A stretch of 64,000 bases of DNA from Verrucomicrobiota bacterium (GTDB lineage: Bacteria > Verrucomicrobiota > Kiritimatiellia > CAIQIC01 > JAGNIJ01), in the NCBI GenBank assembly GCA_036821485.1, contig DAISJM010000001.1:72320-136319 (forward strand). Reading direction: 5' to 3'. The translations under genes and the position numbers were made by a program. The notes under the pieces were generated by a model. That model saw nothing but the letters and a program-made list of their open reading frames with translations, was not told the origin of the DNA and did no database searches. Numbering within the stretch: position 1 is the first letter of the stretch; every line of letters starts with the position of its first letter. Of the stretch, positions 1 through 64,000 are shown one piece after another.

Positions 1-296
1 ACACGTTGGTGCCGGCGTTCACGTAGAATTCGAGGTAGTGGCAATTGGTGAGCGTGGTTGCGGGATGATAAAGCGACAGCGCACCCCATGCGAGATAGGT
101 GACCGAGATCGACTTCGTACCGCTGTATTTCGGCGAGGAGTTGTTGAAGTCGCGTGTGCAATCCCATGACCAGTCTGCCCAGTCGGCTCCGAGACTGTCG
201 CCATACACGCTCAGGTTGGACTGTGCCGCAGCGATATGTGCGGAGCCGAACAGCAATACAGCGGCCAGTAGAGGATGAAAGACGTGGCGACGCATG
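1..296 (-). CDS. Secreted protein, N-terminal fragment; runs off window start
   Basis: Minus-strand ATG at 296 opens MRRHVFHPLLAAVLLFGSAHIAAAQSN..., a hydrophobic signal peptide. No stop before position 1, so it is absent from the ORF track. Confidence 0.4.
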
Positions 297-357
297 ACAC
301 CACAAAAATACCGGAAAAGCGGGCTTTGATGTAGGGCGTATCGAAGGGAAGGGCGTG

Positions 358-591
358 TCAGCCGCCGCCGACCGGGAGCGAGAAGACCACCTTGTCGCCA
401 TTGCTCAGCCGATACGGAAGCCGCTGCTGCTTGCCGTTGACGAACGGTACAACGTATTTCTGATGCATGGGCTGCACGTGAAGTTGGGTGAGCAGATCGG
501 CAATGGTGCAGCCGTCCGGGACCTCCACATCGTCCCCGTTACGGACGCCTTCGAGCTGCAGTACGGCGGTATACTCAAGATGAATCTTCAT
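358..591 (-). CDS. MoaD/ThiS-family sulfur-carrier-like protein
   Basis: 77-aa ORF with ubiquitin-like size and a C-terminal GGG (..SLPVGGG). It lies immediately downstream of the nitroreductase on the same strand. Confidence 0.55.
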   Translation of the reverse strand: MKIHLEYTAVLQLEGVRNGDDVEVPDGCTIADLLTQLHVQPMHQKYVVPFVNGKQQRLPYRLSNGDKVVFSLPVGGG

Positions 592-603
592 GACCGTTGC
601 GGT

Positions 604-1113
604 CTACCACTTTTCCAAGTGCAGGATGTCCTTCAGTTCTTTTCTCTTCTTTGGTGCCGGGGCGTTTGCGGCTTTTCCGAGCGGCGTCATGGCGACGGGC
701 TCGACGCCTTCGGGGATGCCGAGCGTCTTCTTGACCTTGGTCGCATCAAAGGCGCCAACCCAGCATGTACCCAGTCCAAGATCGGTCGCGCAGAGCGTCA
801 TATGGTCCATGGCAATCGCCCCATCGACCCAGGCGAAATTCTTTCCGTCGAACCGCGTCCACGCGCGAGCGGGTTCGACACAGACCACGATGATGACCGG
901 CGCCTGCCAGAACCAAGTTTTGGCGTAGGCGTCACCCAGCGCGCGCTGAATGGCCGGGTCGCGTACGACGATGAAATGCCACGGTTGGAAGTTGGCGGCC
1001 GATGGCGCGATGCGACCCGCCTCGAGCACTTTCTGGAGCAGGTCCTCGGGAACGGGGTCTGTGGTGTAGGCGCGTACGCTTGATCTTTTCAAGGCCAGTT
1101 CGAGGAAGCTCAT
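604..1113 (-). CDS. Nitroreductase family protein
   Basis: 169 aa with RSSVRAYT..QKVLEAGRIAPSAANFQPWHFIVV, a typical NAD(P)H nitroreductase fold signature. Confidence 0.8.
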   Translation of the reverse strand: MSFLELALKRSSVRAYTTDPVPEDLLQKVLEAGRIAPSAANFQPWHFIVVRDPAIQRALGDAYAKTWFWQAPVIIVVCVEPARAWTRFDGKNFAWVDGAIAMDHMTLCATDLGLGTCWVGAFDATKVKKTLGIPEGVEPVAMTPLGKAANAPAPKKRKELKDILHLEKW

Positions 1114-1161
1114 AAGAATGTTTTCCGTTATGTCCTAAACACACTATAAACCAAGTTAGCC

Positions 1162-3126
1162 ATGAGTGCCAACCCGGTAGGCCAAGTTGGGGAGACGTTG
1201 AAAGCATGGGTGATGCGCTTGCCCGGCTGGGTGAGGACGCTTCTTCCGCGCCTTCTCGGTTTCTGCGTTGTCGCCTTCATCTTCTACATCATGTCCCTCT
1301 CGAAGTTTGCCACATTGCAGCAGTGCCAGGTGTTCGATCCCAAGGATGACCTGGGCATGTACTGGACGGAGAACGCATTTCACTATCGTTACGCGAAAAT
1401 GGCGGCGCTCGGCGACGGTATCCCCGCGGTCGATCCCAAGATGCAGTATCCCGAGGGCATGCATGTGTTGCGCGACGAGATGCCGATGATGGAGCGCTTT
1501 GCCGGTTTTGCGTGGCGTCATTTCCATCAGCCGGGTATTCCCTTTCATGTCTTCCTCGCGCGGCTGGTCTGTTTCTACTCCAGTCTCATCATCTTTCCGG
1601 CGTACCTGCTTTCCGCTCGGCTTTGGCGGAGCGCATTGGCCGGGGTGGTGACCTGCGCGTTCTATGCGCTGACGTATTCGTTCTTCGGCCCCGTGGTGCT
1701 CGGGGCCTACGTTCGCCAGGATTTCGTGCTGCCGTTTCTTTTTCTCGCAACCTACTTCTTTGTGGGGGCGATCGACTCGGGCGGGGGATGGCGCGCCGTC
1801 GTGGCGGCACTGGTTCTTCTTTTCTCCATGGCCTCGTGGCACCTGTCGCAGTTCTATTACCTGGTCTTCCTCGGCTGTGTGACCGTGGTCTACTTCGCAG
1901 CGCCCGGCGCGCGCGCGGGAATTATCCGCACGCTGGCGGTCGTGACGGCGATGTTGTTCGCCGCGTCGTGGTTCGTACTTCCGCTGCGTAGCGGCGGGCT
2001 GCCGCTGTCGTTCGCCATGCTGGCCAGCTACGCGCTGCTGATTCAGCACGCGGTGTTCCGCAAGCAGGTTGTGAGCAGCACGTGGCGGCGACTGATCGTG
2101 TTTGGCGTATCGCTCGTGGCGCTGGTCGCTCTGGCGGGCGCGCTTCCGGGCGGTCACTACGGCCGCTACTCGCACGTCTACGCGCTGATGATCGACAAGA
2201 TCCGCTTCCTTGGCGTCAAACCCGCCGATCCATCACGCCTGAGTTTTGAATCGCGCGTGATGTGGACATCGTCCTTCCGTAGTCCGGGCTTGTCGGTCTG
2301 GTTTGGGTGGTTGGGCATGTCGTGGCTGGCCGGTACGGCTGGGCTGTTGTTGGCCGCGCGAGAGGCGTGGCGGACGCGTGCAACGCGGGTGGGCGAATGG
2401 GTGGTCGGGGGGGTGGCCGTTGTCTTTGCGCTGCTGTTCGCGCTGATCTGGCGGATGGAAGTGTTCGCGGCCTTTTTTGTGTGCGTGATGGCCGGGGCGG
2501 TGGTGGCCCGCCTTCCGTCCTGGCGCGAACGGGTGGCGGCGCTGATGATCGTGCTGGTTCTGCTGGCCTCGGATTTCAAGAAGCTGAAGAAGTACTACCT
2601 CACGAGCATGGCGCCGCTGGCGTCGGAGTACCGGGGCGTGATCGACTGGCTGCGGCAAAACACCGGGCCGGATGATCCGGTGCTGGCGTTGTTTCAGTTC
2701 AGTCCGGTGATCTGCGCATATGCCGACCGGCCGGTGATCGTACATTCGAAGTTCGAGAACCAACTCGTGCGCGAGAAGGTGGAGGAATTCTACACGCGGC
2801 TCTACGACCCGGAGCCGGCGTTCTATGCCTTCTGCACCCGGTACGGCGCGAGATATGTGGTGTATCAGCCGGCGATGCTGCTAGATACCTCGGCCGACTC
2901 GCTGCGCTACATGGTCAACCGGCTGATGGTGGACATGAACAGCACGGCGGTGCTGATGAACTTCGCGCCGCAGGCACTCCAGCGATTCGAACTCGTGTAC
3001 CAGGACCCGTCACACCGGATCTTCCGCGTGCTGGAAGCCGGCGAGACGCCGCATCCTGCCACGGTCGAGCCGCTGCCGGTCTACAACAGCAAGATGTTTC
3101 GGCGAGAGGATATCGGCCTGCGGTGA
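1162..3126 (+). CDS. Polytopic membrane protein; possible GT-C-fold glycosyltransferase (ArnT/PMT-like) with a C-terminal soluble domain
   Basis: 654-aa ORF with many predicted TM helices over the first ~480 aa and a soluble C-terminal ~170 aa. The coding call is strong; the function is inferred from architecture only. Confidence 0.45.
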   Translation: MSANPVGQVGETLKAWVMRLPGWVRTLLPRLLGFCVVAFIFYIMSLSKFATLQQCQVFDPKDDLGMYWTENAFHYRYAKMAALGDGIPAVDPKMQYPEGMHVLRDEMPMMERFAGFAWRHFHQPGIPFHVFLARLVCFYSSLIIFPAYLLSARLWRSALAGVVTCAFYALTYSFFGPVVLGAYVRQDFVLPFLFLATYFFVGAIDSGGGWRAVVAALVLLFSMASWHLSQFYYLVFLGCVTVVYFAAPGARAGIIRTLAVVTAMLFAASWFVLPLRSGGLPLSFAMLASYALLIQHAVFRKQVVSSTWRRLIVFGVSLVALVALAGALPGGHYGRYSHVYALMIDKIRFLGVKPADPSRLSFESRVMWTSSFRSPGLSVWFGWLGMSWLAGTAGLLLAAREAWRTRATRVGEWVVGGVAVVFALLFALIWRMEVFAAFFVCVMAGAVVARLPSWRERVAALMIVLVLLASDFKKLKKYYLTSMAPLASEYRGVIDWLRQNTGPDDPVLALFQFSPVICAYADRPVIVHSKFENQLVREKVEEFYTRLYDPEPAFYAFCTRYGARYVVYQPAMLLDTSADSLRYMVNRLMVDMNSTAVLMNFAPQALQRFELVYQDPSHRIFRVLEAGETPHPATVEPLPVYNSKMFRREDIGLR

Positions 3127-3139
3127 CGGCGCGCGCGCC

Positions 3140-3175
3140 TTGACAGAATCGGCGCGCGGACGTACCTACAATCGC
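3140..3175 (+). promoter_or_regulatory. Candidate sigma70-like promoter for the response-regulator gene
   Basis: TTGACA at 3140, then 17 nt to TACCTA (or 21 nt to TACAAT). A strong RBS, AAGGAGGA, sits at 3208-3215. Confidence 0.25.
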
Positions 3176-3221
3176 ATAGGGGCTGGCTTGTGGGCATTCC
3201 CAGGCGCAAGGAGGACCACCC

Positions 3222-3626
3222 TTGAGAAAGATACTCTCTGTCGATGATGATCCCAACGTACTCAGGGCTTTCCAAACCACGCTGAAGCAGAAGGGGTACG
3301 AGGTATTCATCACCACCAACCCGAATGAGGCGGCGGACATTCTGGCGGCCCACGAGATCGATCTCATCATGCTCGACATCCGCATGCCGGAGAAGAACGG
3401 GTTCGAGATCTTTGCCGAAGTGAAGAAGAAGTACAGCAAGCTGCCCGTGCTGTTTGTCACCGCGTATCCAAAGTCCTTCACCATGCGATCGAGCGAAATG
3501 GTGCGCATGTGGGAGGAGGATTTTGCGGATGGCCAGACCGACATCCTGTACAAGCCTTTCACGATAGATTCGCTTTACGAAAAGGTCGAAGGACTGATTG
3601 GCAAGGCCGACGAATTACCGTCATGA
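3222..3626 (+). CDS. Stand-alone response-regulator receiver (CheY-like) protein
   Basis: TTG start six nt after the AAGGAGGA RBS. Receiver motifs are present: SVDDDP, IDLIMLDIRMP (phospho-Asp), LPVLFVTAY and ILYKPF. Confidence 0.8.
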   Translation: MRKILSVDDDPNVLRAFQTTLKQKGYEVFITTNPNEAADILAAHEIDLIMLDIRMPEKNGFEIFAEVKKKYSKLPVLFVTAYPKSFTMRSSEMVRMWEEDFADGQTDILYKPFTIDSLYEKVEGLIGKADELPS

Positions 3627-3997
3627 ACCTTTCGCCATTGGAGAGGATCGAGCTGTATCGGCAGGCGCGCATCGTCCTGGTGCGGCACCTGATCGATCTC
3701 GGCCGCGTGACGATCCAGGTGGCGGCCAGCCACCTGCATTTGCGTGGCGAAATGGTCCGTTTGCCCGGCGTCACGGCGAAGCTGACCCCGGACGTGATGC
3801 AGGCCATCATGGCCGAGCTTGGCCGCATCCCCGGCGTGCGCCGCGCTTCAGCGGAACTCAGCAATTGGACGACTGACAACGGCGGCGGTTGGCAGCCGGT
3901 CGAAGCCGCCAAGCATGGGGGCAGCGACGTCTTCATCGACCCGACCCCGCAGACTTTCGATCTCGGGAAGCCGAAGGATCCTGATCCGCCCAAGTAA
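3623..3997 (+). CDS. Hypothetical protein translationally coupled to the response regulator
   Basis: ATG at 3623 overlaps the receiver stop (ATGA). ~124 aa with no recognised domain (MNLSPLERIELYRQARIVLVRHLIDLGRV...). Confidence 0.5.
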   Translation: MNLSPLERIELYRQARIVLVRHLIDLGRVTIQVAASHLHLRGEMVRLPGVTAKLTPDVMQAIMAELGRIPGVRRASAELSNWTTDNGGGWQPVEAAKHGGSDVFIDPTPQTFDLGKPKDPDPPK

Positions 3998-4110
3998 GCC
4001 GCGTAAGACAGCGCCTTTGGGCCGTATTGACGGCCCGGAACCCCCGGCGTACTCTGATTTCCGCATTTCGGTCGTGTTTCGCACGGCCGCGACGCAAGGA
4101 GAATGCATCG

Positions 4111-5598
4111 ATGAGGAAAATCATCACGTCCATCCGGAAAGACGTTGTTGCCAAGAGTATCCAGCGGGCCAGGGAGCGTAAGGTCATTCTCCCGCAATTT
4201 GCGCAGCAGAAGGATCCTTCGAAGATTCCGGCGAAGATCGTGGACAAACTGAAAGGCATCGGTCTTTGGGACATCAACCCCCTGAACCTTTTCCGCATCA
4301 CATGGAAGAACGAGGCGACCCCCAAGGGCGGCGGTTTCAACGAGGGCAACTGGATTGAATTCCCGTCCGAACTGACCGGGGTGGATGCGAAGATCGTCGG
4401 CATCTCCGGCAAGTGGTTCCCGACCGGTGCGCACAAGGTCGGCGCCGCCTACGGCTGCCTCGTGCCGCGCCTTGTGTCCGGCAATTTCGATCCCACCACG
4501 CAGAAGGCCGTCTGGCCATCCACCGGCAACTACTGCCGCGGCGGCGCCTATGACTGCGCCTTGTTGGGCTGCCCCGCCGTGGCGATCCTGCCCGAGGGCA
4601 TGAGCCAGGAACGATTCACATGGCTGAAGTCCATCGGCACCGATGAAATCATCGCCACGCCGGGCACCGAGTCCAATGTGAAAGAGATTTACGACAAGTG
4701 CTGGGAACTGCGTCGTGACCGTGGCGACAAGATCGTCATCTTCAACCAGTTCGAGGAATTTGGCAATTCGGTCTGGCACTACCAGATGACCGGCGGTGTG
4801 ATCGAAGAGCTGTTCGAGAAACACTTCAAGCCGTCCGGCAAGCGCCTCTCCGGCTACATCAGTGCGACCGGCTCGGCAGGAACGATCGCCGCGGGCGATT
4901 TCCTCCGCACGAAACACCCGGCCCTTCGCGTGGTGGCTACCGAGGCGCTGCAGTGTCCGACGCTCTACCAGTTCGGATTTGGCGCGCACCGCATTGAAGG
5001 CATCGGCGACAAGCACGTACCGTGGATTCACAACGTGCGCAACACCGACGCTGTGGCGGCCATCGACGACGAGCAAGTGATGCAGCTTCTGCGCCTCTTC
5101 AACGAGCCTGCGGGTCAGAAGTATCTCGAGCAGCGGGGTGTCAAGAAGGCGGTGATTGATCGCCTGCCCTGGCTTGGGATATCCTGTATCTGCAACCTCG
5201 TGGCGGCGATCAAGACGGCGAAGTTCTTCGACATGGATTCGCGTGACGTGCTCTTCACGCCGCTCACCGACTCCATGGAACTGTACGCCTCGCGCCAGAA
5301 GGAGATGACCGAGCAGCACGGGAAGTACGACGAACTCAAGGCTGCCTCGCACTTTGCGCGGTACCTGGAAGGCACGTCGGTGGACTTCTACCGCGAGCTG
5401 ACCTACTTCGACCGCAAGGCGCTGCACCAGTTCAAGTACTTCACCTGGGTCGAGCAGCAGGGCAAGAGCTCTGAAGATCTGCGGGAGCTGTGGGATGAAG
5501 ACTTCTGGAAGGAACTCTTCGCCGACGAACAGGTGAAGGAATGGGATAAGCTCATCGCCGAGTTCAACGACGCGGCGGGTGTGCTGAAGCAGCTGTGA
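4111..5598 (+). CDS. PLP-dependent fold-type II enzyme (cysteine synthase/CBS family-like) with a long C-terminal extension
   Basis: ATG at 4111 after the AAGGAGA RBS. ..FPTGAHKVGAAYG.. is a candidate PLP-Lys region, and STGNYCRGGAYDCALLGCPAVAILPEGMSQERFTWLKSIGTDEI resembles CysK. The product is ~495 aa. Confidence 0.65.
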   Translation: MRKIITSIRKDVVAKSIQRARERKVILPQFAQQKDPSKIPAKIVDKLKGIGLWDINPLNLFRITWKNEATPKGGGFNEGNWIEFPSELTGVDAKIVGISGKWFPTGAHKVGAAYGCLVPRLVSGNFDPTTQKAVWPSTGNYCRGGAYDCALLGCPAVAILPEGMSQERFTWLKSIGTDEIIATPGTESNVKEIYDKCWELRRDRGDKIVIFNQFEEFGNSVWHYQMTGGVIEELFEKHFKPSGKRLSGYISATGSAGTIAAGDFLRTKHPALRVVATEALQCPTLYQFGFGAHRIEGIGDKHVPWIHNVRNTDAVAAIDDEQVMQLLRLFNEPAGQKYLEQRGVKKAVIDRLPWLGISCICNLVAAIKTAKFFDMDSRDVLFTPLTDSMELYASRQKEMTEQHGKYDELKAASHFARYLEGTSVDFYRELTYFDRKALHQFKYFTWVEQQGKSSEDLRELWDEDFWKELFADEQVKEWDKLIAEFNDAAGVLKQL

Positions 5599-5649
5599 TT
5601 TTTCCAACCCTTGGAAAAGACGCAGCACGATTTTCCAAGGGTTGGAAAC
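5598..5649. repeat. Palindromic element copy A (TTTTCCAACCCTTGGAAAA-N12-TTTTCCAAGGGTTGGAAA)
   Basis: A 19-bp arm and its exact reverse complement, separated by 12 nt. It starts at the stop codon of the upstream PLP gene and ends 14 nt before the ygeY RBS. Related copies lie at 19064-19117 and 47278-47328. Confidence 0.8.
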
Positions 5650-5663
5650 TTTAGGAGGACTCC

Positions 5664-6857
5664 GTGAAAAATAAGTTCTACGAACTGGCAAAGAAGAATG
5701 AAAAGGCCCTGGTCCAGTTCATGGCCGACATTGTATCGATTCCCTCACTGAGCAGCCAGGAAGGCGCCGTCGTCAAACGCATGGCCGATGAGATGAAGAA
5801 GCTCGGCTACGACGAAGTGACGATCGACGGCATGGGGAACCTGATCGGCCGCATCGGCAACGGCCCCATCAAGATTGCGTTCGACGGGCACTGCGACACG
5901 GTCGACGTGGGCAACGCCTCGCTGTGGAAGAAGAAACCCTATCCGGCCACGATTGAGAACGGGATTCTCTACGGGCGCGGCGCGAGCGATCAGAAGGGCG
6001 GCGTGGCGTCGTCGATTTACTGCGCGCCGCTGCTCAAGGAGGCCGGCCTGCCGAAGAACGTGTCCGTCTACGTTGTCGCTTCGGTGCAAGAGGAAGACTG
6101 CGACGGCCTTTGCTGGCAGTACATCGTCAAGGAACACAAGCTGAAGCCCGACGTGGTGTGTTTGACCGAGCCGACCAGTCTCCGGATCTATCGCGGGCAT
6201 CGCGGCCGCATGGAGATCGAGGTTGCGACGTCTGGCATCTCGTGCCACGGCTCTGCGCCCGAGCGCGGCGTGAACGCGGTCTATAAGATGGCGCCGATCA
6301 TCAAGGATATCGAACAGCTCAACGAACGGCTTCAGCCGCGCGCGCCGCTGGGGAAGGGGACGGTCACGATCAGTCACATCCGTTCCACGTCGCCCAGCCT
6401 TTGCGCGGTCGCCGATGGGTGTACCATTCATCTCGATCGCCGGCTCACCGTTGGCGAAACGGAAGAGACCTCGGTGAAGGAGTTGTACGATCTGCCGTCC
6501 GTCAAGGCGGCGGGCGCAAAGGTCACCGTGCTGGATTACGCAGTACCCAGTTGGAAAGGGCTGACGTACCCGACGAAGAAATACTATCCGACGTGGGAGT
6601 TCCCCGAATCGTCACCGCACGTGCAAAAGGCGATTGCCGGTTACGAGGCGACGTTCGGACAGAAGCCGGAGGTCGGCCACTGGACCTTCAGCACCAACGG
6701 CATCGCGACCGCGGGGATGTTCGGCATTCCGTCGCTGGGCTTCGGCCCGGGTCATGAGAAGTTCGCGCATTTTCCGGACGAGCAGATCGAAATTGAGCAT
6801 CTCGTTCGAGCTGCGGCATTCTACGCGGGCTTTGTTTCCGCGTTCGGCGAGCGCTGA
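5664..6857 (+). CDS. ygeY: YgeY-family M20 peptidase/hydrolase (selenium-metabolism-linked hydrolase family)
   Basis: 397 aa. N-terminus MKNKFYELAKKNEKALVQFMADIVSIPSLSSQEG; HCDTVDVG, GASDQKGG and HGSAPERGVNAV match the ArgE/DapE M20 fold. RBS TTAGGAGGAC. Confidence 0.85.
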   Translation: MKNKFYELAKKNEKALVQFMADIVSIPSLSSQEGAVVKRMADEMKKLGYDEVTIDGMGNLIGRIGNGPIKIAFDGHCDTVDVGNASLWKKKPYPATIENGILYGRGASDQKGGVASSIYCAPLLKEAGLPKNVSVYVVASVQEEDCDGLCWQYIVKEHKLKPDVVCLTEPTSLRIYRGHRGRMEIEVATSGISCHGSAPERGVNAVYKMAPIIKDIEQLNERLQPRAPLGKGTVTISHIRSTSPSLCAVADGCTIHLDRRLTVGETEETSVKELYDLPSVKAAGAKVTVLDYAVPSWKGLTYPTKKYYPTWEFPESSPHVQKAIAGYEATFGQKPEVGHWTFSTNGIATAGMFGIPSLGFGPGHEKFAHFPDEQIEIEHLVRAAAFYAGFVSAFGER

Positions 6858-6907
6858 TGCCCGTTTCCGTTTGACTTTGGAATGCCGCTGACTATACGGG
6901 GACGTCC

Positions 6908-8251
6908 ATGATTAATTCATGGATGGGGGTATGGCGGTCGCTGCGGCAGCGCGTAAGAGCTGCCTCCCAATATCCTCTTTTCTCGGCCGTGGTCTCTTTC
7001 CTCATTCTTGGCGGGTGGATCGTCCGTTCCATGGTGGGCGTGGCGTCGATCCGCTGGATGTTGGTCTACGATGTCACGGATGTGCAGACGCTGCGGCAGT
7101 ACCTGCATTTCATCACGAATCTTCGCATTCCGATTCCTCCGGTCATCGCCACGTTGGAGATTCTCGATTACTGGCTTTGCGGCCGGTCGCTGATCATGAC
7201 GGTCTGGATGTATCGGGCCGCGTTGGTGCTCGTGTATGTGCTGGCCTTGGTGCACGCGCGCCGATCGGTATGGCGGCTGCTGGCGGCCTTCGGCCTTTCG
7301 GTAGAGTTCATCTGGGCCACGAGCGTCATTCATCCCTACAACCCGCCGACGTACGACATCTGGTTTCCACTATTTCTGTGGTTGTTCGTGTTGCTGTTGG
7401 ATCAGGCCCGCGGGGTGGATGGGCGGCGGGGCCTGATCTACAGTTGTTGGGCCGGATTCTTCCTGTCGATGGCGGAGTTGACCCGGCCGTACATGGTTTT
7501 GCTCCTGCCCGTGTTTCTGGTGGCAGGCATTGTGTCGCTGAGATCGTGGTGGAAGAGCCGGCTGCCTGTGTTCCTTCTGCCGCTGCTGATCTTTTCCGGC
7601 GCGTGGCATGTGCATCAATACGTCAAATTCGATGAGATCGTGTGGACGAATCACAACGGATTCAACATTCACCGCGCCTGGCAGATGGTCCCTGATCCGC
7701 CGAAGGTTCCCGAGCCGCATAACTGGCCCGTTGCGTTCGGCCGCTGGCGAAACCTGAATACGCCGGAGCATACCGAGAACAACCACCGAATGAGAGCGGC
7801 GGTGGCGGCGTACATCGTGGCTCATCCTGTCAGGAGTGCTTATCATATCATGGATAAGCTTGCCGTTTTCCTGCATCCGCAGACGCACATGCGGCTGCAC
7901 GACGCTGCAGAGAGGCATCCGATGTTATGGACCTATCGGCTGATCTTTCATCTGGCGATGATCTTCTGGGCGGTTCAACTGGCGATGCTGGTCTTCTACG
8001 GCCTGAAGTTCCGGCGTCGTTGTCTGGACCTGCTGGCCGAACCGGACAACATGCTGATCCTCATCATCCTGATGGTGTCCCTTGTCATCGCCATTGGCGA
8101 GGCGGGCGAGGAGGCGCGATTCCTGCTCTCGCTCCTGCCGTTTTTTGCTGCATTGCCTGTGGCGCGAATACCGAAGCCCCGGATTGATTCGATCCCCGGA
8201 ATGGGGGACAATTCGCGGCGGATGTCACACAACGAGGAGGCCATGCCATGA
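6908..8251 (+). CDS. Polytopic membrane protein, unknown function
   Basis: 447 aa, very hydrophobic, with at least 10 predicted TM segments. Its stop overlaps the next gene (ATGA at 8248). Confidence 0.55.
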   Translation: MINSWMGVWRSLRQRVRAASQYPLFSAVVSFLILGGWIVRSMVGVASIRWMLVYDVTDVQTLRQYLHFITNLRIPIPPVIATLEILDYWLCGRSLIMTVWMYRAALVLVYVLALVHARRSVWRLLAAFGLSVEFIWATSVIHPYNPPTYDIWFPLFLWLFVLLLDQARGVDGRRGLIYSCWAGFFLSMAELTRPYMVLLLPVFLVAGIVSLRSWWKSRLPVFLLPLLIFSGAWHVHQYVKFDEIVWTNHNGFNIHRAWQMVPDPPKVPEPHNWPVAFGRWRNLNTPEHTENNHRMRAAVAAYIVAHPVRSAYHIMDKLAVFLHPQTHMRLHDAAERHPMLWTYRLIFHLAMIFWAVQLAMLVFYGLKFRRRCLDLLAEPDNMLILIILMVSLVIAIGEAGEEARFLLSLLPFFAALPVARIPKPRIDSIPGMGDNSRRMSHNEEAMP

Positions 8252-9030
8252 AGTCGCGTAACCTGTTGATTCTGATCGTCATGATGACTGCCGTGCTCAG
8301 TTCCATGGTGTGGGCTCAGCAGGAGGAACCCCGCTGTGTCATCGTCAGCGACAAGGCGGCGGTCGAGGCGTTTCGTTCACCGGACAATCCGGTGGATGCG
8401 GACTACATTGTGATCGAGGCGGGTCTCGCCGAGCTGGGCTCGGAGGCCGCGCAAGTTCTTCGCGACTGGGTGAAGAGCGGCAAGGGCGCGCTGTTGGATG
8501 GCGGCAAAGCGGCTGTGTTGTTCGACGAACCGGTCGGTTACCAGGCGCTTTACCGCGACCCGTTATCACCCGGTGCGCTGGCGCGACTCGTTGCGGCGAC
8601 CGGCGTGCAGCATCCTCTGCTGACGTCGGTTCAGACCGTGCTGTGGTCGGCGCCGCCGATCGCGCGCTTCCAGAAGAATCTCTCTGACATCAACGCCACA
8701 TCGATTCTGCGGACCGAGTACGGCGATGACGTGGTCGTGGCCATTGACTACGGCGCGGGGCGGGTGGTGATGGTGGACAGCGTGGCGCGGTTGCCGCGCC
8801 GGGCGCAGGCCTCCGCAATGAAGATGGGCTATGACAGCTACCGCTTCGTGGTGAATCTTGAGCTCTGGTTGGCCGGCCGCGAAGTGCCCGCGGAACTCCC
8901 TCTGCAGGAACCCGCCGCGGTCCCCGCTATGCCTGCGGAACCTGTCGTGGCAGCGCCAGCGGCGGAAGAGGCACCGGCTGAGATCGCACCTCCAGCCGAA
9001 CCGGCAGCCGAAGAACCCGCTTCTCCGTAG
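8248..9030 (+). CDS. Secreted protein with a Pro/Ala/Glu-rich C-terminal tail
   Basis: Signal peptide MKSRNLLILIVMMTAVLSSMVWAQQ. The C-terminal 50 aa are low-complexity (PAAVPAMPAEPVVAAPAAEEAPAEIAPPAEPAAEEPASP). Confidence 0.55.
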   Translation: MKSRNLLILIVMMTAVLSSMVWAQQEEPRCVIVSDKAAVEAFRSPDNPVDADYIVIEAGLAELGSEAAQVLRDWVKSGKGALLDGGKAAVLFDEPVGYQALYRDPLSPGALARLVAATGVQHPLLTSVQTVLWSAPPIARFQKNLSDINATSILRTEYGDDVVVAIDYGAGRVVMVDSVARLPRRAQASAMKMGYDSYRFVVNLELWLAGREVPAELPLQEPAAVPAMPAEPVVAAPAAEEAPAEIAPPAEPAAEEPASP

Positions 9031-9076
9031 AAGAGCTGCACGTAGGTCGCTCAGGAGGGACGGAGCGGATCCATCC

Positions 9077-9613
9077 CTAGGTCAGATCCTTCTGTGTGAC
9101 GTCGATCCAGCGCAGGAGACGGGTGCGAAGCTGTTCGTCTACATCAAGGGCAGCGAGCCTCTTCCTCAAGGTTGTTCCGCGAATCAATCCCTCTCCAAGA
9201 AGCGTTCGGACGAAATCCCGATCCTTTTCTCGGTAGGCAACCAGCTTGCTTGCCGCAAGGTCGTGTGCCTCGATGCATAAACCCGTCTTGCCCCGTGTCC
9301 CTATCTCGTCCATGACGGGGATCACTCGAGATTGCCAGCCAGAAGGAAGGGAAGCCGCGGCCAGAGAGACTCCATGCACGTAAAACCCGAAGGATTCATA
9401 GAATGAAGAGAGCTCGCCCAAGGAGCCGTCGACTTCATCCACCTTTTCAGGGTGGTTCTTGGGCTGAATATCAACTTCAACAGAAGCGCAGATACTTTTG
9501 GGTGCGTCAGGATACTCCCCCAAGATCGCCTGGGAACCAAAGACCCACACCTCGGTATCGCCAGCGACCTCACAAGCAGCTCTGATCGCATGTTCGAGCT
9601 GGTCCCGCGTCAT
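9077..9613 (-). CDS. Small nucleotidyltransferase-fold protein (AbiEii/MNT-like candidate toxin)
   Basis: 178 aa. ..TEVWVFGSQAILGEY..SVEVDI.. fits the NTase hG[GS]...[DE]h[DE]h pattern. The start overlaps the upstream wHTH gene by 4 nt. Local GC is ~55%, against ~65% for the flanks. Confidence 0.55.
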   Translation of the reverse strand: MTRDQLEHAIRAACEVAGDTEVWVFGSQAILGEYPDAPKSICASVEVDIQPKNHPEKVDEVDGSLGELSSFYESFGFYVHGVSLAAASLPSGWQSRVIPVMDEIGTRGKTGLCIEAHDLAASKLVAYREKDRDFVRTLLGEGLIRGTTLRKRLAALDVDEQLRTRLLRWIDVTQKDLT

Positions 9614-10551
9614 GTCCTATTCCTCCGCTGAAGATCCTGCAAACGCGCCCGTTCTGCATTGCTCAGAACAGCCAAAAATGGACTGCTTTGCCGCAGGCGG
9701 CAAGCTCGAGGTGTGGATGACTCCATAAAACGCAGCAGTCGGCGACGAGGATATAGTTCCAGAATCTTCCGCCATTCGCTCAGATCGCGCTGGGCCGTTC
9801 CCTGGTCGTTCTTGAGCAATCGATCGAGATAAGCACGAGCGCGACGAATAAGGGATGGGTCATCCTCAATTGCGGAGACGAGGGCCTTGGACCATGCGGA
9901 TGAGCGCTCATCGAGATCTCGATGAGAGTTCGGCTTCCACGAGGCTGCCCTCGCCGGGGGTGTGACGGGCGGAACACCTGCAAGCAACAGGAGGGTCTGG
10001 GGATTCAGGTCCGGCAGGTCGGCGCGCGTGTATCCGCTGACTTCAATGGTGACATCAAACTTCTGCTCGATTCCTGCGAAGCGCCGTCGGGCGTCTGACG
10101 TCGTTGCTGATGTGTGTGCGCTTTCGCCCAGAATTCCAATCTCCAATGGGTCGCCAAGCTGCAGGGGGAGATTGCGAATCCAGACGGACTGCGGCGACGG
10201 AGACAGTTGTTGTGATTCCTGCCGTAGCGCGTCCATCAGTTCCTCGTATCGCTGCCGCTCTGCACGGAACAGGCTTGTTGTGATCTTCATCAATGGCTCT
10301 GACTCACGAAGAGCGTATTGCTGCTTGCGTCCGCCGCCGACCAATTCCACGAATCCTGAGTCGACGAGTCGCTCCAGCGCTTTGCGAGCGCCCATAACGG
10401 ACAATCCGGCCCTCTCCGCGATGTCAGGCGCGGAAAGCGAACCCTCGACCTCGTCGGTCAGGACCCGGAGCAATCTCACATTGGCTTCGGTTCCCAAGAT
10501 CTCGTTGAGGGGGTTACGCAAGACGCTTTGAGCAGACGAGATTGGCCTCAT
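9610..10551 (-). CDS. Winged-HTH domain protein (AbiEi-like candidate antitoxin/regulator)
   Basis: 313 aa. The N-terminus, LRVLTDEVEGSLSAPDIAERAGLSVMGARKALERLVDSGFVELV, is MarR-type wHTH. The promoter region is AT-rich and carries a palindrome. Confidence 0.55.
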   Translation of the reverse strand: MRPISSAQSVLRNPLNEILGTEANVRLLRVLTDEVEGSLSAPDIAERAGLSVMGARKALERLVDSGFVELVGGGRKQQYALRESEPLMKITTSLFRAERQRYEELMDALRQESQQLSPSPQSVWIRNLPLQLGDPLEIGILGESAHTSATTSDARRRFAGIEQKFDVTIEVSGYTRADLPDLNPQTLLLLAGVPPVTPPARAASWKPNSHRDLDERSSAWSKALVSAIEDDPSLIRRARAYLDRLLKNDQGTAQRDLSEWRKILELYPRRRLLRFMESSTPRACRLRQSSPFLAVLSNAERARLQDLQRRNRT

Positions 10552-10587
10552 GGTTCAGTTTCCTTTCAAACACTGTAACGTCTATAT

Positions 10588-10601
10588 ATACACTATAGTG
10601 T
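10588..10601. promoter_or_regulatory. 14-bp perfect palindrome TACACTATAGTGTA in the AT-rich promoter of the wHTH/NTase operon (candidate autoregulatory operator)
   Basis: It lies ~40 nt upstream of the 10551 start codon. TATATA/TATAAT-like hexamers flank it, and the RBS AAAGGAAA precedes the ATG. Confidence 0.4.
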
Positions 10602-10629
10602 AGAAAAGTAAACTATAATATATCTTGCC

Positions 10630-10689
10630 AGGACGGTTCGGCGAACCGTCCCTACCAACGACGAAGAGAACCGCTCGCAGAGCGGTTCT
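10630..10689 (-). terminator. Two stem-loops downstream of the molybdoenzyme operon (candidate intrinsic terminators/insulator)
   Basis: GAGAACCGCTC-GCA-GAGCGGTTCTC (10665-10689) is followed on the minus strand by UUCGUCGUUGG. GGACGGTTCG-G-CGAACCGTCC lies at 10630-10650. Confidence 0.4.
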
Positions 10690-10726
10690 CACACTCTCGG
10701 ACGAGAGACGCGGAATGGTCTGTAGC

Positions 10727-13168
10727 CTATGACTTCGCCTTCTTCTGCTTTCCGGGCGAGGTCTTGAATTCGTAGGCTTCGGGTTTCCCGAGGAAGCAGA
10801 GGCCGATGTAGTGGCCTTTCACATCGTCGTACGGGATGTGATTGAGCTCGAGCGCGATCTTCTCCGCGGTCAGCGGCATGCTCTTGATGCGGATCCCCAG
10901 CGCGTCTTCGATCGCGTTGGCGATGACCGGTGCGGCCGGGATCATGGTGTGCTCGCCGACGCCGCGCGCGCCGAACGGGCCATCGGGCTGCGCCACTTCG
11001 ACAATGATCGGCACAATCTCGTCGGGAATATCCAGTGCTGTCGGAATTTTGTAATCCGTAAAATTCGGGTTCAGCAGCTTGCCTTTGTGGTCATACCGGA
11101 TGTCTTCGTAGAGCGCTGTCGCGAGGCCCTGCACCACGCCGCCGGTGACCTGGCCTTTCACGAGGTCGGGGTTGATCGCTTTGCCGACGTCGGCTGCCAG
11201 CACCGCCTTCAGCACATGAATCTTGCCGGTCTTTCGGTCGATCTCCACTTTCACCGCCGAGGCGCCGACCGTGTAATGAACGTTCGGGTGTCCGCCCTGG
11301 CTGGTTTCCGGATCGCCTGTCGCCGAGGTGAATTCGGGCATGAACATGCCACTGCCGAGGATGGGCCCGCCGATGAAGTTCCCGCGCTTCGTCTGGATGC
11401 CGCTGATGACCATGTCCTTCAGCGCCATGGCGAAGTCGGGCTTCGTCCGGCACTTGATGGTCTCCTTTTCCAGGTAGAGGTCGGCGACGGCGAACCCGAG
11501 CGCGCGGTGTACCGTGTCGAAGATCTTCGCCTTTGCGTCAAGCGCCGCGGCCTTTACCGCGTTGCCGCAGCCCCACGTGACGTGCGAGCCGACGGTCTGC
11601 CATTCGTACGCGTTGCGGTCCGTGTCCGGCAACTCGACGCGGATATGTTCAACGGGAACAGTGAGCACCTCGGCCGCGACCTGCGCCATGACGGTAAGGA
11701 AGCCCTGCCCGATTTCCATGCCGGAGACGGTCAGGTTCAAGCTGCCATCTTCGTTGAACTTGATGAACGCCGCCGATGCGGCGTTCGGCGGCATCGCGGG
11801 CGCCTTCCAGAAGCAGGCGAAGCCCTTGCCGATGGCTTTGTTCGGGTCCTTCGACACTTCCTTCTTGCCCCAATCGATTTCCCTCGCAACCTTGTCGATG
11901 GCCTCGACAAGTCCGCTGGGATTCATCTCCGCGCCGTACGGCAGCGTGTCGCCGCCGCAAATGGCGTTCTTGCGCCGGAATTCGACGGGGTCCATGCCAA
12001 TCATCTTGGCGATGCGGTTCATATGCGACTCGAGGCCGAACATGAACTCCGAATAGCCGAAGCCGCGGTAAGGGCCGCCCGGCGGCAGGTTGGTATAGAC
12101 GCACACAGAATCGATTTTCACATTCGGCACGCGGTAGGGTCCGGTCGCGGAGAGGCCGACCGCGTTCACGACGTTCGCGCCGTACTCCACGTAGCCGCCG
12201 GCATCCCAGTGCAGGGTGTGTTCGATTGCGGTGATCGTGCCGTCCTTCTTCACGCCCAGCTTGATGCGGGCGATCACGCCCTGCCGCTGGTAGGTGTTGT
12301 AGAACTCCTGCGCGCGCGACCAGCGGACCTTGACCGGGTGGCCTTTGACCATCATGGCGAGGGCGGCGCCGAGGATTTCCATCGACACGCCTGCCTTGCC
12401 GCCGAATCCGCCGCCGACGTAGGGCGTGACCACGCGGACGTCCTTGTGCTTCAAGCCGAGCGGAGCGAGGGCCTCGGCGAACACGTGGCGCTGCGTGTAG
12501 GGCGATTGCGAGGCGGACCACAACGTGAGGCGGCCGGAGAGGTCGTAGAGGCCGACGATCACGTGCGGCTCGATCGCGCAGTGCGCGTAGCGCGGCACGG
12601 TGTAGGTGTCTTCGAGGATGGTGTCCGCTTCCTTGAATCCCTTTTCCATGTCGCCCTTGCGCGTCTTGCGCCAGTGGGCGATGTTGGTCCCGGCCTGCGG
12701 GAAGAACCACGCGCAGTGGTTGTACTTCTCGAGGTCCGGGTGGACGAGGGTGGCCTTCTCTTTCAGCGCGCCTTCCAGGTCGAGGACGTACGGCAGCTCC
12801 TCGTATTCTACGTGCACGAGCTTGGCCGCGAGCTTGGCTGTTTGCGCGTCGCGCGCGATGACGGCCGCGACCTGTTCGCCGACGAAGCGAACCCGATCGC
12901 GGGCGAAGATCCAGCGGTCCTGCATGTAGAGGCCGAAGCGGTAGGGGAAGTCGTCGCCGGTGACGACCTTGACCACGCCGGGAATCTTCTCGGCTTCTGC
13001 CGTGTCGATGTTCTTGATCCGTGCGTGGGCGAACGGGCTCTCGATGATTTCGGCATGCAGGAGGTTGGGGCCGAAATCCATGTCGTCCACGTACACCGCC
13101 GCGCCGCTGACCTTGTCCAGGCCATCGATGCGGACCGAGGGTTGTCCAACGTGTTTGAGTTCGCTCAT
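10727..13168 (-). CDS. Xanthine dehydrogenase family molybdopterin-binding large subunit
   Basis: 813 aa. GGGFGGK, the aldehyde oxidase/XDH a/b-hammerhead and MoCo-binding signatures are conserved throughout. Confidence 0.9.
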   Translation of the reverse strand: MSELKHVGQPSVRIDGLDKVSGAAVYVDDMDFGPNLLHAEIIESPFAHARIKNIDTAEAEKIPGVVKVVTGDDFPYRFGLYMQDRWIFARDRVRFVGEQVAAVIARDAQTAKLAAKLVHVEYEELPYVLDLEGALKEKATLVHPDLEKYNHCAWFFPQAGTNIAHWRKTRKGDMEKGFKEADTILEDTYTVPRYAHCAIEPHVIVGLYDLSGRLTLWSASQSPYTQRHVFAEALAPLGLKHKDVRVVTPYVGGGFGGKAGVSMEILGAALAMMVKGHPVKVRWSRAQEFYNTYQRQGVIARIKLGVKKDGTITAIEHTLHWDAGGYVEYGANVVNAVGLSATGPYRVPNVKIDSVCVYTNLPPGGPYRGFGYSEFMFGLESHMNRIAKMIGMDPVEFRRKNAICGGDTLPYGAEMNPSGLVEAIDKVAREIDWGKKEVSKDPNKAIGKGFACFWKAPAMPPNAASAAFIKFNEDGSLNLTVSGMEIGQGFLTVMAQVAAEVLTVPVEHIRVELPDTDRNAYEWQTVGSHVTWGCGNAVKAAALDAKAKIFDTVHRALGFAVADLYLEKETIKCRTKPDFAMALKDMVISGIQTKRGNFIGGPILGSGMFMPEFTSATGDPETSQGGHPNVHYTVGASAVKVEIDRKTGKIHVLKAVLAADVGKAINPDLVKGQVTGGVVQGLATALYEDIRYDHKGKLLNPNFTDYKIPTALDIPDEIVPIIVEVAQPDGPFGARGVGEHTMIPAAPVIANAIEDALGIRIKSMPLTAEKIALELNHIPYDDVKGHYIGLCFLGKPEAYEFKTSPGKQKKAKS

Positions 13169-13638
13169 GACCGCTTCCCTGCCTTCCTGCTCACTTCGCG
13201 AACGGCCTCGATGATGGGTTCATAGCCGGTGCAGCGGCACAGGTTGCCGGAAATCGCTTCCTGGATTTCCTTCTTGTCGGGGTGGCTATTGTGCCGGAGC
13301 AGTTCTGTCGCAGCCAGCACCATCCCCGACGCGCAGAAGCCGCATTGGAAAGCGTTGCGGTCGACGAACGCGTGTTGCAGCGGCGTCAGGCCGTCACGGC
13401 CGAGGCCTTCGACGGTGGTAATCTCATGTCCGTCCGCCTCGATGGCGAGGATGAGACAACTCCGGACGGTTTTCCCGTCGTAGAGGATTGTGCAGACGCC
13501 GCAGTCGCCGCGCTCGCAGCCGATCTTCGGGCTCTTGATGCCGAGCTTCTCGCGCAGGACATCCAGCAGGATGTCGGAGGGGGAGACATCGATGCTCCGA
13601 CGTTCACCGTTGAGCGTGATCGATATAGTCTTCTTCAT
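13165..13638 (-). CDS. (2Fe-2S)-binding small subunit of the molybdenum hydroxylase
   Basis: 157 aa with CERGDCGVCT and CGFCASGM cluster motifs. Its stop overlaps the large-subunit start. Confidence 0.9.
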   Translation of the reverse strand: MKKTISITLNGERRSIDVSPSDILLDVLREKLGIKSPKIGCERGDCGVCTILYDGKTVRSCLILAIEADGHEITTVEGLGRDGLTPLQHAFVDRNAFQCGFCASGMVLAATELLRHNSHPDKKEIQEAISGNLCRCTGYEPIIEAVREVSRKAGKRS

Positions 13639-13723
13639 GTGTGCTGCCTCGGAGTTGGAAAATCGAAATGTGAAAGTTGCCGGGAAGAGCCGGAGGTAAG
13701 TTTCCAGTTTCCAATTTCAAACG

Positions 13724-14614
13724 TCATATCAGCTCCTTCCCGTACTCGGGGCCGTCGCCCTCGAATCGTGAATCCGCCGCGCGGAGCGCGCGCTCCAACA
13801 TGACGCCGAGCATGTGCAACCGGTACTCCTTCGAAGAACGGATGTCGGTGATGGGCGACGCGATTTGTGGCACCATGGCAACCGCGGAGGCGACGAGCGC
13901 GTCCGTGATCGGCTTCCCCTCGAGCAGCTTCTCGATGGGCGTCGCGCGGATCGGGGTGGGGGCGACCGAACCGAAGGCGACGCGGTAGCTCTGCCCGTGG
14001 AACAGCATGACCGTGACGCTCGCCTGGGCGAGGTCCTCGCCGCTGTAGCGGCGCAATTTCACGAAGCAGCCCGCATGTTTTCTCCGGGGCTGCGGTATGG
14101 TGATGGCGACCGCGACCTCGCCCTTGTGGAGCGACGTCTTGCGCGGGCCGGTGAACCACTCCGCGATGGGAATCTTCCGCTTGCCCTTCGGGCCGGCCAC
14201 GTGAACCGTGGCATCGTAGACCAGCAGGATCGGGCCGCTATCGCAGCATGGGACGGCGGAGCAGATATTGCCGGCCATCGTCGCGCGATGCCGGATGCCG
14301 TTGGAAGCCACCCAGCCGATCATCTCGCGGATCAGCGGGAACTTCTTGCGGACCACGTTCGACTCGGCGATGTCGCTGAAGGTCGCAAGCGAGCCAATCC
14401 GGAGCGCGCCATCCTTGAGCGATACGCCGTCCAGCCCGCGGATGCCCTTGAGGTCGATCACCGCCTCGGGGCGGACGATGTCCTCCGTCATCAGGCTGAT
14501 GAGGTCGGTACCGCCCGCGAGCAGGCGACCGCGGTCGCCGTAGCGCGCCAGTGCCCGCGCGGCCTCGGCAACCGATGCGGGCTTCAGATAATCAAACGCA
14601 CGAGCAATGGTCAT
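13724..14614 (-). CDS. FAD-binding subunit (CoxM/XdhB-like) of the molybdenum hydroxylase
   Basis: Start trimmed to MTIARAFDYLKP (ATG at 14614) after a GGAAGGGAG RBS. LLAGGTDLISLM is the FAD-binding motif. Confidence 0.85.
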   Translation of the reverse strand: MTIARAFDYLKPASVAEAARALARYGDRGRLLAGGTDLISLMTEDIVRPEAVIDLKGIRGLDGVSLKDGALRIGSLATFSDIAESNVVRKKFPLIREMIGWVASNGIRHRATMAGNICSAVPCCDSGPILLVYDATVHVAGPKGKRKIPIAEWFTGPRKTSLHKGEVAVAITIPQPRRKHAGCFVKLRRYSGEDLAQASVTVMLFHGQSYRVAFGSVAPTPIRATPIEKLLEGKPITDALVASAVAMVPQIASPITDIRSSKEYRLHMLGVMLERALRAADSRFEGDGPEYGKELI

Positions 14615-14649
14615 GATGCTCCCTTCCGCGTTCCGCTCTCCTGATTCAA

Positions 14650-15468
14650 TTACTTGGGCGGCAGCATCGCGACGATGCGACACTGCGCCGATTCCAGTTC
14701 AATTCCGCGCATCGGGAAGCAGCCGATCCAGCAGCGCTGGTTGCTCAGCTTCCCGATCTCGCCGCCGATATTCTCCGCATGCACGAGTTTCTTGGGGAAC
14801 AACTTGAGATGCATGACCTGGTAGTAGTAATCCGGCGGGAACATCTCGTCCCAGCTCTTGCCGTACTTCGCCTTCAGCTTGGCCTCGGCCTCGAGGAACC
14901 GTGCCGGATGCCAGGTGCGGATAATCGTGTTCATGGGGTGATCCGCGCTGCCGCAGTCGACGCCGATCCACTTGATCTTCATCTTCAGCGCCCACTTGTC
15001 GAAGCCGGGGCCGGGGCCAGGATGTTTCACGAAGTAACGGACTTCGTCCGAACCGGGCTGATCCCATGCGTAGCGATTGTAGCCGGTGTTGATGATCAGG
15101 ATGTCGCCCTTCCGGATGTCCGCGCGTTTCATCAGCATTTCGGGCGAATAGAGGTCATAGTCGCCGACGTCTTTTGAAATATCGACGACGACGCCGGGGC
15201 CGATCCACTCCTTGATCGGCACGTTGCCGATCGACCGGCCACTGGCATGGAAATGGATTTCACCATCCATGTGCGTGCCCACGTGGTTGCTCATGGTGAT
15301 GATCTGCCCGTTCGCGCCTTGGCCCATGTGTGCGCCGGCGATGCGCTTGAAATACTGGATGCCCATCGGCATATAGCTCGGCCACGGCGGCGTGTGAATG
15401 CTTAGCCGCTGGGTCAGATCGAACACGCGCGCTTCAGCCATTAATTTGATGAAATCGTTAGTCTTCAT
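14650..15468 (-). CDS. Cyclase-family protein (kynurenine formamidase-like metal-dependent hydrolase)
   Basis: 272 aa. The HVGTHMDGEIHF motif is typical of the putative-cyclase family. Confidence 0.8.
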   Translation of the reverse strand: MKTNDFIKLMAEARVFDLTQRLSIHTPPWPSYMPMGIQYFKRIAGAHMGQGANGQIITMSNHVGTHMDGEIHFHASGRSIGNVPIKEWIGPGVVVDISKDVGDYDLYSPEMLMKRADIRKGDILIINTGYNRYAWDQPGSDEVRYFVKHPGPGPGFDKWALKMKIKWIGVDCGSADHPMNTIIRTWHPARFLEAEAKLKAKYGKSWDEMFPPDYYYQVMHLKLFPKKLVHAENIGGEIGKLSNQRCWIGCFPMRGIELESAQCRIVAMLPPK

Positions 15469-15510
15469 TTTCCCGCACCTCCGGTTTCGTGTTGTTCGTG
15501 TCTTTCGTGG

Positions 15511-16791
15511 TTACTTCTTTAATCCTTTTGCCAATCCTTCAAACGCCTTCCGGAACGGTTCCAGCGGGGCGTTCAGCACGCCCGCGCCGATCTGGCCGAC
15601 ACCCGCCTGCTTGTGCGCGACACCGGTGTCGATGAACGGAAGGATGTTCTTCTCGATGATCTTCACGACGTCGATGCCAGTCGGTGTGCCGCGGAAATTG
15701 AGCGCCGGCACCTGGTACGCGTTATTCTCCCCGGCGGTGATTTCGTACATCTGTGTCGTGTAGCGAATCGAGTCGGCGACCTGGCCGCCGACGAACTGGA
15801 CAATCGCAGGCGCGGCGGCGATGGCGAAGCCGCCGAGGCCGTTGGTTTCCGTGATCGCGCTGTCGCCGATGTCCGGATTCGCGTCGGCCTTCGTGTAGCC
15901 GGGGAAATACAGCGCATCCGGCACGTCGGCAGGCCCGGTGAACCACGCGTTGCCCGTGCCGGCGAGTTGTACGCCGAAGTCGGTGCCGTTGCGCGCCATG
16001 ACGACTGCCACGCTGCTATTGGGGATGTTGCGCGCGGCATCGAGTGTCGCCTTCGATGCGGGCATGGAGAGGTTCAGGAAGAAGTGGTCGTTATGGTTGA
16101 TGAACTCCAGCACGTCGGAAGCGGTCTTCGGATCCGGCGCAGTGGTGATGACGGCCGGTGCAATCGTGCGATAGAGGATGGACGTTCCCGCGCGATTGCG
16201 GTTGTGGACCTCGTCGCCCATATGCAGCGCCTGCGCAATGATGTTCTTCAAATCGATCACGCCGATTTTCGCGATGGCCTTTTTCAGCGTCGGATAGAGC
16301 ACGCGCTCCATCCATTTGAGTCTCGCCACAACATCGTCCCCGTAGGCGCCGTAGCGCAGCACTTTGCCCAGCCCCTCGTTCTGCGTGCAGTAGGCGAAGT
16401 TGCCGAACGTGGCATTCTTCAGGACGAACACGGGCATGGAAGGGGAGATGATGCCGGCCATAGGGCCGACTGATGCGTGCTCGTGGCAGGGCGCATATTT
16501 GATGGTGCCGGATGACGCGAGGGCCTCGGCCTCTGTCGGGTTCTTTGCGCGGCCTTCATAGATCAGTGCGCCCATGATCGCGCCGCGCATCGGGCCGCAC
16601 ATCCGTTCCCAAGTCACCGGCGGGCCGGCGTGCAGGATCAGGTCGCGTTTCATGCCGGGGATGATGTCGATCGCGCGCTCCATGCCCACGAGCTGCGGCA
16701 TGCCGCCCAAGATGATTTCGATCGCCTTGCGGTTGGCCTTCTCAATGGCCGGTCGCCGTGCCGCGATGATCCGCAGAAGCTTGTCATCCAT
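15511..16791 (-). CDS. DUF1116 protein (YlbE homolog; oxamate carbamoyltransferase subunit family)
   Basis: Start chosen at MDDKLLRIIAARRP, giving 426 aa, close to E. coli YlbE at ~419 aa. LHAGPPVTWERMCGPMRGAIMGAL..YAPCHEHASVGPMAG match the family. The alternative GTG at 16932 (GTGA overlap with fdrA) would add 47 aa. Confidence 0.7.
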   Translation of the reverse strand: MDDKLLRIIAARRPAIEKANRKAIEIILGGMPQLVGMERAIDIIPGMKRDLILHAGPPVTWERMCGPMRGAIMGALIYEGRAKNPTEAEALASSGTIKYAPCHEHASVGPMAGIISPSMPVFVLKNATFGNFAYCTQNEGLGKVLRYGAYGDDVVARLKWMERVLYPTLKKAIAKIGVIDLKNIIAQALHMGDEVHNRNRAGTSILYRTIAPAVITTAPDPKTASDVLEFINHNDHFFLNLSMPASKATLDAARNIPNSSVAVVMARNGTDFGVQLAGTGNAWFTGPADVPDALYFPGYTKADANPDIGDSAITETNGLGGFAIAAAPAIVQFVGGQVADSIRYTTQMYEITAGENNAYQVPALNFRGTPTGIDVVKIIEKNILPFIDTGVAHKQAGVGQIGAGVLNAPLEPFRKAFEGLAKGLKK

Positions 16792-16928
16792 GTCCACCGG
16801 TGGCTTCCAGTCCACCTGTACCGCCTGTGCGCCGGAGGATGCCAGCGCATCCTTGAACGACGACAAGCCGAAGTTGACCACCTTGAGGTCCGTTTCAAAA
16901 AGCTGGTTAATGCCGCTCTTCTTCTTGC

Positions 16929-18428
16929 TCACTTCCCACCTGCCTTTGCCGCGTTGCCGGCGTATGCACACGCTGCGGCGTTGCTCGGCATCACGATGGC
17001 TCCAGCAGCCTTCAGGGCTTTGACCACCCGTGAACGATTCTGCGGGTCGCCGTCGGTGCCGGTGACCGAACATACCACCGGAACTTTGCGCGAGGCCGTG
17101 CGGATCACCGGTGCAAGTTCCGCGGCCGGGTCCATGTTCGAGCCGTAACCGAGTACGACGTCCAGCAGGATCACGGCAGTCTCGGGATCAGCCGCCTCCG
17201 CCAGAATCCGTTTGTTGCGTAACGAGAAGTCGATCATCGGATGCGGTCGGCCGACGGTAAACTCGTCCTCGCCCAGATCGACGAACGAGTGCTTCTGGCT
17301 CTTCAACGAATCCTTGAGCCGCTTCGTCCTGCCGGTCGGCGCGTTGGAGTAGAGTTGGCCGAGCGTGTCCTCGAGAATGATTTGCGCTTCTGCGCAGAAC
17401 GTTCCGCCGCTGAACAAGCCCCGGACGTATTTGCGGCGGCCGCGGGCGCGCCGCGGCCGGCTCTGAGATCCGACCCTATCTTGAAGGTCTTCAATCTTGC
17501 GGCCTGTCGCGAGCGCAACTGCTTGCAGCGCAGCCTCTTCCAGCGTCTTTGGTCCGTCTCCTTCCGCGCCGAGAAGTAGCGAGACAACGGGCTTACGGAT
17601 GCGGCGCACTTCACGGCGGACGCGGTTCAGCACGCTGGGGTGGGGCGGTTTGGAGACGAGCAGGATGACCTTCGTCTGCGGGTCGGCGGCGAGCGCCTTC
17701 AGGCCGGCGAGGAACATGATGCCGCCGACTTCCTTCTTTACGTCGCGCCCGCCCGTGCCGATTGCCTGTGAAATACCGGAGCCTTCGTTGGAGATGATGG
17801 TGCTGACTTCCTGGAGTCCGGTTCCGGCGGCGGCGACGATGCCGATCGGGCCGCGGCGAACCACGTTGGCGAAGGCGAGCGGGATGCCGTTGATGATCGC
17901 CGTGCCGCAGTCGGGACCCATGACGAGCAATCCCTTCTTTGCCGCGAACTTCTTGAGTTCGATTTCCTTCTCGATCGGCACGTTGTCGGAAAAGAGCATG
18001 ACGTGCAGGCCCTTCTCAAGACAGCGCATCGCGAGCGAGCCGGCATAACGACCGGCGACGGAGATCAACGCGAGGTTCGCGCCCGGCAGAACCTTCACGG
18101 CGCCGTCGAGATCAGACGGGAGCGTTTCACCGGAGGAAGTCCCGACGGCCGCGGCCTTGCTCTTGAGCGCGGCCTCGGCTGCGTTCAAAGCGGCCTCGGC
18201 TGTCTTGGCATCGCGCGCCTTCACGGCCAGCAGCAGGTCGGTATCGGTTGCCTTGGCAAAATCGGAGATCAGCAGGCCGGACGCCTTGAGGATGCCGAGG
18301 TTCGACTTCGTGCCCATGACAAGCGCGGCTTCGGCGACGCCGTCCGTGCCGGCAATGCTTTTGCCTACGCGCATCAGCGAGACGGAATCGTGGTAGGCGC
18401 CCTTTTTGATTCTGCCGAGGGTAATCAT
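16929..18428 (-). CDS. fdrA: FdrA-family protein (acyl-CoA synthetase/succinyl-CoA-synthetase-alpha-like)
   Basis: 499 aa. MITLGRIKKGAYHDSVSLMRV is a typical FdrA N-terminus, followed by CoA-binding and ATP-grasp-like regions. Confidence 0.85.
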   Translation of the reverse strand: MITLGRIKKGAYHDSVSLMRVGKSIAGTDGVAEAALVMGTKSNLGILKASGLLISDFAKATDTDLLLAVKARDAKTAEAALNAAEAALKSKAAAVGTSSGETLPSDLDGAVKVLPGANLALISVAGRYAGSLAMRCLEKGLHVMLFSDNVPIEKEIELKKFAAKKGLLVMGPDCGTAIINGIPLAFANVVRRGPIGIVAAAGTGLQEVSTIISNEGSGISQAIGTGGRDVKKEVGGIMFLAGLKALAADPQTKVILLVSKPPHPSVLNRVRREVRRIRKPVVSLLLGAEGDGPKTLEEAALQAVALATGRKIEDLQDRVGSQSRPRRARGRRKYVRGLFSGGTFCAEAQIILEDTLGQLYSNAPTGRTKRLKDSLKSQKHSFVDLGEDEFTVGRPHPMIDFSLRNKRILAEAADPETAVILLDVVLGYGSNMDPAAELAPVIRTASRKVPVVCSVTGTDGDPQNRSRVVKALKAAGAIVMPSNAAACAYAGNAAKAGGK

Positions 18429-19420
18429 TTTCGAGCCTTTGTTTTGAGGTTCCCCGTGGGTTCACCCCACGGGGGCCAGAATTCTGCCTCCTGCCGGTCA
18501 AGCCGGCAGGGAGGCAGGAGCATGGAGGCTCCCCGTGGGTTGACCCCACGGGAGCCAGAATTCTGCCTCCTGCCGCGCAAGGTGGCAGGGAGGCTCTTCA
18601 ACATCAACACGAACCCTGCGGTGAGGTCGGCGCCCGACGTTTCGCCGAGGGCAAGTACGCGACGGCCGCAGGAACGAACTTCGCGCGCGCTGCCGTGAAG
18701 CAGCGCGCCGATCAGGTTCTTCATCGGTTCAGCGACGAATCCGTCGCGGGCGAGGCCGAGAAAATGGGCGGAGAGCCGATGCCGAGTCCTCGCTGCAGCG
18801 TGGATCGTGGCAATCGCGCGGGAGTAATCGGTGTTTGTCAGGTTTCCTGCGAGATGCAGGGCCATCATTGCGCCTGCGAGGAAATCGTCGCCGCCCGGTG
18901 TCAGGCCAAAGCCACAACCGGCGAGGAGACGGCTCCCGCGCGCGAGCCGGCGCGGGTTGTTTAATCCGTCGAGCATGTCCTTCGCGCCCGCACGAATGCG
19001 CCGCGCAAACTGGCGGGAGAGCAAATCGGGCCCGGGCGCAGCGTGGGGGTCGAGCAGGAGCAAAAAGTTCCAAGGGTTGGAAAACTGGGGTACCCATTTT
19101 TCCAAGGATTTGAAATTTCGTGCGAAGCGCCGGCCGGGTACCTCATCGCGCGCGAGGTCGGAGCGATAGACCGGAGTCCGGCGGATGACGTGGCGGCGAT
19201 CGGAGAGGGTGACTGAACCGCGGCGGATGATCAGGCGTGGCGCGGCGCCGCAGAAGTCGCGCGCGGAACCTGCGACGACAAGGTTGGCCGGGCCAGCGCC
19301 GATCTCGGCGCTGACGACGGACACAAGGCGGCCGCCGCGGACGAAATTCACGGCACGATCAAAGCGGGAGTGAACGCAATACGTTCCTTCCCGCACTCTG
19401 TCGCCGATACTCAGCAGCAT
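18425..19420 (-). CDS. DUF2877 protein (YlbF homolog) carrying in-frame repeat-derived sequence
   Basis: GFGLTPGGDDFLAGAMMAL is the DUF2877 motif. The ORF is 331 aa against ~270 typical. The last ~60 codons are read from a tandem palindromic repeat, and codons ~101-118 from a TTCCAA palindromic element. Confidence 0.6.
   Translation of the reverse strand: MLLSIGDRVREGTYCVHSRFDRAVNFVRGGRLVSVVSAEIGAGPANLVVAGSARDFCGAAPRLIIRRGSVTLSDRRHVIRRTPVYRSDLARDEVPGRRFARNFKSLEKWVPQFSNPWNFLLLLDPHAAPGPDLLSRQFARRIRAGAKDMLDGLNNPRRLARGSRLLAGCGFGLTPGGDDFLAGAMMALHLAGNLTNTDYSRAIATIHAAARTRHRLSAHFLGLARDGFVAEPMKNLIGALLHGSAREVRSCGRRVLALGETSGADLTAGFVLMLKSLPATLRGRRQNSGSRGVNPRGASMLLPPCRLDRQEAEFWPPWGEPTGNLKTKARK
18449..18597. 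repeat. Two tandem ~78-bp units, each built of three palindromes
   Basis: The units are >90% identical: CCCCGTGGG-TTSAC-CCCACGGG, CAGAATTCTG and CCTCCTGCCGG-N-CCGGCAGGGAGG. They lie at the 3' end of the DUF2877 ORF, just upstream of the fdrA start. Confidence 0.8.
19064..19117. repeat. Palindromic element copy C (TTCCAAGGGTTGGAA-N12-TTCCAAGGATTTGAA), in-frame inside the DUF2877 gene
   Basis: Same family as 5598-5649 and 47278-47328, with the second half degenerate. It is 54 bp (18 codons) and translates as KSLEKWVPQFSNPWNFLL. Confidence 0.7.
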
Positions 19421-19455
19421 GAGCGGTTCCTGTCGGCGCCGCCTTGGGGCAACGC

Positions 19456-19803
19456 CTATTTCACCTCGGAGAAAATCATACCGAGGTGTTTCCGAAGATC
19501 GCTTTGTCTCACCACCGAGACGCTGCCCGTCACGGCCATGCCGGTGCGGGGTTTATCGATGTTGAGTTGGCCCAGGATGCGGAGACCGTTCTCCAACTCG
19601 ACAATGCCGAGCAGGAGCGTGGGCACGTTGAAATCGCCGGGCAGCGTGTGCAGCCGGGTGAAGGTCAGCAGCTTGCCTTTTCTCGGCAGGGGCACGGGTT
19701 CGAATTCATTGTGCTCGTTGGCATGGCACTTCTTGCAGACCATGCGGTAGGGGTAGTGGAGCTGGCCGCATTTCCGACATTTATAGGCATAGATTTCGGC
19801 CAT
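19456..19803 (-). CDS. DUF35 Zn-ribbon/OB-fold protein (thiolase/HMG-CoA-synthase partner)
   Basis: 115 aa. MAEIYAYKCRKCGQLHYPYRMVCKKCH is a C-x2-C...C-x2-C ribbon. RBS GGGAGGA. It starts 2 nt after the thiolase stop. Confidence 0.8.
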   Translation of the reverse strand: MAEIYAYKCRKCGQLHYPYRMVCKKCHANEHNEFEPVPLPRKGKLLTFTRLHTLPGDFNVPTLLLGIVELENGLRILGQLNIDKPRTGMAVTGSVSVVRQSDLRKHLGMIFSEVK

Positions 19804-19805
19804 GG

Positions 19806-20981
19806 CTAATCCTCCCGGATAAAGGTCAGGCAGACGACGTTGTTGCCGAATCCGCCGAAGTTGCAGGTGAAGCCTACCTTCGCATCCTTGACCTGGCGTT
19901 TGCGCGCTTCGCCGCGCAGTTGGGTGACGATTTCGTGCGCCTGCCCGATCCCGGTTGCGCCGACGGGGTGTCCCTTGGCCTTGAGGCCGCCGGACGTGTT
20001 GATCGGGATCTTGCCGCCGATGCGGGTCTCGCCCTTTTCGAGCGCGATGTGACCCTGCCCTTTCTTGAAGAAGCCGACTTCCTCGCTCTCGACGATCTCG
20101 AGGATGGTGAACGCATCGTGCAGTTCGGCCACGCTGACATCGGATGGTTTCACACCGGCCATCTTGAACGACTGCTCGGCGGCGCGGCGCACGGCCAGCA
20201 GGTCCGTCGGGTTCTCGCGCTCGTGTACCGCATGCGTGTCGGTCGCCTGGCCGACGCCGGCGAGGCGGACGAGCGGGCGGCCGGTCTTCTTTGCGACTTC
20301 CTTCGTGGCGAGAATGACGCATGCGCCGCCGTCGGAAACGGGGCATAGATCGAAGAATCGTAGCGGCTCGGCGACGTACGGGTTGTTCGTCAGCGCCTCG
20401 GGTCCGTCGAGGATGCCCTCGATCGTGATCTTCTGGTGCAGGTGGGCGAACGGGTTGAGCATCGCGTTGTCGTGGTTCTTCACCGCGACCATGGCGAGGT
20501 GGCGCGAGGTGACGCCGTACTGCTCCATGTAGAGCCGGGTGAACATGCCCGCGAGGGAGGGCAGGGTCACGCCGTAGATGTATTCCGCGATCTGGTGCGT
20601 GAGCGTGGCGACGAAGTCCGTCGCCTCGAGGTTGTTGGTTTCGCGCATGCGTTCCGCGCCGGTGACCATGACAACGTCGTGGAGGCCGGAGGCGACCGCC
20701 ATGAAGCCCTGCTTGATGGCGGAAGCGCCGGAAGCGGGTCCGTTTTCAATCGTTTCCGCGCCGGCGGGTGTGAGGCTGAGGGTATCGATCACGGCGCTGG
20801 CGAGCGCGGTCTGACCGTTCACGCGGCCGCTGCCCATGTTGGCCACGTAGAGGTGATCGATCTTCGACAGCCCGGCGTCCTTGAGGGCGATCATCGCCGG
20901 ATAGGCGGCGATTTCGGAGATGGGGTAATCGAGCCGGGAGAAGCTCGTGATGCCGATGCCGACGACATAGACCTCGCGCAT
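19806..20981 (-). CDS. Thiolase-like protein (archaeal-type acetyl-CoA acetyltransferase / SCP-x-like)
   Basis: Start at MREVYVVGIGITSF (ATG at 20981, RBS GGGAAGG). The condensing-enzyme fold is recognisable and the C-terminus reads NFGGFGNNVVCLTF. Confidence 0.85.
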   Translation of the reverse strand: MREVYVVGIGITSFSRLDYPISEIAAYPAMIALKDAGLSKIDHLYVANMGSGRVNGQTALASAVIDTLSLTPAGAETIENGPASGASAIKQGFMAVASGLHDVVMVTGAERMRETNNLEATDFVATLTHQIAEYIYGVTLPSLAGMFTRLYMEQYGVTSRHLAMVAVKNHDNAMLNPFAHLHQKITIEGILDGPEALTNNPYVAEPLRFFDLCPVSDGGACVILATKEVAKKTGRPLVRLAGVGQATDTHAVHERENPTDLLAVRRAAEQSFKMAGVKPSDVSVAELHDAFTILEIVESEEVGFFKKGQGHIALEKGETRIGGKIPINTSGGLKAKGHPVGATGIGQAHEIVTQLRGEARKRQVKDAKVGFTCNFGGFGNNVVCLTFIRED

Positions 20982-20982
20982 G

Positions 20983-21756
20983 TTACGCCTTCCCTTCGGG
21001 GCCGTCGGCTTCGCCATGCTCGAGCCTCCAGCGCTGCTGGAGGATCGCGGTGCCGGTGGGGTCCTTCATGGCCCGCGTGGCTGCCATGAGATCCGCGGGC
21101 GGTTTGGGCGGGTTGGATGGCGGAAGAATCTTGTCCTGCGCCTTCTTCAGTTCATCCGGCGGGACGGGGCGGCGGCCGACGACGAGCGTGCTGCGCGCCT
21201 TGTTGAATAATTCCTTGGTCAGCGCCCACGAGGGGACGCCGCCGAGTTCGTGGGCGATGTCGAACCGCTTCTCGAGCTGGTACTCGATCATCCACCGGCG
21301 GAAGCCGATGGGCGATTCGGCGACGATGAGGACCTCCTTCTGGCCGACGATGTCGAGGTGGTACTCCATCTTGGCCGCGAAGGCGTGAGCGCCGACGCGG
21401 AGGCCGCGCCGGAGGGCGAGGGTGTGGTAGGACACGCCGACGTCCTTGCTGGCAAAGCGGCCGTTGACGATCGCGGCGAGCTCGCCGTTGATCTGGGCGA
21501 TCAGCACGTACTCGTCCTGAACGCGATGGCGGTAGTAGCCGAGCAGTTCGGCGTACACGCGTACGGAAACGATGTCGTAGAAATCGCGCTCGACGTGGAT
21601 CAGCGGTTCCACGTGCGGAAGGAGGTCGGGAATTTCTTCGCGCCCCACCTGGCGGACGACCATGTTCTCGCCGCTGGCGAGCTGCATGAACTTGGGTGGA
21701 AACGGCGGCGCGGGGTGATCGATCGGCCGGAGGATTTTCTCGAGTTCTACCGCCAT
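20983..21756 (-). CDS. Hypothetical protein, first gene of the minus-strand catabolic operon
   Basis: 257 aa starting at MAVELEKIL (RBS AAGGGGG). No recognisable motif; an acyltransferase-like alpha/beta pattern is possible. Confidence 0.45.
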   Translation of the reverse strand: MAVELEKILRPIDHPAPPFPPKFMQLASGENMVVRQVGREEIPDLLPHVEPLIHVERDFYDIVSVRVYAELLGYYRHRVQDEYVLIAQINGELAAIVNGRFASKDVGVSYHTLALRRGLRVGAHAFAAKMEYHLDIVGQKEVLIVAESPIGFRRWMIEYQLEKRFDIAHELGGVPSWALTKELFNKARSTLVVGRRPVPPDELKKAQDKILPPSNPPKPPADLMAATRAMKDPTGTAILQQRWRLEHGEADGPEGKA

Positions 21757-21962
21757 AAGACCCCCTTTCAAGGTGCCTCAAGTTATGTACGGCTCGGTGC
21801 CTGAAATGTTAATACGGGCAGGGGGGAAAGGCGAGTGCCGAAACAGTGATCGGTGACCCGTGAGTAGTTGGCGGTTTTTGAGTGACAATGGGCCGGGATC
21901 GGGAACAATAGTCCGGCACGCAGTGCCAAGGTTTCCGTGTTGTAAGCGAAAGGAATCCAACG

Positions 21963-22934
21963 ATGGCCAGGTCCCGAACCGCATCAGGGCTGAAGTCCCG
22001 CGTGAAACGCGTGACGGTTGCCGGCGTACAGGTCTCCCCGCGCCCGAACGATATTCCCCACAACGTGGAGATGGTGATCTCGTGGTTTCGGCGCGCGGTG
22101 CGCGAGACGGATGCGCGACTGGTCGTGTTCCCGGAGAGCATCACCACCGGGTTTCATCCCGGCATGCCGCTGGAGCAATTTCACGATCTGCTGCCGCGCC
22201 GCGTCGAATCGATGCTGGCGCCGATCCAGCAGGTGTGCCGCGAGAAGAAGTCTTATTGCGTGGTACCGACCTATGAGCGCGGGCGCGGGCATCGCACGAT
22301 CTACAACAGCGCGTTCCTGATCGACGGGCGAGGCGATATCGCCGGCGTCTACCGCAAGACGCATCCGTTTCCGACGGAGCGGTTGAGCGCGGGCGGCTGG
22401 ACGACGCCGGGCATGGAGTATCCCGTGATTCCGACCGAGTTCGGCGCCGTCGGCATGATGATCTGCTACGACGGCGATTTCCCGGAAGTGTCACGTATCC
22501 TCGCGATCAAGGGTGCGCAAATCATCGCGCGGCCGTCCGCGCTGCTGCGCGGGTTCGACGTGTGGGAGATGACGAACAACGTGCGTGCCTATGACAACCA
22601 CGTCTACCTCGTGGCGGTCAACGCGGTCGGCACCGATGCGTCCGGCACGCACTACTTCGGCCACAGCATGATCGTCTCGCCGACGGCGCAGGCGCTGGCC
22701 GTGGCGCGCGGCACGGAGGAGATCATCTACGCGGAACTGAATCCCAATCCGCTCAAACGGCTGGGGTTGGGTTCCGATGCGCCGATGCTGTTCGACCATC
22801 TTGAGGACCGCAATGTCGCGTCGTACGGTTCGGTGTTGTCGCGGTCGGTCCGCAGCCCGTTCGAGCCGGCGAAGAGGTTCAGTATTCACAAGCACACGCC
22901 GCAACGCGGGAAGAAGTCCGGGAGGTCCTCATGA
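21963..22934 (+). CDS. Carbon-nitrogen hydrolase (nitrilase-superfamily amidase / N-carbamoyl-amidohydrolase-like)
   Basis: 323 aa. The E-K-C catalytic triad context is present: LVVFPES, YRKTHPF and MMICYDGDFPE. RBS GAAAGGAA. Confidence 0.85.
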   Translation: MARSRTASGLKSRVKRVTVAGVQVSPRPNDIPHNVEMVISWFRRAVRETDARLVVFPESITTGFHPGMPLEQFHDLLPRRVESMLAPIQQVCREKKSYCVVPTYERGRGHRTIYNSAFLIDGRGDIAGVYRKTHPFPTERLSAGGWTTPGMEYPVIPTEFGAVGMMICYDGDFPEVSRILAIKGAQIIARPSALLRGFDVWEMTNNVRAYDNHVYLVAVNAVGTDASGTHYFGHSMIVSPTAQALAVARGTEEIIYAELNPNPLKRLGLGSDAPMLFDHLEDRNVASYGSVLSRSVRSPFEPAKRFSIHKHTPQRGKKSGRSS

Positions 22935-24559
22935 AGTTCGACCGCAACAGGAAGGACTACGAGGAGCGCATCCGCCGGGGCCGCGCGTTCGCCGACGGCA
23001 AGCTGGTGCCGAAGGAGCGCGTGGTGGACCTGCTCAACGCCGTGCTGAAGCGGGGCGACCGGGTGTGCATCGAGGGCGACAATCAGAAGCAGGCCGATTT
23101 CCTCGCAAAGCGGCTGCTCGAGGTGGATCGCAAAAAGATTCGCGACCTGCACATGGTGCAGTCGACGCTCGTGTTGCCGGAGCACGTCGAGCTGTTCCGG
23201 CAGGGCATTGCGTCGCGGCTGGATTTTGCCTACTCGGGCCCGCAAGCGAAGAACCTCTATCAATTGGTGGCCGAGAAGAAGGTCCGCATCGGGGCGATTC
23301 ACACGTACCTGGAGCTCTACGGCCGTTACTTCGTGGACCTTTGTCCGCAGGTGGCGATGCTCGTTGCCGAGGCTTGCGACGACGAGGGCAACATCTACAC
23401 CGGGTTCAATACGGAAGATACGGCGCTGATCAGCGAGGCAGCCCACTTCAAGTCCGGCGTGGTCATCATCCAAGTGAAGGAGAAGGTGCGCAAGCTGCCG
23501 CGCGTGGACATTCCCGCGGGCTGGGTGGACTTCATCGTCGTCACCGGCGAGGAGTATCACCTGCAGGCGCTTTTCACGCGCGACCCGGGGAAGATCACTG
23601 CATCGCAAGTGCTCATGGCGATGATGGTGATGAAGGGTATCTACAAGGAATACCAGGTGCGGTCGCTGAATCACGGGCTTGGCTACGCCACGGCGGCGAT
23701 TGAGCTGCTGCTGCCCACCTACGGGCGCGAGCTGGGCCTGAAGGGCAAGTGCTGTACGCACTGGGTGCTCAATCCGCATCCGACGCTGATCCCCGCGATC
23801 GAGCGCGGCTTCGTGGAGCACATCTATTCCTTCGGCGGCGAGCCGGGCATGGAGGCGTACACGCAGGCGCGGGGCGACGTGTTCTCGATCGGCTCCGACG
23901 GTAACCTGCGCTCGAATCGGTGCTACGCGCACATTGCGGGGTTGTACGCCATCGACTTGTTCATCGGCGCGACGCTGCAGATGGACGGGGATGGAAATAG
24001 TTCCACAGCCATCAAGGGTATGATCGCCGGATTCGGCGGGGCGCCCAATCTCGGCGGCACCCCGCCGGGGCGGCGGAATTTCACCGAGGCGCTGGTGCGG
24101 GCGGGTCGCTGGGACGGGAAGGTGTTCCAGGGTCGCAAACTCGTCGTGCAGATGACGCCGACGGTGAGCGAGAAGAAGCAGATCCCGGTGTTCGTCGAAG
24201 AGCTCGACGCGATGACGCTTTACCGGGACAAAGTTTTTGCGAAACCGCCGGTGATGATCGCGGGCGACCAGGTGACGCACGTGGTGACGGAGCGTGGCAT
24301 CGCGTATCTCGACCGCTGCAAGGATTTGGCGACGCGGCGGCTGGCGATCGCCGCCGTGGCGGGCGACACACCGGTTGGCCGTACGATCAAGAAATCACAG
24401 GTGGGTCCGCTGCGACGCGCGGGCATTGTGAAGACGGCGGAAGACTTGGGGATCGATGTTCAGAAGGCGACGCCGGACCGGTTGGCGGCGCACAGCCTGG
24501 CCGATCTCGTGCGGATTTCGAAGGGCCTGTATTCTGTGCCGCCCGGCGTCACGGGGTGA
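22931..24559 (+). CDS. Malonate decarboxylase alpha-subunit (MdcA)-like acyl-transferase (citrate-lyase-alpha/CoA-transferase fold); orphan, with no mdcBCDE nearby
   Basis: 542 aa. It matches MdcA along its length from memory: GDRVCIEGDNQKQADFL, DLHMVQST, IGAIHTYLELYGRYF, LPRVDIPAGWVDF, TAAIELLLPTYG, GSDGNLRSNR, AGFGGAPNLGG and GRKLVVQM. ATGA overlap with the upstream hydrolase. Confidence 0.6.
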   Translation: MKFDRNRKDYEERIRRGRAFADGKLVPKERVVDLLNAVLKRGDRVCIEGDNQKQADFLAKRLLEVDRKKIRDLHMVQSTLVLPEHVELFRQGIASRLDFAYSGPQAKNLYQLVAEKKVRIGAIHTYLELYGRYFVDLCPQVAMLVAEACDDEGNIYTGFNTEDTALISEAAHFKSGVVIIQVKEKVRKLPRVDIPAGWVDFIVVTGEEYHLQALFTRDPGKITASQVLMAMMVMKGIYKEYQVRSLNHGLGYATAAIELLLPTYGRELGLKGKCCTHWVLNPHPTLIPAIERGFVEHIYSFGGEPGMEAYTQARGDVFSIGSDGNLRSNRCYAHIAGLYAIDLFIGATLQMDGDGNSSTAIKGMIAGFGGAPNLGGTPPGRRNFTEALVRAGRWDGKVFQGRKLVVQMTPTVSEKKQIPVFVEELDAMTLYRDKVFAKPPVMIAGDQVTHVVTERGIAYLDRCKDLATRRLAIAAVAGDTPVGRTIKKSQVGPLRRAGIVKTAEDLGIDVQKATPDRLAAHSLADLVRISKGLYSVPPGVTG

Positions 24560-24614
24560 ACATTTCGTCGAGGCGCAAAGCCTCTCCTTCAGCAGATTGC
24601 CGGAGGACGTGCTC

Positions 24615-25808
24615 CTACCGCTCCCAGTACGTCTTGAGCTTGGCCAGACCTTCCTTGATCAGGGGCAGATCGATGCCGGAGTAGGCGAACCTAATGTACA
24701 CGCGATCCTCGCCGGGCAGGGGTCGGCCGAAGTGGCCGCGGGAGCAGAACGAGATGCCGGTGGCGTGGAGAGTGTCCAGGCGGAACTTCTGTTCGTCGGT
24801 GTATCCGAGCCGATGGAACACGTCGGTGACATCGGGGAAGAGGTAGAACGTGACCTCGGGCTTGTAGACCGTGACGCCCTTGATGCTGTTCAGCGCGTCC
24901 ACGAGCACGTCGCGCCGCTCACGGAGGATGCGGATGATGTCCAAGGGGCCGGACTGATCGCCCTTCAGCGCTTCGACACCCGCGATCTGGACGAATTGGG
25001 GCGTGCATGACTCCTGGTTGACGTTCAGCTTGTTGATCACGTCGATGATTTCCTTGGGTCCAAGCGCCCCGCCGAGCCGCCAGCCCGTCATGGCGTAGCG
25101 TTTGGAGAAAGTCATCAGGATGACGGAGCGTTCCATCATGCCCGGTATGCTGGTGATGCTCTTGCTCTTGCCCGAGTAGCGAGTGTGGAAGTACGGCTCA
25201 TCGGCGAGCACCCACAGGTTGTGGCGCATACAGAAGTCGGCCAGCCATTGCAGTTCGCTGTCGTCCGACTCTGCGCCCAAGGGGTTCTGCCCGTTGTTGA
25301 ACACGATGAACCGCGTGCGCTTGGTGACCAACGACTCCATCTTGTCGCGCTGGAGCCGGAAGCCGTCCTTCGTCATCGTGTAGCCGTACGGCACAGCCGT
25401 GCCGCCGAGGAATTGGATCTGGGACTCGTAAATTGGATAACCCGGGTTCGGGTAGAGCGCCTCGTCACCCTCGTTCATGAGCGCCTGGAAAAACTTGCCG
25501 ATGACCGGTTTGCCGCCCGGCTGGATCGACACGTTCTCTGCGGCGAAGTGTATGCCGCGATTCTTCCCGAGGTCCGCGGCGATGACCTCGCGCAGCTCGG
25601 GGATGCCCGCGGCCGGACAGTAACCGGTCTTGCCATCCAGCAGAGCCTTGTGGGCTGCTTCGATGATGTTCAGCGGCGTGCGGATATTCATGTCGCCGAG
25701 GTGGAACGGATAGACCTTGTTCCCTTTGGCCGCCCAAGCGCGTGCGTCGTCCGAGACGGCAAAAGCAGTTTCGACACCCAAGCGGGATATGCGTGTGGCA
25801 AGGTTCAT
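24615..25808 (-). CDS. PLP-dependent aminotransferase, class I/II
   Basis: 397 aa. FSKRYAMTGWRLG carries the PLP-Lys, and NPGYPIY and LADEPY fit the AAT-family fold. Confidence 0.85.
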   Translation of the reverse strand: MNLATRISRLGVETAFAVSDDARAWAAKGNKVYPFHLGDMNIRTPLNIIEAAHKALLDGKTGYCPAAGIPELREVIAADLGKNRGIHFAAENVSIQPGGKPVIGKFFQALMNEGDEALYPNPGYPIYESQIQFLGGTAVPYGYTMTKDGFRLQRDKMESLVTKRTRFIVFNNGQNPLGAESDDSELQWLADFCMRHNLWVLADEPYFHTRYSGKSKSITSIPGMMERSVILMTFSKRYAMTGWRLGGALGPKEIIDVINKLNVNQESCTPQFVQIAGVEALKGDQSGPLDIIRILRERRDVLVDALNSIKGVTVYKPEVTFYLFPDVTDVFHRLGYTDEQKFRLDTLHATGISFCSRGHFGRPLPGEDRVYIRFAYSGIDLPLIKEGLAKLKTYWER

Positions 25809-26001
25809 CGCGAGGTCCTCCTAGTAACGTAACCCGAGTTAACATACCGACATGGGTCGGGCGTGTTCAGCCATCGCGGAGTCTTTCGACCTATATTTTT
25901 CCGTGCCGGCGCGGTATTGGTGAGCTGTTGGTTCCGTGTTCTTTATGGCGCGGATTACAATTACGAGTACGAGTGCGAACAAGAGCACGAGGAGAGACCC
26001 C

Positions 26002-28365
26002 ATGAGTGTTGCCTTCGGACCCCGCCGCGCTGTAATGATCAACATCGCCGACGAACTCAAGAATGGCCCTGCTCCTGTTTCAGAGGCGGATCTCAAATCA
26101 TTCGAATTCCTCGACTTGGTGTATCGCTGCATGGTGGCGGTGCTCTACAACTACGTCCCGGGCTCCGGTCATCCCGGTGGATCGATTTCCTCCGGCCGTT
26201 TCGTCGAAGGCATTCTCTATGACGCAATGGATTACGATTTCTCGGACCCGGATGCAGCGGGCGCGGACATGATTTCCTACGCCGCGGGCCACAAGGCCTT
26301 GGGGTTGTACGCGATGTGGGCGTTGCGCAACGAGGTGATGCGGATCGCGCGGCCCGACCTGTTGCCCAAGCGCGCCGAGCTTCAGTTCCGGCTCGAGGAC
26401 CTGCTTGGCTTCCGGCGCAACCCGACGAACGACACGCCGCTGTTCAAGCAGTTCAAGGCCCGCGCGCTGGACGGACATCCGACGCCCGCGACGCCGTTCA
26501 TTCGTCTTTCCACCGGCGCATCCGGCGTGGGCGTGGCCGCTTCCTTCGGCCTTGCACTGGGCGCAAGGGACATCTATCGCGCGGATTCGCCGCGCGTGCA
26601 CATTGTCGAAGGCGAGGGCGGGATGACGCCTGGCCGCGTGGCCGAGGCCTTTGCCGCCGCCAGCTCGACGCGCCTTGGCAACATCATCATGCACATCGAC
26701 TGGAACCAGGCGTCGATCGACAGCAACCGGGTATGCCGCGACGGCAATCAGCCCGGCGACTACGTCCAGTGGGATCCGGCCGAATTCGCCTACCTGCATG
26801 ACTGGAATGCGATTCTCGTGCCGGACGGCAAAGATTTCCGCCAGGTGTTTGCGGCGCAGCACCGCGCGCGGGCGCTGGACAACGGGCAGCCGACGGCGAT
26901 TGTCTATCGCACGGTCAAGGGTTGGCAGTATGGCATCGAAGGCCGTGCGTCGCACGGCGCAGGCCACAAGCTCTGCTCGGCGGGCTACATGTCCGCTGTG
27001 ATGCCGCTTACCGTTGAGGCACAGACGCGCCTGCCGCAGTGCCAGAGCGATATGCGCTGTGGCGGCACCGACCGCAATATTATCGAGCAGTGTTACTGGG
27101 ACGCGCTGTTGGTGGTGCGCGAGTCGTTGACGAAGCACCGCGATCGTATCGCGCCGTTGGCCGAACGGATTGCAGCATCACGCGAGCGCCTGCAGAAGCG
27201 CGGCCGGAAGCCGCACGCCGGCGCGCCGAAGATTTCTGCGATCTACGACCGGAAGCAGGTGGACCCGAAACAGGTGCCTGCGGGCTTGGTACTGAAATCC
27301 GGTTCCTCGACGACGCTGCGCGCGGCGCTTGGCGATGTGCTGGGCCATCTCAACAAGCTCAGTGGCGGGGCCATCCTGACTGCGTCTGCCGACCTGCTGG
27401 GTTCCACATCGGCGTCGAACGCTGCCAAGGGATTCCCGGAAGGCTTCTTGCAGTACGATGCGAACCCGGACGCGCGATTAGTCGCGACAGGGGGCATCTG
27501 CGAGGACGCCATGGCCGGCATTCTGTCGGGTCTTTCCACCTATGGTTTCCATGTCGGCGCAGGTTCGTCGTACGGCGCATTCGTTGCGCCGCTCGGGCAC
27601 ATTGCCGCGCGGTTGCACGGCATTGGCAACCAGGCGCGGCAGGCTCTGGTCCCGGACGATCCGTTCAAGCCGTTCATTCTGATCTGCGCACATGCCGGAT
27701 TGAAAACGGGCGAGGATGGCCCGACGCATGCCGATCCGCAGCCGCTGCAACTGCTGCAGGAGAATTTCCCGAAGGGCGTGATGATCACGCTTACGCCGTG
27801 GGACCCGCAGGAGATGTGGCCGCTGGTGATCACGGCGCTGCAGAAGCGGCCGGCCGTGATCGCGCCCTTTGTCACGCGGCCGAATGAGAACGTGCTGGAT
27901 CGTGCGGCGCTGAAACTGTGCCCGGCGGGCGACACTGTCACCGGCCTGTACGCTTTGCGGAAAGCGGATCCGGCCCGCCGCCGTGACGGCACGATCGTGC
28001 TGCAGGAGAGCGCGGTGGCCTATGCCTTTGTCGAGGAAGCGTTGCCGCTGATCGACAAGGCGGGCCTCAACCTGAATGTATTCTACGTTTCGTCGGCGGA
28101 GTTGTTTGATCTCCTGCCCGACGCCGAGCGCGAGAAGATATTCCCCGAGGAACTTGCGCAGGAAGCGATGGGCATCACCGGGTTCACATTGCCGACGATG
28201 CACCGCTGGGTGCGGTCGGCGCGCGGATTGGCGCACACGCTGCATCCGTTCATGCGGGGTCACTTCCTGGGCAGCGGTGCGGGAGCGGCCGTGCTGGCCG
28301 AGGCGCATCTCGACGGTGCAAGCCAGTTCAAGGCGATCGAGAAGTACATCAAAGCGCGCGGATAG
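26002..28365 (+). CDS. Transketolase-family TPP-dependent enzyme (atypically long, ~788 aa)
   Basis: ATG at 26002 after a GAGGAGAG RBS. VPGSGHPGGSISSG is the TK TPP motif. The Pyr and C-terminal domains are present but interrupted by inserts. Confidence 0.65.
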   Translation: MSVAFGPRRAVMINIADELKNGPAPVSEADLKSFEFLDLVYRCMVAVLYNYVPGSGHPGGSISSGRFVEGILYDAMDYDFSDPDAAGADMISYAAGHKALGLYAMWALRNEVMRIARPDLLPKRAELQFRLEDLLGFRRNPTNDTPLFKQFKARALDGHPTPATPFIRLSTGASGVGVAASFGLALGARDIYRADSPRVHIVEGEGGMTPGRVAEAFAAASSTRLGNIIMHIDWNQASIDSNRVCRDGNQPGDYVQWDPAEFAYLHDWNAILVPDGKDFRQVFAAQHRARALDNGQPTAIVYRTVKGWQYGIEGRASHGAGHKLCSAGYMSAVMPLTVEAQTRLPQCQSDMRCGGTDRNIIEQCYWDALLVVRESLTKHRDRIAPLAERIAASRERLQKRGRKPHAGAPKISAIYDRKQVDPKQVPAGLVLKSGSSTTLRAALGDVLGHLNKLSGGAILTASADLLGSTSASNAAKGFPEGFLQYDANPDARLVATGGICEDAMAGILSGLSTYGFHVGAGSSYGAFVAPLGHIAARLHGIGNQARQALVPDDPFKPFILICAHAGLKTGEDGPTHADPQPLQLLQENFPKGVMITLTPWDPQEMWPLVITALQKRPAVIAPFVTRPNENVLDRAALKLCPAGDTVTGLYALRKADPARRRDGTIVLQESAVAYAFVEEALPLIDKAGLNLNVFYVSSAELFDLLPDAEREKIFPEELAQEAMGITGFTLPTMHRWVRSARGLAHTLHPFMRGHFLGSGAGAAVLAEAHLDGASQFKAIEKYIKARG

Positions 28366-28368
28366 AGG

Positions 28369-28632
28369 GTGTCGGGAGCAAGGGCAAGAGCGAGAGCATG
28401 TGCCTTCGGCAGTCGTCTTGCCCCTTGCTTGAAAGGATTCCTTTTCCGTCCCACTCTCTCCCTGTCTTCATTGCAAGTCCCCCTCCTCTCTCTTTTCTTG
28501 CACGTAGAGCAGAGACTTCATGCGCATATGCGCATGAAGTCATATGCGTTGCGAGGGTTGAGGCCTCTGTGAGTCGCGAAAGATGAAATATTCGTGAGTC
28601 GTGAGGGATGAGATCTTCAGCACGGGCGGCGC
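28369..28632. mobile_element. Low-GC (~48%) insert immediately after the transketolase-like stop, containing a 24-bp perfect palindrome
   Basis: The palindrome is CTTCATGCGCATATGCGCATGAAG at 28516-28539. A hairpin AGGGCAAGA...TCTTGCCC and a direct repeat GTGAGTCG x2 are also present. Composition is unlike the flanks. Confidence 0.5.
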
Positions 28633-28721
28633 CAGCCAGTTCGCAGCGATCGAGAAGTACATCAAGGCGCGCGGCTGAAGCCGCGCGCGGTCTTCCGCGT
28701 AAACGCGGAACTCGGGCGGTC
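28633..28721. repeat. Divergent duplicate of the last ~15 codons of the transketolase-like gene, fused to REP copy 1 (double hairpin)
   Basis: 28633-28678 encodes ASQFAAIEKYIKARG*; the gene ends ASQFKAIEKYIKARG*. The hairpins are GCGCGCGGC-TGAA-GCCGCGCGC and TTCCGCG-TAAA-CGCGGAA. Confidence 0.75.
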
Positions 28722-28771
28722 GGAGTCCCGCCTTTAGGCGGAAGCGTTTGGCCACGCTTCAGCGTGGCGAC

Positions 28772-29404
28772 TCACAGGTCAGGCTCGTCCCATCCGTGCC
28801 CCATTTCAAGAACTGGGTATTTCTTCCATGTGCGCTCAGCATAGTCCCTTCCGACCCGATCCAGATATGGGGCTGCACTGGAAAACGGCCAATCGGTCCA
28901 GCGAGCGGCATACCCGTGGCGGACGGCATTGTGGTGAATGTAGTTGAGGGTGGCCCAGCGGTGATCGACAGACCGGACAGGCTTCAGCAGGCAGGCATGC
29001 CAGCATTTGCGACCCGCTGCGTTGTCCTCGACGTTCCATGTGTGAGAAGTGCGCCCATGAAGTTGTCCAAGGGCTTTGCGCAGCCGGGTCACATCAATGC
29101 ATTGGACCAGTGCATGGTAGTGGTTGGGCAGAATACACCATGCCATGGTGACGAGGGTTTCCGCTCTCAGAAACGCATCCAAATCGTTGGAGAAGGATGA
29201 GAGTCGTTGTGGGGTTGATCCGAGCAGCATGGCGTGCTCGTAGCAGGATGCGGCCAGATGAAACCAATTTGTCTCCAGTCCGTGCGGCGGTCGGTGCCAA
29301 GGCTGCTTTGATATCTGGCGCAGCCTGAGAACATCGGCTCGCTGGGCGGGTGTCATCTTGCGCCAGTTGTACATGTGTTTATCCCCGGGTCTAAGGGGGC
29401 GCAT
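28772..29404 (-). CDS. REP-associated tyrosine transposase (RAYT, IS200/IS605-like HUH Y1 transposase)
   Basis: The HUH motif is ILPNHYHALV, and the Tyr motif NYIHHNAVRHGYA matches the RAYT Y(I/V)HxNPVKHG signature. The ORF is flanked by REP copies at 28667-28721 and 29443-29496. The start may be an internal Met (M11 or M17). Confidence 0.7.
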   Translation of the reverse strand: MRPLRPGDKHMYNWRKMTPAQRADVLRLRQISKQPWHRPPHGLETNWFHLAASCYEHAMLLGSTPQRLSSFSNDLDAFLRAETLVTMAWCILPNHYHALVQCIDVTRLRKALGQLHGRTSHTWNVEDNAAGRKCWHACLLKPVRSVDHRWATLNYIHHNAVRHGYAARWTDWPFSSAAPYLDRVGRDYAERTWKKYPVLEMGHGWDEPDL

Positions 29405-29442
29405 GATGTCTCAAACTGTGTCTGCAGCGAAGTCTTTTTTTG

Positions 29443-29496
29443 CGCGCGGCTGAAGCCGCGCGCGGACTTCCGCGTAAACGCGGAACTCGGGCGTCA
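29443..29496. repeat. REP copy 2 (same double hairpin, same orientation as copy 1)
   Basis: GCGCGCGGCTGAAGCCGCGCGCGGACTTCCGCGTAAACGCGGAACTCGGGCG, 50/52 identical to 28667-28718. It abuts the stop of the serine dehydratase gene and follows a T9 run. Confidence 0.8.
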
Positions 29497-30768
29497 GCAC
29501 TGCGCGGCGCCGGTCGGATCTGGCGGTACGGCGGGGGCTTCCTTGCCGGCGCGTTTTCGCCAGAGTTGTGCGAGCCCGCCGAGCGCTGTTTCGCGGTAAG
29601 CTGCCTGCAGGTCGTGGCCGGTTCGGTACATGACCTCGACCACATCATCAAAGCTCACCAGGTGTTTCCCGTCGGTCAGCGTTGCGAACATGGCGCATTC
29701 GAACGCGCGCAGGCAGGCGGTCATGTTGCGTTCGATGCAGGGAATCTGGACGTAGCCCTCCACCGGATCGCACGTGAGGCCGAGGTGATGCTCCATGCCG
29801 ATCTCAGCCGCGTACTCGATCTGCCGGATATTTCCACCCAGGATTTGTGCGCCCGCGGCGGCGGCCATGGACGACGCTGAGCCGATCTCGCCCTGGCAGC
29901 CGACCTCGGCGCCGGAGATCGATGCATTGGCTCGGATCACCGCGCCGAACAACCCCGCCGTGGCCAGCGCCTTGAGGATTGTATCGGTCGGCACCTTCTT
30001 GATCGTTTCGTAATAGTAGAGCAAGCCGGGCACAACGCCCGCGGCGCCGCAGGAGGGGGCGGTGACAATCTGGCCGCCAGCGGCGTTTTCCTCCGCGACA
30101 GCGAGAGCGAAGGCGGAAAGATAGGTCAGCCCGCGATGTGGCGTATCAAGTTCCGCAGCCTTTTCGTAGATGCTTCGGGCGCGGCGTCGCAGCTTGAGAG
30201 AGCCGGGAAGAAACTCTTCCCTGCTTTCGATGCCGCGGACGACGCAGCGCTTCATGGCGTCCCAAATGGGGGTGAGGCGTTGCCAGATGTCTTCTTCCTG
30301 CCGTTCGAGATACTGCCAGAAATTGAGGCCGCGATCTTCGCAGAAGGAGAGGGTGCTGGAGATGGTGCGCGCCGGGTAGCGTTTCACTTCCTTGTCGCCG
30401 GTCAGTCCGTTGGCGTCAACGAGATTGCCGCCGCCGATGCTGAAGACGGTCCACTCTTTCAGGAGTTGGCCTTTGCGATCCAGCGCTTCGAAGCGCAGGG
30501 TGTTGGGATGACTCAGGGCCGTGGTCGTCGTATCCCAGACGAACTCGTGAGGAATAGAGCCGAGCGCCTCGCTGATACTTTTGTCGGTGAGATGGCCCCT
30601 GCCGGTGGCGGCAAGGCTGCCGAAGAGCGTGATACGAATACGGGCGGGCGGCTGTTCCATCATCTTCAGAAACCACTTCGCCGCGCGTTGCGGCCCCATG
30701 CTGTGGGAGCTCGATGGTCCGCTGCCGATTTTGAATATCTCGAAGATGGAACCGACGTAAGGCTGCAT
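29494..30768 (-). CDS. sdaA: L-serine dehydratase, iron-sulfur-dependent, single chain
   Basis: 424 aa. The N-terminus MQPYVGSIFEIFKIGSGPSSSHSMGP is the classic L-serine ammonia-lyase signature; alpha and beta regions follow. Confidence 0.85.
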   Translation of the reverse strand: MQPYVGSIFEIFKIGSGPSSSHSMGPQRAAKWFLKMMEQPPARIRITLFGSLAATGRGHLTDKSISEALGSIPHEFVWDTTTTALSHPNTLRFEALDRKGQLLKEWTVFSIGGGNLVDANGLTGDKEVKRYPARTISSTLSFCEDRGLNFWQYLERQEEDIWQRLTPIWDAMKRCVVRGIESREEFLPGSLKLRRRARSIYEKAAELDTPHRGLTYLSAFALAVAEENAAGGQIVTAPSCGAAGVVPGLLYYYETIKKVPTDTILKALATAGLFGAVIRANASISGAEVGCQGEIGSASSMAAAAGAQILGGNIRQIEYAAEIGMEHHLGLTCDPVEGYVQIPCIERNMTACLRAFECAMFATLTDGKHLVSFDDVVEVMYRTGHDLQAAYRETALGGLAQLWRKRAGKEAPAVPPDPTGAAQC

Positions 30769-30826
30769 GGTGGGTACAGCTTACCCCGGTTTCTCTTGGC
30801 TTTCACGCATATTTGAATGGTAGGAT

Positions 30827-30903
30827 GACCGCCATGGCGGTGGGCTAAACGCCGCAGGCTTTCTTTGGTAGAATACACGCCGTTGACCATGGCGTTTCGC
30901 CGA
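30827..30903 (+). promoter_or_regulatory. Divergent control region: two CCATGG-centred palindromes and an extended -10 (TGgTAGAAT) upstream of ygeW
   Basis: ACCGCCATGGCGGT at 30827-30840, ACGCCGTTGACCATGGCGT at 30877-30895, and TGGTAGAAT at 30866-30874. RBS AAGGAG at 30904. Confidence 0.35.
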
Positions 30904-30920
30904 CAAGGAGCTACGGAGAG

Positions 30921-32132
30921 ATGAAGAAGAAACAGCCCCCCCGACCGAGCATTTCCAGCCTGATCTCAGACATTCGCAAACTCAAGGCCGACCTGTGCGG
31001 GAAAGACTTTCTGCTGACGTGGGACAAGTCCGTCCCCGAATTGAAGCTCGTGGTGCAGGTGGCGGAGGCTTTGAAACAACTGCACGCGAAGAACATTTCC
31101 GCCAAGGTCTTTGAGACGGGGCTGGCCGTTTCGAACTTCCGCGACAATTCGACCCGGACACGCTTCTCCTTTGCATCCGCCTGCAATCTGCTCGGCCTTG
31201 CGGTGCAGGATCTTGACGAAGGCAAATCGCAGATCGCCCATGGCGAAACCGTTCGCGAGACGGCGAACATGATCTCGTTCCTCACCGAGGTGATTGGTAT
31301 TCGTGACGACATGTTCCTTGGCGCGGGTCACACCTACATGCTGGAGGTCGGCGAGGCGTTGGATGATGGATTCAAGCGCGGCGTGTTGAACCAGCGTCCG
31401 GCCATTGTGAATCTGCAGTGCGACATCGATCATCCGACGCAGAGCATGGCGGACTTGATGTGGCTGCGCGAATACTTCGGCGGGATCGAGAATCTGAAGG
31501 GCAAGAAGATTGCCATGACGTGGGCCTACTCGCCGAGCTACGGCAAGCCGCTCTCCGTGCCGCAGGGCATCATCGGTTTGATGACGCGATTTGGCATGCA
31601 TGTCTCGCTCGCGCATCCGGAGGGATACGACCTGATTCCGGATGTGATCGAGGTGGCGAAGAAGAACGCGAAGGCGGCGGGCGGCAGTTTCACGCAGGGG
31701 ACATCGATGGAGGCCGCGTTCAAGGATGCGGACATCGTGTATCCCAAGTCGTGGGCGCCCTACAAGGTCATGGGGACGCGGACAGAACTCCTGCGCGCGA
31801 ATGATCGCGACGGTCTGAAGGAGTTGGAGAAGAAGTGCCTTGCGCAGAACGCCAACTTCAAGAACTGGGAGTGCACGGAACAGAAGATGAAGCTGACGAA
31901 GGGCGGCAAGGCGCTCTACATGCACTGCCTGCCTGCGGACATTTCCGGTGTCTCCTGCAAGGAAGGCGAAGTGGCCGATTCCGTGTTCGAACGGTACCGC
32001 ATCGAGACGTACAAGGAAGCCGGCTACAAACCGTTTGTCATTGCGGCGATGATTCTGACGAGTCGATTCAAGGATCCTGCAGCCATCATTTCCGGCCTTG
32101 CCAGGCAAGGCAACAAGCGGATTGCCGGGTGA
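30921..32132 (+). CDS. ygeW: Knotted carbamoyltransferase YgeW
   Basis: 403 aa, near-collinear with E. coli YgeW from memory: FRDNSTRTRFSFASA, DEGKSQIAHGETVRETANMISF, CDIDHPTQSMADLMWL and ALYMHCLPADISGVSCKEGEV. Confidence 0.9.
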   Translation: MKKKQPPRPSISSLISDIRKLKADLCGKDFLLTWDKSVPELKLVVQVAEALKQLHAKNISAKVFETGLAVSNFRDNSTRTRFSFASACNLLGLAVQDLDEGKSQIAHGETVRETANMISFLTEVIGIRDDMFLGAGHTYMLEVGEALDDGFKRGVLNQRPAIVNLQCDIDHPTQSMADLMWLREYFGGIENLKGKKIAMTWAYSPSYGKPLSVPQGIIGLMTRFGMHVSLAHPEGYDLIPDVIEVAKKNAKAAGGSFTQGTSMEAAFKDADIVYPKSWAPYKVMGTRTELLRANDRDGLKELEKKCLAQNANFKNWECTEQKMKLTKGGKALYMHCLPADISGVSCKEGEVADSVFERYRIETYKEAGYKPFVIAAMILTSRFKDPAAIISGLARQGNKRIAG

Positions 32133-32242
32133 ATGTCCAATGACCAATGCCCGAATGACCAGTGAAGGCGCAGCAGACGGGAGTCTTCTATTATTGGGCC
32201 TTGGTGCTTGGTCAATGGTCATTGCTCAGGAGGGTCCATTGC

Positions 32243-33190
32243 ATGAGTAAGCCTCCTCTTGTCGTGATTGCCATCGGCGGCAACTCACTGATCAAGGATG
32301 CCAAGCACATGACGGTGCTGGACCAGTACCGGGCTGCGGGTGAGACGAGTCATCACATCGCCGCGTTGGTGAAGGAAGGCTACCGCATCGTGGTCACGCA
32401 CGGCAACGGTCCGCAGGTCGGATTCATTCTCATGCGGTCGGAGATCGCAAAGACCCAACTGCACCAAGTGCCCCTGGAGAGTTGCGTGGCCGATACACAG
32501 GGCGCGATTGGTTACCAGGTTGAGCAGACGTTGATGAATGAGTTGCGGCGCCAGAATCTCAAGAAAGAGATTGTTGCCGTGGTTACACAGGTCGTGGTTG
32601 ACGCGCAGGATCCGGCGTTCACACATCCCACCAAGCCGATCGGCCCGTTCTTCTCGGAAGAAGATGCAAAGCACCACCAAGAGAAGGACAAGTGGGCGGT
32701 GAAGGAGGATGCGGGCCGGGGTTGGCGTCGCGTGGTGCCCTCGCCGAAGCCGCTTGAGATTGTCGAAGAGCAGACAATTCGCACGCTCCTCGAAAACGAC
32801 ATCCTGGTCATCGCTGTGGGGGGCGGCGGCATCCCGGTGATTCGTCGGAAGAACGGCAATCTGCAGGGTTGCGCCGCGGTGATCGACAAGGATGCCGCGT
32901 CGAGTCTGCTCGCCCAGCATCTGGCCGCTGACCTGTTTGTGATTTCGACGGGCGTGGACAAGGTGGCCATCAATTTCGGCAAGCCCGATCAGAAGTTTCT
33001 CGACCGGATGACTGTGGCCGATGCTGAACTTTACATGAAGCAAGGGCAGTTTCCGGCAGGCAGCATGGGGCCGAAGATCGAGGCGGCCATTTCGTTCCTC
33101 CGGAACGGCGGCAAGAAGGTGCTGATCACCCAGCCGCACCTGTTGGAAGATGCCATGCACGGCAAGACGGGGACTGTCATTGTTCCGTAG
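32243..33190 (+). CDS. arcC: Carbamate kinase
   Basis: Start at MSKPPLVVIAIGGNSL (RBS AGGAGGG). VVTHGNGPQVG, the C-terminal GGGGIPV and the MGPKIEAA motif are present. Confidence 0.85.
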   Translation: MSKPPLVVIAIGGNSLIKDAKHMTVLDQYRAAGETSHHIAALVKEGYRIVVTHGNGPQVGFILMRSEIAKTQLHQVPLESCVADTQGAIGYQVEQTLMNELRRQNLKKEIVAVVTQVVVDAQDPAFTHPTKPIGPFFSEEDAKHHQEKDKWAVKEDAGRGWRRVVPSPKPLEIVEEQTIRTLLENDILVIAVGGGGIPVIRRKNGNLQGCAAVIDKDAASSLLAQHLAADLFVISTGVDKVAINFGKPDQKFLDRMTVADAELYMKQGQFPAGSMGPKIEAAISFLRNGGKKVLITQPHLLEDAMHGKTGTVIVP

Positions 33191-33200
33191 AATGGGGGCT

Positions 33201-34478
33201 ATGAATTTCAAGGGCTTCAAATGTTTTTCCTGCGGCGCGGAGCAATCCGCCTCGTTTGCCGGCTATGTCTGTCCCGCCTGCGAGGGCAACATCGAAGTCA
33301 CGTACGACTACGCGGCGCTCGCGAGCGACGCGCGGGCGCTGCACAAGACGGCGGCCGGGCGGAACGATATTTTCCGTTACGCGCGATTGCTGCCGGTTAC
33401 ACGATTGGATCTCGCGTCTCCTCTGCGGGTGGGTATGACGCCGCTTTACCGGGCCGACCGCCTTGGCGCCGCCGCGGGGTTGAAGAATCTCTACCTGAAA
33501 GATGACGGTCTGAATCCGAGCGCTTCGTTCAAGGATCGGGCTGGTGCCGTCGCGCTTGTACGGGCGCGTGAGACGGGCGCCAAGGTGATTGCCGGTGCGA
33601 GCACAGGCAATGCGGGCAGTTCCATGGCATGCCTCGCGGCCAGCGTCGGCGTGCCCTGTGTCATCTTCGTTCCCGAGAAGGCCCCAGCGGCCAAGATTGC
33701 GCAGCTCCTCGTGTTTGGGGCGAAAGTACTCGCCGTGCGCGGCACCTATGATGATGCCTTCGAGCTTTGCATGAAGGTTTGTGCGGAACGCGACTGGTTC
33801 AACCGCAACACGGGTCTGAATCCTTTCACGCGCGAAGGGAAGAAGACCTGCAGTTTCGAGATCTGCGAGCAGTTGGAATGGAGCGCTCCGGATAGGGTGG
33901 TGGTGCCCACGGGCGACGGAAACATCATCAGCGGCATTTGGAAGGGGATGCGCGATCTGCATGCGGTGGGCTTGATCGATCGCCTGCCGAAAATCGATTG
34001 TGCGCAATCGGAGCGGAGTGCGGCAATCGTCGGAACGATTGCGAAACTGGAAACTGGAGATTCGAAATTGGGCGGGGTGGATTGGAGCTGCGTTGAAGTG
34101 GAGATGGTTCAGGCGACGACTATCGCGGATTCCATCTCGGTCGACGTGCCGCGCGATGGGCTGGCGGCTGTTCGTGCGGTGGTGGAGTCGGGTGGTGAAG
34201 CGGTAACTGTTTCCGACGAAGACATCCTGGCTGCAATTCCGGAACTGGCGCGTGGGGCGGGCGTGTTTGCCGAGCCGGCCGCGGCCTGTGCCTGGGCCTG
34301 CACGAAGAAGCTGGCGCGCGAGGGGAAGATCAAGCCCGACGAGCGCGTGGTGTGCCTGATCACCGGCAACGGGCTGAAGGATGTCGCCAGTGCGCGCAAA
34401 GCGGCGGGCGAGCCCGTGGTGATCGATCCGACGCCCGAGGCGGCCTCCGCGGCATTGCACCACCTCGGCGTGAAATAG
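33201..34478 (+). CDS. Threonine-synthase-family PLP enzyme with N-terminal Zn-ribbon (possible YgeX-position analog)
   Basis: N-terminal CFSCG...CPACEG ribbon. SASFKDRAGAVAL is the PLP-Lys and GNAGSSMA the glycine loop. ~425 aa. An alternative ATG lies at 33192. Confidence 0.7.
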   Translation: MNFKGFKCFSCGAEQSASFAGYVCPACEGNIEVTYDYAALASDARALHKTAAGRNDIFRYARLLPVTRLDLASPLRVGMTPLYRADRLGAAAGLKNLYLKDDGLNPSASFKDRAGAVALVRARETGAKVIAGASTGNAGSSMACLAASVGVPCVIFVPEKAPAAKIAQLLVFGAKVLAVRGTYDDAFELCMKVCAERDWFNRNTGLNPFTREGKKTCSFEICEQLEWSAPDRVVVPTGDGNIISGIWKGMRDLHAVGLIDRLPKIDCAQSERSAAIVGTIAKLETGDSKLGGVDWSCVEVEMVQATTIADSISVDVPRDGLAAVRAVVESGGEAVTVSDEDILAAIPELARGAGVFAEPAAACAWACTKKLAREGKIKPDERVVCLITGNGLKDVASARKAAGEPVVIDPTPEAASAALHHLGVK

Positions 34479-34554
34479 GATGGGTCGACAATAGAAAAGG
34501 AAAGGCCCCGCGTGAGCGGGGCCTTTCTCTTTGGGAATACAGTTTGATGACGAT

Positions 34555-35166
34555 CTAGCGGCGACGGCGGAGGGCGAGAAGCCCAAGGCCGATGATGCCG
34601 AGCAGCGAGGCCGTACCCGGTTCCGGGATCGCCACGACGTCGAACGTCACGTTGTCCAAGTAGAGAGCGCCGGCGGTGCCGCCGGAATTCTGGAAGTTGA
34701 TCTCGGCGCGTGCGCTGCTGGCGGCCGATGTCACGGTGAGCGACCACGAATTCCACGTATCGATGGTACCCGCGGACCAGGCGACCCGGTTGCTCGCGAG
34801 CTGCGCGCCACCGGCGTCCAGCCAGCGAACCTGGATATCCATGCTGCCGTCATATCCGCTGTCCCACAGCGAGTAAAACGACAGGTTGTAGGCCGTGTTG
34901 GCGGTAACGGTCGGCTTCTGTTCAATGCCATCGCCAGCTCCGAGCCAGTTCTTCATCACCAACGTCTGGCTGCCTTCCTGTGGAGTCTTCCACCCGGAAT
35001 TCACAGCCTCCACATCGCCCCAGCCGAACCAGTTCGTCGTTTCATTTTCCGGTGACCACGACGTCATGACGGGCGCCTCGAACCCGCCGTTAAGCAGCAG
35101 GCTGGCTTGAGTCGTCATTACGCCCGTCAACAGGACAACCATCACAACAAGTAACTTGCGCATCAT
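34555..35166 (-). CDS. PEP-CTERM sorting-domain protein with an N-terminal CBM-like (NGGFE) domain
   Basis: Signal peptide MMRKLLVVMVVLLTGVMTTQA. The C-terminus IPEPGTASLLGIIGLGLLALRRRR is the canonical PEP + TM + Arg cluster. RBS AAGGAG. Confidence 0.8.
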   Translation of the reverse strand: MMRKLLVVMVVLLTGVMTTQASLLLNGGFEAPVMTSWSPENETTNWFGWGDVEAVNSGWKTPQEGSQTLVMKNWLGAGDGIEQKPTVTANTAYNLSFYSLWDSGYDGSMDIQVRWLDAGGAQLASNRVAWSAGTIDTWNSWSLTVTSAASSARAEINFQNSGGTAGALYLDNVTFDVVAIPEPGTASLLGIIGLGLLALRRRR

Positions 35167-35287
35167 CCCTTAACTCCTTCAAAGAATGTTTTGTTCCCTC
35201 TCATACACACAACCCTCAGCATCCTTCTGCCCATCCCTTTGTCTCTCTGCGCCCTCCTTTCCAAAGGTCAAAAACACGTGATTCAAA

Positions 35288-35812
35288 TCACGGGGTGACC
35301 GGAGCAAGTTCGACGCTGTCGATTCCAAGCGCGCCATCGGCACCGATGCCGGACGCTTCAAAGACAACCTGCAGGCGTGTGGTGCCCTCGGGTGCCTTGG
35401 CGGAGACCGACTCCTTGACCCACTTGCCCTCCTTGAGTTTGTCGAGCGAGGAAGATTCGCTGGCGAGGAGTTGATTGGCGTCATCGAAGAATTCGATCTT
35501 CATGAGGCGGGTGGAGGCGGTCCAATTGTTGTCGAAGTAGAAGAGGGCGGAGAGTTGATACTTGGTGCCCGGTATCGCGGGTGCGGACTGGATGATGCCG
35601 CCATTATCGCTTCCGCTCCACGAGCCGCGGAGATACGCGGCATACATGCCTTCCGGTGGATTGTTCCACGTATCGCGAACGAAACTGCCCCACGTGGTGC
35701 TCCAGTTATTCGCGTTGAGGTCGTCCTCAAAACCGGCATTACTCAGCAAATTCGCCCCGGCAACAACTCCTGTCGCGAGGAACATCAATACGGCGAGCCA
35801 TCTCATCTTCAT
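35288..35812 (-). CDS. Secreted CBM-like protein (paralog of the PEP-CTERM protein, but without the PEP-CTERM tail)
   Basis: Start trimmed to MKMRWLAVLMFLATGVVAGA after a GGAGG RBS. The NAGFED motif resembles the neighbour's NGGFEA. Confidence 0.6.
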   Translation of the reverse strand: MKMRWLAVLMFLATGVVAGANLLSNAGFEDDLNANNWSTTWGSFVRDTWNNPPEGMYAAYLRGSWSGSDNGGIIQSAPAIPGTKYQLSALFYFDNNWTASTRLMKIEFFDDANQLLASESSSLDKLKEGKWVKESVSAKAPEGTTRLQVVFEASGIGADGALGIDSVELAPVTP

Positions 35813-36035
35813 TACAGCCTCCATTACGCGTTTTACGGATCGGCCAACCCGACCACATGTTATCGGTAACATATTAATGTTTGCCGTGTGGCTGTCAACG
35901 CGAATTGAAGGGCGTTTTTGGCGGGCGTGGAGGGGGCTGTTTTGTTGGGTGGGAGCCCTATCGCAAGGCATTGGAATGAGGTAAGTTGCTCTTCAAGCAG
36001 GATGGGTCGATGGACCCGCATCAGAAGGTTACATC

Positions 36036-39000
36036 ATGAAATCATTCCTCCTCTCGCTGGGTGTGTTCTCCCTTGCGCTCTGTCTTCCCGCACGGGCTGC
36101 GAGCCAGCGATTCCTGGCCACTTCGGGTGATCGCCACAAATTGCGCGTGGACGATCCTGCCGTAGCGTCACAAATTCTCGCCGATGGTGGTCGGCTGATT
36201 GCCGACTACGGGTCTTTCCAGATGATGGAAGCGAATGCGTCGGCTGAGCAGACCTTCGCCGGGTCGGGCAGTGTAGAGAATCGCGATGAGGACAATCGCA
36301 TCCTGTTGAACGCGGGCGAAGTGGACACAACGACGGACGTCGCGAAGTTCACACGCCGGGCTCCGACGCAGTTCGCGGGACGTCGGCTTCATCTTGTCCA
36401 ATTCGCGGGTCCGGTGAAAGCAGAATGGGTGGACGAGTTGGAGAAGGCGGGACTCCAGATTGTCACCTACATTCCGAACAACGCCTACCTGGTGTATGGC
36501 GATGCGGCCGCGCTCGCGGCGGCGGGAGCCTTGGCCTCCAGCCGTCCCTTTGTGCAGTGGGAAGGTTCCTATTCCGCCGACGACAAGATTCAGCCGCGCG
36601 CGCGCAATCGTGACGCGGCGGGGCAGTACCGGATCCTCGGCACCGATCTCTTTGCCATCCAACTGGTGGACGATGACGTGGGCAATGCGGACACCCTGGC
36701 GCTCATCGATTCCATCAAGCTGGCGCCGTTGCGGCACGAGTCGAGGATGATGGGATACCGCAGCTTCGTTGTGCGTCTGCCACCGGACCAGGTGCCGGTC
36801 ATCGCCGAACAGCCGGATGTGGTGTCGATCAACACCTACGTTGAGCCGAAGAAATTCGACGAGCGGCAGGACCAGATTGTTGCCGGCAATTTGAACGCCA
36901 CGGGCAGCTACCCGACCAACGCGGGCTACCTTGCGTGGCTGTACTCGAAGGGCTTCACGCAGGACCAGTTCACCGCGTCGGGCTTCGTGGTGGATGTGAC
37001 CGACAGTGGTGTGGATAACGGCACGAACGCGCCCAATCACTTTGGCCTCTACGTGCTGGGCAACACCGGCCTCGCCAGCCGCGTGGTGTACAACCGGCTT
37101 GAAGGCACGGCGAACTCGGGGAGCACGATCCAGGGCTGCGACGGTCACGGCAATCTCAACTCGCACATCATCAGTGGCTACAACGATGGCAGTACGTTCC
37201 CGCATCTCGATTCCGCAGGCTACCGCTATGGACTTGGTGTTTGCCCGTTTGTGAAAGTCGGCTCGTCGGTCATCTTTGACCCGGACACCTTCACCGACCC
37301 GGACTACGAGGACCTCATCTCCCGAGCCTATCGCGATGGCGCGCGGATCAGCTCCGACAGTTGGGGCGCGGATACGGCCGGCGACTATGACATTGATGCG
37401 CAGCGGTACGATTATCTTGTGCGCGACGCGCAGCCAGCCAGCGCCGCGGTCGCGACGGCTGGCAACCAGGAAATGACGATTGTATTCGCCGCGGGCAATG
37501 CAGGGTCCGGCACCCAGACGGTCGGTTCGCCGGGCACCGCTAAGAATGTCATCACGGTTGGCGCGGCGGAGAATGTCCACTCACATGCGATCACCAACGG
37601 TGGCGCGAGTGCGATTGGCGATGATGGTTGCACGACGCCGGATTCCGAGGCGAACAACGCGAATGATATCGCCAGCTTTTCGAGCCGCGGTCCGTGTTCG
37701 GACCTGCGGAAGAAGCCGGAGATCGTGGCACCCGGCACACACATCACCGGTGGCGTGGCGCAGCAGACGCGCGGGACGACCAACGGCAATGATCTCGCCT
37801 GTTTCGACGGCACGGGCGTGTGCGGTTTGCCGGGTGGCGGGACGGTGGGCAGCAAGTTCAACTTCTTTCCGACGAACTCGGCCCAGCAATTCTGGACGAC
37901 GTCATCCGGCACGAGCCATTCCACTCCGGCCGTGGCGGGTGGTTGTGCGCTGATCCGCCAGTACTTCATCAACCTGGGCCTCAACGCGCCGAGCCCGGCG
38001 ATGGTGAAGGCCTACCTGATGAATGCCGCCCGCTACATGACGGGCACCTCGGCGAACGATACATTGTGGTCGAACAGCCAGGGCATGGGCGGGATGAATC
38101 TCGGCCTCGCGTTCGATGGTACGCCCCGCATTCTGCGCGACCAGCTCACCAACGATTTGTTTACCGCGACGGGCCAGTCGCGACAGTATGTCGGGACGAT
38201 CAGCGACACTGGTAAACCGTTCCGCGTGACGCTGTCCTGGACCGATGCGCCGGGGCCGACCTCGGGCAATGCCTACAAGAACAACCTGGACCTGACGATC
38301 ACGCTGGGTGGGCTGACGTATAAGGGTAACGTCTTCAGCGGCGCCTATTCCACCAACGGTGGTTCGGCGGATGTGCGAAACAATGCCGAGAGCGTCTTCC
38401 TTCGCGCGGGCCAGACCGGCGTCGTGGTGGTCACCGTTACGGCGGCGAACATCAATTCGGACGGCGTGCCGAACTACGGCACAGCGCTCGACCAGGATTT
38501 CGCGCTTGTCGTTTACAACGTCACCGAGGGCGCTTCCAATCTGCCGCCGGTGCTCGCGTCCATTGGGGACAAGTCGGTGGTGACGAACAACCTCCTGTCC
38601 TTCAGTGTCAGCGCCAGCGATCCGTTCGATGGAGATACGGTCTCGCTGTGGGCGACCGGTGTCCCGCCGTGGGCAACCTTCACGGGGGCAACGAATGCCG
38701 TGGGTGTGACGAATACGTTCTCCGGCACGCCGACGTCGACCGGCACCTGGGTCACGACATTCTACGCGGGCGACAAGGACGGCACGAACAGCGAAACGAT
38801 CACGATCAATGCGAAGGCCGGGGGAGCCCTGGATGTGGGTGGCTACAAGGTCAATCAGTTCAACAGTACCCAGACCTACACGATTCCCAGCGGAACCCTG
38901 GTTGAGCAGGGGGGATATCTCGTGCTGGCGCGCAATGTTTCCCAAGCGCAGTTTGAGGCATATTGGGGCGTGACGCTTGGCGCGAACGTGGTCTTTCTGA

Positions 39001-40409
39001 ATTCGAGCAACAAGGTTCCGCAGATCAACGGGTCCGAGCAGTATGAACTCCTGGATGCCTCATCCACCCTGATCGACGGCCGCACAGCCACGAACTTGGT
39101 CACCGTCAACATGGCGAATCAGCGCGTCAGCACAACGGCCGATGAGACACTGCTGACCAGTTGGAATACGGTGGCCATGGCGTCGGCAACTCCCGGCAGC
39201 GGTGCCGTGGCGGGGGGCGGGGCCGGGTTGGTCATCACTGAATTTTCGGATGCCGGCGCGTTTTCGAACGAGTTTGTCGAACTCTATAACGACAGCGGTG
39301 CCCCGGTGAACACACCGCCGGTGCTGAACGCCATCGGCAATCGGTCCGTGGTGGTGAGCAATACGCTGGAGTTTGCCGTGTCGGCGACGCCGACGGAGAG
39401 CGATGCCGTGACGTTGACGGTGAGCAATGCGCCGGCGGGCACCTACTTCAGCGCGGCGGGTGAGAGCGGCGTGTTCTACTGGACGAACGCGTCACCGGTC
39501 GGCGTCTACACGACCACGTTCTATGCGGCGGACATTGGAGGCGTGGACTTTGAGCAGATACTGATCAGCGTGGTGGCGGCGGGTGGTGGTGGCGGCGGCG
39601 GCACGGAGACGTTCAGCAACTCGACAGCGCCGGCGGCCACCTATGGCAGCGGCAGTTATGTCGGCGATGGCAGCATTCAGTGGACCTACAGTGGCGCGCG
39701 CACGCCGGAGTCGCTCTACTCGATCGATGGCACTTCGCTTGGCTTTGGCGATTCCACGCGCAACCCGCGGGAAGTCTACTCGTCGACGATTCCCGGCGGT
39801 GTCGGCAGCATCGCGATCAAGTACCTTAAGTATTTCACGGGCGCGGGGACGCGGAGCTTCGACGTCTACGTCAACGCGACGCTTGTGGGTTCGGTGTCGG
39901 ATGCGAACAACGCGACGGTGGCCACGCAGACGTTCAGCGCGATCAACATCAGCGGCGACGTGGTGATCAAGGTGGTCGGTACCGGCGGCAAGCAATTCGT
40001 CATCGATACGCTGAACTGGACCAGCTACGCGGGTGGCGGGGATGATTCCGATTTCGACAACATGCCGGACACGTGGGAGCAGGACAACTTCGGCACGTTG
40101 ACCAACACGGCAACCGGCGACTGGGATGGGGACGGTCTGGACAATCTTTCCGAGTATATTTCCGGCACGCAGCCGACCAACGATCAGTCGTATCTGCAGT
40201 TTGAGACCATCTCGATCCAGCCATCGGTGGGCATGCAGTTTGCGACCGTCACCGGCCGCACGTACTGGGTTGATTTCCGTACCAATCTGCTGTCGGGCGA
40301 CTGGACGAGCCTGATTTCTGGACTGATCGGCAGCAACGACGTGCGAACCGTCAGCGACACCAATGAGATTGAGCACCGGGCCTATCGCCTGGGTGTCCAA
40401 AGAAACTGA
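36036..40409 (+). CDS. Giant secreted subtilisin-like serine peptidase (S8) with He_PIG (Ig-like), lamin-tail and TSP3-like repeat domains and a conserved C-terminal beta-domain
   Basis: 1457 aa with signal peptide. The Asp/His/Ser triad sits in VVDVTDSGVDNG, HGNLNSHII and GTSHSTPAVAG. The lamin-tail (LTD) motif is LVITEF...EFVELYN. PPVL..IG(D/N)(K/R)SV He_PIG units occur twice. D-x-D Ca-binding repeats are DSDFDNMPDTWE. The C-terminus is FATVTGRTYWV...YRLGVQRN. Confidence 0.8.
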   Translation: MKSFLLSLGVFSLALCLPARAASQRFLATSGDRHKLRVDDPAVASQILADGGRLIADYGSFQMMEANASAEQTFAGSGSVENRDEDNRILLNAGEVDTTTDVAKFTRRAPTQFAGRRLHLVQFAGPVKAEWVDELEKAGLQIVTYIPNNAYLVYGDAAALAAAGALASSRPFVQWEGSYSADDKIQPRARNRDAAGQYRILGTDLFAIQLVDDDVGNADTLALIDSIKLAPLRHESRMMGYRSFVVRLPPDQVPVIAEQPDVVSINTYVEPKKFDERQDQIVAGNLNATGSYPTNAGYLAWLYSKGFTQDQFTASGFVVDVTDSGVDNGTNAPNHFGLYVLGNTGLASRVVYNRLEGTANSGSTIQGCDGHGNLNSHIISGYNDGSTFPHLDSAGYRYGLGVCPFVKVGSSVIFDPDTFTDPDYEDLISRAYRDGARISSDSWGADTAGDYDIDAQRYDYLVRDAQPASAAVATAGNQEMTIVFAAGNAGSGTQTVGSPGTAKNVITVGAAENVHSHAITNGGASAIGDDGCTTPDSEANNANDIASFSSRGPCSDLRKKPEIVAPGTHITGGVAQQTRGTTNGNDLACFDGTGVCGLPGGGTVGSKFNFFPTNSAQQFWTTSSGTSHSTPAVAGGCALIRQYFINLGLNAPSPAMVKAYLMNAARYMTGTSANDTLWSNSQGMGGMNLGLAFDGTPRILRDQLTNDLFTATGQSRQYVGTISDTGKPFRVTLSWTDAPGPTSGNAYKNNLDLTITLGGLTYKGNVFSGAYSTNGGSADVRNNAESVFLRAGQTGVVVVTVTAANINSDGVPNYGTALDQDFALVVYNVTEGASNLPPVLASIGDKSVVTNNLLSFSVSASDPFDGDTVSLWATGVPPWATFTGATNAVGVTNTFSGTPTSTGTWVTTFYAGDKDGTNSETITINAKAGGALDVGGYKVNQFNSTQTYTIPSGTLVEQGGYLVLARNVSQAQFEAYWGVTLGANVVFLNSSNKVPQINGSEQYELLDASSTLIDGRTATNLVTVNMANQRVSTTADETLLTSWNTVAMASATPGSGAVAGGGAGLVITEFSDAGAFSNEFVELYNDSGAPVNTPPVLNAIGNRSVVVSNTLEFAVSATPTESDAVTLTVSNAPAGTYFSAAGESGVFYWTNASPVGVYTTTFYAADIGGVDFEQILISVVAAGGGGGGGTETFSNSTAPAATYGSGSYVGDGSIQWTYSGARTPESLYSIDGTSLGFGDSTRNPREVYSSTIPGGVGSIAIKYLKYFTGAGTRSFDVYVNATLVGSVSDANNATVATQTFSAINISGDVVIKVVGTGGKQFVIDTLNWTSYAGGGDDSDFDNMPDTWEQDNFGTLTNTATGDWDGDGLDNLSEYISGTQPTNDQSYLQFETISIQPSVGMQFATVTGRTYWVDFRTNLLSGDWTSLISGLIGSNDVRTVSDTNEIEHRAYRLGVQRN

Positions 40410-40472
40410 CGTGTGGGGAGCCTCTATCCCTGCAGCCACCGCCCCGGTACGTTATTCCTCCGGGGAGGAAGG

Positions 40473-43400
40473 ATGCGCGGGCGCTACATGGTCTTGGGTT
40501 GTGTGCTGCTGGCTACCGGGCTTGTCGGGACGGCGCGGGCACAAGTCCGCACGTTGACCGGATCCTCTTTCTCCGTCGACGACGCGGGCATGGTGCGTAC
40601 GCTCGAAGTTGCGACCGATGAAATTGCCGTTCGCCGTTCCGGCGGAACCTGCACCGTCGAAAAGGTGGGGCCCTTCGCCGACGCAGAATCCATCCGTCGT
40701 TCCGCGCTGGCCCGCAAGCAGCTTGCCGACGAGGAGGTCGACCTGGTGCTGTACGAGCCCGGCGTGCCCCGGACGATCTACACGCGGCGCATCCTGACCC
40801 GTGGCGTGCTGGTTCGGTTGGACGCCGGCGCCAACCTTGCCGATGTCGAAGAGGAGTCTGGCGCGGTCGGCCGATGGGCGCCCGGCGGCGGAGGTTGGCT
40901 CATCTTCGATGCCGCGGACGCGGGGGGAGCGTTGATCTTGGCCGACACGCTGCGCGGGGTGAAGGGCGTCGCTTCCGCCGACCCTCTGCTGGCGCGGCAG
41001 CATGAGAAGCGCTACACACCGAACGACACGCTATTCAGTGATCAGTGGCACCTCGTCAACACCGGCCAGATCGGTGGCACGCCGGGCATCGACGTAAACG
41101 TCACGAATGTGTGGGACACGTATCGCGGCTCCGGTGTCTACATCGGCATCTGCGATGACGGCTTGCAGACATCGCACGAGGATCTTTCGGCCAACGTCAA
41201 CACCATCATCGACTGGGACTGGAACGGCGGCGACGGCAGTCCGGATCCCAACACCGCGCAGGACTTTCACGGCTCCGCGTGCGCGGGCGTGGCGGCAGGC
41301 CGCGGGAACAATGCGTTGGGCATCTGCGGCGGTGCGCCGCAGGCAACCCTCGTCGGCATGCGCTTGATTGCCGGCTATGTCGATGATGCCACCGAGGCTC
41401 AGGCGATGCTGCACAGCAACACGATTATCTGGATCAAGAGCAACAGTTGGGGGCCGGTCGACAACGGCTACACGCTTGCCGGGCCCGGTTCAGTGACCCG
41501 GGCCGCGCTTTCCAACGGGGTGCACAACGGGCGGGGTGGAAAGGGGACGATCTACCTGTGGGCGGGCGGCAATGGCCTGCAGTACAACGACAATGTCAAC
41601 TACGACGGCTACGCCAATTCGGTTTACACGATCGCCATCGCTGCGCTCGACAACACGGGGGGGCAGTCCTACTACAGCGAGCCCGGGGCGTGCCTGCTGG
41701 TCACCGCCCCGTCGAGTGGAAGCAACGGGGGTATCACGACTACGGATTTGATGGGAAGCTCCGGCTACAACAGTGGCGCCGGTTGGGATCTCGCCGATCC
41801 CAACTACACGGCCTACTTTGGCGGCACATCTTCCGCGACGCCGCTGGTTGCCGGGATCATGGCGTTGATCCTGCAGGCCAACACCAACCTCGGCTGGCGC
41901 GATGCCCAGGAGATCCTGATCCGTTGCGCCCGGCAGGTCAGTCCGTCGGACAGCGACTGGTCCACGAACAGCGCGGGTTTTCACTTCAACCACAAGTTCG
42001 GCGCCGGCCTGATTGATGCCCGTGCTGCGGTCACGCTGGCGGAGACATGGACCAATCTCGGGCCGCGGCTCTGGTACGAAAGCACGCACACCAATCTGGC
42101 GCAGGCCATACCGGACAACAATACAAACGGTACGACCGTGAGTTTTGTGATCAGCGCCACGAATATGAGGGTGGAGCACGTCGCAGCCACGGTGTACATC
42201 ACGCACCCCGCGCGCGGGAATCTCGCGATTACGCTCACCTCGCCGAGCGGCATGAAGAGCCGGCTGGCTGAAAAGCACAGCGATCTGTCGGCCGACTACC
42301 CGAACTGGACCTTCACCAGCGTGCGGCACTGGGGCGAGGAACTGCAGGGCGCGTGGACGTTGAATGTGGCGGATCGCACGGCTGGCGCCATCGGCACGCT
42401 GCAATCCGTTCGCCTGGATTTCTTCGGCACCGATACGGAGATTCCCTCCAACAGGCCGCCGGTGCTCAGCCGTCTCAGCGACCGGTCCGTTGCGGAAAGC
42501 AACCTGTTGGAGTTCGCCGTGTCCGCGTGGGATACGGTGGATGGCGACACGGTGACGTTATGGGCCACGAACGTGCCGGAGTGGGCCAGTTTTCCGGCCG
42601 TGACCAACGACATTGTCGTGACGAATCTGTTCTCCGGCACGCCCACCAATCCTGAAATGCGCACGGTGTATTTCTTTGCTTCTGACAAGGACGGCACCAG
42701 TACATCGGCTGTGAACATCACGGTCCGGCAGGCGGGCGACAGCGGTTGCGGATTCATCATCTCGGAGTACCTGGAGGGAACCAACGCCACGGCCAAGGCG
42801 CTTGAATTCTTCAATGGCACGGCCTCCGGCATCGATCTCAAATCCAGCAACTGTGTGGTACAGATCTATCTCAACGGGAGCAGCACACCCGGTTCGCCGA
42901 TCAGCCTCACGGGTACGGTGGCGGCGGGGGCCACCTATGTGGTTGCGCATTCCAGCGCCCCCACGGGCCTGACCGCGCGCGCCAACCAATTGGCGAGTCT
43001 GAGCGCGATCGGCGGAGACGATGCCGTGGTCGTAAGGTTTGGGGGGACGAATGGTCCGATCCTGGACCGTGTCGGACAGGTGGGCGTCGATCCGGGTGTT
43101 GAGTGGGGCTCGGGCTCGTACTCCACGTTGAACAACACGTTGCGGCGCAACCCGTCGGTGACGATGGGGGATACCAACGCGTACAGCGCCTTCGACCCCA
43201 CGCTGGAATGGCAGGGCTATGGACCGGACATCTTCGTCGGCTTCGGCGAACACATGATGAATTGCGAGGGCGCGGAGTCGCCACCGATTCTCAATCCGAT
43301 CGGCAACACAGCGACCGAGGTCGGCAGTCTGCTGGAGTTCACGGTCAGCGCGGAGTCGACCGGTGGCGATGTCGTGTCCCTGTCGGCCAGCAATCTGCCG

Positions 43401-44426
43401 CAGGGGGCTACCTTCACATCGAGCAATGAGACCGGCGTGTTCCGGTTCACCCCCACGCCTTCGCAAATGGGCACGCACTCGGTGGGCTTCTACGCATCGG
43501 ACAACGACGGTGTTGATACGGAGACGATCGAGATCAGCGTCTCGGCGCCGCAGGGCGGGGGATCATCCAACGTGTTGGTCTATTTCGATTTCGATGACGG
43601 TGCAAATTTCGAACCGGTTCCGGAATCCGTGGTGCAGCACCTGCAGGTCAGTGCGTTTGAGAGCCGTGATGGAAAATCCACCAATGCCATCGGCAATCCC
43701 GGCCGGGCCATTGCGGACAGCGGATGGACGGGCACGGTTCAGTACTTTGAGTTCACGGTTAATGTGGAGACCGGCTACACCATGGCCGCGGACGGGATGA
43801 CCTTCGACGACCTGCGGTCCTCGACGGGGCCGTTGGGTTGGCGTGTGCGGTACAGCGGAGATGGCTACGGCGCCGACCTCTCGCTGGCGGGCACGCACTC
43901 GTCTTACACGACGAACGTCCCGACCTTGTTCATGCCCGCGGTGACCGGCCAGGTGACGTTCCGGGTTTATGCGGACAACGCCAGCATGGCGGGCGCGACG
44001 TGGCGACTGGACAATGTGAAGCTGCGCGGAGCGGTGTATCTGACCTCTGAGGGGAATGACAGCGACGAAGACGGCATGTCGGACGATTGGGAAACGGCGC
44101 AGTTCGGATCGTTGACCAACGAAGCGGCAGGTGATTGGGACGAGGATGGTGTGGACAATCTGTCGGAGTACATCGCCGGGACCGAGCCGACGAACAACGG
44201 GTCGTACCTGCAGTTTGATGACATCCTGACGCCGGGCGGATTCCAGGTCCGGTTCGCGACGGTGACGGGCCGCACGTATTGGGTGGAATACGCCGAGGAC
44301 CTGCTATGGCCGGGCGCGTGGAGCAATCTGGCGACGGGCCTTTTGGGTAGTAATGATGTGCGTTCGGTGAGCGACACCAACGCCTCCGGCGGGCGAATTT
44401 ATCGCGTGGGCGTGCAGAGGAATTGA
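40473..44426 (+). CDS. Giant secreted kexin/furin-like subtilase (S8B) with P-domain, LTD, He_PIG units, TSP3-like repeats and the same C-terminal beta-domain
   Basis: Start at MRGRYMVLGCVLLATGLVGTARA after a GGGGAGGAAGG RBS. Catalytic motifs are GICDDG, HGSACAGVAAG and GGTSSATPLVAG. The P-domain reads YITHPARGNLAITLTSPSG. The C-terminal 120 aa are ~70% identical to the preceding protein. Confidence 0.8.
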   Translation: MRGRYMVLGCVLLATGLVGTARAQVRTLTGSSFSVDDAGMVRTLEVATDEIAVRRSGGTCTVEKVGPFADAESIRRSALARKQLADEEVDLVLYEPGVPRTIYTRRILTRGVLVRLDAGANLADVEEESGAVGRWAPGGGGWLIFDAADAGGALILADTLRGVKGVASADPLLARQHEKRYTPNDTLFSDQWHLVNTGQIGGTPGIDVNVTNVWDTYRGSGVYIGICDDGLQTSHEDLSANVNTIIDWDWNGGDGSPDPNTAQDFHGSACAGVAAGRGNNALGICGGAPQATLVGMRLIAGYVDDATEAQAMLHSNTIIWIKSNSWGPVDNGYTLAGPGSVTRAALSNGVHNGRGGKGTIYLWAGGNGLQYNDNVNYDGYANSVYTIAIAALDNTGGQSYYSEPGACLLVTAPSSGSNGGITTTDLMGSSGYNSGAGWDLADPNYTAYFGGTSSATPLVAGIMALILQANTNLGWRDAQEILIRCARQVSPSDSDWSTNSAGFHFNHKFGAGLIDARAAVTLAETWTNLGPRLWYESTHTNLAQAIPDNNTNGTTVSFVISATNMRVEHVAATVYITHPARGNLAITLTSPSGMKSRLAEKHSDLSADYPNWTFTSVRHWGEELQGAWTLNVADRTAGAIGTLQSVRLDFFGTDTEIPSNRPPVLSRLSDRSVAESNLLEFAVSAWDTVDGDTVTLWATNVPEWASFPAVTNDIVVTNLFSGTPTNPEMRTVYFFASDKDGTSTSAVNITVRQAGDSGCGFIISEYLEGTNATAKALEFFNGTASGIDLKSSNCVVQIYLNGSSTPGSPISLTGTVAAGATYVVAHSSAPTGLTARANQLASLSAIGGDDAVVVRFGGTNGPILDRVGQVGVDPGVEWGSGSYSTLNNTLRRNPSVTMGDTNAYSAFDPTLEWQGYGPDIFVGFGEHMMNCEGAESPPILNPIGNTATEVGSLLEFTVSAESTGGDVVSLSASNLPQGATFTSSNETGVFRFTPTPSQMGTHSVGFYASDNDGVDTETIEISVSAPQGGGSSNVLVYFDFDDGANFEPVPESVVQHLQVSAFESRDGKSTNAIGNPGRAIADSGWTGTVQYFEFTVNVETGYTMAADGMTFDDLRSSTGPLGWRVRYSGDGYGADLSLAGTHSSYTTNVPTLFMPAVTGQVTFRVYADNASMAGATWRLDNVKLRGAVYLTSEGNDSDEDGMSDDWETAQFGSLTNEAAGDWDEDGVDNLSEYIAGTEPTNNGSYLQFDDILTPGGFQVRFATVTGRTYWVEYAEDLLWPGAWSNLATGLLGSNDVRSVSDTNASGGRIYRVGVQRN

Positions 44427-44480
44427 CCCCTCTTGACGTTCCGGCATGAAACGAATAATGTCGCCCTCGCTTCAACGGAC

Positions 44481-44556
44481 GCCCCCATCGTCTAGAGGCC
44501 TAGGACGCCAGGTTCTCATCCTGGTAACACCGGTTCGAATCCGGTTGGGGGTGCCA
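44481..44556 (+). tRNA. tRNA-Glu (anticodon CUC)
   Basis: Cloverleaf: acceptor GCCCCCA / UGGGGGU, D-arm UCGUCUAGAGGCCUAGGAC (the tRNA-Glu hallmark), anticodon stem CCAGG / CCUGG with loop UUCUCAU, T-arm ACCGG-UUCGAAU-CCGGU, and an encoded CCA. Confidence 0.85.
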
Positions 44557-44693
44557 GGCACCAGAGTTCCTCGCGGGGCTCGGAACACGGTGCCTGGCAG
44601 GCCAGATCCACACGTCAACGACCCCAAGAGGAACTCTGGGGCCTGCGCCGGTCACCGTGTTCGAGGCGAAGCCGAGAACTCGGGTGACCGGGC
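44551..44693 (+). other. Interleaved inverted-repeat cluster immediately 3' of tRNA-Glu (structured RNA or recombination/att-like site)
   Basis: Four arm pairs in the order A B C A' B' D C' D': GCCAGGCACC/GGTGCCTGGC, CAGAGTTCCTC/GAGGAACTCTG, GAACACGGTG/CACCGTGTTC and GCCGGTCACC/GGTGACCGG. Arm A overlaps the tRNA 3' end. Confidence 0.5.
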
Positions 44694-44722
44694 CATATCC
44701 TTCTGATAGCTTCTCGATCCTC

Positions 44723-44998
44723 ATGACAGGAACTCTTCCATACACCGTCTACATCCTCCTCAGCGAAAAGGACGGCAACTTCTACGTGGGTTTCACAACG
44801 GACTTGGCGAAGAGACTTTCAGATCACACCGCGGGCAGAGTTGAATCCACAGCACCTCGCCGGCCATTCAAGTTGGTTCACGCGGAGCAATATCTTTCCG
44901 AGGCAGATGCGATTCGAAGGGAGAAGTACCTCAAGACCACCAAGGGACGCCGTGCCCTCCGCCTCATGCTTCGCGATGCAGCCGGCAATTCTTCATGA
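44723..44998 (+). CDS. GIY-YIG nuclease-domain protein (small, stand-alone)
   Basis: ~91 aa from MTGTLPYTVYILLSEKDGNFYVGFTTDLAKRLSDH. The GIY...YVG and R..H motifs are present. Confidence 0.65.
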   Translation: MTGTLPYTVYILLSEKDGNFYVGFTTDLAKRLSDHTAGRVESTAPRRPFKLVHAEQYLSEADAIRREKYLKTTKGRRALRLMLRDAAGNSS

Positions 44999-46057
44999 TT
45001 TGAGCGAGGCCATGTCGATGACGAATCGATAGCGCACGTCCTGCTTGAGCATCCGTTCGTAGGCATCGTTGATCTTCTGGATCGGAATGAGCTCGATGTC
45101 CGAAACGATTCTGTGCGCAGCACAGAAATCCAACATCTCCTGCGTCTCCGCGATTCCACCAATGCACGAGCCGGCGAAACTGCGGCGCGGAAGCAGCAGA
45201 TTGAAGACATTCACCGGAAGCGGCTGCGATGGCGCGCCCACCTGCACGAGCGTACCGTCCAATTGCAGCAGGCCCAAGTAGGCATTGATGTCGTGCTGTG
45301 CGGAAACGGCGTCGAGGATGAAATTGAAACTGCCGTACTGTTTCTTCATCGCGTCGGCATCTTTGGACACAACGACTTCATGAGCGCCCAACCGCAAACC
45401 GTCGGCGGCCTTACCCGGCGACGTGGTGAACAGGACGACGTGCGCGCCGAAGGCGCGTGCGAATTTCAATGCCATGTGTCCCAGCCCGCCGAGCCCCACG
45501 ACGCCGACCTTCTGGCCGGGGCCGACCTTCCAGTGGCGCAACGGCGAGTAGGTTGTGATGCCGGCGCAGAGCAGGGGAGCGGCGGCGGCCAGATCCAGCC
45601 CGGCCGGCACGCGCAGCACAAACGCCTCGTCCACAACAATGCTCGTGGAATACCCGCCGAACGTGTGCCCGCCCAGGTGCTTGTCGGGGCTGTTGTACGT
45701 GAAGGTGGCGAACGAGTGGCAGTATTGTTCCAACCCCGCCTGGCAACTCGGGCAGGTGCGGCACGAGTCCACCATGCAGCCGACCGCACTCAGGTCTCCG
45801 GGTTTGAACTTCGTGACGCGCGGGCCGACCCGCTTGACGCGACCAACAATTTCGTGGCCGGGCACGCAGGGATAGGCGGTGGCCATGACGGCGCTCCACT
45901 CGTCGCGGACCGTATGGAGATCGGAGTGACAGACTCCGCAGTACAGGATTTCGATTTCGACATCGAGATCGCCGGGCTCGCGTCGGTTGATCCCAAACGG
46001 AGCCAAGGGCGAAGACGCGGTTTGTGCAGCGTAGGCTTTGGCGTGTGTAGTTTTCAT
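44993..46057 (-). CDS. Zn-dependent NAD(P) alcohol dehydrogenase (cinnamyl-ADH-like)
   Basis: Start at MKTTHAKAY. Catalytic and structural Zn sites are GVCHSDLH, GHEIVG and CRTCPSCQAG, with the GxGxxG Rossmann motif in VGVVGLGGLGHMA. Confidence 0.85.
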   Translation of the reverse strand: MKTTHAKAYAAQTASSPLAPFGINRREPGDLDVEIEILYCGVCHSDLHTVRDEWSAVMATAYPCVPGHEIVGRVKRVGPRVTKFKPGDLSAVGCMVDSCRTCPSCQAGLEQYCHSFATFTYNSPDKHLGGHTFGGYSTSIVVDEAFVLRVPAGLDLAAAAPLLCAGITTYSPLRHWKVGPGQKVGVVGLGGLGHMALKFARAFGAHVVLFTTSPGKAADGLRLGAHEVVVSKDADAMKKQYGSFNFILDAVSAQHDINAYLGLLQLDGTLVQVGAPSQPLPVNVFNLLLPRRSFAGSCIGGIAETQEMLDFCAAHRIVSDIELIPIQKINDAYERMLKQDVRYRFVIDMASLKS

Positions 46058-46241
46058 GCCCTTAACATAACCCCGACTCATGCTTTGTCACCAGCAGAAC
46101 ACGCCAATCAACTTGCCGAATACGCCATCGGTCTGCAGCGTCCAGATTGGGCGCCGGAAGGCTTGGATTCCCTGCGTGTCCGGCCTTGCGCGAACACGCG
46201 GCAGGCTTCCATCCCGGTCCCCAATCTGCGATCTTGGGCCC

Positions 46242-47258
46242 ATGATTTCGGTCTATGATCTCGACGGGTTGGAAGCGCTCGTCAGCCGTCTGGGGATTCC
46301 AGAACCGGCGCTGAGACGGTTCCGAATCGCCTATTTCAAAAAGGGGCGATCCGTGGACGAGTGTCTCGATGCGATCCCCGAAACAGCGCGGGCACGGTTT
46401 GTCGCCGGGGTGCGACTGGACCAGCTCGAACTCGTTGAGCGGCACGACTCGAAAAGGGACGGGGCGTCGAAATTGGTTTTCCGCACCGCATTGAACGAGC
46501 GGGTTGAAGCCGTTCTCCTTCGCGTCGCTTCCGGCCGGACCAGCCTCTGCATTTCTTCGCAGATCGGTTGCGCTGCGGATTGCGCATTCTGTGCGACGGG
46601 ACGGATGGGTCTCGTACGCAATCTCTCGACCGCTGAAATCCTCGATCAAATTATTCTCGCCATGCGTGTGCTCCGCGCGGAAGAGCGCGTGCTGCGGAAT
46701 GTGGTGTTCATGGGCATGGGGGAGCCATTCCACAACGAGAAGGCGGTATGTGACAGCCTCGAAGTTCTGCGCGATGTGCGCGGCTGCAATCTGTCCGAGC
46801 GGCATTTGCTCGTCTCCACGGCAGGCGTGCCCAAGTCGATGCTGCGCTTCGTGGAGCGGTTCCCAAAGATCCGCGTGGCGCTCAGCCTGCACAGCGCGCG
46901 GCAGGAAGTCCGGGAACGAATCATGCCCATCGCATCGCATCATTCGCTGAAGCAGTGGTGCAACAGTCTCCCGGAGCTCGCCCGTCACGGGAACCTGATG
47001 ATCGAGATCCTGCTGTTGCAGGGCGTGAACGACGGACCGGCGGACCTGGCTGCACTGATCGACTACCTGCACGGCTTGCCCGTGCACATCAATCTCATCC
47101 AGTTCAATCCGTTCCCCGGCAGCGGATTCGAGCCGGTGCCCCGCGCGGCGCGCGAGGCCTTTGGCGTCGCGCTGCGGAAGGCCGGGTTCAAGGTGACGCT
47201 GCGGTATTCCCTCGGCGACGATATCGCCGCGGCCTGCGGGCAACTGGCGGGAGTCTGA
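46242..47258 (+). CDS. rlmN: Radical-SAM 23S rRNA/tRNA adenine-C2 methyltransferase RlmN
   Basis: 338 aa. CxxxCxxC in SQIGCAADCAFCATG; GMGEP; the C-terminus reads SLGDDIAAACGQLAGV. Confidence 0.85.
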   Translation: MISVYDLDGLEALVSRLGIPEPALRRFRIAYFKKGRSVDECLDAIPETARARFVAGVRLDQLELVERHDSKRDGASKLVFRTALNERVEAVLLRVASGRTSLCISSQIGCAADCAFCATGRMGLVRNLSTAEILDQIILAMRVLRAEERVLRNVVFMGMGEPFHNEKAVCDSLEVLRDVRGCNLSERHLLVSTAGVPKSMLRFVERFPKIRVALSLHSARQEVRERIMPIASHHSLKQWCNSLPELARHGNLMIEILLLQGVNDGPADLAALIDYLHGLPVHINLIQFNPFPGSGFEPVPRAAREAFGVALRKAGFKVTLRYSLGDDIAAACGQLAGV

Positions 47259-47277
47259 GCGCGCCGTGGGCGGCCAG

Positions 47278-47328
47278 ATTTTCCAACCCTTGGAAAATCG
47301 AGCGCTATTTTTTCCAAGGGTTGGAAAA
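47278..47328. repeat. Palindromic element copy B (TTTTCCAACCCTTGGAAAA-N12-TTTTCCAAGGGTTGGAAAAA) between convergent rlmN and the antiporter gene
   Basis: The arms are identical to copy A (5598-5649); only the 12-nt spacer differs. Confidence 0.8.
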
Positions 47329-47350
47329 ATGGGATTCACCCGCCATTCGC

Positions 47351-48568
47351 TTACGCGATCTCGCCAGCCTTCTTCAGGGCGATCTCGGCGGCGATGGGGC
47401 CGATGATTTCGTGAATGACCGTGGCGCCGATGACGATGCCCACCACGCTGTCCGAGATGGATGCAAACGCGGGGTTGGCCTTGATCATCAGGGCCAGACC
47501 AATGACGATCCCGCCCTGTGGCAGAAGACCGAGAGCGGTGTACTTCTTCACGTTGGGCGAGGCGTGCGAGACGAACGCGCCGAATGTGGCGCCAGCGCCC
47601 TTGCCGATCGCGCGGAACACCACGAACAGTGCAACAAAGAGAAGAGAACTGCGAAGCGTCGCGAAGTTGAGTTGCATTCCGCTGAGGGTGAAGAAGAGGA
47701 CAAAGATAAGCTCTTCCGTATACCGCTCGAGCATGCGGAAGATGATCTCCTGGTTCGGATTGAAATTCACAACGATGACCCCCATGGTCATCGTCGCCAG
47801 CAGCTCGTCGACCTTGAGGACTGTGGCGAGGCCGAAACACAGCGAGAGAAGCGCGAACACGAGGACGATGAACGCGCCCTCGGTGTCCCGTTTCATGAAC
47901 CGCGCGAGCTGGTTGAACAGCCACCCGAACGCCGCGCCGGTCAGAACGCCACCAACGATCGACACCGCGGGAGCGACTACGGCGCCGCCCGGGGCGAATC
48001 CCGTGTGCGCAAGCAGGATTCTCGCCGCGGCAACCGCCAGGCTGTAGTTGATGATGCCGAAAACATCGTCAAACGCGGCGACTCCCATGATCGTCGACGA
48101 CACGTCGCCCTTGGCGTGGTACTCGTGGGACACGGCAAGTGTCGCTGACGGGTCGGTCGGCGAGGCGAGGCATCCGAGGAGAATGCCAAGCGGGAGAATT
48201 TTTCCCGCCCACGCCGCGGTCGACCCATGCCCCACAAACGGCGCAAGCGCAAGGAAGCCAAGAACGACGGCCAGCAGGGCAAACTCTGCCTCAAACACCG
48301 TGATCCAGAGAATAGTCTTTCCCAGCTTCTTCAGCCTGCCGGCGAGAAGGGTGCCGCCAACAGAAAACGTGATGAACGAGAGCGCAACATTGGTGATCAG
48401 GTCTGTGTGCGTGGTGAAATCCTGCGGGATCAGGGGAAGCAGCCTGGGATTGATGCAGATGCCGGCAAGGATGTAGCCGGTGACTTTGGGAAGCTTCACC
48501 AACTGCGCCAGTTCGCCGAATAGAAAGCCCGTGATGATCACGAGGCCAACGATGAGAATCGGATTCAT
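47351..48568 (-). CDS. Cation:proton antiporter (CPA/KefB-like Na+/H+ exchanger)
   Basis: Start trimmed to MNPILIVGLVIITGFLFGELAQLVKLPKVTGYILAGI (ATG at 48568). ~405 aa with 11-12 TM helices. Confidence 0.8.
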   Translation of the reverse strand: MNPILIVGLVIITGFLFGELAQLVKLPKVTGYILAGICINPRLLPLIPQDFTTHTDLITNVALSFITFSVGGTLLAGRLKKLGKTILWITVFEAEFALLAVVLGFLALAPFVGHGSTAAWAGKILPLGILLGCLASPTDPSATLAVSHEYHAKGDVSSTIMGVAAFDDVFGIINYSLAVAAARILLAHTGFAPGGAVVAPAVSIVGGVLTGAAFGWLFNQLARFMKRDTEGAFIVLVFALLSLCFGLATVLKVDELLATMTMGVIVVNFNPNQEIIFRMLERYTEELIFVLFFTLSGMQLNFATLRSSLLFVALFVVFRAIGKGAGATFGAFVSHASPNVKKYTALGLLPQGGIVIGLALMIKANPAFASISDSVVGIVIGATVIHEIIGPIAAEIALKKAGEIA

Positions 48569-48725
48569 GGTGCCATGACTTCTCCGCCGCAGAAGACAGG
48601 TTGACCGAAGGATAAGGGAGTCCGCTCGGCGGGCACAAGAACGTTTCCCGCGTTGTCCCATTACAACATTTATGAAACGCGGTCGTTGTCGGGGAAGAAT
48701 GGCGCCGGAGGTGGCAGGTGAGTGG

Positions 48726-48879
48726 GTCGAGGCCATCCTTCTTCGCGTCGCTTCCGACCGAGCCAGCCTCTGTATTTCTTTGCAAATCGGCTGCGCTGCG
48801 GAAAGTCGGGTTCAACGTGACGCTGCGGTATTCCCTCGGCGACGATATCGCCGCGGCCTGCGGGCAGCTGGCCGGCTGA
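48726..48879 (+). pseudogene. Internally deleted, 5'-truncated pseudo-copy of rlmN
   Basis: 48726-48805 matches rlmN 46498-46580 (..VEAILLRVASDRASLCISLQIGCAA). It is joined at a shared GCGCTGCGGA microhomology to a match of rlmN 47177-47258 (GFNVTLRYSLGDDIAAACGQLAG*). It is ~90% identical to rlmN, with no intact ORF. Confidence 0.75.
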
Positions 48880-48894
48880 GCCGCCCAAGACGGC

Positions 48895-49884
48895 CTAGTG
48901 ATGGGTTTGAATCCCCTTGCCGACTTCGGCCAGGATATCCACGCAGGGCTGGGGGATCACGCCGTCGGCCGTCGGGCCGACATTCAGCAGGTAGTTGCCG
49001 CCCCGGCTTGTGCAGGCGGTGAGATTGCTGGTGATAGTGGCGGCTGATTTCCAGTTCTGGTCGTGTGAGTTGTAGCCCCAGTGATCGTTCATCGTCATGC
49101 ACGATTCCCAGGCCCCTTCGGGCGGCGTGTCGGGAATCGTCTGTTCGGGCGTGACGTAATCAAACGATCCGGGAAACTTGCTCGCGCGGTCGTTGACGAT
49201 GATGTCCGGTTTGAGCGAACGGACATGCCGCACCACCTCATCGCCTTCCTCCCAGCTCCAGCCGTCCCAGCCGCCGTCGAACCAGATCAGGTCCGGCTGG
49301 TAGGCGGCGATCAGTTCGCCGAGCTGGCCCTTGGCGTACTCGACATATCGCTTCCTGTCGGGGGCGCCTGTGGCCACATCGTTCCATGCGCGGCGGTTGT
49401 TCCAGTCCGGGTGATGCCAGTCCATGAGCGAGTAGTAGATCCCGAATCGCAACCCCTGTTTCCGGCACTCGGCGGCCAGCTCGCCGAGCAGATCGCGTCC
49501 CGCGAACGGAGTCCGCGCGATGTTCCAGTCGGTGAGTTTTGAGTTCCAGAGGCAGAAGCCATCGTGGTGCTTGCTCGTGATGACGAGGTACTTCATGCCG
49601 GCTTTTTTCGCCACGCTCACCCACGTGGCTGCGTCGAACTCCCGGGGGTTGAACTGCTTCGCCAGCTCCTCGTATTGTGAGACCGGCATCTTCGTTTCAT
49701 CGAGAATCCACTCGCCGTAATGGGTCTTGCCCTCCCATTCGCCGGCGGGGACCGAGTAGACGCCCAGGTGGATGAACATGCCGAAGCGCGCTTCGTGGAA
49801 CCACGCCATTTGGTCGGCCGCGACGGCGGACCACACGCAGGATAGAAAGGCAAGGGCGGTCAGTTCACACAGAAGGCTTCTCAT
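48895..49884 (-). CDS. Alpha-L-fucosidase (GH29 catalytic domain), secreted
   Basis: Signal peptide MRSLLCELTALAFLSCVWSAVAA. The GH29 motifs are YLVITSKHHDGFCLWNS and WFDGGW. Confidence 0.8.
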   Translation of the reverse strand: MRSLLCELTALAFLSCVWSAVAADQMAWFHEARFGMFIHLGVYSVPAGEWEGKTHYGEWILDETKMPVSQYEELAKQFNPREFDAATWVSVAKKAGMKYLVITSKHHDGFCLWNSKLTDWNIARTPFAGRDLLGELAAECRKQGLRFGIYYSLMDWHHPDWNNRRAWNDVATGAPDRKRYVEYAKGQLGELIAAYQPDLIWFDGGWDGWSWEEGDEVVRHVRSLKPDIIVNDRASKFPGSFDYVTPEQTIPDTPPEGAWESCMTMNDHWGYNSHDQNWKSAATITSNLTACTSRGGNYLLNVGPTADGVIPQPCVDILAEVGKGIQTHH

Positions 49885-49928
49885 GATGGCTCCTCCCGGG
49901 AACTATGTTGTTCCCATTCCGTCCGATG

Positions 49929-50324
49929 TCAATGAAACGCGGGCGGGAGGGGACGGGTGCGGCGGCGGTAGAGGGCGGCGAGCCCGACCGCGAGCAGGGC
50001 GAGGATGCTGGGCTCAGGAATGGCCTGCAGCACAAAGACCTCGCCGCTCGCGGCGTCGAATCCGCCGGCGTAGATGCCGGTGATGTTGGTCGAGGTGAAC
50101 GAGCCCGAGTAGCCGCCGGCCGTGAAAACCTGGAACCGCTGGCCGTTCGTCGGCGTGAAGCTGAACGCGATGTTCAGCGTGCCGCCATAGTTGATCGTGT
50201 CCGCTGTGACCTGGTCGTATTCCGATGCGCTGGCGCCGTAGAGTTCGATCAGGGTTTCCGCGTACTGCTCCAGCGTCAGCGAGCCGGCCTCTTGGGTAGG
50301 GCGCGACCGCTGGGCGCGCCGCTT
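49929..50324 (-). pseudogene. Start-less C-terminal remnant of a PEP-CTERM protein
   Basis: The frame is open from a TGA at 50325 to the stop at 49929 and ends ...VFVLQAIPEPSILALLAVGLAALYRRRTRPLPPAFH*. It has no ATG/GTG/TTG start. Its upstream side is the 50290-50470 repeat block. Confidence 0.5.
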
Positions 50325-50470
50325 TCAGTAGAGCCGGGTCTATCCCGGCTACGATACCGGGGTAAAGCTGGTGCGCCGAATTGGCCGTGGCGAAAGCGGG
50401 GCCGCGGCCCCACCCCAATGACTCGGATTCAGAAGGTAGGGCGGGGGCCTCCGGCCCCGCCGCGGACGCA
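50290..50470. repeat. Composite short-repeat block (hairpins plus a GGGGTAAAGCTGGTGCGCCGAATTGGCC motif)
   Basis: Shares three motifs with 58627-59366: GGTAAAGYTGGTKCGCCGAATT at 50359-50386, GTAGGGCGCG..GCGCGCCGCT, and GTAGAGCCGGG..GGCTACGA. The palindrome GGGGCCGCGGCCCC is also present. Confidence 0.6.
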
Positions 50471-50608
50471 AGGTGGCGAGCGGGTGAAGTCGCCACGTCG
50501 GGGGCTGTACCGCCAACCGGGATCGCACACCACTGAACGGCCGGCTTGACGAGCGCGCGTAATGATCATATGTTCATAACCGATCAGACGTCAGAAAGGA
50601 ATCCGACG

Positions 50609-51103
50609 ATGCCAAGGCCATGTTGTCCGAGACGGGTCGGTTTTACGCCGGGAGTCACGTATTTCAAGCCTGCCGGGGTCCCGCTGCGCGAACTGGAGGA
50701 GGTGGTGGTGACCCTGGACGAGCTGGAGGCCCTTCGGCTGGCCGATTTGAACGGGCTCTATCAGGAGAAGGCCGCGGAAGAGATGAAGATCTCGCGGCCC
50801 ACGTTCGCGCGCGTGGTCGAGTCGGCGCGGAAGAAGGTCGCGGACGCATTGATTCACGGGAAGGCCCTGCGCATGGAGGGTGGGGCGATCATCATAAAAG
50901 GAGAAAAGACAATGCCAGGACGAGATGGAACGGGGCCGATGAGTGAGGGACGCGGCAGGGGACGCGGGCGGTGCGGATGGGGGCAGCGACGCCGTTGTGG
51001 CGGGGGAGCGGGCATGGGAGGCGGGCTACGGGGCAAGCGTCACGGTCAAGCCTCCGACATTTCGACAGCCAAGGAGAGCGAGAAGGGAGAACAGCCGTCA
51101 TGA
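50609..51103 (+). CDS. DUF134/UPF0251 predicted DNA-binding protein with a Gly/Arg-rich tail
   Basis: Start at MPRPCCPRRVGFTPGVTYFKPAGVPLRELEEVVVTLDELEALRLADL (RBS AAAGGA). It is a classic partner of NifB/NifX-domain proteins. Confidence 0.7.
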   Translation: MPRPCCPRRVGFTPGVTYFKPAGVPLRELEEVVVTLDELEALRLADLNGLYQEKAAEEMKISRPTFARVVESARKKVADALIHGKALRMEGGAIIIKGEKTMPGRDGTGPMSEGRGRGRGRCGWGQRRRCGGGAGMGGGLRGKRHGQASDISTAKESEKGEQPS

Positions 51104-51477
51104 GAATCTGCATTCCTGTGGTTGAGTACCGCGGGCTCGATAGCCCTGTGAACGGGCATTTCGGGTCGGCTCCGGCCTTCGCGCTCGTGGATTCAGAGAC
51201 GATGAGCGTTGAGCCCGTGGACAATGGCGATCACGGGCATGTTCACGGCATGTGCAGCCCTCTCAAGGCGCTTGCCGGTTCGAAGCCGGATGCCGTTATT
51301 GTGGGAGGGATCGGTCGTGGAGCCTTGTTGGGGTTGCGGGATCTCGGAATCAGGGTGTACCATGGCGCAGGTAGCACCGTTGCCCAAGCCGTTGCGCTGA
51401 TCAAAGCCGGGAAGCTGAGCGAAATCGACGAAAACGCTGTCTGTGGCGGTCACGGCCACGGCGGCGGTTGTCACTGA
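51100..51477 (+). CDS. Dinitrogenase FeMo-cofactor-biosynthesis (NifB/NifX/NafY) domain protein
   Basis: MRICIPVVEYRGLDSPVNGHFGSAPAFALVD is the canonical family start. ATGA overlap with the DUF134 gene. His/Gly-rich tail. Confidence 0.8.
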   Translation: MRICIPVVEYRGLDSPVNGHFGSAPAFALVDSETMSVEPVDNGDHGHVHGMCSPLKALAGSKPDAVIVGGIGRGALLGLRDLGIRVYHGAGSTVAQAVALIKAGKLSEIDENAVCGGHGHGGGCH

Positions 51478-51504
51478 ACGAAACCGAAACGGAGGAGCAG
51501 GACC

Positions 51505-52188
51505 ATGACAGAACCAACCGCGACACATCTTCCGCTGATCGGAGAGCGGGCGCCGCCCTTCAAGGCCAAGTCGACCCAGGGAGAGATCGACTTCCCGGCC
51601 ATGTACCAGGGGAAATGGGTCGTCTTCTTCTCGCACCCGGCGGACTTCACGCCGGTCTGCACGACGGAGTTCATGACGTTCGCGACGATGCAGCCGGAGT
51701 TCGAGAAGCGCAACTGCAAGCTGCTCGGGCTCTCGATCGACAGCATCTACGCGCACATCGCATGGCTGCGTACGATCAAGGAGAAGATCCAGTACAAGGA
51801 TATGAAGAACGTCGAGGTCACCTTCCCGGTGATCGAGGACCTGAAGATGGAGGTCTCGAAGGCCTACGGCATGCTCCAGCCCGGCGCGAGCACCACGCAG
51901 GCGGTTCGCGCGGTCTTCGTCATCGATCCGAAAGGCGTTGTGCGCGCGATCCTGTATTACCCGCTCTCGAACGGCCGGAACGTGGACGAGATCATGCGCC
52001 TGTTGATCGCGATGCAGACCTCCGACGCCCACGGCATCGCCACGCCGGCCAATTGGCGGCCGGGCGACGACGTGATCGTGCCGCCGCCGGGCTCCTGCGG
52101 TGTGGCGAAGGATCGCGTGGAGAAGGCCGACCCGGACGTGAAGTGCCTCGACTGGTTCATGTGCCTGAAGAAGTGCCCGAAGGTGTGA
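51505..52188 (+). CDS. Peroxiredoxin (Prx6-like 1-Cys/typical Prx fold)
   Basis: 227 aa. The active site is FFSHPADFTPVCTTE. RBS GGAGGAGCAGGACC. Confidence 0.85.
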   Translation: MTEPTATHLPLIGERAPPFKAKSTQGEIDFPAMYQGKWVVFFSHPADFTPVCTTEFMTFATMQPEFEKRNCKLLGLSIDSIYAHIAWLRTIKEKIQYKDMKNVEVTFPVIEDLKMEVSKAYGMLQPGASTTQAVRAVFVIDPKGVVRAILYYPLSNGRNVDEIMRLLIAMQTSDAHGIATPANWRPGDDVIVPPPGSCGVAKDRVEKADPDVKCLDWFMCLKKCPKV

Positions 52189-52391
52189 TGAAGACTGACG
52201 CGCCTGTGCCCGGCGGAGTGGGTGTTCGGCTGCTGGCGTTCGGTTGCGCCATCTGTCCCTTGTGCATCTGCGCGCGCCGCTGGCCGGAGAGTCGTTTCGC
52301 GAAGACGATGTTGCGCATCGAGAGGCTGTGCCCAATGTGCCGCGCGTATCGGGCGCTGCACGGAAGGGAAGAGGAATCGCGGGCTACTTGA
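52188..52391 (+). CDS. Small Cys-rich protein (6 Cys: CAICPLCIC..CPMC), coupled to the peroxiredoxin
   Basis: ATG shares its A with the Prx TGA (TGATG). 67 aa. A possible metal- or redox-binding mini-protein; it has no homolog I recognise. Confidence 0.35.
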   Translation: MKTDAPVPGGVGVRLLAFGCAICPLCICARRWPESRFAKTMLRIERLCPMCRAYRALHGREEESRAT

Positions 52392-53103
52392 CGGCGACGA
52401 TCACCTTGAACCACCGGAAGGCCGGCACGGGGTGAATCGTCACGCGTCGGAACCCGGCTTGAAGGCACAAGGCCTTCCACTGCCGGGCGCTGACGCAGTA
52501 CTCGCCCTGATTCAGGATGTGTTTCCTGCCGTTGTCGTACATCCGGCTGAACGCGGCCACGCCGCTCTCCTTCAGAGCGAGGACAATCTCGGCCTTCAGG
52601 AAATCGAGGATCCGCGCCAGGCGTTTCGGATCGGCGTGGTCGCCGGTCGTGTCCACATCCACTTCGCCGATGACCAGCCGGCCGCCGGGCTTCAGGATCG
52701 CGCGGAGGGTCTTCAGCATCGGGAGCTTGTTCTCGACGTGATGCAGCGCGACGGTTGCCGCAGCGATGTCGAACGAGCCGCGGTCGAAACGCAACGTGGT
52801 CGCGTCCTGCCGCAGGCATCGGACACGCGGCTGCAGGTGAAGCTTGTCGACCTTGCCTTGGAAGAGCTTCAGCATATCCACGGAACTGTCCACCGCAGTG
52901 ACGTGGCATTCCGCGCGCTTGAGAAACTTGAGCGAGAGCAAGCCGGTTCCGCATCCCACGTCCAGCACGTGGTCGCCGTCCTTCACGCCGGAAAGACGGA
53001 CCGCGAGGTCCAGCATCTGGTGGTGACGCTTCACCTTGCCCAGCGTCGCATCGTATTCATCCGCCCAGTTGCCGAACCATTTGCGGGTGAGGTGAGTCTT
53101 CAT
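52384..53103 (-). CDS. Class I SAM-dependent methyltransferase
   Basis: 239 aa. Motif I is HVLDVGCGTGLLS; acidic motif II is VTAVDSS. Confidence 0.8.
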   Translation of the reverse strand: MKTHLTRKWFGNWADEYDATLGKVKRHHQMLDLAVRLSGVKDGDHVLDVGCGTGLLSLKFLKRAECHVTAVDSSVDMLKLFQGKVDKLHLQPRVRCLRQDATTLRFDRGSFDIAAATVALHHVENKLPMLKTLRAILKPGGRLVIGEVDVDTTGDHADPKRLARILDFLKAEIVLALKESGVAAFSRMYDNGRKHILNQGEYCVSARQWKALCLQAGFRRVTIHPVPAFRWFKVIVAVK

Positions 53104-53235
53104 GGTGGATGAAGCTTATAGCATCCTGAAGTTGCCGGCAGCAAGGGGAGGGGTACCGGCGCATCGGCCGCTAAAACGCCGCGGATGAAACTTGAAACTT
53201 GAAAGTCGAAACTTGAAACTGGCCCCGGTCATCTG

Positions 53236-53311
53236 GGGCGGTTAGCTCAATTGGCAGAGCGTCAGCTTTACACGCTGAATGTCGGGGGTTCGAGTCCCTC
53301 ACCGCCCACCA
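53236..53311 (+). tRNA. tRNA-Val (anticodon UAC)
   Basis: Acceptor GGGCGGU / ACCGCCC, D-arm UAGCUCAAUUGGCAGAGCG, anticodon stem UCAGC / GCUGA with loop UUUACAC, T-arm GGGGG-UUCGAGU-CCCUC, and an encoded CCA. Confidence 0.85.
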
Positions 53312-53388
53312 TTCGAGCCGCCTTGTCGAGCCACCGAACGGCGCCGTCAACCCACCCAGCCCTGCCAAGGGATCAGCCTTCGGTGATG

Positions 53389-56300
53389 CTATGGCGCCGT
53401 GACGCCGATGCGGTAGAACCGCTTCGGATCCGATCCCGGCGAATCCTCGTAACTCGTCGTCGGTCCGTTGGTCGCGCCGCGCACGGCGGCGCTGATCGGA
53501 TCGAAGGGCAGGGCAAGGTTCGTCGTTGCGTAGACATGGTAGAGCCGCCCCGACACGCTGCTCCACGTCAGCACCCACGCGTCGCCAGTGAGGGAGGGCG
53601 CCGCGCCGATCACTCTGAAGACCGAGGCGATTTGCTGGGGATTCGTACCGGCGACCAGCTCCTCCCGGTTGCTCATCTTGTCGCCGTCCGGATCGCCGGC
53701 TGAGCCGTTGTCGTCGTCCGCGATGACGGCGTCGGTGTTCATGTTCGTGTGGCCGACGATGCCGTCGTCCCACGGTGAGAGTTCGTTGGCGACTTCCCAG
53801 CCGTCCGGCAATCCGTCGCCGTCGGTGTCGGCCTGGCGCGGGTCGGTTTCCCACCACTGCTCGCCGGAATCGTGGAGATAGTTGTTGTTCAGGTCGCCTG
53901 TGATGCGCCCGTCGCGGTTGCCGTCCTCGAACCCGTCGGCCAATCCGTCGCCGTCCGTGTCGGTCGCCTCGAAGTCGGTCTCGTGGACATCCTGCGTCTC
54001 GTTGCGGTTCACGTCCTCCAGCGCGTCGCGGATCCCGTCGCTGTCCGTATCGGGGTTCAGATTCACAACTCGCGATGCCGACAGACTGTAGCCGGAGGTC
54101 GCGTAGAACACCTCGATCGTCCGCGTTCCCGTGCTTGAGTCGCTCCACGAGAAACGAATCTCGTTCATGTGGTCGCCGGCGACCTCGTCCTGGAAGAAAT
54201 AGCCCGCCGCGTTCTGCGTCACGCCGTTGACCTTGAAGGTGAAGGCGTTCGTCAGGGCCGGCAGCGTCTCGGTGAACTGGGCGACCACGGTGTAGGCCTC
54301 GTTGGTGAGGATGTCGATGCGCTGGCTGTCGTAGTTCGGCCACGCGATGCGCGCGCTCGCGTCAGCGCCCTGCTGGTTGAGCAGGATCTGGTAGCTGCGG
54401 CCGATGCTGTTGTTGTCGAGGTCGCGGCCCCAGGAATTCGCCGACACGCCGACATCGCCGCCGAGAACATCGATGCCGTCGTTGTTGCCGTCCGGCGTGT
54501 TGTACGTCGCGTCGCTGCCGGCGTCGTTCCCGCTGCTGCGGAACGAGGCGAGAGACAGCGTCACCTTTTGCGGATAGAACAAGTCGAGGTCGTAACGATT
54601 GATGCGGAACTCGATGCAATCGTTGTCGGCGCTGACCGACACCGCCGAATCATGCGCGTTGGGCTCGTACCATCCGCCGCCGTTGTAGAGCCGGATCTTC
54701 GACGTGCCGCCCGCCGTGTAGACCATGATCTGGCGCGTCGCGTACTGGTCGGCGTTCTCCAGCCCGATCGAGCCCGACGGCGTGGACGAGTCGCCGATCC
54801 ACGGGAAGCTGCTGCTTCCGACATGCGCATTCCACGCGATGCCGATCGCGGGCAGGGCGGCGTTGGTGATGTTCTGCATTCGGACGAGGAAGTAGGCATA
54901 GGTCTCGTCGCAGGTCACGCGGACCTCGGTGATGTCCTCGTCCTGCGATGCGCCCGCGAACGTCCGGTGGTCGTTCGCCTCGCCCTTGTAGATCCACTCG
55001 CCCTGGTCTACCGTCACCGCGTGGATGTCCGTCGGCGCCGTGCCGGCCCATTCGCCCGGCCAGCCGTCGATCTTGATGTCCGTGCGCTTGTCGAGGATGA
55101 CCAGGTCCCAGTACTCCAGCCGCGGCACCGTGAACTCCACGTAGTACCCGCCGCCATCGGTGCCTTCCGTGAAGCTCAGCTCCTGCGCCCGCCCGAGCCC
55201 GTCGTCGGGCGTGGCGACGTACACCTTCTGCACCTTCTTGTCGGCGTAGTACTTCATCGCGACGTTCGTCTGCGCGGGCGGGCGCGCGCTGCGGTTGCGC
55301 CAGACTTCGTCGACGCCGTTGAGGTTCACGAGGTTGAGCGTGTCGAACTCGTCGCGCCAGAGCTTCACGATCGTCCAGATGGAGCCGGACTGCCCGTTCT
55401 TCGAGAGCGTGTGGCTGGAGCTCGAGAGGTTCGCGGCGGCCGTTCCGTCGGACACGTTGCCGAGCGTGTTGAAGAACAGGAGGTTCTCGTACTTCACGAT
55501 GAAGTCGTAGTACTCGCGCATCGCGCGCTTGAGGGTGGGGCGCATCGGCGGCCAGTGCATGGGGAAGTAGTGGTTCGAGAGCATCTCCACGCCTTCGCCC
55601 ATCTCGATATGATATGCGCCGTTCGCGAACACGCAGGCGTCCATGAGCCGCACGGACGCCTCGCTGAGGTAGTTCGTGTAGTCGTTGAGGTTCATGTACG
55701 CGGCCAGCACGACCTGCTTGTTGCCGCGGTCCTTCGCGCGAAGGATCAGGTCGCGCACATCGTTGTAGCGGTCGTAGCCCCAGACCTCGGCGTAGTAGAC
55801 ATCGACGGCCGACGGGGCGATCTGGTCGAGGTAGCCCGCGTAGACGTCGTTGTGGACGACGCGGGCGTCCGGATGGGCGGTCCGGATCGCATCGCGGCAG
55901 CCCGCGATGAACGCGGGGAACGCGTCGCCTTCCCAGATCCCATCGTTGGAGTTGTACTTGTAGGTCCACGACCCGCCCAGGTTGTCGAGGTGGATGCCCT
56001 CGAAGCCCATCTTGAGGATCGCGTCCTTGTACTGGTTGTAGATCCACGCCTTCCAATCCGGGTGGGTGCAGTCCATGACCCAGATCGTGTGGTCGCCCAG
56101 CGGGTGCTGGCGGATATCGACCGGCGAGGTCGACCACGGCCTGTTGTAGGCGGCCCACGACGGGTGCAGCGGCGCCGAGCCGGAGCCACTGTCGCCGTAG
56201 AGGAGGTCGTAGGCCATCGTGAACATGTTCCGGCTCTTGGCGGCAGCGATCTTGTTGGAGACGGTCACGAGCGACTGCACCCGGCCGTCGATCTGAACGA

Positions 56301-58524
56301 ACACGTTTTGCAGGCTGCCGTCGTTGCCGTAGGGGAGGAGCCGGTCGTGCTCCCACATCCAGTCGTAGAACTGCACGGCGTTGATGTGATACTTGCTCAG
56401 CTCCTTGGCCTTCGCCGCCGAATCGCCGGACTGCTCGCCCTCGTAGAAGTCGGAGAAGAAGCCGTAGCGCGGGAACTGGGTCCAGTCGGTGCTGACGTCG
56501 ATGGCCGTCGACCGCCGGTCGTTGGTCGAGCCGCCGACGATGAAGTCGGCATCCACCGCGTAGCCCCGGAAGTCGTCGTTCCGCGTCGCCCACGACAGGT
56601 CCACCGCGAGCCCCGCGCCCGCGCCGACCGTCACGTTCGAGTCGATGACGGTGATCTCGCCGAACAGGTGCGAGATCCGCAGCCGCAAGGTTCCGCTCAC
56701 CGGCGAGCCCGACGAGTTGAACAGCTCCGCGGAGATCACCGCCGTGTCGCCGGGGTTGTACCGCGCCTTGTCGGTGTAGAGGTCGGTCAGGATCGAGTTC
56801 ACGCGGAGATAGAAATCCTCGCCCCCGTTGCTGTCCCAGATCGATGTGCCGTAGGAGTCGATCGCCTCGATGGCGAAACGCACCGTGTCGCCGGCGGAGA
56901 AGCTTCCGATGCTCGCGTGCCAGAGTGTCCGTCCGTTCGCGACCCCGTTCGAGGTCATGTTCGCCGTCAGCCAGCTCACGCCGTCCGTCGTGTACACCAC
57001 GCGCACATTCGTCGCCGCGCCGTCCGGCTCCGTCTCGGTGTTGATCCAGACATCCTCGCCCGCGTCGATGCTTCCGTAGTCCGGCCAATGGTAGGAGTTC
57101 TTGATCGCGGTCAGATGGCGCGGCGAGTTGACGATCGCCTTGTAGTTCGCGCCGCCTGCGGTATCCCAGACGACCTCAGGTCCGGTGAACGTCACCTCGA
57201 CGGCGAACTCGTTCGTTGTGCCGGCCGGGAACGTGCCGAGGTTGACGTGCCACAACGCGTTGTTGCCGTTCGTGCCGTTGGAGGTCATCGGCGTCGAAGT
57301 CCACGCCGCGCCGCCGTTCGTGCTCCAGACCACGCGCGCGGAGACCGAGTTGGAGGCCGGGCGCGATTCCGCGTTGATCCACAGGTCGTCCTCGGGATCG
57401 ATGTCGCCCAGGGCGGGGTAGGTGGTCGTGTTGCCGACCCAGCGCGACGTGGAGACGCTGTTCACGACGGCGAGGTAGTTGGTGCCGCCGGCGGTATCCC
57501 ACGTCTCGCCGCCGTAGCCGAAGTTCACCGCGGCCGCGTACCGGATCTGATCGCCCGCCGAGAACGGGCCGATGCCGCCGCGCCAGACGTCGTTCGAGCC
57601 GGAGCCCGCGTACCACGGCAGGTTTGCATCCTGCCAGGCGCCGCCGTTGACGCTGTACGCGACCTTGGCCGCGACCGCCTTCGTCTGCGGGCGCGACTCC
57701 GTGAAGACGTACAGCGTGTCGCCGGGGTCGATGTCGCCGTTCAGCGGGCTGTGGCGCGTGTTGCCGACCGACTGGCCGTCATGGACCTTGTTGACGATGA
57801 CGGGGTAGTTCGCGCCGTTGCGGGTGTCCCATTCCTTGTCGTTGGGGCCGAAGGTCACCTCCACGGCGTAGAAGTTCGTCGTGCCCGCCCAGAAGCTGCC
57901 GATCGACCCCTGCCACAGATCGTTCGCGCCCACGGTGCCGTTCCTGGCCATGTCGACGGAGGTCCAGTTGTAGCCGTCCGAGGTGTAGACGACGCGCGCG
58001 GCGGTTGCCGTGCCGATGGGGAAGGTCTCGATGGAGACCGTGACGTTCTCGCCCTGGTCGACTTGCTGGTCGGGCGGATCGTGATGCGTGTTCCCGAACC
58101 AGCGCGAGCCGGCCCCGCCGTTGACGTGCGCGAAGTAGTCCGCGCCGCCGTTGTTGTCCCACTGTGACCCGCCGCCGACGGCGAAGACTTCGACGGCGTA
58201 GCGGATGGTCGTACCTGCGGCGAACTTCCCGAGGTTGACGTGCCACCAATCGTGGACGCCGAGGAGTCCGTTGTAGCTCATGTTGGTCGACGTCCAGTTC
58301 ACGCCGCCGTCGGTGCTGTACACGCAATGGGCGCCCGACGCGCCGCCGGTGGGCGAGGACTCCACGTTGATCCAGACGTCGTCCGTCGCTTCGATCAGAC
58401 CCTCCTGCGGGGCCGCCGTGACGTGGCCGATCCAGTCGAGCGCGGCGAGGACGTTGAGCGATGCGGCGAGAAGCGTCGCGGCTGCAAAGGGCAAGACCCG
58501 TGTCGGAGTGATCATTCCGCACAT
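53389..58524 (-). CDS. Giant secreted glycoside hydrolase: ~10 tandem CBM25/26-like starch-binding-type modules, a GH66-like (dextranase/CITase-like) catalytic region, TSP3-like Ca repeats and a conserved C-terminal beta-domain
   Basis: ~1711 aa from MCGMITPTRVLPFAAATLLAASL (alternative ATG at 58515). Repeats of ~95 aa carry WINVES..VVYSTDGG..W..M..NG......W...IG.F.AG..I.YA.E......WDNNGG.NY. The catalytic region has VQFYDWMWEHDR and FEGIHLDNLG. D-rich DTDGDGLPDGWE repeats follow. The C-terminus is LYHVYATTNL...KRFYRIGVTAP. Confidence 0.75.
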   Translation of the reverse strand: MCGMITPTRVLPFAAATLLAASLNVLAALDWIGHVTAAPQEGLIEATDDVWINVESSPTGGASGAHCVYSTDGGVNWTSTNMSYNGLLGVHDWWHVNLGKFAAGTTIRYAVEVFAVGGGSQWDNNGGADYFAHVNGGAGSRWFGNTHHDPPDQQVDQGENVTVSIETFPIGTATAARVVYTSDGYNWTSVDMARNGTVGANDLWQGSIGSFWAGTTNFYAVEVTFGPNDKEWDTRNGANYPVIVNKVHDGQSVGNTRHSPLNGDIDPGDTLYVFTESRPQTKAVAAKVAYSVNGGAWQDANLPWYAGSGSNDVWRGGIGPFSAGDQIRYAAAVNFGYGGETWDTAGGTNYLAVVNSVSTSRWVGNTTTYPALGDIDPEDDLWINAESRPASNSVSARVVWSTNGGAAWTSTPMTSNGTNGNNALWHVNLGTFPAGTTNEFAVEVTFTGPEVVWDTAGGANYKAIVNSPRHLTAIKNSYHWPDYGSIDAGEDVWINTETEPDGAATNVRVVYTTDGVSWLTANMTSNGVANGRTLWHASIGSFSAGDTVRFAIEAIDSYGTSIWDSNGGEDFYLRVNSILTDLYTDKARYNPGDTAVISAELFNSSGSPVSGTLRLRISHLFGEITVIDSNVTVGAGAGLAVDLSWATRNDDFRGYAVDADFIVGGSTNDRRSTAIDVSTDWTQFPRYGFFSDFYEGEQSGDSAAKAKELSKYHINAVQFYDWMWEHDRLLPYGNDGSLQNVFVQIDGRVQSLVTVSNKIAAAKSRNMFTMAYDLLYGDSGSGSAPLHPSWAAYNRPWSTSPVDIRQHPLGDHTIWVMDCTHPDWKAWIYNQYKDAILKMGFEGIHLDNLGGSWTYKYNSNDGIWEGDAFPAFIAGCRDAIRTAHPDARVVHNDVYAGYLDQIAPSAVDVYYAEVWGYDRYNDVRDLILRAKDRGNKQVVLAAYMNLNDYTNYLSEASVRLMDACVFANGAYHIEMGEGVEMLSNHYFPMHWPPMRPTLKRAMREYYDFIVKYENLLFFNTLGNVSDGTAAANLSSSSHTLSKNGQSGSIWTIVKLWRDEFDTLNLVNLNGVDEVWRNRSARPPAQTNVAMKYYADKKVQKVYVATPDDGLGRAQELSFTEGTDGGGYYVEFTVPRLEYWDLVILDKRTDIKIDGWPGEWAGTAPTDIHAVTVDQGEWIYKGEANDHRTFAGASQDEDITEVRVTCDETYAYFLVRMQNITNAALPAIGIAWNAHVGSSSFPWIGDSSTPSGSIGLENADQYATRQIMVYTAGGTSKIRLYNGGGWYEPNAHDSAVSVSADNDCIEFRINRYDLDLFYPQKVTLSLASFRSSGNDAGSDATYNTPDGNNDGIDVLGGDVGVSANSWGRDLDNNSIGRSYQILLNQQGADASARIAWPNYDSQRIDILTNEAYTVVAQFTETLPALTNAFTFKVNGVTQNAAGYFFQDEVAGDHMNEIRFSWSDSSTGTRTIEVFYATSGYSLSASRVVNLNPDTDSDGIRDALEDVNRNETQDVHETDFEATDTDGDGLADGFEDGNRDGRITGDLNNNYLHDSGEQWWETDPRQADTDGDGLPDGWEVANELSPWDDGIVGHTNMNTDAVIADDDNGSAGDPDGDKMSNREELVAGTNPQQIASVFRVIGAAPSLTGDAWVLTWSSVSGRLYHVYATTNLALPFDPISAAVRGATNGPTTSYEDSPGSDPKRFYRIGVTAP

Positions 58525-58626
58525 CCAGCTAAAACGATTTAGATATACTATACAGATACCTGCCGCAAGCCCTTTTGTTAAGAAAGAATACCGCAGGGGC
58601 ACGCCGTGGCTCCACGAGGGCGGGAT

Positions 58627-59366
58627 GGGGGGTAAAGTTGGTTCGCCGAATTCCGGGGTGCTGCGAGAGAGAGGGATTGCGTCCGCGGCCGAGACGCGTG
58701 GCGGCTGAGGCCGCGAGGATCACGCGCGATCCCGGCCCGTCTTCTTCGTTGTCGCCAGCGGCGCGGACATCAGTCCAGCGCCGCCGGCGACGCCTTGAAT
58801 ACGGACCGGTCTGGCGCGTTCCCTCGCTTGGGCTCGCTACGCTCGCCCGACCTCAGCCGCCCCGCGGTATCCGACTCGCGGCTCGGAGGACCTCGCCGCG
58901 AGTGAGAATCCCCGACGGCTGTGATCGTGAGAATCTGGAGTGCGGCGGCTCGACGCCGCTCTTCCGAGCGCCCAACGTCGGAGGGATCGAGTACGAGCAC
59001 GAAAGGGTAGAGCCGGGGGTACATTGGCTACGACAGGTAGGGCGCGCACTCCGTTGCGCGCCGCTATGGCGGGCTGAGGGTCAAATACACGAAGCACACG
59101 AAAAAGGGATTTCGTGTCTCTCGTCTATTTCGTGGTGACCTCTTCTTCTGAGAATCGGCGAACCAACTTTACGAAATCATCGCCTGCGGCCGCTTTGTAG
59201 ACGCGATTTCGAAATCGCGTCTACGCAAACGCAAGGCGTCCCCGGACAAGTCGCGCGACGGAGGACGGACTCTGCACTCCAGTCTTCTCCGTGCCTCCGT
59301 GGTTCGTCTTGTGTTTCTTGTGCCTTTTCGTGGCCAATCCGAATTCGGCGAACCGACCTTACCGGC
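58627..59366. repeat. Upstream repeat cluster: three copies of GGTAAAGYTGGTKCGCCGAATT (two inverted), X/Y motifs shared with 50290-50470, and a 28-bp GTAG...CTAC REP-like palindrome
   Basis: Copies lie at 58627-58658 (+), 59153-59172 (rc) and 59339-59365 (rc). GTAGACGCGATTTCGAAATCGCGTCTAC is at 59197-59224. The region immediately upstream of the giant GH gene is AT-rich. Confidence 0.6.
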
Positions 59367-59446
59367 GATAGTCGGCGTCGCGGGGGGAGCGCCGGGTCGG
59401 TGACCCGGCCTACAGAAGGGCGCATCGTAGATGCGCCCCAACAACG

Positions 59447-60475
59447 TCAGCGCGACGCGGTGGTGCCGCGCACGATGAGTTGGCCGCCGGAGACCAGCTT
59501 GTGGATCGGGGCGGAGCCGGGTTTCTTGAGAAGTTGGATCATGATCTTCGCGGCCTGGAGGCCTTCTTCGCGGACGGGGGCGGAAACCGTTGTGAGGTTG
59601 TAGCCGCGCGGGCCGGCCATCTTCGAGTCGCCCAACGTTGCGACGGCGACGTCGTCGGGTACGCGGATGCCGAGGCGCTCCAGGATGTCCATGGCATCGA
59701 GCGCGGTGTCATCGTAGAGGGCGAACAGGGCGTCGGGTCGTTCGCGGGAGGACTTGAACAGGTTCGTGATCCGCTGCTCGACGGATTCATGCGGCTTGCC
59801 GAGCGAGAACAAGGGCTCGCCCGCGGGCAGGCCGTTCTTCTCCAGCGTCATCCGCACCGCGTCATTGCGCGCGCGGGCGATCAGGCGGCGGTCGTTGAAT
59901 CCGAGATAGGCGATCCGCTTGCGCCCGATGTCGGCCAGGTGCTGGACCGCGAGGGCGACTTCTTTCGGATCCCACGCCGCGTAGCTGACCGCGGGGAGCT
60001 CCTCCAGCGTGTCGCCGAAGAACACGAGCGGCACGCCGTTGTCGATCGCGCGCCGATACGAGGCGACGCTGTCGGCCAGCGGGTTGCAGATGATGCCCTC
60101 GGCCCGCCGCTCGATCAGGAGATCGATCTCGCGCGACTCCTGCTCGGGGCTGTCGCGATGGTTCACGATGAACGGCACGAGCCCGGCTTTCCCGAAGACG
60201 TCGTACATGCCGTCCATGATGTTGTGCGCCCAGTCGTTTCGCAGGTGGGGGAAGATCACGCCCACGACGCCGGACTTCTGGTTGCGCAGGCTGCGCGCGA
60301 GGGCGTTGGGCACGTAGTTGAGCTTCTTCGCCGCGTCGCGGACCTTTTTCACGGTCGCGTCGGCGATGCCGTACTGCTCCTCGAGGCCGTTGAGCACGAA
60401 GGAGACGGTGGTGACCGACAGGCCGAGGTGCTTGGCGATCGTCGAGACGGTGATTCGTTTCTGTCCGCGTGTCAT
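59447..60475 (-). CDS. LacI-family transcriptional regulator
   Basis: 342 aa. The N-terminal HTH is VTRGQKRITVSTIAKHLGLSVTTVSFVLNG, followed by a periplasmic-binding-protein-like sugar-binding core. Confidence 0.9.
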   Translation of the reverse strand: MTRGQKRITVSTIAKHLGLSVTTVSFVLNGLEEQYGIADATVKKVRDAAKKLNYVPNALARSLRNQKSGVVGVIFPHLRNDWAHNIMDGMYDVFGKAGLVPFIVNHRDSPEQESREIDLLIERRAEGIICNPLADSVASYRRAIDNGVPLVFFGDTLEELPAVSYAAWDPKEVALAVQHLADIGRKRIAYLGFNDRRLIARARNDAVRMTLEKNGLPAGEPLFSLGKPHESVEQRITNLFKSSRERPDALFALYDDTALDAMDILERLGIRVPDDVAVATLGDSKMAGPRGYNLTTVSAPVREEGLQAAKIMIQLLKKPGSAPIHKLVSGGQLIVRGTTASR

Positions 60476-60481
60476 GGCGTC

Positions 60482-62188
60482 CTATCCCTTCATGCCGGTG
60501 AGCGTGATGCCCTGGATGAAATACTTCTGCGCAAAGAAGAAGATCACGATGACGGGCAGGGTCATCAGAAGCGAGCCGGCCATCATCATGCCGAAGTCGC
60601 CGCCCTGCTGGACGTTCAGCGCGTACAGGCCGAGCGAGAGCGGGTAAAGCCGCTGGTCGCTGAGGAACACCAGAGGCCCCATGAAGTCGTTCCACACGCC
60701 CATGAACGTGAAGATCGCGATGCAGGCGAGGGTCGGCTTGATGAGCGGCATGATCACATACCAGTAGATCTGCAGGAAGCTGCAGCCGTCGATCTTCGCG
60801 GCGTCCTCCATGTCGCGCGGGATGCCCTTCATGAACTGGCGGAGCAGGAACACGTTGAACGCGTTGGCGCAGCAGCTCGTGATCCAGAGGGGGCTGAGCG
60901 TGTTGTACCAGCCGAGCGATTTCATGATCAGGAAGTACGGGATCATCGTCACCTGCGGCGGGATCATCATGGTCGCGAGCATCACGCCGAAGCTCAGCGT
61001 GCGGCCCGGCCACTGCAGCCGCGCGAAGGCGTACGCGACGATCGAGCAGGAGAAGACCGTGCCGAGGATGTTGAGGATGACGAGCAGCAGGCTCGTCCCC
61101 GCGTAGCGCCAGAACGGGATGTAGCTCAGGACATTGCGGTAGTTGCGGCTGCACTTGGCCCACCACGCGACCGCCTGCGAGCTCTCGCGCAGGACCATCG
61201 TCACTTTCACCTTGTCCGGCCGCGATTCGAATTCCGGGCCGCGGGCGATCTCGCGGTAGGGAATCCACAATCGGATGCGGCTCGAGTCGGCGGCGTCGGC
61301 GGGTCCGAACTCCTGCAGCGTCACGACCTGCGGCTGGAAGCGGCCGGTGTACTCGGGCCGCATGCCTTGATAGCGGACGCCGTTCTTCTCGACGAAGAAC
61401 TCGATCGCGTGCCACGAGTCGTCGGGCGTCAGCGAGATCTGGATGCGGAACAGGCGGTTCGCCGGAAACGGCAGGTCGATCGTGCGCTCGAGGACGATCT
61501 CCTGACGGCCCGGCGCGGTGAAGTCGTACACGAGGTCGGCGGCGGGGACGGTATCGGCGCGGTCGACGAGGTGGGGTGAAGACGCGATCTGGAGATCGCG
61601 TCTACGAATACTCCAGAACTCTGAAATCGGCCGACCCACTGTAACCTCGTCCTCCTGCACATCGAAGCTGCGCACGCGGACGGAGCCGAACGCGAGATGG
61701 CGCTGGATCTGGCGCGTCACTTCCGCGACCAGTGTGGCGTCGACGGCGTTCGAGATCGCGGCGCGGAGGTCCTCCGGCGAGGCCGACCACGCGGCGCGGG
61801 GAAGCGTCTGCTCCAGGCGTTTGAACACGCCGGGTGCGAGCGCTTCCGGATCCGGCGAGTTCTGCAACGCGGGGAGCGAGAGCAGGAACGGGTGAAGGTC
61901 GCGATAGACGGGGTTGTTGCCGGTCTTGAAATAGGCGGTGTCGAGATACGGCGACTTCAGCGCGGGAACCGGGCGCCCCGGCATCAGCGTGATCCGGTCG
62001 CCGAACATCTCGCGGTCGACCTTGAAGCTGCTGCCGATCATCCAGATGAACGGCAGGGCGAAGACGGCCGAGCCGGCGATCAGAAGCGCGTAGATCGCGA
62101 GTCCTCTGGCAACTGCGTAGACGCGCTCTCCAGAGCGCGTTCCGCGAAGCGGTCTAGAGACCGCTTCTACGCTATCATTCCCCTTCAT
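60482..62188 (-). CDS. Carbohydrate ABC transporter permease (MalG-like) with a ~270-aa loop between TM1 and TM2
   Basis: The EAA motif is DAAKIDGCS. The C-terminal five TM helices are typical. REP-like GTAGACGCG palindromes are read in-frame at the N-terminus and in the loop. Confidence 0.8.
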   Translation of the reverse strand: MKGNDSVEAVSRPLRGTRSGERVYAVARGLAIYALLIAGSAVFALPFIWMIGSSFKVDREMFGDRITLMPGRPVPALKSPYLDTAYFKTGNNPVYRDLHPFLLSLPALQNSPDPEALAPGVFKRLEQTLPRAAWSASPEDLRAAISNAVDATLVAEVTRQIQRHLAFGSVRVRSFDVQEDEVTVGRPISEFWSIRRRDLQIASSPHLVDRADTVPAADLVYDFTAPGRQEIVLERTIDLPFPANRLFRIQISLTPDDSWHAIEFFVEKNGVRYQGMRPEYTGRFQPQVVTLQEFGPADAADSSRIRLWIPYREIARGPEFESRPDKVKVTMVLRESSQAVAWWAKCSRNYRNVLSYIPFWRYAGTSLLLVILNILGTVFSCSIVAYAFARLQWPGRTLSFGVMLATMMIPPQVTMIPYFLIMKSLGWYNTLSPLWITSCCANAFNVFLLRQFMKGIPRDMEDAAKIDGCSFLQIYWYVIMPLIKPTLACIAIFTFMGVWNDFMGPLVFLSDQRLYPLSLGLYALNVQQGGDFGMMMAGSLLMTLPVIVIFFFAQKYFIQGITLTGMKG

Positions 62189-64000
62189 AATGCACCCACT
62201 TCTCCGACAGCCGCATCTGGATCACGGTCAGCACCAGCACGATCAGGAAGAGGAACCACGCCATGGCTGCGGCGTAGCCCATGTTGAGATAGCGGAAGGC
62301 GTTGTTGAAGAGGTGGTAGACGTAGAACAGGGTGGAGTTCACGGGGCCACCGGCGGTCATGATGAACGACTGCGCGAAGACCTGGAACGTGCCGATCAGG
62401 CCCATGACGAGGTTGAAGAAGATGTAGGGCGTGAGCATCGGCAGGGTGATGTAGACGAACTGCTGGAAGCCGGTGGCGCCGTCGATCGAGGCGGCCTCGT
62501 AGTAGGACTGGCTGATGCCTTTCAGGCCGGCGATCCAGATGATCATGCCGCCGCCGGCGGTCCAGAGGCCCATCAGGATCAACGCCCACTTGCTGGTTGC
62601 CTCGTCCTGCAGCCAGAGCGGGCCTTTGACTCCGACGAGCGCGAGCATCTGGTTCAGCAGGCCGGCCTGCGGGTTGAAGATCCAGATCCAGAGGATGCTG
62701 GCGGCGACGACAGGCACGATGCTCGGGAGGTAGAAGAACGTCCGCCAGACCGCGACGCCGCCGACCTTCTGCGTGAGCAGGATCGCGATGCCGAGGCCGA
62801 CCGCCATGCCGATCGGAACGCCGACGACCATGAAGAGCGTGTTGAAGAACGACTTCGCGAAGAGCTCGTCGCCCGAGAACATCACCTTGTAGTTGGTCAC
62901 GCCCGTGAAGACCGCGTCGTTGAGGATGTCGAACCGGCAGAAGCTGATGATGAGCGAGAACAGGATCGGGCCGCCGGTGAACAGGACGAAACCGATCAGC
63001 CAGGGCAGGGCGCAGATGACGCCGTCCTTCCATTGCGAACGGAAGTAGGAGCCGGAGCTGCCCTCGAGCACGGCGTCGTGCTTCACGCGCACGCCGAACT
63101 TCCGGCGAAACGAGGGGCTGGTATCCCAGAGGTAGACGCCGGCCACGGTGAGGGCAAGGATCGCGCCGTACAGCCAGAAGAACCACGTCCAGCTGCGGAT
63201 GGGTTTTCCGGCGACAGGGTGGAGCAGCGCGTCGAGGTCGCGCTGGACGATGGCGCCGTAGTAGTCCAGCGACTCCTGCGCGGTCTTCTTGTGGAAGATC
63301 GCGTCCTCCATCGCCCAGATCTGCGCGTTCCAGAGCTTCTGGCCGACGGGGGTGACGGGGCGGTAGCGCGAGTCGGGAAGCAGGTCGTTGAACATCGTCA
63401 TGACCTGCTTGAACTTCGGCTCCAGCGTCGGGTTCTCCATGATGTACTTTTCCTGGAGCCACTCGTTGTGCGCCCGGTTCGGGCGTTGGCGCGGGATGAA
63501 AGGGCGGCCCTGCGCCGCGTAGGTGTATTCCTCCGACACGGTCATGATCTGCAGCGCGCGCCAGCTGCTGAGGAATCGGATCAGCTCCCACGCGCCATCC
63601 TTCTTCGTGGAGGAGGAGGGAATCGCGAAGGCCCAGCCGCCGACCCACGAGATCGGCCTGCGCCCCTTGTCGAGCTCGGCTTGAGGGAGGGGCGGGGGCG
63701 CGGCGGCGACGCGGAGGTCGCGGCCGTAGAGCGCGAGCGAGGACATGATCCAGACGCCGTCGATCTTCATCGCGACCTTGCCGAGGATGAACGGGTCGAG
63801 CGAGTCGCCCTGGAAGGCGCTCTGGAACGCGTAGACTTCCTTCGCGCCGCCGAGCTTGTCGTAGATGCCGGTCATGAAATCGAGCGCGCGGACGATGTTC
63901 GCGTCGTTGAGCGTGCAGCTCGTGCCGGCCGGATTCATGAACTCGCCGCCCGCCTGCCAGCCGTAGAGGTAGAGCCACGAGTTGCCGTAGTTGGGGATGA
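62175..64000 (-). CDS. Single ORF fusing the C-terminal half of a family-1 solute-binding protein to a MalF-like ABC permease (partial; N-terminus beyond window end)
   Basis: The frame is open from the window end (..IPNYGNSWLYLYGWQAGGEFMNPAGTS..) through an SBP-like C-terminus (..TAQESLDYYGAIVQRDL) into a permease with EAASIDGAT. There is no stop between the two parts. Confidence 0.65.
   Translation of the reverse strand, partial: IPNYGNSWLYLYGWQAGGEFMNPAGTSCTLNDANIVRALDFMTGIYDKLGGAKEVYAFQSAFQGDSLDPFILGKVAMKIDGVWIMSSLALYGRDLRVAAAPPPLPQAELDKGRRPISWVGGWAFAIPSSSTKKDGAWELIRFLSSWRALQIMTVSEEYTYAAQGRPFIPRQRPNRAHNEWLQEKYIMENPTLEPKFKQVMTMFNDLLPDSRYRPVTPVGQKLWNAQIWAMEDAIFHKKTAQESLDYYGAIVQRDLDALLHPVAGKPIRSWTWFFWLYGAILALTVAGVYLWDTSPSFRRKFGVRVKHDAVLEGSSGSYFRSQWKDGVICALPWLIGFVLFTGGPILFSLIISFCRFDILNDAVFTGVTNYKVMFSGDELFAKSFFNTLFMVVGVPIGMAVGLGIAILLTQKVGGVAVWRTFFYLPSIVPVVAASILWIWIFNPQAGLLNQMLALVGVKGPLWLQDEATSKWALILMGLWTAGGGMIIWIAGLKGISQSYYEAASIDGATGFQQFVYITLPMLTPYIFFNLVMGLIGTFQVFAQSFIMTAGGPVNSTLFYVYHLFNNAFRYLNMGYAAAMAWFLFLIVLVLTVIQMRLSEKWVHYEGE

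Follow-up and report, generated by a model that had tools for sequence, protein, structure and literature searches.

Hyper-iterated motifs that occur in place in bacterial genomes include cyanobacterial HIP1 (GCGATCGC), the Neisseria DUS, and the Pasteurellaceae USS. REP/BIME elements, which are extragenic by definition and present in hundreds of copies, are found at enterobacterial intercistronic junctions, where they protect mRNA 3' ends, as at malE-malF. Rickettsia palindromic elements (RPEs), like other intragenic MITE, ERIC, and BOX insertions, give rise to in-frame fusions (PMC10969869; Ogata et al. 2000, as cited there). RPEs form dispersed families of ∼100 to 150 bp with dozens of copies. 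In Escherichia coli, oxamic transcarbamylase is specified by AllF-AllG-AllH in one operon, and AllH, a protein of 271 aa, is required for its activity (PMC11326118).

The same three protein families were found in one operon on the minus strand of the window, the 64-kb stretch of Kiritimatiellia DNA analyzed here. The allH gene (DUF2877; 18425 to 19420; 331 aa) encodes a product identical to HPF98498.1 of the NCBI annotation, and the Pfam AllH profile (PF11392) matched residues 167 to 273 at 77.9 bits, with a gathering cutoff of 25 bits, over profile positions 2 to 108 of 109. It is co-encoded with allF (fdrA; 16929 to 18428; 499 aa; NCBIfam NF004760, 487 bits; Pfam Ligase_CoA) and allG (DUF1116; 15511 to 16932; 473 aa; Pfam AllG, 323.6 bits), the start of the latter being placed with the help of the gene calls in L002. 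Stop and start codons overlapped, the allH stop (TGA, 18425 to 18427) and the allF start as ATGA and the allF stop and the GTG start of allG as GTGA.

The first-pass annotation had called these genes an oxamate-carbamoyltransferase-like trio. The assignment to the AllH, AllF, and AllG families stood, but the gene order and neighbors were not of the E. coli type. The order in the window was allH-allF-allG, and the neighboring genes encoded a xanthine-dehydrogenase-type molybdoenzyme, a cyclase, a thiolase-like/DUF35 pair, a CN-hydrolase, and an MdcA-like protein. No E. coli-type operon with the allK carbamate kinase and allantoin genes was found around allH; the window's carbamate kinase gene lay 13 kb away, the nearest AA_kinase gene being at 32162 to 33190 and adjoining a YgeW-like carbamoyltransferase gene. 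AllF was 499 aa long rather than the 555 aa of its E. coli counterpart, with the AllF C-terminal segment found at the N terminus of AllG. Because gene order and neighbors differ, these genes do not have to specify an oxamate carbamoyltransferase of the E. coli kind. The substrate may also be a different one.

Tandem hairpin repeat at the 3' end of allH

The family norm for AllH is ∼271 to 282 aa, and the window protein exceeded 14 of 19 aligned homologs, and E. coli AllH, by 49 to 60 aa, in agreement with an earlier estimate of ∼60 additional residues. Window AllH was collinear with the family over its full length, including the motifs GxGLTPxGDD and GxTSGAD, and the C-terminal tail was its sole length excess in the homolog alignment. 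This extension (residues 276 to 331; 18428 to 18595, minus strand) contains a tandem repeat at 18446 to 18594 (TRF score of 249, 90% matches), which encodes the last ∼55 codons of the gene. A tandem pair of 78-bp triple-palindrome units had been described at this position; the pair proved real, with a period of 79 nt rather than 78. At that period the two units are necessarily read in different frames, and their peptides differ (...GRRQNSGSRGVNPRGAS... versus ...RQEAEFWPPWGEPTGNL...).

Each unit was composed of two strong GC-rich hairpins and a GAATTC-centered palindrome. Unit A, translated first (18521 to 18600, minus strand), contains hairpin X_A (18566 to 18593), the CAGAATTCTG palindrome (18555 to 18567), and hairpin Y_A (18527 to 18556). 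Unit B, in the other frame (18442 to 18520, minus strand), contains hairpin X_B (18487 to 18514), the GAATTC palindrome (18476 to 18488), and hairpin Y_B (18452 to 18477) and is followed by the allF ribosome-binding site, AAAGG. RNA folding of the two units gave -44.3 and -50.6 kcal/mol (z = -4.1 and -6.3).

Close relatives carried 0, 1, or 2 units. Two were present in the window, P0001, and P0002, and P0003 had one unit and a different palindromic segment; the one-unit variant contained one additional A and an unrelated palindromic segment of 81 nt, with the terminus still at ATGA. P0004 (77% identical) and P0005 (72%) stopped 6 to 8 residues past the conserved GFVLMLK helix and had no units, and the extension was also missing from distant homologs in the alignment. 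The repeats of the window and L005 were near-identical, which is uninformative on constraint of the module because it reflects recombination or an assembly mosaic. The data support a lineage-specific origin of the C-terminal ∼55 residues, which were added in frame and derive from the repeat, as had been suspected for this segment.

L001, L002, and the P0004 contig had an ATGA overlap at the junction of allH and allF; in L131 the two genes overlapped by 10 nt, and in L133 they were separated by 1 nt. With this overlap across the family, any insert at the junction must be translated. We propose that, in part of a Kiritimatiellia clade, the 3' end of allH received a palindromic module of 79 nt, rich in GC and with two hairpins, which was then duplicated in tandem in the window lineage. 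Since allH and allF are translationally coupled through the ATGA overlap, with no spacer, the module lies inside the allH open reading frame. Ribosomes would read through it to the ancestral TGA, yielding a disordered tail of ∼50 residues after the last conserved helix, and only arrangements that are open and in frame to this TGA would have persisted. Survival of two insertion states in frame has a chance of about 1 in 9 and does not prove that the ATGA stop has been selected. The open frame suggests that the tail is translated. The tail was predicted to be disordered (pLDDT of <50 for residues 284 to 331) and is most likely a tolerated passenger peptide; E. coli AllH carrying a C-terminal His6 tag remains active (PMC11326118). 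Any function of the module would more likely be exerted at the mRNA level, through stability, processing, or the tuning of allF initiation.

A stronger form of this idea is that the module is a selected cis-acting RNA element, namely, an intercistronic stabilizer, a processing site, or a translation brake setting the AllH:AllF ratio, with the tail as its unavoidable by-product. The four hairpins, all very stable, that lie just upstream of the allF ribosome-binding site would fit such a role, as would the displacement of the ancestral GGAAGGG by the module's own AAAGG, the gain of palindromic segments at the junction at least twice, and the 95% identity of unit B to the single unit of L002, compared with ∼85% for the flanking allF and 73.5% for the allH core. 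However, the module was missing in two orthologs with the same operon, its copy number varied, it had no Rfam match, and its copies are too few and too similar for covariation; we regard the proposal as deserving attention but unlikely.

Transposition into allH of a mobile palindromic element (REP, BIME, MITE, or RPE-like), as occurs with Rickettsia palindromic elements, is a rather improbable source of the module. It would explain a palindromic, in-frame segment of variable presence among close relatives, for which Rickettsia provides the precedent (PMC10969869), and X-like and Y-like hairpins recur in unrelated metagenome contigs as tandem arrays with a period of 68 to 70 nt. The sequence GAGCCTCC is present at both ends of unit A, yet it also belongs to the 79-nt period, and the empty sites are highly diverged; clear terminal inverted repeats or a target-site duplication were not seen. 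Against mobility, neither the 64-kb window nor ∼26 kb of related loci contained a second copy, and none was detected in the GTDB species-representative genomes and JGI contigs searched or in a six-frame search of 5.8 billion proteins. The 79-nt unit does not appear to be dispersed; in the data searched, it is confined to the allH/allF junction.

TTCCAA boxes in allH and in PVC genomes

A TTCCAA palindromic element had also been reported near residue 100, and it was present as a pair of TTCCAA-N3-TTGGAA boxes in codons 103 to 120 (19064 to 19118, minus strand) at a spacing of 32 nt. On the coding strand, box 1 (19100 to 19114) reads TTCAAATCCTTGGAA, with C>A relative to orthologs, and box 2 (19068 to 19082) reads TTCCAACCCTTGGAA. 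The 18-codon stretch had been taken for a second insertion, a reading to be abandoned if homolog alignments showed conserved family sequence, and this is what they showed. Residues 103 to 120 aligned gap-free and at unchanged length to the family segment RNLxxLExxLxxxSxPxSLAFLLD, with L-E and S-x-P kept; distant homologs had a segment of equal length with other codons, and in the AlphaFold model these residues sit in a confidently modeled helix. The stretch is ordinary family sequence, not an insertion, and the tolerance of repeat-derived peptide inserts that had been ascribed to the organism holds for the tail but not here.

The DNA of the box pair was almost invariant among orthologs despite a dS of ∼0.6 to 0.9. 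Variable sites numbered 5 in 57 nt, compared with a gene median of 22, and 12 of 13 degenerate codons for invariant amino acids were codon-identical, compared with 69 of 162 gene-wide. Nucleotide-level conservation across orthologs was measured for allH only, the AroB data being supporting but thinner. Codons 103 to 120 would have been shaped by substitutions rather than indels into two boxes 32 nt apart.

The window contained 5 exact boxes and 7 with up to two mismatches (shuffle mean of 1.3), a count reached by 0 of 100 shuffles. Intergenic pairs were located at 5602 to 5647 (boxes at 5602 and 5633; centers CCC and GGG; a 19-bp hairpin), between a PALP-domain gene and an M20 peptidase gene, and at 47281 to 47326 (boxes at 47281 and 47312), between convergent radical-SAM and Na/H-exchanger genes, with RNA folds of -30.7 kcal/mol (z = -6.5) and -32.4 kcal/mol (z = -5.5), respectively. 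The box was greatly over-represented in genomes of Kiritimatiellia, Lentisphaerae, and Verrucomicrobiota, and at least 118 box stretches were found in PVC genomes. PVC loci chosen for containing a pair totaled 845 kb and held 384 boxes (0.05 expected by chance), with spacing peaks of 31 and 32 nt. In a 21-kb locus of Tichowtungia aerotolerans picked for aroB rather than for boxes, 8 exact boxes were found, all 8 inside annotated genes.

Boxes were also found inside the genes for NamZ, AroB, MnmE, TsaB, and other proteins, with translations such as FQxLE, SNxWK, and FPxxGK. Aligned to solved homologs, NamZ, AroB, and MnmE had no insertion and an unchanged length at the boxes. At AroB residue 199, the box was present in three genomes, whereas a box-poor genome encodes F-R-K-L-E as TTC CGG AAA CTG GAG. 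Many genes appear to have acquired the box in place, in all three reading frames, and to have retained it at orthologous sites, a pattern that implies constraint at the DNA or RNA level or molecular drive.

It is improbable that the allH pair was instead pasted in from a copy elsewhere, whether through an insertion balanced by a deletion of equal length or through short-patch gene conversion. Box 2 does match the intergenic copies, including the CCC center and the T/A flanks, and the 32-nt spacing is that of the box family, but the allH spacer is unrelated to the intergenic spacers, the length is unchanged, and the family residues L, E, K, V, S, and P lie at their exact positions. NamZ, AroB, and MnmE share the in-place pattern, and the same peptide motif is written with other codons in a box-poor genome.

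The allH pair is a local example of a palindromic box that is hyper-abundant in, and typical of, Kiritimatiellia and related PVC bacteria, and no description of this box family was found in the literature searched. Tentatively, TTCCAA-N3-TTGGAA could be an undescribed genome-wide signal of Kiritimatiellia and neighboring PVC bacteria, kept by a putative dedicated recognition system, although we would not yet call this probable. If so, a genome could hold hundreds to about a thousand copies, deployed as singles, pairs, and arrays phased at 31 to 32 bp (three helical turns), and the recognizer could be a DNA-binding protein acting as a dimer of dimers, an uptake receptor, or a modification enzyme.

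Integrity of allH and its product

The dN/dS of allH was 0.21 to 0.28 in 10 of 10 pairwise comparisons among five sequences, and 27 of 27 invariant family columns were retained in the window protein. The core (residues 1 to 275; 18596 to 19420, minus strand), with family homology over its whole length, was under purifying selection and was modeled with a pLDDT mostly of >90; for the entire AlphaFold model the mean pLDDT was 80.9, with residues 1 to 283 confident. No stop or frameshift in allH was found in five independent assemblies. The gene looks intact, and it is not decaying, because dN/dS is low (0.21 to 0.28) and all family-invariant residues are kept.

A functional role of the tail as a protein segment, such as a docking peptide, is very doubtful: two different arrangements each leave the frame open as far as the ATGA stop, but the units are read in different frames and give no repeated peptide, the segment is predicted to be disordered, it is missing in orthologs, and it has no homolog in any other protein searched. 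The suggestion that the gene is decaying and the operon nonfunctional, which could draw on the long nonfamily tail and on faster evolution than the neighbors (∼75% nucleotide identity versus ∼90% for the thiolase-like gene), is scarcely credible against that dN/dS, the uninterrupted frames, the full set of invariant residues, and the retained coupled ATGA junctions. Probably, allH remains intact under purifying selection and bears two unrelated DNA-level features, the 3' hairpin module and the in-place TTCCAA boxes.

Comparison with known palindromic and iterated elements

Like RPEs and intragenic MITE, ERIC, and BOX elements, the 79-nt module is a hairpin-forming palindrome lying in frame in a metabolic gene (PMC10969869). 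As with RPEs, the extra peptide would be translated, to judge from the open frame, and tolerated, and it is present or absent among close relatives (PMC10969869). The additional segment is palindromic, in frame, and absent in orthologs, as expected of an RPE or MITE, but no dispersed multicopy family was found in 64 kb of its own genome, the related loci, or the databases searched. Unlike RPEs, the module was found at a single gene junction, lies at the extreme 3' end rather than within the fold, and has two copies read in different frames. It resembles REP/BIME in consisting of tandem GC-rich imperfect palindromes between two cistrons, placed to affect mRNA stability or downstream translation; unlike REP/BIME, it has no intergenic space and is therefore coding, inside the allH open reading frame.

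By analogy, the TTCCAA box family resembles HIP1 or uptake sequences; it is not known to be linked to competence or a methyltransferase. Like HIP1, DUS, and USS, the box is over-represented by orders of magnitude in coding and noncoding DNA, appears to arise by substitution without indels, occurs in all three reading frames, persists at orthologous sites, and also forms inverted pairs just downstream of genes. Its frequency is far above chance, it lies in genes without indels, and in allH and AroB it is kept beyond what the protein requires. It differs in being a 15-bp interrupted palindrome with a free 3-nt center, in occurring typically as pairs or arrays phased at 31 to 32 nt, even inside genes, and in its PVC hosts. 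Should it prove a dedicated signal, the box would be analogous to USS/DUS or HIP1 with a new architecture, and the allH pair would be one conserved instance.

The allH operon and the integrity of allH

The DUF2877 gene allH (18425-19420, minus strand; 331 aa; Pfam AllH, 77.9 bits) was found upstream of allF (fdrA; 16929-18428, minus strand; 499 aa; FdrA, 487 bits) and allG (DUF1116; 15511-16932, minus strand; GTG start, 473 aa; AllG, 323.6 bits), all three being supported by Pfam and NCBIfam and the stop and start codons overlapping as ATGA at allH-allF and as GTGA at allF-allG. The NCBI annotation of the Kiritimatiellia MAG to which the window belongs gives the identical AllH product (HPF98498.1, on a 284-kb contig), and the 331-aa call is correct; E. 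coli AllH has 271 aa (PMC11326118). A promoter and terminator scan of 18300-19600 gave no hit on the coding strand.

The trio belongs to the same protein families as E. coli AllFGH (PMC11326118) but differs in gene order and neighbors, and the substrate may therefore also differ; malonurate or a similar compound, instead of oxalurate, is a speculation. AllF has 499 aa in the window versus 555 aa in E. coli. The missing part was located in the maximal allG ORF (15511-17073), of which residues 52-104 match the FdrA model at positions 501-552 (E = 4e-5); in this lineage, therefore, the 5' end of allG encodes the C-terminal segment of FdrA. Judging by gene content, the neighborhood at 10727-24559 and 30921-34478 may be an island for the catabolism of a nitrogen heterocycle. 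Besides allG/F/H, the first block contains a xanthine-dehydrogenase-type enzyme of three subunits, a cyclase, DUF35-like and thiolase-like genes, a 257-aa protein with no assigned function, a CN-hydrolase, and an MdcA-like protein; in the second, a YgeW-like carbamoyltransferase is accompanied by a carbamate kinase and a PLP enzyme. L131, the locus of a 40%-identical homologue, retains the allH-allF-allG-cyclase-Mo-dehydrogenase block. In L002, a related locus with a single repeat unit, the CN-hydrolase and 257-aa genes are separated by a MazE/PIN toxin-antitoxin pair (2834-3477) that is missing at the matching site in the window.

The first-pass annotation had raised the possibility that allH is decaying because of the repeats that it carries. 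This was contradicted by a dN/dS of 0.21 to 0.28 for the core (residues 1-275) in all 10 pairwise comparisons (dS, 0.09 to 0.90), by the presence of all 27 invariant family columns, and by the same open frame in five independent assemblies. The gene is intact, the repeat finding being real in part and benign for allH, and repeat-like DNA within a gene is not by itself evidence of decay. Judged from sequence, the operon should be treated as functional. In an AlphaFold2 model built from the alignment, pLDDT was mostly >90 for residues 1-283 and <50 for residues 284-331, and the tail (residues 276-331) is accordingly predicted to be a disordered appendage past the final helix (residues 262-276). 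E. coli AllFGH stays active with a His6 tag at the AllH C terminus (PMC11326118), indicating that this end of the protein tolerates additions. Searches of the PDB with AllH by sequence and by fold gave no significant match, the top Foldseek hit being FakA (E = 0.19).

A hairpin insertion at the allH/allF junction

Tandem Repeats Finder reported a single array at 18446-18594 (1.9 copies, 90% matches, score 249). The tandem pair that had been described in the last codons of allH was thus present, with a period of 79 nt instead of 78. As 79 is no multiple of three, unit A (18521-18600) and unit B (18442-18520) are translated in different frames; the peptides of the tail, read from the open frame, include QEAEFWPPWGEPTGNLK. 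Each unit has hairpin X (CCTCCCTGCC...GGCAGGAGG), the palindrome CAGAATTCTG, and hairpin Y (GGCTCCCGTGGGGT..ACCCACGGGGAGCC). As RNA, the two units folded with -44.3 and -50.6 kcal/mol (z = -4.1 and -6.3), and the whole stretch between the core and the start of allF with -111.7 kcal/mol (z = -5.7). Rfam gave only sub-threshold chance matches in the repeat region.

A protein search with AllH recovered five close orthologue clusters and about 115 distant ones, which were then aligned. The family C terminus lies 2 to 8 residues past the helix GFxxxLK. The close orthologues P0004 (77% identical) and P0005 (72%) have this same end and no tail, the two-unit tail of the window is also found in P0001 (95%) and P0002 (83%), and P0003 (69%) has a single unit preceded by an unrelated 27-codon segment. 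With zero, one, or two units among close relatives, the proposal that the C-terminal segment is a lineage-specific insertion was borne out. In the junction DNA alignment, the empty site reads ...AAGACGATGGAAGGGATATCATGATC; compared with it, ∼20 nt are replaced in the window by ∼190 nt, comprising the two units and CTCAAAACAAAGGCTCGAAAATGA, a new tail with its ribosome-binding site. In the one-unit variant this new tail contains an additional A and there is an 81-nt segment of other palindromes, yet the gene still ends at ATGA. In L002 this 81-nt (27-codon) segment occupies 6820-6900, at the same junction, and is made of different nested palindromes (GGTAGGGACG...CGTCCCTACC), so the junction has acquired palindromic DNA more than once.

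The junction is tight throughout the family: ATGA is also present in L001, L002, and the P0004 contig, allH and allF overlap by 10 nt in L131, and they are separated by 1 nt in L133. As there is no intergenic space at this junction, inserted DNA is necessarily translated. Of the three forward frames, two stay open through the repeat and just one ends at ATGA; of the other frames, one would stop within unit B and the third would enter allF by ∼100 codons. Selection for coupled termination is a plausible reason for the survival of the in-frame arrangements, of which two independent states are no proof. At this coupled junction the tail is an inserted segment, a modestly interesting case in which the spacer-less arrangement forces an incoming hairpin module into translation. 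Ribosomes would translate across the hairpins as far as the ancestral TGA and then re-initiate at allF, with the tail probably a passenger, and the module may alter mRNA stability or allF initiation. The zero-, one-, and two-unit states in close relatives form a natural series for the effect of the module on coupled translation.

Origin and spread of the 79-nt unit

No further copy of the unit was found in the 64-kb window or in ∼26 kb of related loci. Exact-pattern scans for its core found none in one genome per GTDB species or in JGI contigs, and its six-frame peptides, searched against 5.8 billion proteins, matched AllH relatives only. The unit could not be shown to be a dispersed repeat, and the composite is known solely from the allH/allF junction. 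In a looser hairpin-only scan, the 22-nt hairpin Y alone recurred in seven JGI contigs, in unrelated tandem arrays of ∼70 nt. Five of the seven metagenome contigs (L125-L128 and L130) also have X-like hairpins, the X and Y kinds lying in separate tandem arrays with a period of 68 to 70 nt; there, CCCGTGGGGTAAACCCACGGGG-hairpin arrays adjoin CCCTGCCGGTTTATCCGGCAGG arrays, corresponding to both hairpin types of the 79-nt unit. This recurrence makes the X and Y hairpins members of a broader class of palindromic units; the arrays had zero matches in Rfam.

The repeat of the window is 99.4% identical to that of the related locus L005, versus 79.5% for the allH cores. This near-identity is no evidence of constraint on the repeat, as a sliding comparison (17383-19687) placed a mosaic breakpoint there, with 95 to 100% identity from ∼18610 through >1 kb of allF. 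The mosaic reflects recombination at the repeat or else chimerism of a metagenome assembly.

The tail resembles Rickettsia palindromic elements (PMC10969869) in being in-frame, but those form a dispersed family and the 79-nt unit was found at one junction. It likewise resembles REP/BIME elements at operon junctions, which are extragenic, whereas the module lies within the allH ORF. In L118, a box-bearing PVC MAG locus, a PriA helicase ORF (2696-5599, plus strand) has a Pfam match to Y1_Tnp, an IS200-like transposase, that separates the 3'BD from the helicase domain (residues 238-327). REP elements are mobilized by transposases of the Y1 family; the match may be relevant or a coincidence.

The TTCCAA box in allH and across genomes

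The TTCCAA stretch of allH, which the first-pass annotation had taken for a second insertion, does contain a palindromic element: a pair of the 15-bp box TTCCAA-N3-TTGGAA at 19068-19082 (exact) and 19100-19114 (one mismatch), within codons 103-120. It is no insertion, since the family segment RNLxxLExxLxxxSxPxSLAFLLD aligns to it with no gaps and L-E and S-x-P are kept. In the AlphaFold2 model the stretch lies in a helix (96-113), a turn, and a second helix (119-122). The corresponding segment of distant homologues is equally long, uses other codons, and lacks the box. All five orthologous DNAs read AAT TTC CAA TCC TTG GAA AAA TGG GTN NCC CNG TTT TCC AAC CCT TGG AAC TTT, from which the window departs by one C>A, giving Q>K. 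The stretch has 5 variable sites in 57 nt (gene median, 22), and 12 of its 13 degenerate codons for invariant amino acids are identical, versus 69/162 gene-wide. The boxes in allH are therefore in place and constrained at the DNA level. A consensus fold of the region gave a 24-pair hairpin with zero compensatory changes, which neither supports nor refutes an RNA structure. The first 19 codons of allH (19364-19420) also have 5 variable sites in 57 nt, with 15/17 invariant degenerate codons codon-identical, and may reflect a translation-initiation or other RNA-level constraint.

The allH pair is one instance of an in-place, lineage-wide motif. Two intergenic pairs occur in the window, one at 5602-5647 (boxes at 5602 and 5633), immediately preceding the AGGAGG ribosome-binding site of an M20 peptidase gene, and one at 47281-47326 (47281 and 47312), between convergent genes. 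They begin 4 and 23 nt past a stop codon, and both have complementary CCC/GGG centers and form perfect 19-bp hairpins. Scanning for two boxes 12 to 22 nt apart gave >118 stretches among the matches listed, from Kiritimatiellia, Lentisphaerae, and Verrucomicrobiota genomes. The matched loci, chosen for having a pair, contain 384 boxes in 845 kb versus 0.05 expected. In these pair-selected loci, the most frequent start-to-start distances are 31 nt (98 cases) and 32 nt (78 cases), arrays reach six boxes, and the flanking sequence is rich in T on the 5' side and in A on the 3' side. A long hairpin was ruled out as a general rule for box pairs, the central triplets being complementary in just 47 of 186.

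As maximal ORFs over-extend in GC-rich DNA, placement of boxes in genes was based on Pfam- and PDB-anchored checks and on the gene calls of the collection. Boxes were located in the NamZ C-terminal domain, the NadE linker, PriA_C, a PstA-like permease, a kinase linker, and TsaB, and AroB and MnmE each have a pair plus a single box. Residue-by-residue comparison with solved homologues revealed no insertion at the boxes of NamZ (4k05), AroB (3zok), or MnmE (1xzp). The box is read in all three frames, giving FQxLE, SNxWK, and FPxxGK. In the cultured Tichowtungia aerotolerans, a 21-kb locus chosen for aroB and not for boxes contains 8 exact boxes, all 8 within genes, and 15 at ≤1 mismatch, including intragenic pairs 31 nt apart. 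AroB residue 199 is encoded within TTC CAA NNN TTG GAA in three genomes; in a genome that lacks exact boxes over 21 kb, F-x-x-L-E at this position is written TTC CGG AAA CTG GAG. Across 120 Kiritimatiellales orthologues of AroB, FQxLEK is widespread at the two sites. Boxes at orthologous positions, often in pairs 31 nt apart, were also observed in housekeeping genes (those for AroB, TsaB, TsaE, an M28 peptidase, photolyase, NamZ, MnmE, NadE, and PriA) of L134 (T. aerotolerans CP047593), L136, L102, L110, L094, L056, and L118; L135, from a Kiritimatiellaceae MAG, had no exact box in 21 kb.

A distance of 31 to 32 bp corresponds to three helical turns. Within genes, this phasing forces the two boxes into different reading frames, and its persistence there points to DNA-level recognition by a multimeric protein or to a drive such as biased uptake. 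The box, a palindrome, appears to be hyper-abundant and phased and to override the choice of codons in housekeeping genes of a phylum that has been little studied, and the box family is more notable than the tail. No description of it in PVC bacteria was found in the literature searched. If the box is a recognition signal, it points to a not-yet-known DNA-binding, uptake, or modification system in these bacteria and would be a second or third independent case for the study of signal-proteome coevolution, for which T. aerotolerans provides a cultured host for experiments. In abundance, in-place origin, and orthologous conservation the box is like HIP1 and USS/DUS, from which it differs in being an interrupted palindrome in phased pairs.

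Follow-up and report, generated by a model that had tools for sequence, protein, structure and literature searches.

A nitrilase-superfamily C-N hydrolase gene and an orphan relative of mdcA, overlapping on the forward strand of the 64,000-nucleotide contig stretch from a Kiritimatiellia bacterium (Verrucomicrobiota) analysed here (the window), appear to constitute a functional two-gene module. We tentatively read this module as an amidase that releases malonate and a transferase that converts it to malonyl-CoA, probably at the end of a pyrimidine-type degradation route, a full reading whose chances we judge to be slightly short of even. The hydrolase gene (21963..22934, +, 323 aa, GenBank HPF98502.1, PF00795) is followed by the MdcA-family gene (22931..24559, +, 542 aa, HPF98503.1, PF16957), whose ATG (22931-22933) overlaps the hydrolase TGA (22932-22934) as ATGA (22931-22934). 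The junction (22920..22934, +) also carries a Shine-Dalgarno sequence, GGGAGG (22920-22925), within the hydrolase gene. The ATGA overlap given in the preliminary description is confirmed, and open reading frame and Pfam evidence identifies both as real genes. The coupling described there also extends to four other lineages: the hydrolase directly precedes the MdcA-like gene in the window, L003, L005/6, L008 and L009, with hydrolases 57-77% and MdcA-like proteins 68-78% identical to those of the window. Four of these five lineages (window, L003, L008 and L009) show a stop/start overlap of 1-4 nt, and the flanks are different every time (for example TyrRS and alanine racemase in L003, ATP synthase in L005/6). 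We consider the pair a likely functional module because it recurs with these short overlaps in different neighbourhoods. In the L001/L088 lineage the two genes still lie about 10 kb or less apart.

As previously claimed, the downstream product matches MdcA along essentially its whole length, with PF16957 (Mal_decarbox_Al) scoring 774 bits over residues 3-537 (profile positions 2-540 of 546) and an end-to-end alignment to P. aeruginosa MdcA (5vit_A, 595 bits). It is 53-56% identical to annotated mdcA genes and carries the public annotation 'malonate decarboxylase subunit alpha', while its TIGR01110 equivalog score of 736.2 bits is under the cutoff of 789.15. The absence of mdcB/C/D/E/G/H nearby, reported from the sequence, holds for the entire 64 kb window: tblastn with R. 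capsulatus MdcB/C/D/E/G, MadB/L/M and biotin carrier and with Achromobacter pEST4011 MdcB/C/D/E/G/H found no match to any of these partners. The same genes are absent within 10 kb in all 16 loci of the orphan clade, and mdcC-D-E lie directly downstream of mdcA in 66 operon-type homologues. A neighbour-joining tree splits the 16 orphan loci from the 66 operon MdcAs with a bootstrap value of 200/200; this comparison, proposed in the preliminary description, places the window protein in the separate orphan clade. Ordinary CoA-transferases do not group with the window protein: the PDB matches that come next have E-values of only ~1e-4. Members of the clade come from PVC bacteria, Spirochaetota and Chlamydiota and are abundant (>8000 matches, the top 120 at least 68% identical). 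A monophyletic 'hydrolase-partnered' subclade present in the first neighbour-joining tree had a bootstrap value of only 56/200 and was dropped. Many orphan genes have no hydrolase neighbour and lie, for example, beside aconitase (L001, L004 and L011); aconitase was rejected as a functional partner, as its adjacency in L001/2, L004 and L011 represents one lineage with aconitases 83-92% identical.

Residue roles in MdcA were taken from the P. aeruginosa numbering and 5VIT structure (PMC5534430), for which mutation of F424 disrupts the malonate decarboxylase tetramer (PMC5534430). Arg341, Asn292, Phe312, Asn59, Tyr134, Gly381, Asn258 and Arg228 are each kept in 16/16 orphans, and Gln345 is replaced in 15/16 by His, a residue shared with the operon-type L078. 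Eight of the nine malonate-binding or catalytic residues are identical in the window protein, with Gln345 being His. The docking surface is not conserved: 64/66 operon proteins have an aromatic residue at 424, where orphans have V, R or K; Glu466 is kept in 64/66 and variable in orphans; and position 490 is Y or F in 63/66 and D, E or N in orphans. At the MdcC/MdcE docking positions F424, E466, 490, R500 and R521 the window protein has V, R, D, S and V, of which 500 and 521 vary among operon MdcAs too and are uninformative. The orphan clade thus appears to have kept the malonate pocket and lost the docking residues for the acyl carrier protein (ACP) MdcC, a combination on which we propose that the window protein is most likely an ACP-independent acetyl-CoA:malonate CoA-transferase (EC 2.8.3.3). 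With the docking surface for MdcC lost, it would use free CoA thioesters.

Separate stand-alone MdcAs (L023, L039 and L040) have also lost positions 424 and 490. In the Bradyrhizobium locus L039 the stand-alone mdcA is followed by a malonyl-CoA decarboxylase gene, an arrangement that we infer to be a precedent for the use of free CoA, and MatC, TRAP or MadLM transporters are present with the stand-alone MdcAs of L023, L038 and L040. The rhizobial MatA/MatB/MatC malonate system provides a comparison for such loci. A literature search returned no description of stand-alone MdcA, L039-type loci included.

The upstream protein contains a CN_hydrolase domain (PF00795, residues 18-262, E 1.9e-48), and its E58/K132/E139/C168 tetrad is kept in at least 97% of 122 orthologues, suggesting that it is catalytically intact. 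Its top NCBIfam scores are for formamidase (108 bits), archaeal nitrilase (105 bits) and N-carbamoylputrescine amidase (88 bits), and it reaches no NCBIfam equivalog, with cutoffs of 400-500 bits (AguB, 88 bits against 410). Beta-ureidopropionase structures match with E-values of only ~1e-11, and the family-specific score is not reached for the N-carbamoyl amidase class (beta-ureidopropionase, N-carbamoylputrescine amidase and D-carbamoylase). The closest PDB relatives are PH0642, Pyrococcus nitrilase-like proteins and yeast Nit3; yeast Nit3 (1f89, 95 bits) and mouse Nit2 (2w1v, 70 bits) are among the top PDB matches but distant. The designation 'carbamoylase/amidase-type' in the preliminary description is therefore kept for the C-N hydrolase family and abandoned for that specificity, as all NCBIfam scores are far under their cutoffs. 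The AF2 model (mean pLDDT 61, with the C-terminal half <50) is too poor for pocket inspection. PVC bacteria commonly encode this family with no MdcA-like gene alongside, and since orthologues ~60% identical lack such a neighbour in L088, L089 and L090, genomic context does not fix the substrate.

A divergent intergenic region (21772..21962) separates the pair from an operon on the reverse strand. It contains a single sigma-70-like site at 21882-21909 (+), a count within shuffle expectation; promoter and terminator scans of the pair gave nothing beyond chance, and an Rfam scan of the pair and intergenic region gave no element and no riboswitch. The first gene of the divergent operon encodes a GNAT-fold 'hypothetical' protein (20983..21771, -, ~249 aa) with no Pfam, NCBIfam or PDB sequence match, >3000 homologues, an AF2 pLDDT of 74.6 and GNAT proteins as Foldseek matches. 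It is followed by an archaeal-type thiolase (19806..21017, -, PF22691/PF00108, NF004720 408 bits) and its DUF35 partner (19456..19836, -, a ChsH2-type OB/zinc-ribbon protein with homologues of 126 aa). Homologues of all three AllFGH subunits are present: AllH-like (18425..19420, -, PF11392, 30% identity to E. coli YlbF/AllH), AllF/FdrA-like (16929..18428, -, NF004760 487 bits, above the cutoff of 433, 42% to E. coli AllF) and AllG-like (15511..17073, -, PF06545 324 bits, 43% to E. coli AllG over residues 109-518), the true start of the last probably lying ~100 codons inside the open reading frame. Next are a cyclase-family (PF04199) metal hydrolase (14650..15468, -), 73-85% identical across 80 metagenome loci and proposed as a ring-opening amidohydrolase, and a three-subunit molybdenum hydroxylase of the XDH family (10727..14683, -; FAD 13724-14683, 2Fe-2S 13165-13638, Moco 10727-13168), whose best equivalogs are all under cutoff (XdhA, 532 against 780). 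No barbiturase of the AtzD family was detected, the cyclase-family hydrolase being present instead, and no urease was seen in the window. A carbamate kinase (32162..33190, +, TIGR00746 386 bits, above the cutoff of 358, 36% to E. coli AllK) could possibly consume carbamoyl phosphate and, together with YgeW and YgeY, appears to mark the region as a nucleobase-catabolic island.

The XDH-cyclase-AllFGH genes form a conserved cluster in their own right. Among 40 related clusters, each at least 12 kb and with flanks checked to 10 kb, none (0/40) has either the hydrolase or an MdcA-like gene in that range, the GNAT-thiolase-DUF35 trio is joined to the XDH cluster in 8-15 of the 40 loci, and the pair lies far from such clusters in four of its five lineages. 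AllFGH/cyclase genes do lie beside an MdcA-family gene, a complete malonate decarboxylase or malonyl-CoA decarboxylase at seven loci spread over at least four phyla, accompanied by nucleobase transporters, regulators and pyrimidine enzymes. They adjoin an MdcA-like gene in L045, in L016 (with a nucleoside phosphorylase, a PreA-type dihydropyrimidine dehydrogenase and a dihydropyrimidinase-like protein) and in L017 (AllF-AllG-MdcA-like packed tightly, with a Bmp nucleoside-type ABC transporter), these three MdcA-like proteins being basal members of the orphan clade. In L055 and L062 they adjoin complete Mad malonate decarboxylases and PucR regulators, and in L119 a Xan_ur permease and malonyl-CoA decarboxylase. 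The preliminary description had linked the pair to the XDH-family enzyme; the association of the cluster type with malonate genes supports this in part, but clusters of this type do not conserve the pair. In 8 related clusters the XDH genes are followed by an amidase-signature enzyme for which malonamidase E2 (MAE2) is the closest full-length match in the PDB; its conservation of MAE2 Arg158 and the triad residues was discarded as evidence for a malonamidase because these belong to a general amidase signature also present in GatA. The window lacks an amidase-signature enzyme, leaving the C-N hydrolase as the sole amidase close to its cluster. Oxalate or oxamate as the cluster product, suggested by oxalurate being the known substrate of AllFGH, was rejected as the main reading, as the genes that recur alongside are specific to malonate (MdcA-family genes, malonyl-CoA decarboxylase and complete Mad complexes).

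These associations are consistent with a route in which each substrate is a proposal. The XDH-family hydroxylase would make a barbiturate-type trioxo ring from uracil, and the cyclase-family hydrolase would open it to ureidomalonate. In E. coli, AllFGH acts on oxalurate, which is one carbon shorter than its homologue ureidomalonate, and releases the carbamoyl group of this N-acylurea as carbamoyl phosphate (PMC11326118). In parallel, the window homologue could use phosphate to split ureidomalonate into carbamoyl phosphate and malonamate, and carbamate kinase would then make ATP from carbamoyl phosphate. The C-N hydrolase, through its Glu-Lys-Glu-Cys site, would hydrolyse a small malonyl amide to malonate, with malonamate as the most likely substrate and N-malonylurea (ureidomalonate) a less likely one. 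The MdcA-like protein would form malonyl-CoA and acetate by moving CoA from acetyl-CoA onto malonate, so that in this genome the pair probably finishes the nucleobase (pyrimidine-type) oxidation route of the divergent operon. The scheme put forward in the preliminary description, malonate production by an amidase followed by activation by a transferase, fits the retained malonate pocket; its ureidomalonate substrate and urea by-product are not supported, as the AllFGH homologues in the cluster point to malonamate and carbamoyl phosphate.

A broader and more doubtful extension makes the pair the end of an undescribed ATP-yielding pathway of oxidative pyrimidine degradation in anaerobes, with the PF04199 hydrolase replacing barbiturase. 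An XDH-type uracil/thymine hydroxylase would there lead to barbiturate and AllFGH to carbamoyl phosphate and malonamate. The amidase would be the C-N hydrolase or an MAE2-like enzyme, malonate would pass to ACP-free MdcA, Mad or malonyl-CoA decarboxylase, and the GNAT-fold protein, thiolase and DUF35 protein would process CoA esters. Literature searches on barbiturate or uracil conversion to malonate in anaerobes, on malonamate, on malonate decarboxylase with pyrimidines and on Kiritimatiellota with malonate returned nothing relevant.

A less likely alternative is that the two genes serve housekeeping salvage or damage control and lie near the XDH island only incidentally. The hydrolase would then act on another small amide or nitrile (as an omega-amidase or in Nit-like repair), and the transferase would recycle the malonate so formed, or stray malonate, an inhibitor of succinate dehydrogenase/fumarate reductase, to malonyl-CoA for fatty-acid synthesis. 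The absence of the pair from all 40 XDH clusters would be expected, as would the location of the pair or the orphan gene elsewhere beside TyrRS and alanine racemase, ATP synthase, aconitase or an RlmN-like gene, the frequency of the hydrolase family in PVC bacteria without MdcA-like neighbours and the great abundance of the orphan clade. However, salvage leaves unexplained the seven loci in at least four phyla with AllFGH/cyclase beside MdcA-family or malonyl-CoA decarboxylase genes, and also the hydrolase as divergent neighbour of the GNAT-thiolase-DUF35 trio. It is very improbable that the two genes are packed together by chance with no functional meaning: both are also found apart in related genomes, but five lineages retain the gene order and the 1-4 nt overlaps at 57-78% protein identity despite completely rearranged flanks, and the L001/L088 lineage keeps them within ~10 kb.

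Two further alternatives concern the individual proteins. The classical route from barbiturate through ureidomalonate to malonate and urea is established (PMC3758960), and a nitrilase-type Cys enzyme could take the malonyl acyl group with urea leaving, so that, with an XDH-family enzyme and ring hydrolase adjacent, the hydrolase might be a ureidomalonase (N-malonylurea to malonate and urea, as in Rhodococcus) supplying malonate for activation by the MdcA-like protein. This is unlikely: with AllFGH homologues encoded in the cluster (42-43% identity to the E. coli enzyme, FdrA score above cutoff) there would be no need for a ureidomalonase, the window has a carbamate kinase and no urease, and the clusters with an extra amidase also have AllFGH, implying sequential rather than alternative steps. 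That the MdcA-like protein is a true subunit of a holoenzyme with its partner genes elsewhere in the genome is scarcely credible: its full-length identity of 53-56% to real MdcAs, intact active site and public annotation agree with such a role, but mdcC-D-E, downstream in the 66 operon types, are absent from all 16 orphan-clade loci, F424 and other MdcC-contact positions are replaced across the clade and the score is under the TIGR01110 cutoff.

Recognition of the clade as ACP-independent malonate CoA-transferases would correct thousands of PVC database entries that are named 'malonate decarboxylase subunit alpha' though probably unable to join a malonate decarboxylase. If the assignment is true, these would be natural single-subunit enzymes that convert malonate to malonyl-CoA without ATP, with uses in the engineering of polyketide and fatty-acid synthesis. 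The comparison further reveals a widespread conserved XDH-cyclase-AllFGH cluster, often with the GNAT-thiolase-DUF35 trio, whose repeated association with malonate enzymes is testable. The oxidative pyrimidine pathway, held to be rare and known from only a few aerobes, may have an energy-conserving phosphorolytic counterpart in anaerobes, which would give the newly discovered AllFGH type of transcarbamylase a second substrate.

Among known systems, MdcA/MadA (5VIT, PMC5534430) shares fold, family (53-57% identity) and the malonate and oxyanion residues with the window protein, except for Gln345 to His, and the chemistry is presumably the same, a direct acyl exchange through an anhydride. The window protein differs in having no MdcC/D/E/B/G/H partners and in the replacement of docking residues 424, 466 and 490; the orphan clade, separate at 200/200, further shows N58D, R375M, E422P, a 1-aa insertion after 428, D458Q and R485A, and we infer free CoA as its thiol partner. 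Stand-alone MdcAs such as that of Bradyrhizobium erythrophlei L039 resemble the window protein in lacking a holoenzyme, in having lost the docking residues and in sitting where a malonate-activating enzyme is expected, but they fall among the operon-type proteins in the tree and are partnered by a decarboxylase or transporter rather than an amidase. Omega-amidases (Nit2-Nit3) and PH0642-type amidases have the C-N hydrolase fold and Glu-Lys-Glu-Cys tetrad in common with the window hydrolase, and omega-amidases split dicarboxylate monoamides, the chemistry proposed here; the window hydrolase is distant from them (95-107 bits to PDB relatives), reaches no equivalog and belongs to a family with its own conserved C-terminal tail to about residue 292. 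Malonamidase E2 of Bradyrhizobium japonicum converts malonamate to malonate and ammonia, the reaction proposed for the window hydrolase, and in L045 and 8 related XDH clusters the place of the amidase is taken by an MAE2-like enzyme; the amidase-signature fold is unrelated to that of the window hydrolase, which would be a non-orthologous replacement. E. coli AllFGH and AllK (PMC11326118) have counterparts in the AllF/G/H homologues (42/43/30%) and carbamate kinase of the window. Compared with the classical pathway of uracil dehydrogenase, barbiturase and ureidomalonase (PMC3758960), the window has an XDH-family hydroxylase and a ring-opening hydrolase, whereas carbamoyl release is proposed to be phosphorolytic rather than hydrolytic and the end product would proceed to malonyl-CoA.

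In the window, which stems from a Kiritimatiellia MAG and has a G+C content of ~62%, the C-N hydrolase HPF98502.1 (21963–22934, + strand, 323 aa; PF00795, E-value 1.9e-48) is followed by the MdcA-like protein HPF98503.1 (22931–24559, + strand, 542 aa), and the pair lies between a divergently oriented upstream gene and an aminotransferase gene that converges on it from downstream. The ATGA overlap of the two genes noted in the preliminary description was seen, with GGGAGG 5 bases 5' of the second start. The MdcA-like protein matches the malonate decarboxylase alpha family along its whole length, as had been claimed (PF16957, 774 bits); it scores 595 bits against P. aeruginosa MdcA (5vit_A) and is 53–56% identical to the products of annotated mdcA genes. 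The reported absence of mdcB/C/D/E/G/H nearby also held, as tblastn with the complete reference operons of R. capsulatus (biotin-type) and Achromobacter pEST4011 (biotin-independent) gave no match to MdcB/C/D/E/G/H, MadB/L/M or a biotin carrier in the whole 64 kb.

Homologous loci (L numbers) were gathered by scanning GTDB species, each represented by one genome (80 loci), and by contig look-ups (4 loci). Almost all homologues of ≤59% identity have mdcC-mdcD-mdcE directly downstream, usually together with mdcG and mdcB, and all of those at ≥61% identity, hosted by PVC-group, Spirochaetota and Chlamydiota MAGs, lack mdc partners within 10 kb. The proposed phylogeny against operon-type MdcAs was run by neighbour joining and set 16 orphan loci, including the window protein, apart from the operon-type proteins (bootstrap 200/200); identity averages 0.69 among the orphans and 0.57 between the two groups. 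The orphan status of the window protein is thus upheld by both tree and missing partner genes; the protein also falls short of the NCBI mdcA equivalog cutoff (736 vs 789 bits).

Residues selected from the holoenzyme structure paper (PMC5534430) were compared between the 16 orphans and 66 operon proteins. The malonate-binding and catalytic residues Arg341, Asn292, Phe312, Asn59, Tyr134, Gly381, Asn258 and Arg228 are invariant in 16/16 orphans, the sole pocket change being Gln345 to His (15/16), a His that also occurs in operon-type L078. Position 424, where the mutation F424A disrupts the tetramer (PMC5534430), carries an aromatic residue in 64/66 operon proteins and V, R or K in orphans; Glu466 is kept in 64/66 operon proteins and varies among orphans; and position 490 is Tyr/Phe in 63/66 operon proteins and Asp, Glu or Asn in orphans. 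In the alignment, the predicted MdcC-contact positions are replaced across the orphans and the malonate-binding set is kept. Positions 424 and 490 are also lost in L023, L039 and L040, stand-alone MdcAs that arose independently within the operon-type clade, a loss of putative docking residues that is convergent; their neighbours are malonyl-CoA decarboxylase (PF05292) in L039 and the malonate carriers MatC and MadLM in L023 and L040. From the retained malonate residues, the lost MdcC contacts and the neighbours of these stand-alone MdcAs, we therefore infer that the window protein binds malonate and takes free CoA thioesters, making it a predicted acetyl-CoA:malonate CoA-transferase. No publication on stand-alone MdcAs of this kind came up in literature searches. 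The L039 gene pair of Bradyrhizobium erythrophlei (9944–12932), with malonyl-CoA decarboxylase directly after MdcA, resembles a route that decarboxylates malonate with two enzymes and no ACP, and in L038 a stand-alone MdcA occurs with a TRAP (DctM) transporter.

In the hydrolase, the Glu58-Lys132-Glu139-Cys168 tetrad is intact and, together with a family-specific C-terminal tail, is conserved in ≥97% of 122 hydrolase orthologues. Its nearest solved relatives, all distant, are PH0642, Pyrococcus nitrilase-like proteins, yeast Nit3 (an omega-amidase) and formamidases. The earlier label 'carbamoylase-type' was overstated, the best scores being 88–108 bits against cutoffs of 400–500 for characterised equivalogs, and by sequence comparison the protein is a nitrilase superfamily member that matches no characterised equivalog. 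The order hydrolase then MdcA-like recurs in L003, L008 and L009 (74–77% and 74–78% identity to the respective window proteins) and in L005/6 (57% and 68%), and more such pairs are indicated. Genes around the pair are unrelated in each lineage, and a stop/start overlap of 1–4 nt is present in 4/5 lineages with the pair. Conserved order and translational coupling despite rearranged flanks argue for consecutive steps, in which malonate would be both amidase product and transferase substrate; the amidase-transferase logic first proposed holds to this extent. The pairing is not universal: no MdcA-like gene adjoins the hydrolase orthologues (~60% identity) of L088, L089 and L090, several orphan MdcA-like genes stand without a hydrolase gene beside them, and the paired MdcA-like members are not robustly monophyletic (56/200 bootstrap). 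As L088 shares 88.6% DNA identity with the far end of L001/L002, hydrolase and MdcA-like gene lie ~10 kb apart in that lineage, where a PF14424 insertion separates them. The inserted genes are tandem Toxin-deaminase (PF14424) genes of one Kiritimatiellae lineage, beside the GNAT-thiolase-DUF35 trio (L001/L002 17782–19094; L088 3962–5348).

Upstream of the pair, a divergently transcribed ten-gene string encodes a GNAT-fold protein (20983–21771, − strand, ~249 aa; AF2 pLDDT 74.6), an archaeal-type thiolase with its DUF35 partner and, at 10727–19420 (− strand), homologues of AllH, AllF and AllG, a cyclase-family hydrolase (PF04199) and the FAD, 2Fe-2S and Moco subunits of an XDH-family enzyme, to which no substrate-specific model matched. 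A metagenome scan with the cyclase yielded 80 loci at 73–85% identity, of which 40 were ≥12 kb and used for counts. XDH subunits were found in 37/40, AllF and AllG in 34, AllH in 29, the GNAT-fold protein in 15, thiolase with DUF35 in 8, an amidase-signature enzyme in 6 and malonyl-CoA decarboxylase in 1. The C-N hydrolase or MdcA-like gene occurred in 0/40, indicating that the XDH cluster is a conserved unit by itself with the pair outside it. The AllH-AllF-AllG-cyclase-XDH (FAD/FeS/Moco) cluster is widespread with conserved gene order (L092–L170 and the window), and no description of it was found in the searchable literature. The GNAT-fold family comprises >3000 homologues, annotated 'hypothetical' everywhere, the best 120 of which are 74–96% identical and come from Verrucomicrobia, Kiritimatiellae, Lentisphaerota and Eisenbacteria; the window protein gave no sequence match in Pfam, NCBIfam or the PDB. 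Its gene is recurrently followed by those for the archaeal-type thiolase and DUF35. Because malonyl-CoA decarboxylase likewise has a GNAT fold, the modelled protein could act as a decarboxylase or as an N-acyltransferase on the CoA ester that the adjacent pair would make.

Searching from the MdcA side, AllFGH/cyclase genes turn up repeatedly, including in three basal branches of the orphan clade in the neighbour-joining tree (L016, L017 and L045). L017 (Chlamydiota) has a tightly packed AllF-AllG-MdcA-like group behind a Bmp/PnrA-type ABC transporter; L016 combines MdcA-like with a nucleoside phosphorylase, cyclase, AllH, a second C-N hydrolase, a PreA-type dihydropyrimidine dehydrogenase and a dihydropyrimidinase-like protein; and L045 (Spirochaetota) combines it with thiolase, GNAT-fold protein, amidase-signature enzyme (11746–13074) and cyclase. 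L055 and L062 (Bacillota) carry a PucR regulator, AllH-AllF-AllG-cyclase and a complete biotin-type malonate decarboxylase, and L119 carries AllF-AllG-cyclase-AllH, a xanthine/uracil-family permease and malonyl-CoA decarboxylase. The amidase-signature gene is present in eight related clusters (L121, L124, L125, L131, L148, L166, L168 and L169), co-directional with and downstream of the XDH Moco subunit gene, and malonamidase E2 is the best full-length solved relative of its product (140 bits). The window has no amidase-signature enzyme of this type; near its XDH cluster, the C-N hydrolase is the sole amidase. A bona fide YgeY-family hydrolase, YgeW knotted carbamoyltransferase and carbamate kinase, markers of anaerobic nucleobase (purine) catabolism clusters, are encoded at 5664–6857 (+) and 30921–33190 (+); the PALP enzyme adjoining carbamate kinase (33150–34478) is threonine-synthase-like, not a YgeX-type diaminopropionate ammonia-lyase.

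The window also encodes a transketolase-like thiamine-diphosphate protein of unusual length, 809 aa (25936–28365, +), whose score misses every transketolase cutoff by a wide margin (135 vs 488 bits). Between its gene and that of a serine dehydratase lies a gene resembling REP-associated tyrosine transposases (28772–29404, −; 60 bits vs cutoff 80), possibly the sign of a rearrangement at this site of the island. Further features are a 654-aa protein matching the eukaryotic Dpy19 (C-mannosyltransferase) family, unusual for a bacterium (1162–3126, +; PF10034, 51 bits), two tandem giant secreted-type subtilases (36036–44426, +), 1457 and 1337 aa long, both with lamin-tail domains, to which one of them adds a bacterial Ig domain and a P domain of the proprotein-convertase type, a very long ORF of 1737 aa (53389–58602, −) and tRNA genes at 44481–44553 and 53236–53308.

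E. coli AllFGH converts oxalurate and phosphate to carbamoyl phosphate and oxamate (PMC11326118), and the window AllF, AllG and AllH are 42, 43 and 30% identical to the E. coli proteins. Ureidomalonate, the ring-opened barbiturate of the classical oxidative pyrimidine pathway (PMC3758960), is an N-acylurea one carbon longer than oxalurate. The simplest scheme fitting all neighbours would run from XDH through cyclase, AllFGH and amidase to malonate use. Hydroxylation of uracil or thymine by the XDH-family enzyme would yield a barbiturate, whose ring the cyclase-family hydrolase would open; the AllFGH homologue would then free carbamoyl phosphate, from which carbamate kinase could make ATP, leaving malonamate. 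An amidase, putatively the amidase-signature enzyme in the eight related clusters and L045 and the C-N hydrolase in the window, would convert malonamate to malonate. The orphan MdcA clade would activate this malonate, or else Mad complexes or malonyl-CoA decarboxylase would decarboxylate it. Oxalate or oxamate as cluster product is a poorer fit to the malonate-specific neighbours.

A serious, if rather unlikely, rival is that the pair performs housekeeping malonate salvage unrelated to the XDH island, consistent with its absence from all 40 XDH clusters, but the recurrence of AllFGH/cyclase genes beside malonate genes favours the pyrimidine link, whose support is real but indirect. The preliminary description, which ran from uracil via barbiturate and ureidomalonate to malonate and urea, is thus partly supported: its amidase and transferase fit, whereas AllFGH suggests that the amidase acts on malonamate instead of ureidomalonate and that phosphorolysis takes the place of urea release. 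If true, the oxidative pyrimidine route starting at the XDH-family enzyme would be energy-conserving, a testable hypothesis.

For the transferase, these results offer a correction of the widespread misannotation of orphan MdcA-like proteins. Compared with the MdcA subunit of the holoenzyme, the putative enzyme would work alike, and it departs from that subunit in three of five membership criteria, namely equivalog score, partner genes and docking surface; on its sequence features, the description that suits it best is a new branch of the MdcA family, predicted not to depend on an ACP.

Follow-up and report, generated by a model that had tools for sequence, protein, structure and literature searches.

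The question raised by this locus is how a small transposase gene, its flanking hairpin repeats, a second copy of a neighbouring gene end and a low-GC spacer came to lie together between two convergent genes. The window analysed here, a stretch of 64 kb, belongs to a Kiritimatiellia (PVC) genome. In it, a transketolase-family gene (tkt-like; 26002..28365, plus strand; 787 aa, as in its homologues, which start with MSV; Pfam Transketolase_N and Transket_pyr) converges with sdaA, the L-serine dehydratase gene (29494..30768, minus strand; Pfam SDH_alpha/SDH_beta). We consider it likely that the locus holds a REP/RAYT system of the classical kind, consisting of a REP-associated tyrosine transposase (RAYT) gene and three cognate REPs in interconverting states, next to an older joint of gene ends. 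Knowledge of RAYTs comes mostly from Proteobacteria.

The RAYT gene is located on the minus strand. Its longest open reading frame (28772-29404) was correctly recognized in the initial annotation, and the translation contains the NHYH (HUH) motif and the tyrosine motif YIHHNAVRHGY, in longer form LPNHYH and NYIHHNAV. Homologues begin with MYNWR, so the likely start is the ATG at 29374, which gives a gene at 28772..29374 and a protein of 200 aa. Profile searches (Pfam, NCBIfam) gave a match to NF047646, REP_Tyr_transpos, of 59.6 bits (E = 2.9e-16; below the equivalog cut-off of 80 bits), and a weak one to Pfam Y1_Tnp of 18.6 bits, below the threshold of 23; no IS200 model, no non-transposase family and no further family was matched. 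All residues invariant in 120 listed homologues are kept. The tyrosine motif has the N-A form instead of the class-wide N-P, as it also does in 17 of those 120. This data indicates that the frame encodes an intact transposase of the RAYT-type HUH/Y1 class, and its activity is predicted. The protein should bind and cut REP hairpins as single-stranded DNA, by analogy with E. coli TnpArep and the TnpA of IS200/IS605.

Among 5.8 billion proteins, 928 homologues were found at E <= 0.001. The closest non-identical one is 64% identical, so no close paralogue of this RAYT is known, and every exact copy comes from the same tkt-sdaA locus. Judging from this search and from the shared locus of the exact copies, the gene appears to be single-copy.

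The only PDB match of the RAYT was E. coli TnpArep (4ER8), the enzyme of the REP/BIME system or "REPtron" (PMC3479197). Both have the HUH motif, a single catalytic Tyr and a DWPFS-type C-terminal region, and these three regions align, but the sequence match as a whole is weak (E = 0.013). In contrast to TnpArep, the 200-aa window protein carries conserved N- and C-terminal extensions, which in its clade contain YxWR, PWHxPPH and WxxYPxxxxGxGWD. The protein also resembles, by description, TnpA-Y1 subclass 2.8 (Quentin et al. 2018, PMC6006769), with NHYH / W[YH] / YIH-N motifs, a length of about 199 aa and long flanking REPs. That subclass differs in being cyanobacterial, in its GT[AG]G foot and in having N-P where the window has N-A; relatives in unrelated phyla were noted for it (PMC6006769).

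The gene is accompanied by three REP units. Unit 1 (28667..28718, plus strand) consists of hairpin HA (28667-28688; GCGCGCGGC-TGAA-GCCGCGCGC), hairpin H2 (28692-28713; CTTCCGCGTAAACGCGGAACTC) and the tail GGGCG. Unit 2 (29442..29493, plus strand) abuts the sdaA stop codon exactly with its right end. The two form a 52-nt direct repeat with 51/52 positions identical, for which the chance expectation is none; the initial annotation had described these copies and their common orientation properly, with 50/52 as their identity. It had overlooked a third unit, referred to as unit' (28723..28769, minus strand), which lies 2 nt from the RAYT stop and is inverted relative to units 1 and 2. Read on the minus strand, unit' contains HA' (28752-28769; GCCACGC-TGAA-GCGTGGC), CAAACG and H2' (28723-28744; CTTCCGCCTAAAGGCGGGACTC). 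The order is thus unit 1 (+), unit' (-), RAYT (-), unit 2 (+). With unit' beside its stop, the RAYT is bracketed by inverted units, while the outer two are direct. This is the classical RAYT layout, also known from E. coli TnpArep, whose single-copy gene has cognate REP hairpins on its flanks, inverted ones included; the orientation is therefore not atypical, contrary to what had been proposed from the two outer copies.

Unit 1 and unit' lie tail to tail with a spacer of 9 nt. Their H2 hairpins are alike in 19 of 22 positions, with one compensatory pair, and are paired in the DNA fold. The doublet is REPIN-like: it has inverted REPs and a short spacer and could fold into one long hairpin. A similar inverted doublet with a short spacer beside a single-copy RAYT is found in the REPIN-RAYT systems of Pseudomonas fluorescens (PMC3116915, PMC5581495).

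HA is a GC-rich hairpin with the loop CTGAAG. H2 has the form CTTCCGSSTAAASSCGGNACTC, and its opposite strand is a GTAG-type REP hairpin with an altered foot. In the GTAG-tagged REP superfamily, the GTAG tetranucleotide stands at the 5' foot of the hairpin (PMC3733652). GTAG is absent from the window units, in which the foot is CGAG (units 1 and 2) or GGAG (unit'). This foot, the second hairpin and the conserved CTGAAG loop distinguish them from the REPs of E. coli, whose GTAG type occurs here in related loci. In both outer units, the HA left arm is identical to the codons with which the tkt-like gene natively ends (GCGCGCGGCT); these are present without the right arm in the related loci L086 and L089. 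This match may mean that the unit was locally derived, or it may be a 10-nt coincidence or microhomology.

No REP unit was found in the 64-kb window outside the RAYT locus. A 17-nt partial HA match (6327-6343, minus strand), located within a long ORF, was treated as chance. A scan of 28200-29600 for intrinsic terminators (a GC hairpin followed by a T run) was negative; the T run at 29434-29441 comes before HA on the plus strand.

The link between the repeats and the RAYT, claimed in the initial annotation, is supported by other genomes. H2-type hairpins, with HA-type partners, cluster on either side of RAYT homologues, within about 300 nt, in four loci (L135, L210, L211 and L212) and nowhere else in these loci, which cover 4-20 kb. 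Bipartite units are present on both sides of the RAYT in L210, L211 and L212, in the last of these as identical, directly oriented copies of 43 nt. L135 has full units 3' of the RAYT and, as far as the contig reaches, 5' of it. The RAYT homologues of Desulfonema and Haloferula are flanked by GTAGTTCCGCCTTTAGGCGG-type REPs with a GTAG foot, and these homologous hairpins identify the window REP as a foot variant of the GTAG superfamily. The core 22-mer of the REP was found in at least 119 metagenome contigs; by our own arithmetic, which assumes a collection of about 1e12 bases, about one would be expected by chance. Two degenerate stem positions were complementary in 123 of the 123 22-mer matches listed. 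In the Ga0247839/40 metagenomes, at least 10 distinct flanking contexts were counted for the unit; the same metagenome is the source of L135, a contig with a RAYT. No known RNA family was found in 12 REP-bearing loci at E <= 0.01, and a full-text search of the literature with the REP sequence gave only unrelated primer matches. These comparisons indicate that the 52-nt repeat is the cognate REP of the RAYT and not a generic terminator. Dispersal of the REP is seen in other populations, in the metagenomes; in the source organism, no copies lie beyond the locus in 64 kb. In this respect the window differs from P. fluorescens, where REPs are dispersed.

The locus was then compared with its relatives. 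Two conspecific loci, L217 and L218, are 96.8-98.0% identical to the window at the nucleotide level, lack the RAYT and carry one unit. Their alignment to the window breaks at exactly 28718 and 29442 with an overlap of 52 nt, and the one unit they carry is identical to unit 2 (52/52). The filled and the empty site differ by a precise 775 nt. One unit and no RAYT were also found in two more distant lineages, L083-85 and L088; the unit of L083 and L088 has two shared HA mismatches, and that of L088 one extra in H2. The RAYT is absent from L089 and L090. In the spacers of L086, L087 and L089, tblastn detected no RAYT remnant; the sole similarity is a 12-mer, GCCACGCTTCAG, that recurs in HA' (E about 0.01). 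The tkt genes branch as ((window,(L083,L088)),(L086,L089)). The GTDB representatives L003-L005 were rejected for comparison, being too distant (tkt identity 72-77%) and differing in synteny. In L004, a carbamoyltransferase gene directly follows tkt.

Within a single species, the RAYT is carried by some strains and lacking in others, and exactly one REP unit is found at the empty site. As an element the window RAYT is a single one of known type; its notable part is this clean presence/absence difference. The idea of a rearrangement snapshot, put forward in the initial annotation, holds in another form than the insertion of low-GC DNA that it described. The 775-nt difference may have arisen by gain or by loss of the RAYT. 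In the REP/RAYT system that we favour, the host or the RAYT itself would exchange the two direct 52-nt units, and the filled state (the window) and the empty state with one unit (the conspecific strain and the two more distant lineages) would interconvert.

Gain is the core of the best surviving alternative, which we regard as possible though on balance somewhat doubtful: the RAYT would have arrived recently as a REP-bounded cassette. A 775-nt circle containing one unit, unit' and the RAYT would have integrated at a resident REP by REP-by-REP strand exchange carried out by the RAYT itself, with the window as the filled site and L217 as the untouched empty one. Parsimony on the tkt tree agrees with arrival, as the RAYT occurs only in the window lineage and in none of L217/L218, L083-85, L088 and L089/L090. 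So do the single difference in 52 positions between units 1 and 2, the identity of the L217 unit with unit 2, and the GC content of the RAYT (57.7%, against 62-64% in its neighbours). The chemistry has a precedent in IS608 and ISDra2, whose Y1 enzymes excise circles and reinsert them precisely. However, a common deletion between the 52-nt direct repeats yields the identical empty site. Recombination between strains weakens the parsimony argument, and the unit mismatches of L083 and L088 look like decay following loss, much as REPs possibly decay in P. fluorescens lineages devoid of a RAYT. RAYT variants with one or two residue differences (P0001 and P0253) indicate that the population did not acquire the gene just recently. 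Moreover, RAYTs were reported to be immobile and vertically inherited (PMC5581495), and in P. fluorescens they are described as stably vertical, whereas the window RAYT is present or absent within a species, with a one-unit empty site. That the RAYT is mobile at present in such a form, cutting the same position in both direct units, freeing a circle of the gene and one unit and reinserting it at any other copy of the unit, we consider rather unlikely.

In the REP/RAYT reading, the duplicated gene end is an older event, separate from the presence or absence of the RAYT. The real 3' end of the tkt-like gene (A, 28314..28361, plus strand) is repeated as a pseudo 3' end (A', 28627..28678, plus strand; GASQFAAIEKYIKARG*). 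The initial annotation had noticed this re-encoded C-terminus as 46 bp; the repeat search gave 48 nt (28314-28361 against 28627-28674) with 88% identity. A' ends with a pseudo-stop TGA (28676-28678), and its last 12 nt form the left arm and the loop start of HA, so that the REP does overlap the duplicated stop as described. At 46/48, A' resembles the real L086 tkt end more than the end of its own gene (42/48). The possibility that A' belongs to a small reading frame of up to 25 codons was rejected, as L083 and L088 have a 1-nt indel just upstream. As a side observation, the contig of P0247 stops just past an aberrant gene end.

The start of A' is overlapped by another fragment that had escaped the initial annotation, a 17-nt copy of the sdaA 3' end, with its final codons and stop (S', 28617..28633, plus strand; TCAGCACGGGCGGCGCC). 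Compared with the last 18 nt of sdaA (29494-29511), S' has one substitution and one 1-nt gap. In L083, the sdaA-end copies match in 21 of 23 nt, and counted from the stop codon in 18 of 18. All lineages with the duplicate have S' next to A'. The outgroup L089/L090 has the palindrome described below in its spacer and no duplicate; in L086 and L087 no duplicate is seen as far as the palindrome, where the contigs end.

A GC-rich stretch, TGG(G/A)CGGCGCC, is common to the 3' ends of sdaA and the tkt-like gene. Because the sdaA-end fragment stands directly beside the pseudo tkt end, the alignments point to a recombination joint and not to a simple insertion. The new feature of the locus would be this putative joint, in which about 17 nt of the sdaA 3' end run, via the shared stretch, into the final 46 nt of the tkt-like gene, and it appears to be a mark of unequal or illegitimate recombination. 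In the proposed course, such an exchange at the GC-rich stretch would have joined a long, palindrome-bearing copy of the spacer with a short copy, whose REP overlaps the tkt stop, leaving S' fused to A'. The two spacer copies that flank the joint are entirely different, so a simple tandem duplication needs extra deletions; otherwise, the exchange took place between two different alleles. Neither the short allele on its own nor a donor allele was seen among the lineages compared. The picture resembles homology-facilitated illegitimate recombination, or unequal exchange, in that the fusion of the two gene ends lies at a shared sequence of 6-11 nt and both ends are duplicated around the joint; the window case is deduced from sequence alone.

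The older spacer between tkt and sdaA (28366..28615) contains an imperfect hairpin (28378-28428) as well as CT-rich and GA-rich flanks. Its GC content is 53% (core 50%) against a window mean of 62%, which places it in the lowest 1.7% of 250-nt windows; the initial annotation had rightly called it poor in GC, with about 48% over about 260 bp. L083, L088 and L217 have it too, with an identity of 84-89% or more, and part of it can be aligned to L089. The perfect palindrome in it, given as 24 bp, measures 28 bp (28514..28541; GACTTCATGCGCAT followed by ATGCGCATGAAGTC, with the core ATGCGCAT in two copies). All five related lineages have retained this core, with one copy at each locus, and the palindrome segment occurs once in the 64-kb window and at no other locus among 218. 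No gene, RNA family, promoter or terminator was detected in the spacer. The promoter scan of 28200-29600 gave nothing, and only sub-threshold RNA family matches were obtained in the region (uxuA, 28 bits against 66.8; ncS025).

The initial annotation had explained this segment as DNA inserted between the tkt stop and its original hairpin. Restated in full, a foreign low-GC element with a central palindrome would have displaced the old gene end and supplied a replacement, which we now find improbable. The low GC content fits it, as does A', which resembles the ancestral-type tkt end more closely than the real end does. L089 has a weak remnant of the HA right arm and H2, in register beside the sdaA stop (equalled by 21 of 500 shuffles); with the left arm at the tkt end, the palindrome segment appears to lie inside an old HA loop. 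However, both clades have the segment here, with the duplicate or with none, and it occurs at no other locus among the 218. Insertion leaves the sdaA-derived S' beside A' unexplained, and the spacer has no detectable content of its own. Taken together, these comparisons suggest that the low-GC segment was not inserted and represents the older spacer between tkt and sdaA.

We consider it very improbable that the RAYT belongs to an active insertion sequence of the IS200/IS605 type, whose left and right ends would be the 52-nt copies. The direct, same-strand subterminal hairpins at both ends are the usual layout of such elements (IS608, ISDra2), the enzyme belongs to the same superfamily with a weak Y1_Tnp match, and the indel against relatives is precise. 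Precise excision and insertion without target duplication would be a plausible chemistry for this indel. In contrast to these elements, the window RAYT is not multicopy, has no tnpB gene nearby, no NCBIfam IS200 match and no close paralogue, falls below the Pfam threshold, and groups with REP_Tyr_transpos and 4ER8. Its supposed ends are near-identical repeats that include the last codons of a neighbour, and the empty site retains a complete one, whereas IS200/IS605 elements leave none behind.

A Xer/dif-type site (11-6-11) at the palindrome, with the surrounding rearrangements as integrations at dif, would fit its length, its symmetry, its position between convergent genes and a core kept while the flanks are rearranged in every lineage, but it is hardly credible: the GC skew, which would switch at the replication terminus where a dif site is expected, is positive (+0.01 to +0.10) over the whole 64 kb, and the absence of a sign change at the palindrome led us to reject it, no recombinase gene is nearby, and the borders of the RAYT indel and of the S'/A' joint do not lie at the palindrome.

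With the REP/RAYT reading, the locus brings to light a clade of RAYTs about 200 aa long, comprising hundreds of homologues, which falls under the Pfam thresholds and ranges over Kiritimatiellia, Verrucomicrobia, Planctomycetes, Lentisphaerae and some Desulfobacterota. It also defines the two-hairpin REP of this clade, the core hairpin of which is nearly unchanged across phyla. The duplicated gene end may serve as a small example of how short GC-rich stretches shared by convergent gene ends lead to mosaic spacers. RAYTs are regarded as immobile, vertical enzymes that serve their REP populations. Given complete genomes or data at the level of reads, the within-species pair of a filled and an empty site allows continued movement of a RAYT to be tested against its loss via the flanking repeats. 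If the mobile cassette were true, it would be direct evidence, at the population level, that a "domesticated" RAYT still moves.

The open reading frame at 28772-29404 (minus strand) matched the NCBIfam model REP_Tyr_transpos (E = 2.9e-16; 59.6 bits against a cut-off of 80 bits). No other NCBIfam model, including IS200, matched it, and the Pfam Y1_Tnp match was sub-threshold. The sole solved structure matched was E. coli TnpArep (4ER8), with the HUH, Tyr, and DWPFS regions aligned. On these matches, and with no rival family, the frame is a REP-associated tyrosine transposase (RAYT), as the initial annotation had proposed. A search of 5.8 billion proteins returned 928 homologues, almost all of ~200 aa, from Kiritimatiellia, Verrucomicrobia, Planctomycetes, Lentisphaerae, and Desulfonema. 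It revealed no close paralogue, since the nearest non-identical homologue is only 64% identical. The homologues start with MYNWR, so translation likely begins at the ATG at 29374. The protein keeps all residues invariant among the 120 homologues listed and, like 17 of them, has N-A rather than N-P in its Tyr motif. Its motif pattern NHYH / WH / YIHHN is like that of subclass 2.8 of Quentin et al. (PMC6006769).

The RAYT gene lies in a 1128-nt interval between the convergent tkt-like gene (26002-28365, plus strand) and sdaA (29494-30768, minus strand). The features first described there are present, although some figures had to be slightly corrected. The repeat finder gave a 52-nt direct repeat (28667-28718 and 29442-29493), near-identical as claimed but at 51/52 rather than 50/52, and a perfect palindrome of 28 bp rather than 24 bp (28514-28541). 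It further gave two direct 48-nt copies with 88% identity, at 28314-28361 and 28627-28674; the end of the tkt-like protein is encoded again in the second. The spacer at 28366-28615 has a GC content of 53%, not ~48%; this is still below the 62% of the window and within the lowest 1.7% of 250-nt windows.

Each 52-nt unit consists of two hairpins. HA has a GC stem and the loop CTGAAG, and its left arm is identical to the last codons native to the tkt-like gene; the other, H2, is CTTCCGCGTAAACGCGGAACTC. HA occurs only twice in the window, with no occurrence expected by chance. A third unit (28723-28769, minus strand) lies 2 nt from the RAYT stop codon and contains HA' (GCCACGC-TGAA-GCGTGGC) and H2' (CTTCCGCCTAAAGGCGGGACTC), the latter matching H2 at 19/22 positions with one compensatory pair. 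Folding joined this unit and the first 52-nt unit into one long hairpin. The direct orientation of the 52-nt repeats had been called atypical, with this minus-strand unit overlooked. With this unit counted, the gene is bracketed by inverted units, with a REPIN-like doublet on one side, which is the classical layout. Within the 64-kb window, no REP units were found away from the RAYT locus. A second hairpin family with the canonical GTAG foot (e.g., GTAGACGCGATTTCGAAATCGCGTCTAC), unlike these units in sequence, occurs three times in 3 kb (59197-59224, 61578-61605, and 62117-62170). A double palindrome of ~50 nt, TTTTCCAACCCTTGGAAAA...TTTTCCAAGGGTTGGAAAA, each half itself palindromic, is present at 5600-5648 and 47277-47329.

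A metagenome scan with CTTCCGCSTAAASGCGGRACTC found at least 119 contigs, against a chance expectation of ~1 contig by our own arithmetic, which assumes roughly 1e12 bases. The two S positions were complementary in 123/123 matches listed (101 C/G, 22 G/C, 0 mismatched), and many matches were preceded at a distance of 4-7 nt by a hairpin of the HA type or had an H2 partner in inverted orientation close by. Among the matches listed, only one of 119 loci (L135) contained a RAYT homologue, as expected when the REPs far outnumber a single-copy gene. Bipartite units lay within ~300 nt of the RAYT homologue in all four loci examined (58-61% identity), which ties the repeat to RAYT genes rather than to a generic terminator. 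In L210, L211, and L212 they were found on both sides of the gene, and in L135 on the 3' side and also on the 5' side as far as the contig end; none were found elsewhere in these loci. In L212, identical 43-nt units flank the gene in direct orientation. In the metagenomes holding L135, the unit with the same HA stem was found with at least 10 distinct sets of flanking sequence. These comparisons indicate that the 52-nt repeats are probably the cognate REP of the RAYT. In Desulfonema magnum and Haloferula helveola, the hairpins on the flanks of the more distant homologues are of the GTAGTTCCGCCTTTAGGCGG type, so H2 is a GTAG-type REP with the foot CGAG, GGAG, or AGAG in the clade of this RAYT. 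A general description of GTAG repeats in the PVC group already exists (PMC3733652). The REP unit is not covered by any Rfam family. In L135, a 166-nt tandem repeat of an inverted REP doublet (3196-3560) adjoins the RAYT homologue, and the doublet recurs on the opposite side of the gene.

The window belongs to a metagenome-assembled genome of the Kiritimatiellia, and orthologous loci were taken from members of the 90% tkt protein cluster of the window gene. The tkt nucleotide tree was ((window,(L083,L088)),(L086,L089)), with L003 as outgroup. Two assemblies (L217 and L218), 96.8-98.0% identical to the window over 8 kb, lack the RAYT and carry one unit identical to the second 52-nt unit (52/52). 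The break points of their alignment with the window fall precisely at 28718 and 29442, the two aligned parts overlap by 52 nt, and the length difference equals one unit plus 723 nt. L083-85 (87% nt identity in tkt) and L088 (85%) also lack the gene; each has one unit with the same two HA mismatches, and L088 has one more in H2. Neither the filled nor the empty state is an assembly artefact, because each was recovered in independent assemblies that carry substitutions of their own. Exchange between REP units, running one way or the other, would account for the two states. Gain at the site is favored by parsimony on the tkt tree and by the near-identity of the two 52-nt units. Loss is favored by the ease of deletion between 52-nt direct repeats, the decay in units of RAYT-less loci, the RAYT variants present in the population, and the reported vertical inheritance of RAYTs (PMC5581495). 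The conspecific contigs also differ in the carbamoyltransferase/carbamate kinase spacer (160 nt at window 32083-32243, 84 nt at L217 7271-7355).

The sdaA stop and last codons are copied (TCAGCACGGGCGGCGCC, 28617-28633) directly upstream of the pseudo 3' end of the tkt-like gene (28627-28678). The two copies of the sdaA end in L083 agree at 21/23 nt, and at 18/18 from the stop codon on. The joint appears to lie within 6-11 nt of shared GC-rich sequence, because the tkt-like gene has a stretch similar to the sdaA-end copy at the matching position (CTGGACGGCGCCAGCCAG in L088). In the outgroup loci L089 and L090, the tkt gene ends in the pseudo-end type of sequence; the spacer after it contains the same palindrome core, (ATGCGCAT)x2, and the gene end is not duplicated. 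The low-GC spacer is therefore the older state, and the added piece is a further copy of the gene-end junction, with the tkt stop overlapping the REP. What had been read as an insertion of low-GC DNA is thus better described as a recombination joint. L086 and L087 share the tkt end of L089 and L090; the pseudo end matches the real tkt end of L086 at 46/48 positions and that of its own genome at only 42/48. The non-coding stretch from the sdaA-end copy through the pseudo end to the unit (28612-28718 against L083 8598-8710) is about 97% conserved, compared with 84-87% for the coding and spacer DNA on either side. A single unequal or illegitimate exchange between palindrome-type and REP-type spacer copies would explain the layout of the duplicated gene end; a REP-type spacer on its own was not seen among the loci compared. 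Tandem duplication followed by deletions is an alternative. L089 retains a weak remnant of the HA right arm and H2, in register beside the sdaA stop (21/500 shuffles scored equally), hinting that the palindrome segment may once have entered an HA loop, a faint echo of the insertion idea.

The palindrome core occurs once per spacer in the window (28514-28541), L083, L087, L088, L089, and L217, and is kept although its flanks are rearranged in every related lineage. The contigs of L087 and L086 break at the palindrome and about 120 nt before it, respectively. No GC-skew switch was found at the palindrome, and no promoter, terminator, or RNA family was detected around it.

The 787-aa transketolase-family protein falls far under every NCBIfam transketolase cut-off and has more than 4000 strong homologues. 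With its neighbours (24615-33190; aminotransferase, sdaA, YgeW-like carbamoyltransferase, carbamate kinase, and PALP enzyme), the gene looks like part of an uncharacterised catabolic cluster. In a 77% relative (L004 6290-6400), the carbamoyltransferase gene comes straight after the tkt-like gene, sdaA is absent, and CACCCCTCACCCCGACCCTCTCCC occurs twice in the spacer. The relatives L083 (1155-1801) and L086 (1165-1808) carry a PIN/MazE toxin-antitoxin pair between the 257-aa gene and the CN-hydrolase gene, which in the window genome are separated by only 206 nt (L001 17443-17648).

Overall, the window contains a genuine REP/RAYT locus, of a kind already known, from a phylum that has been little studied. 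Its features are a two-hairpin REP variant, a clean presence/absence state within a species, and an older recombination joint.
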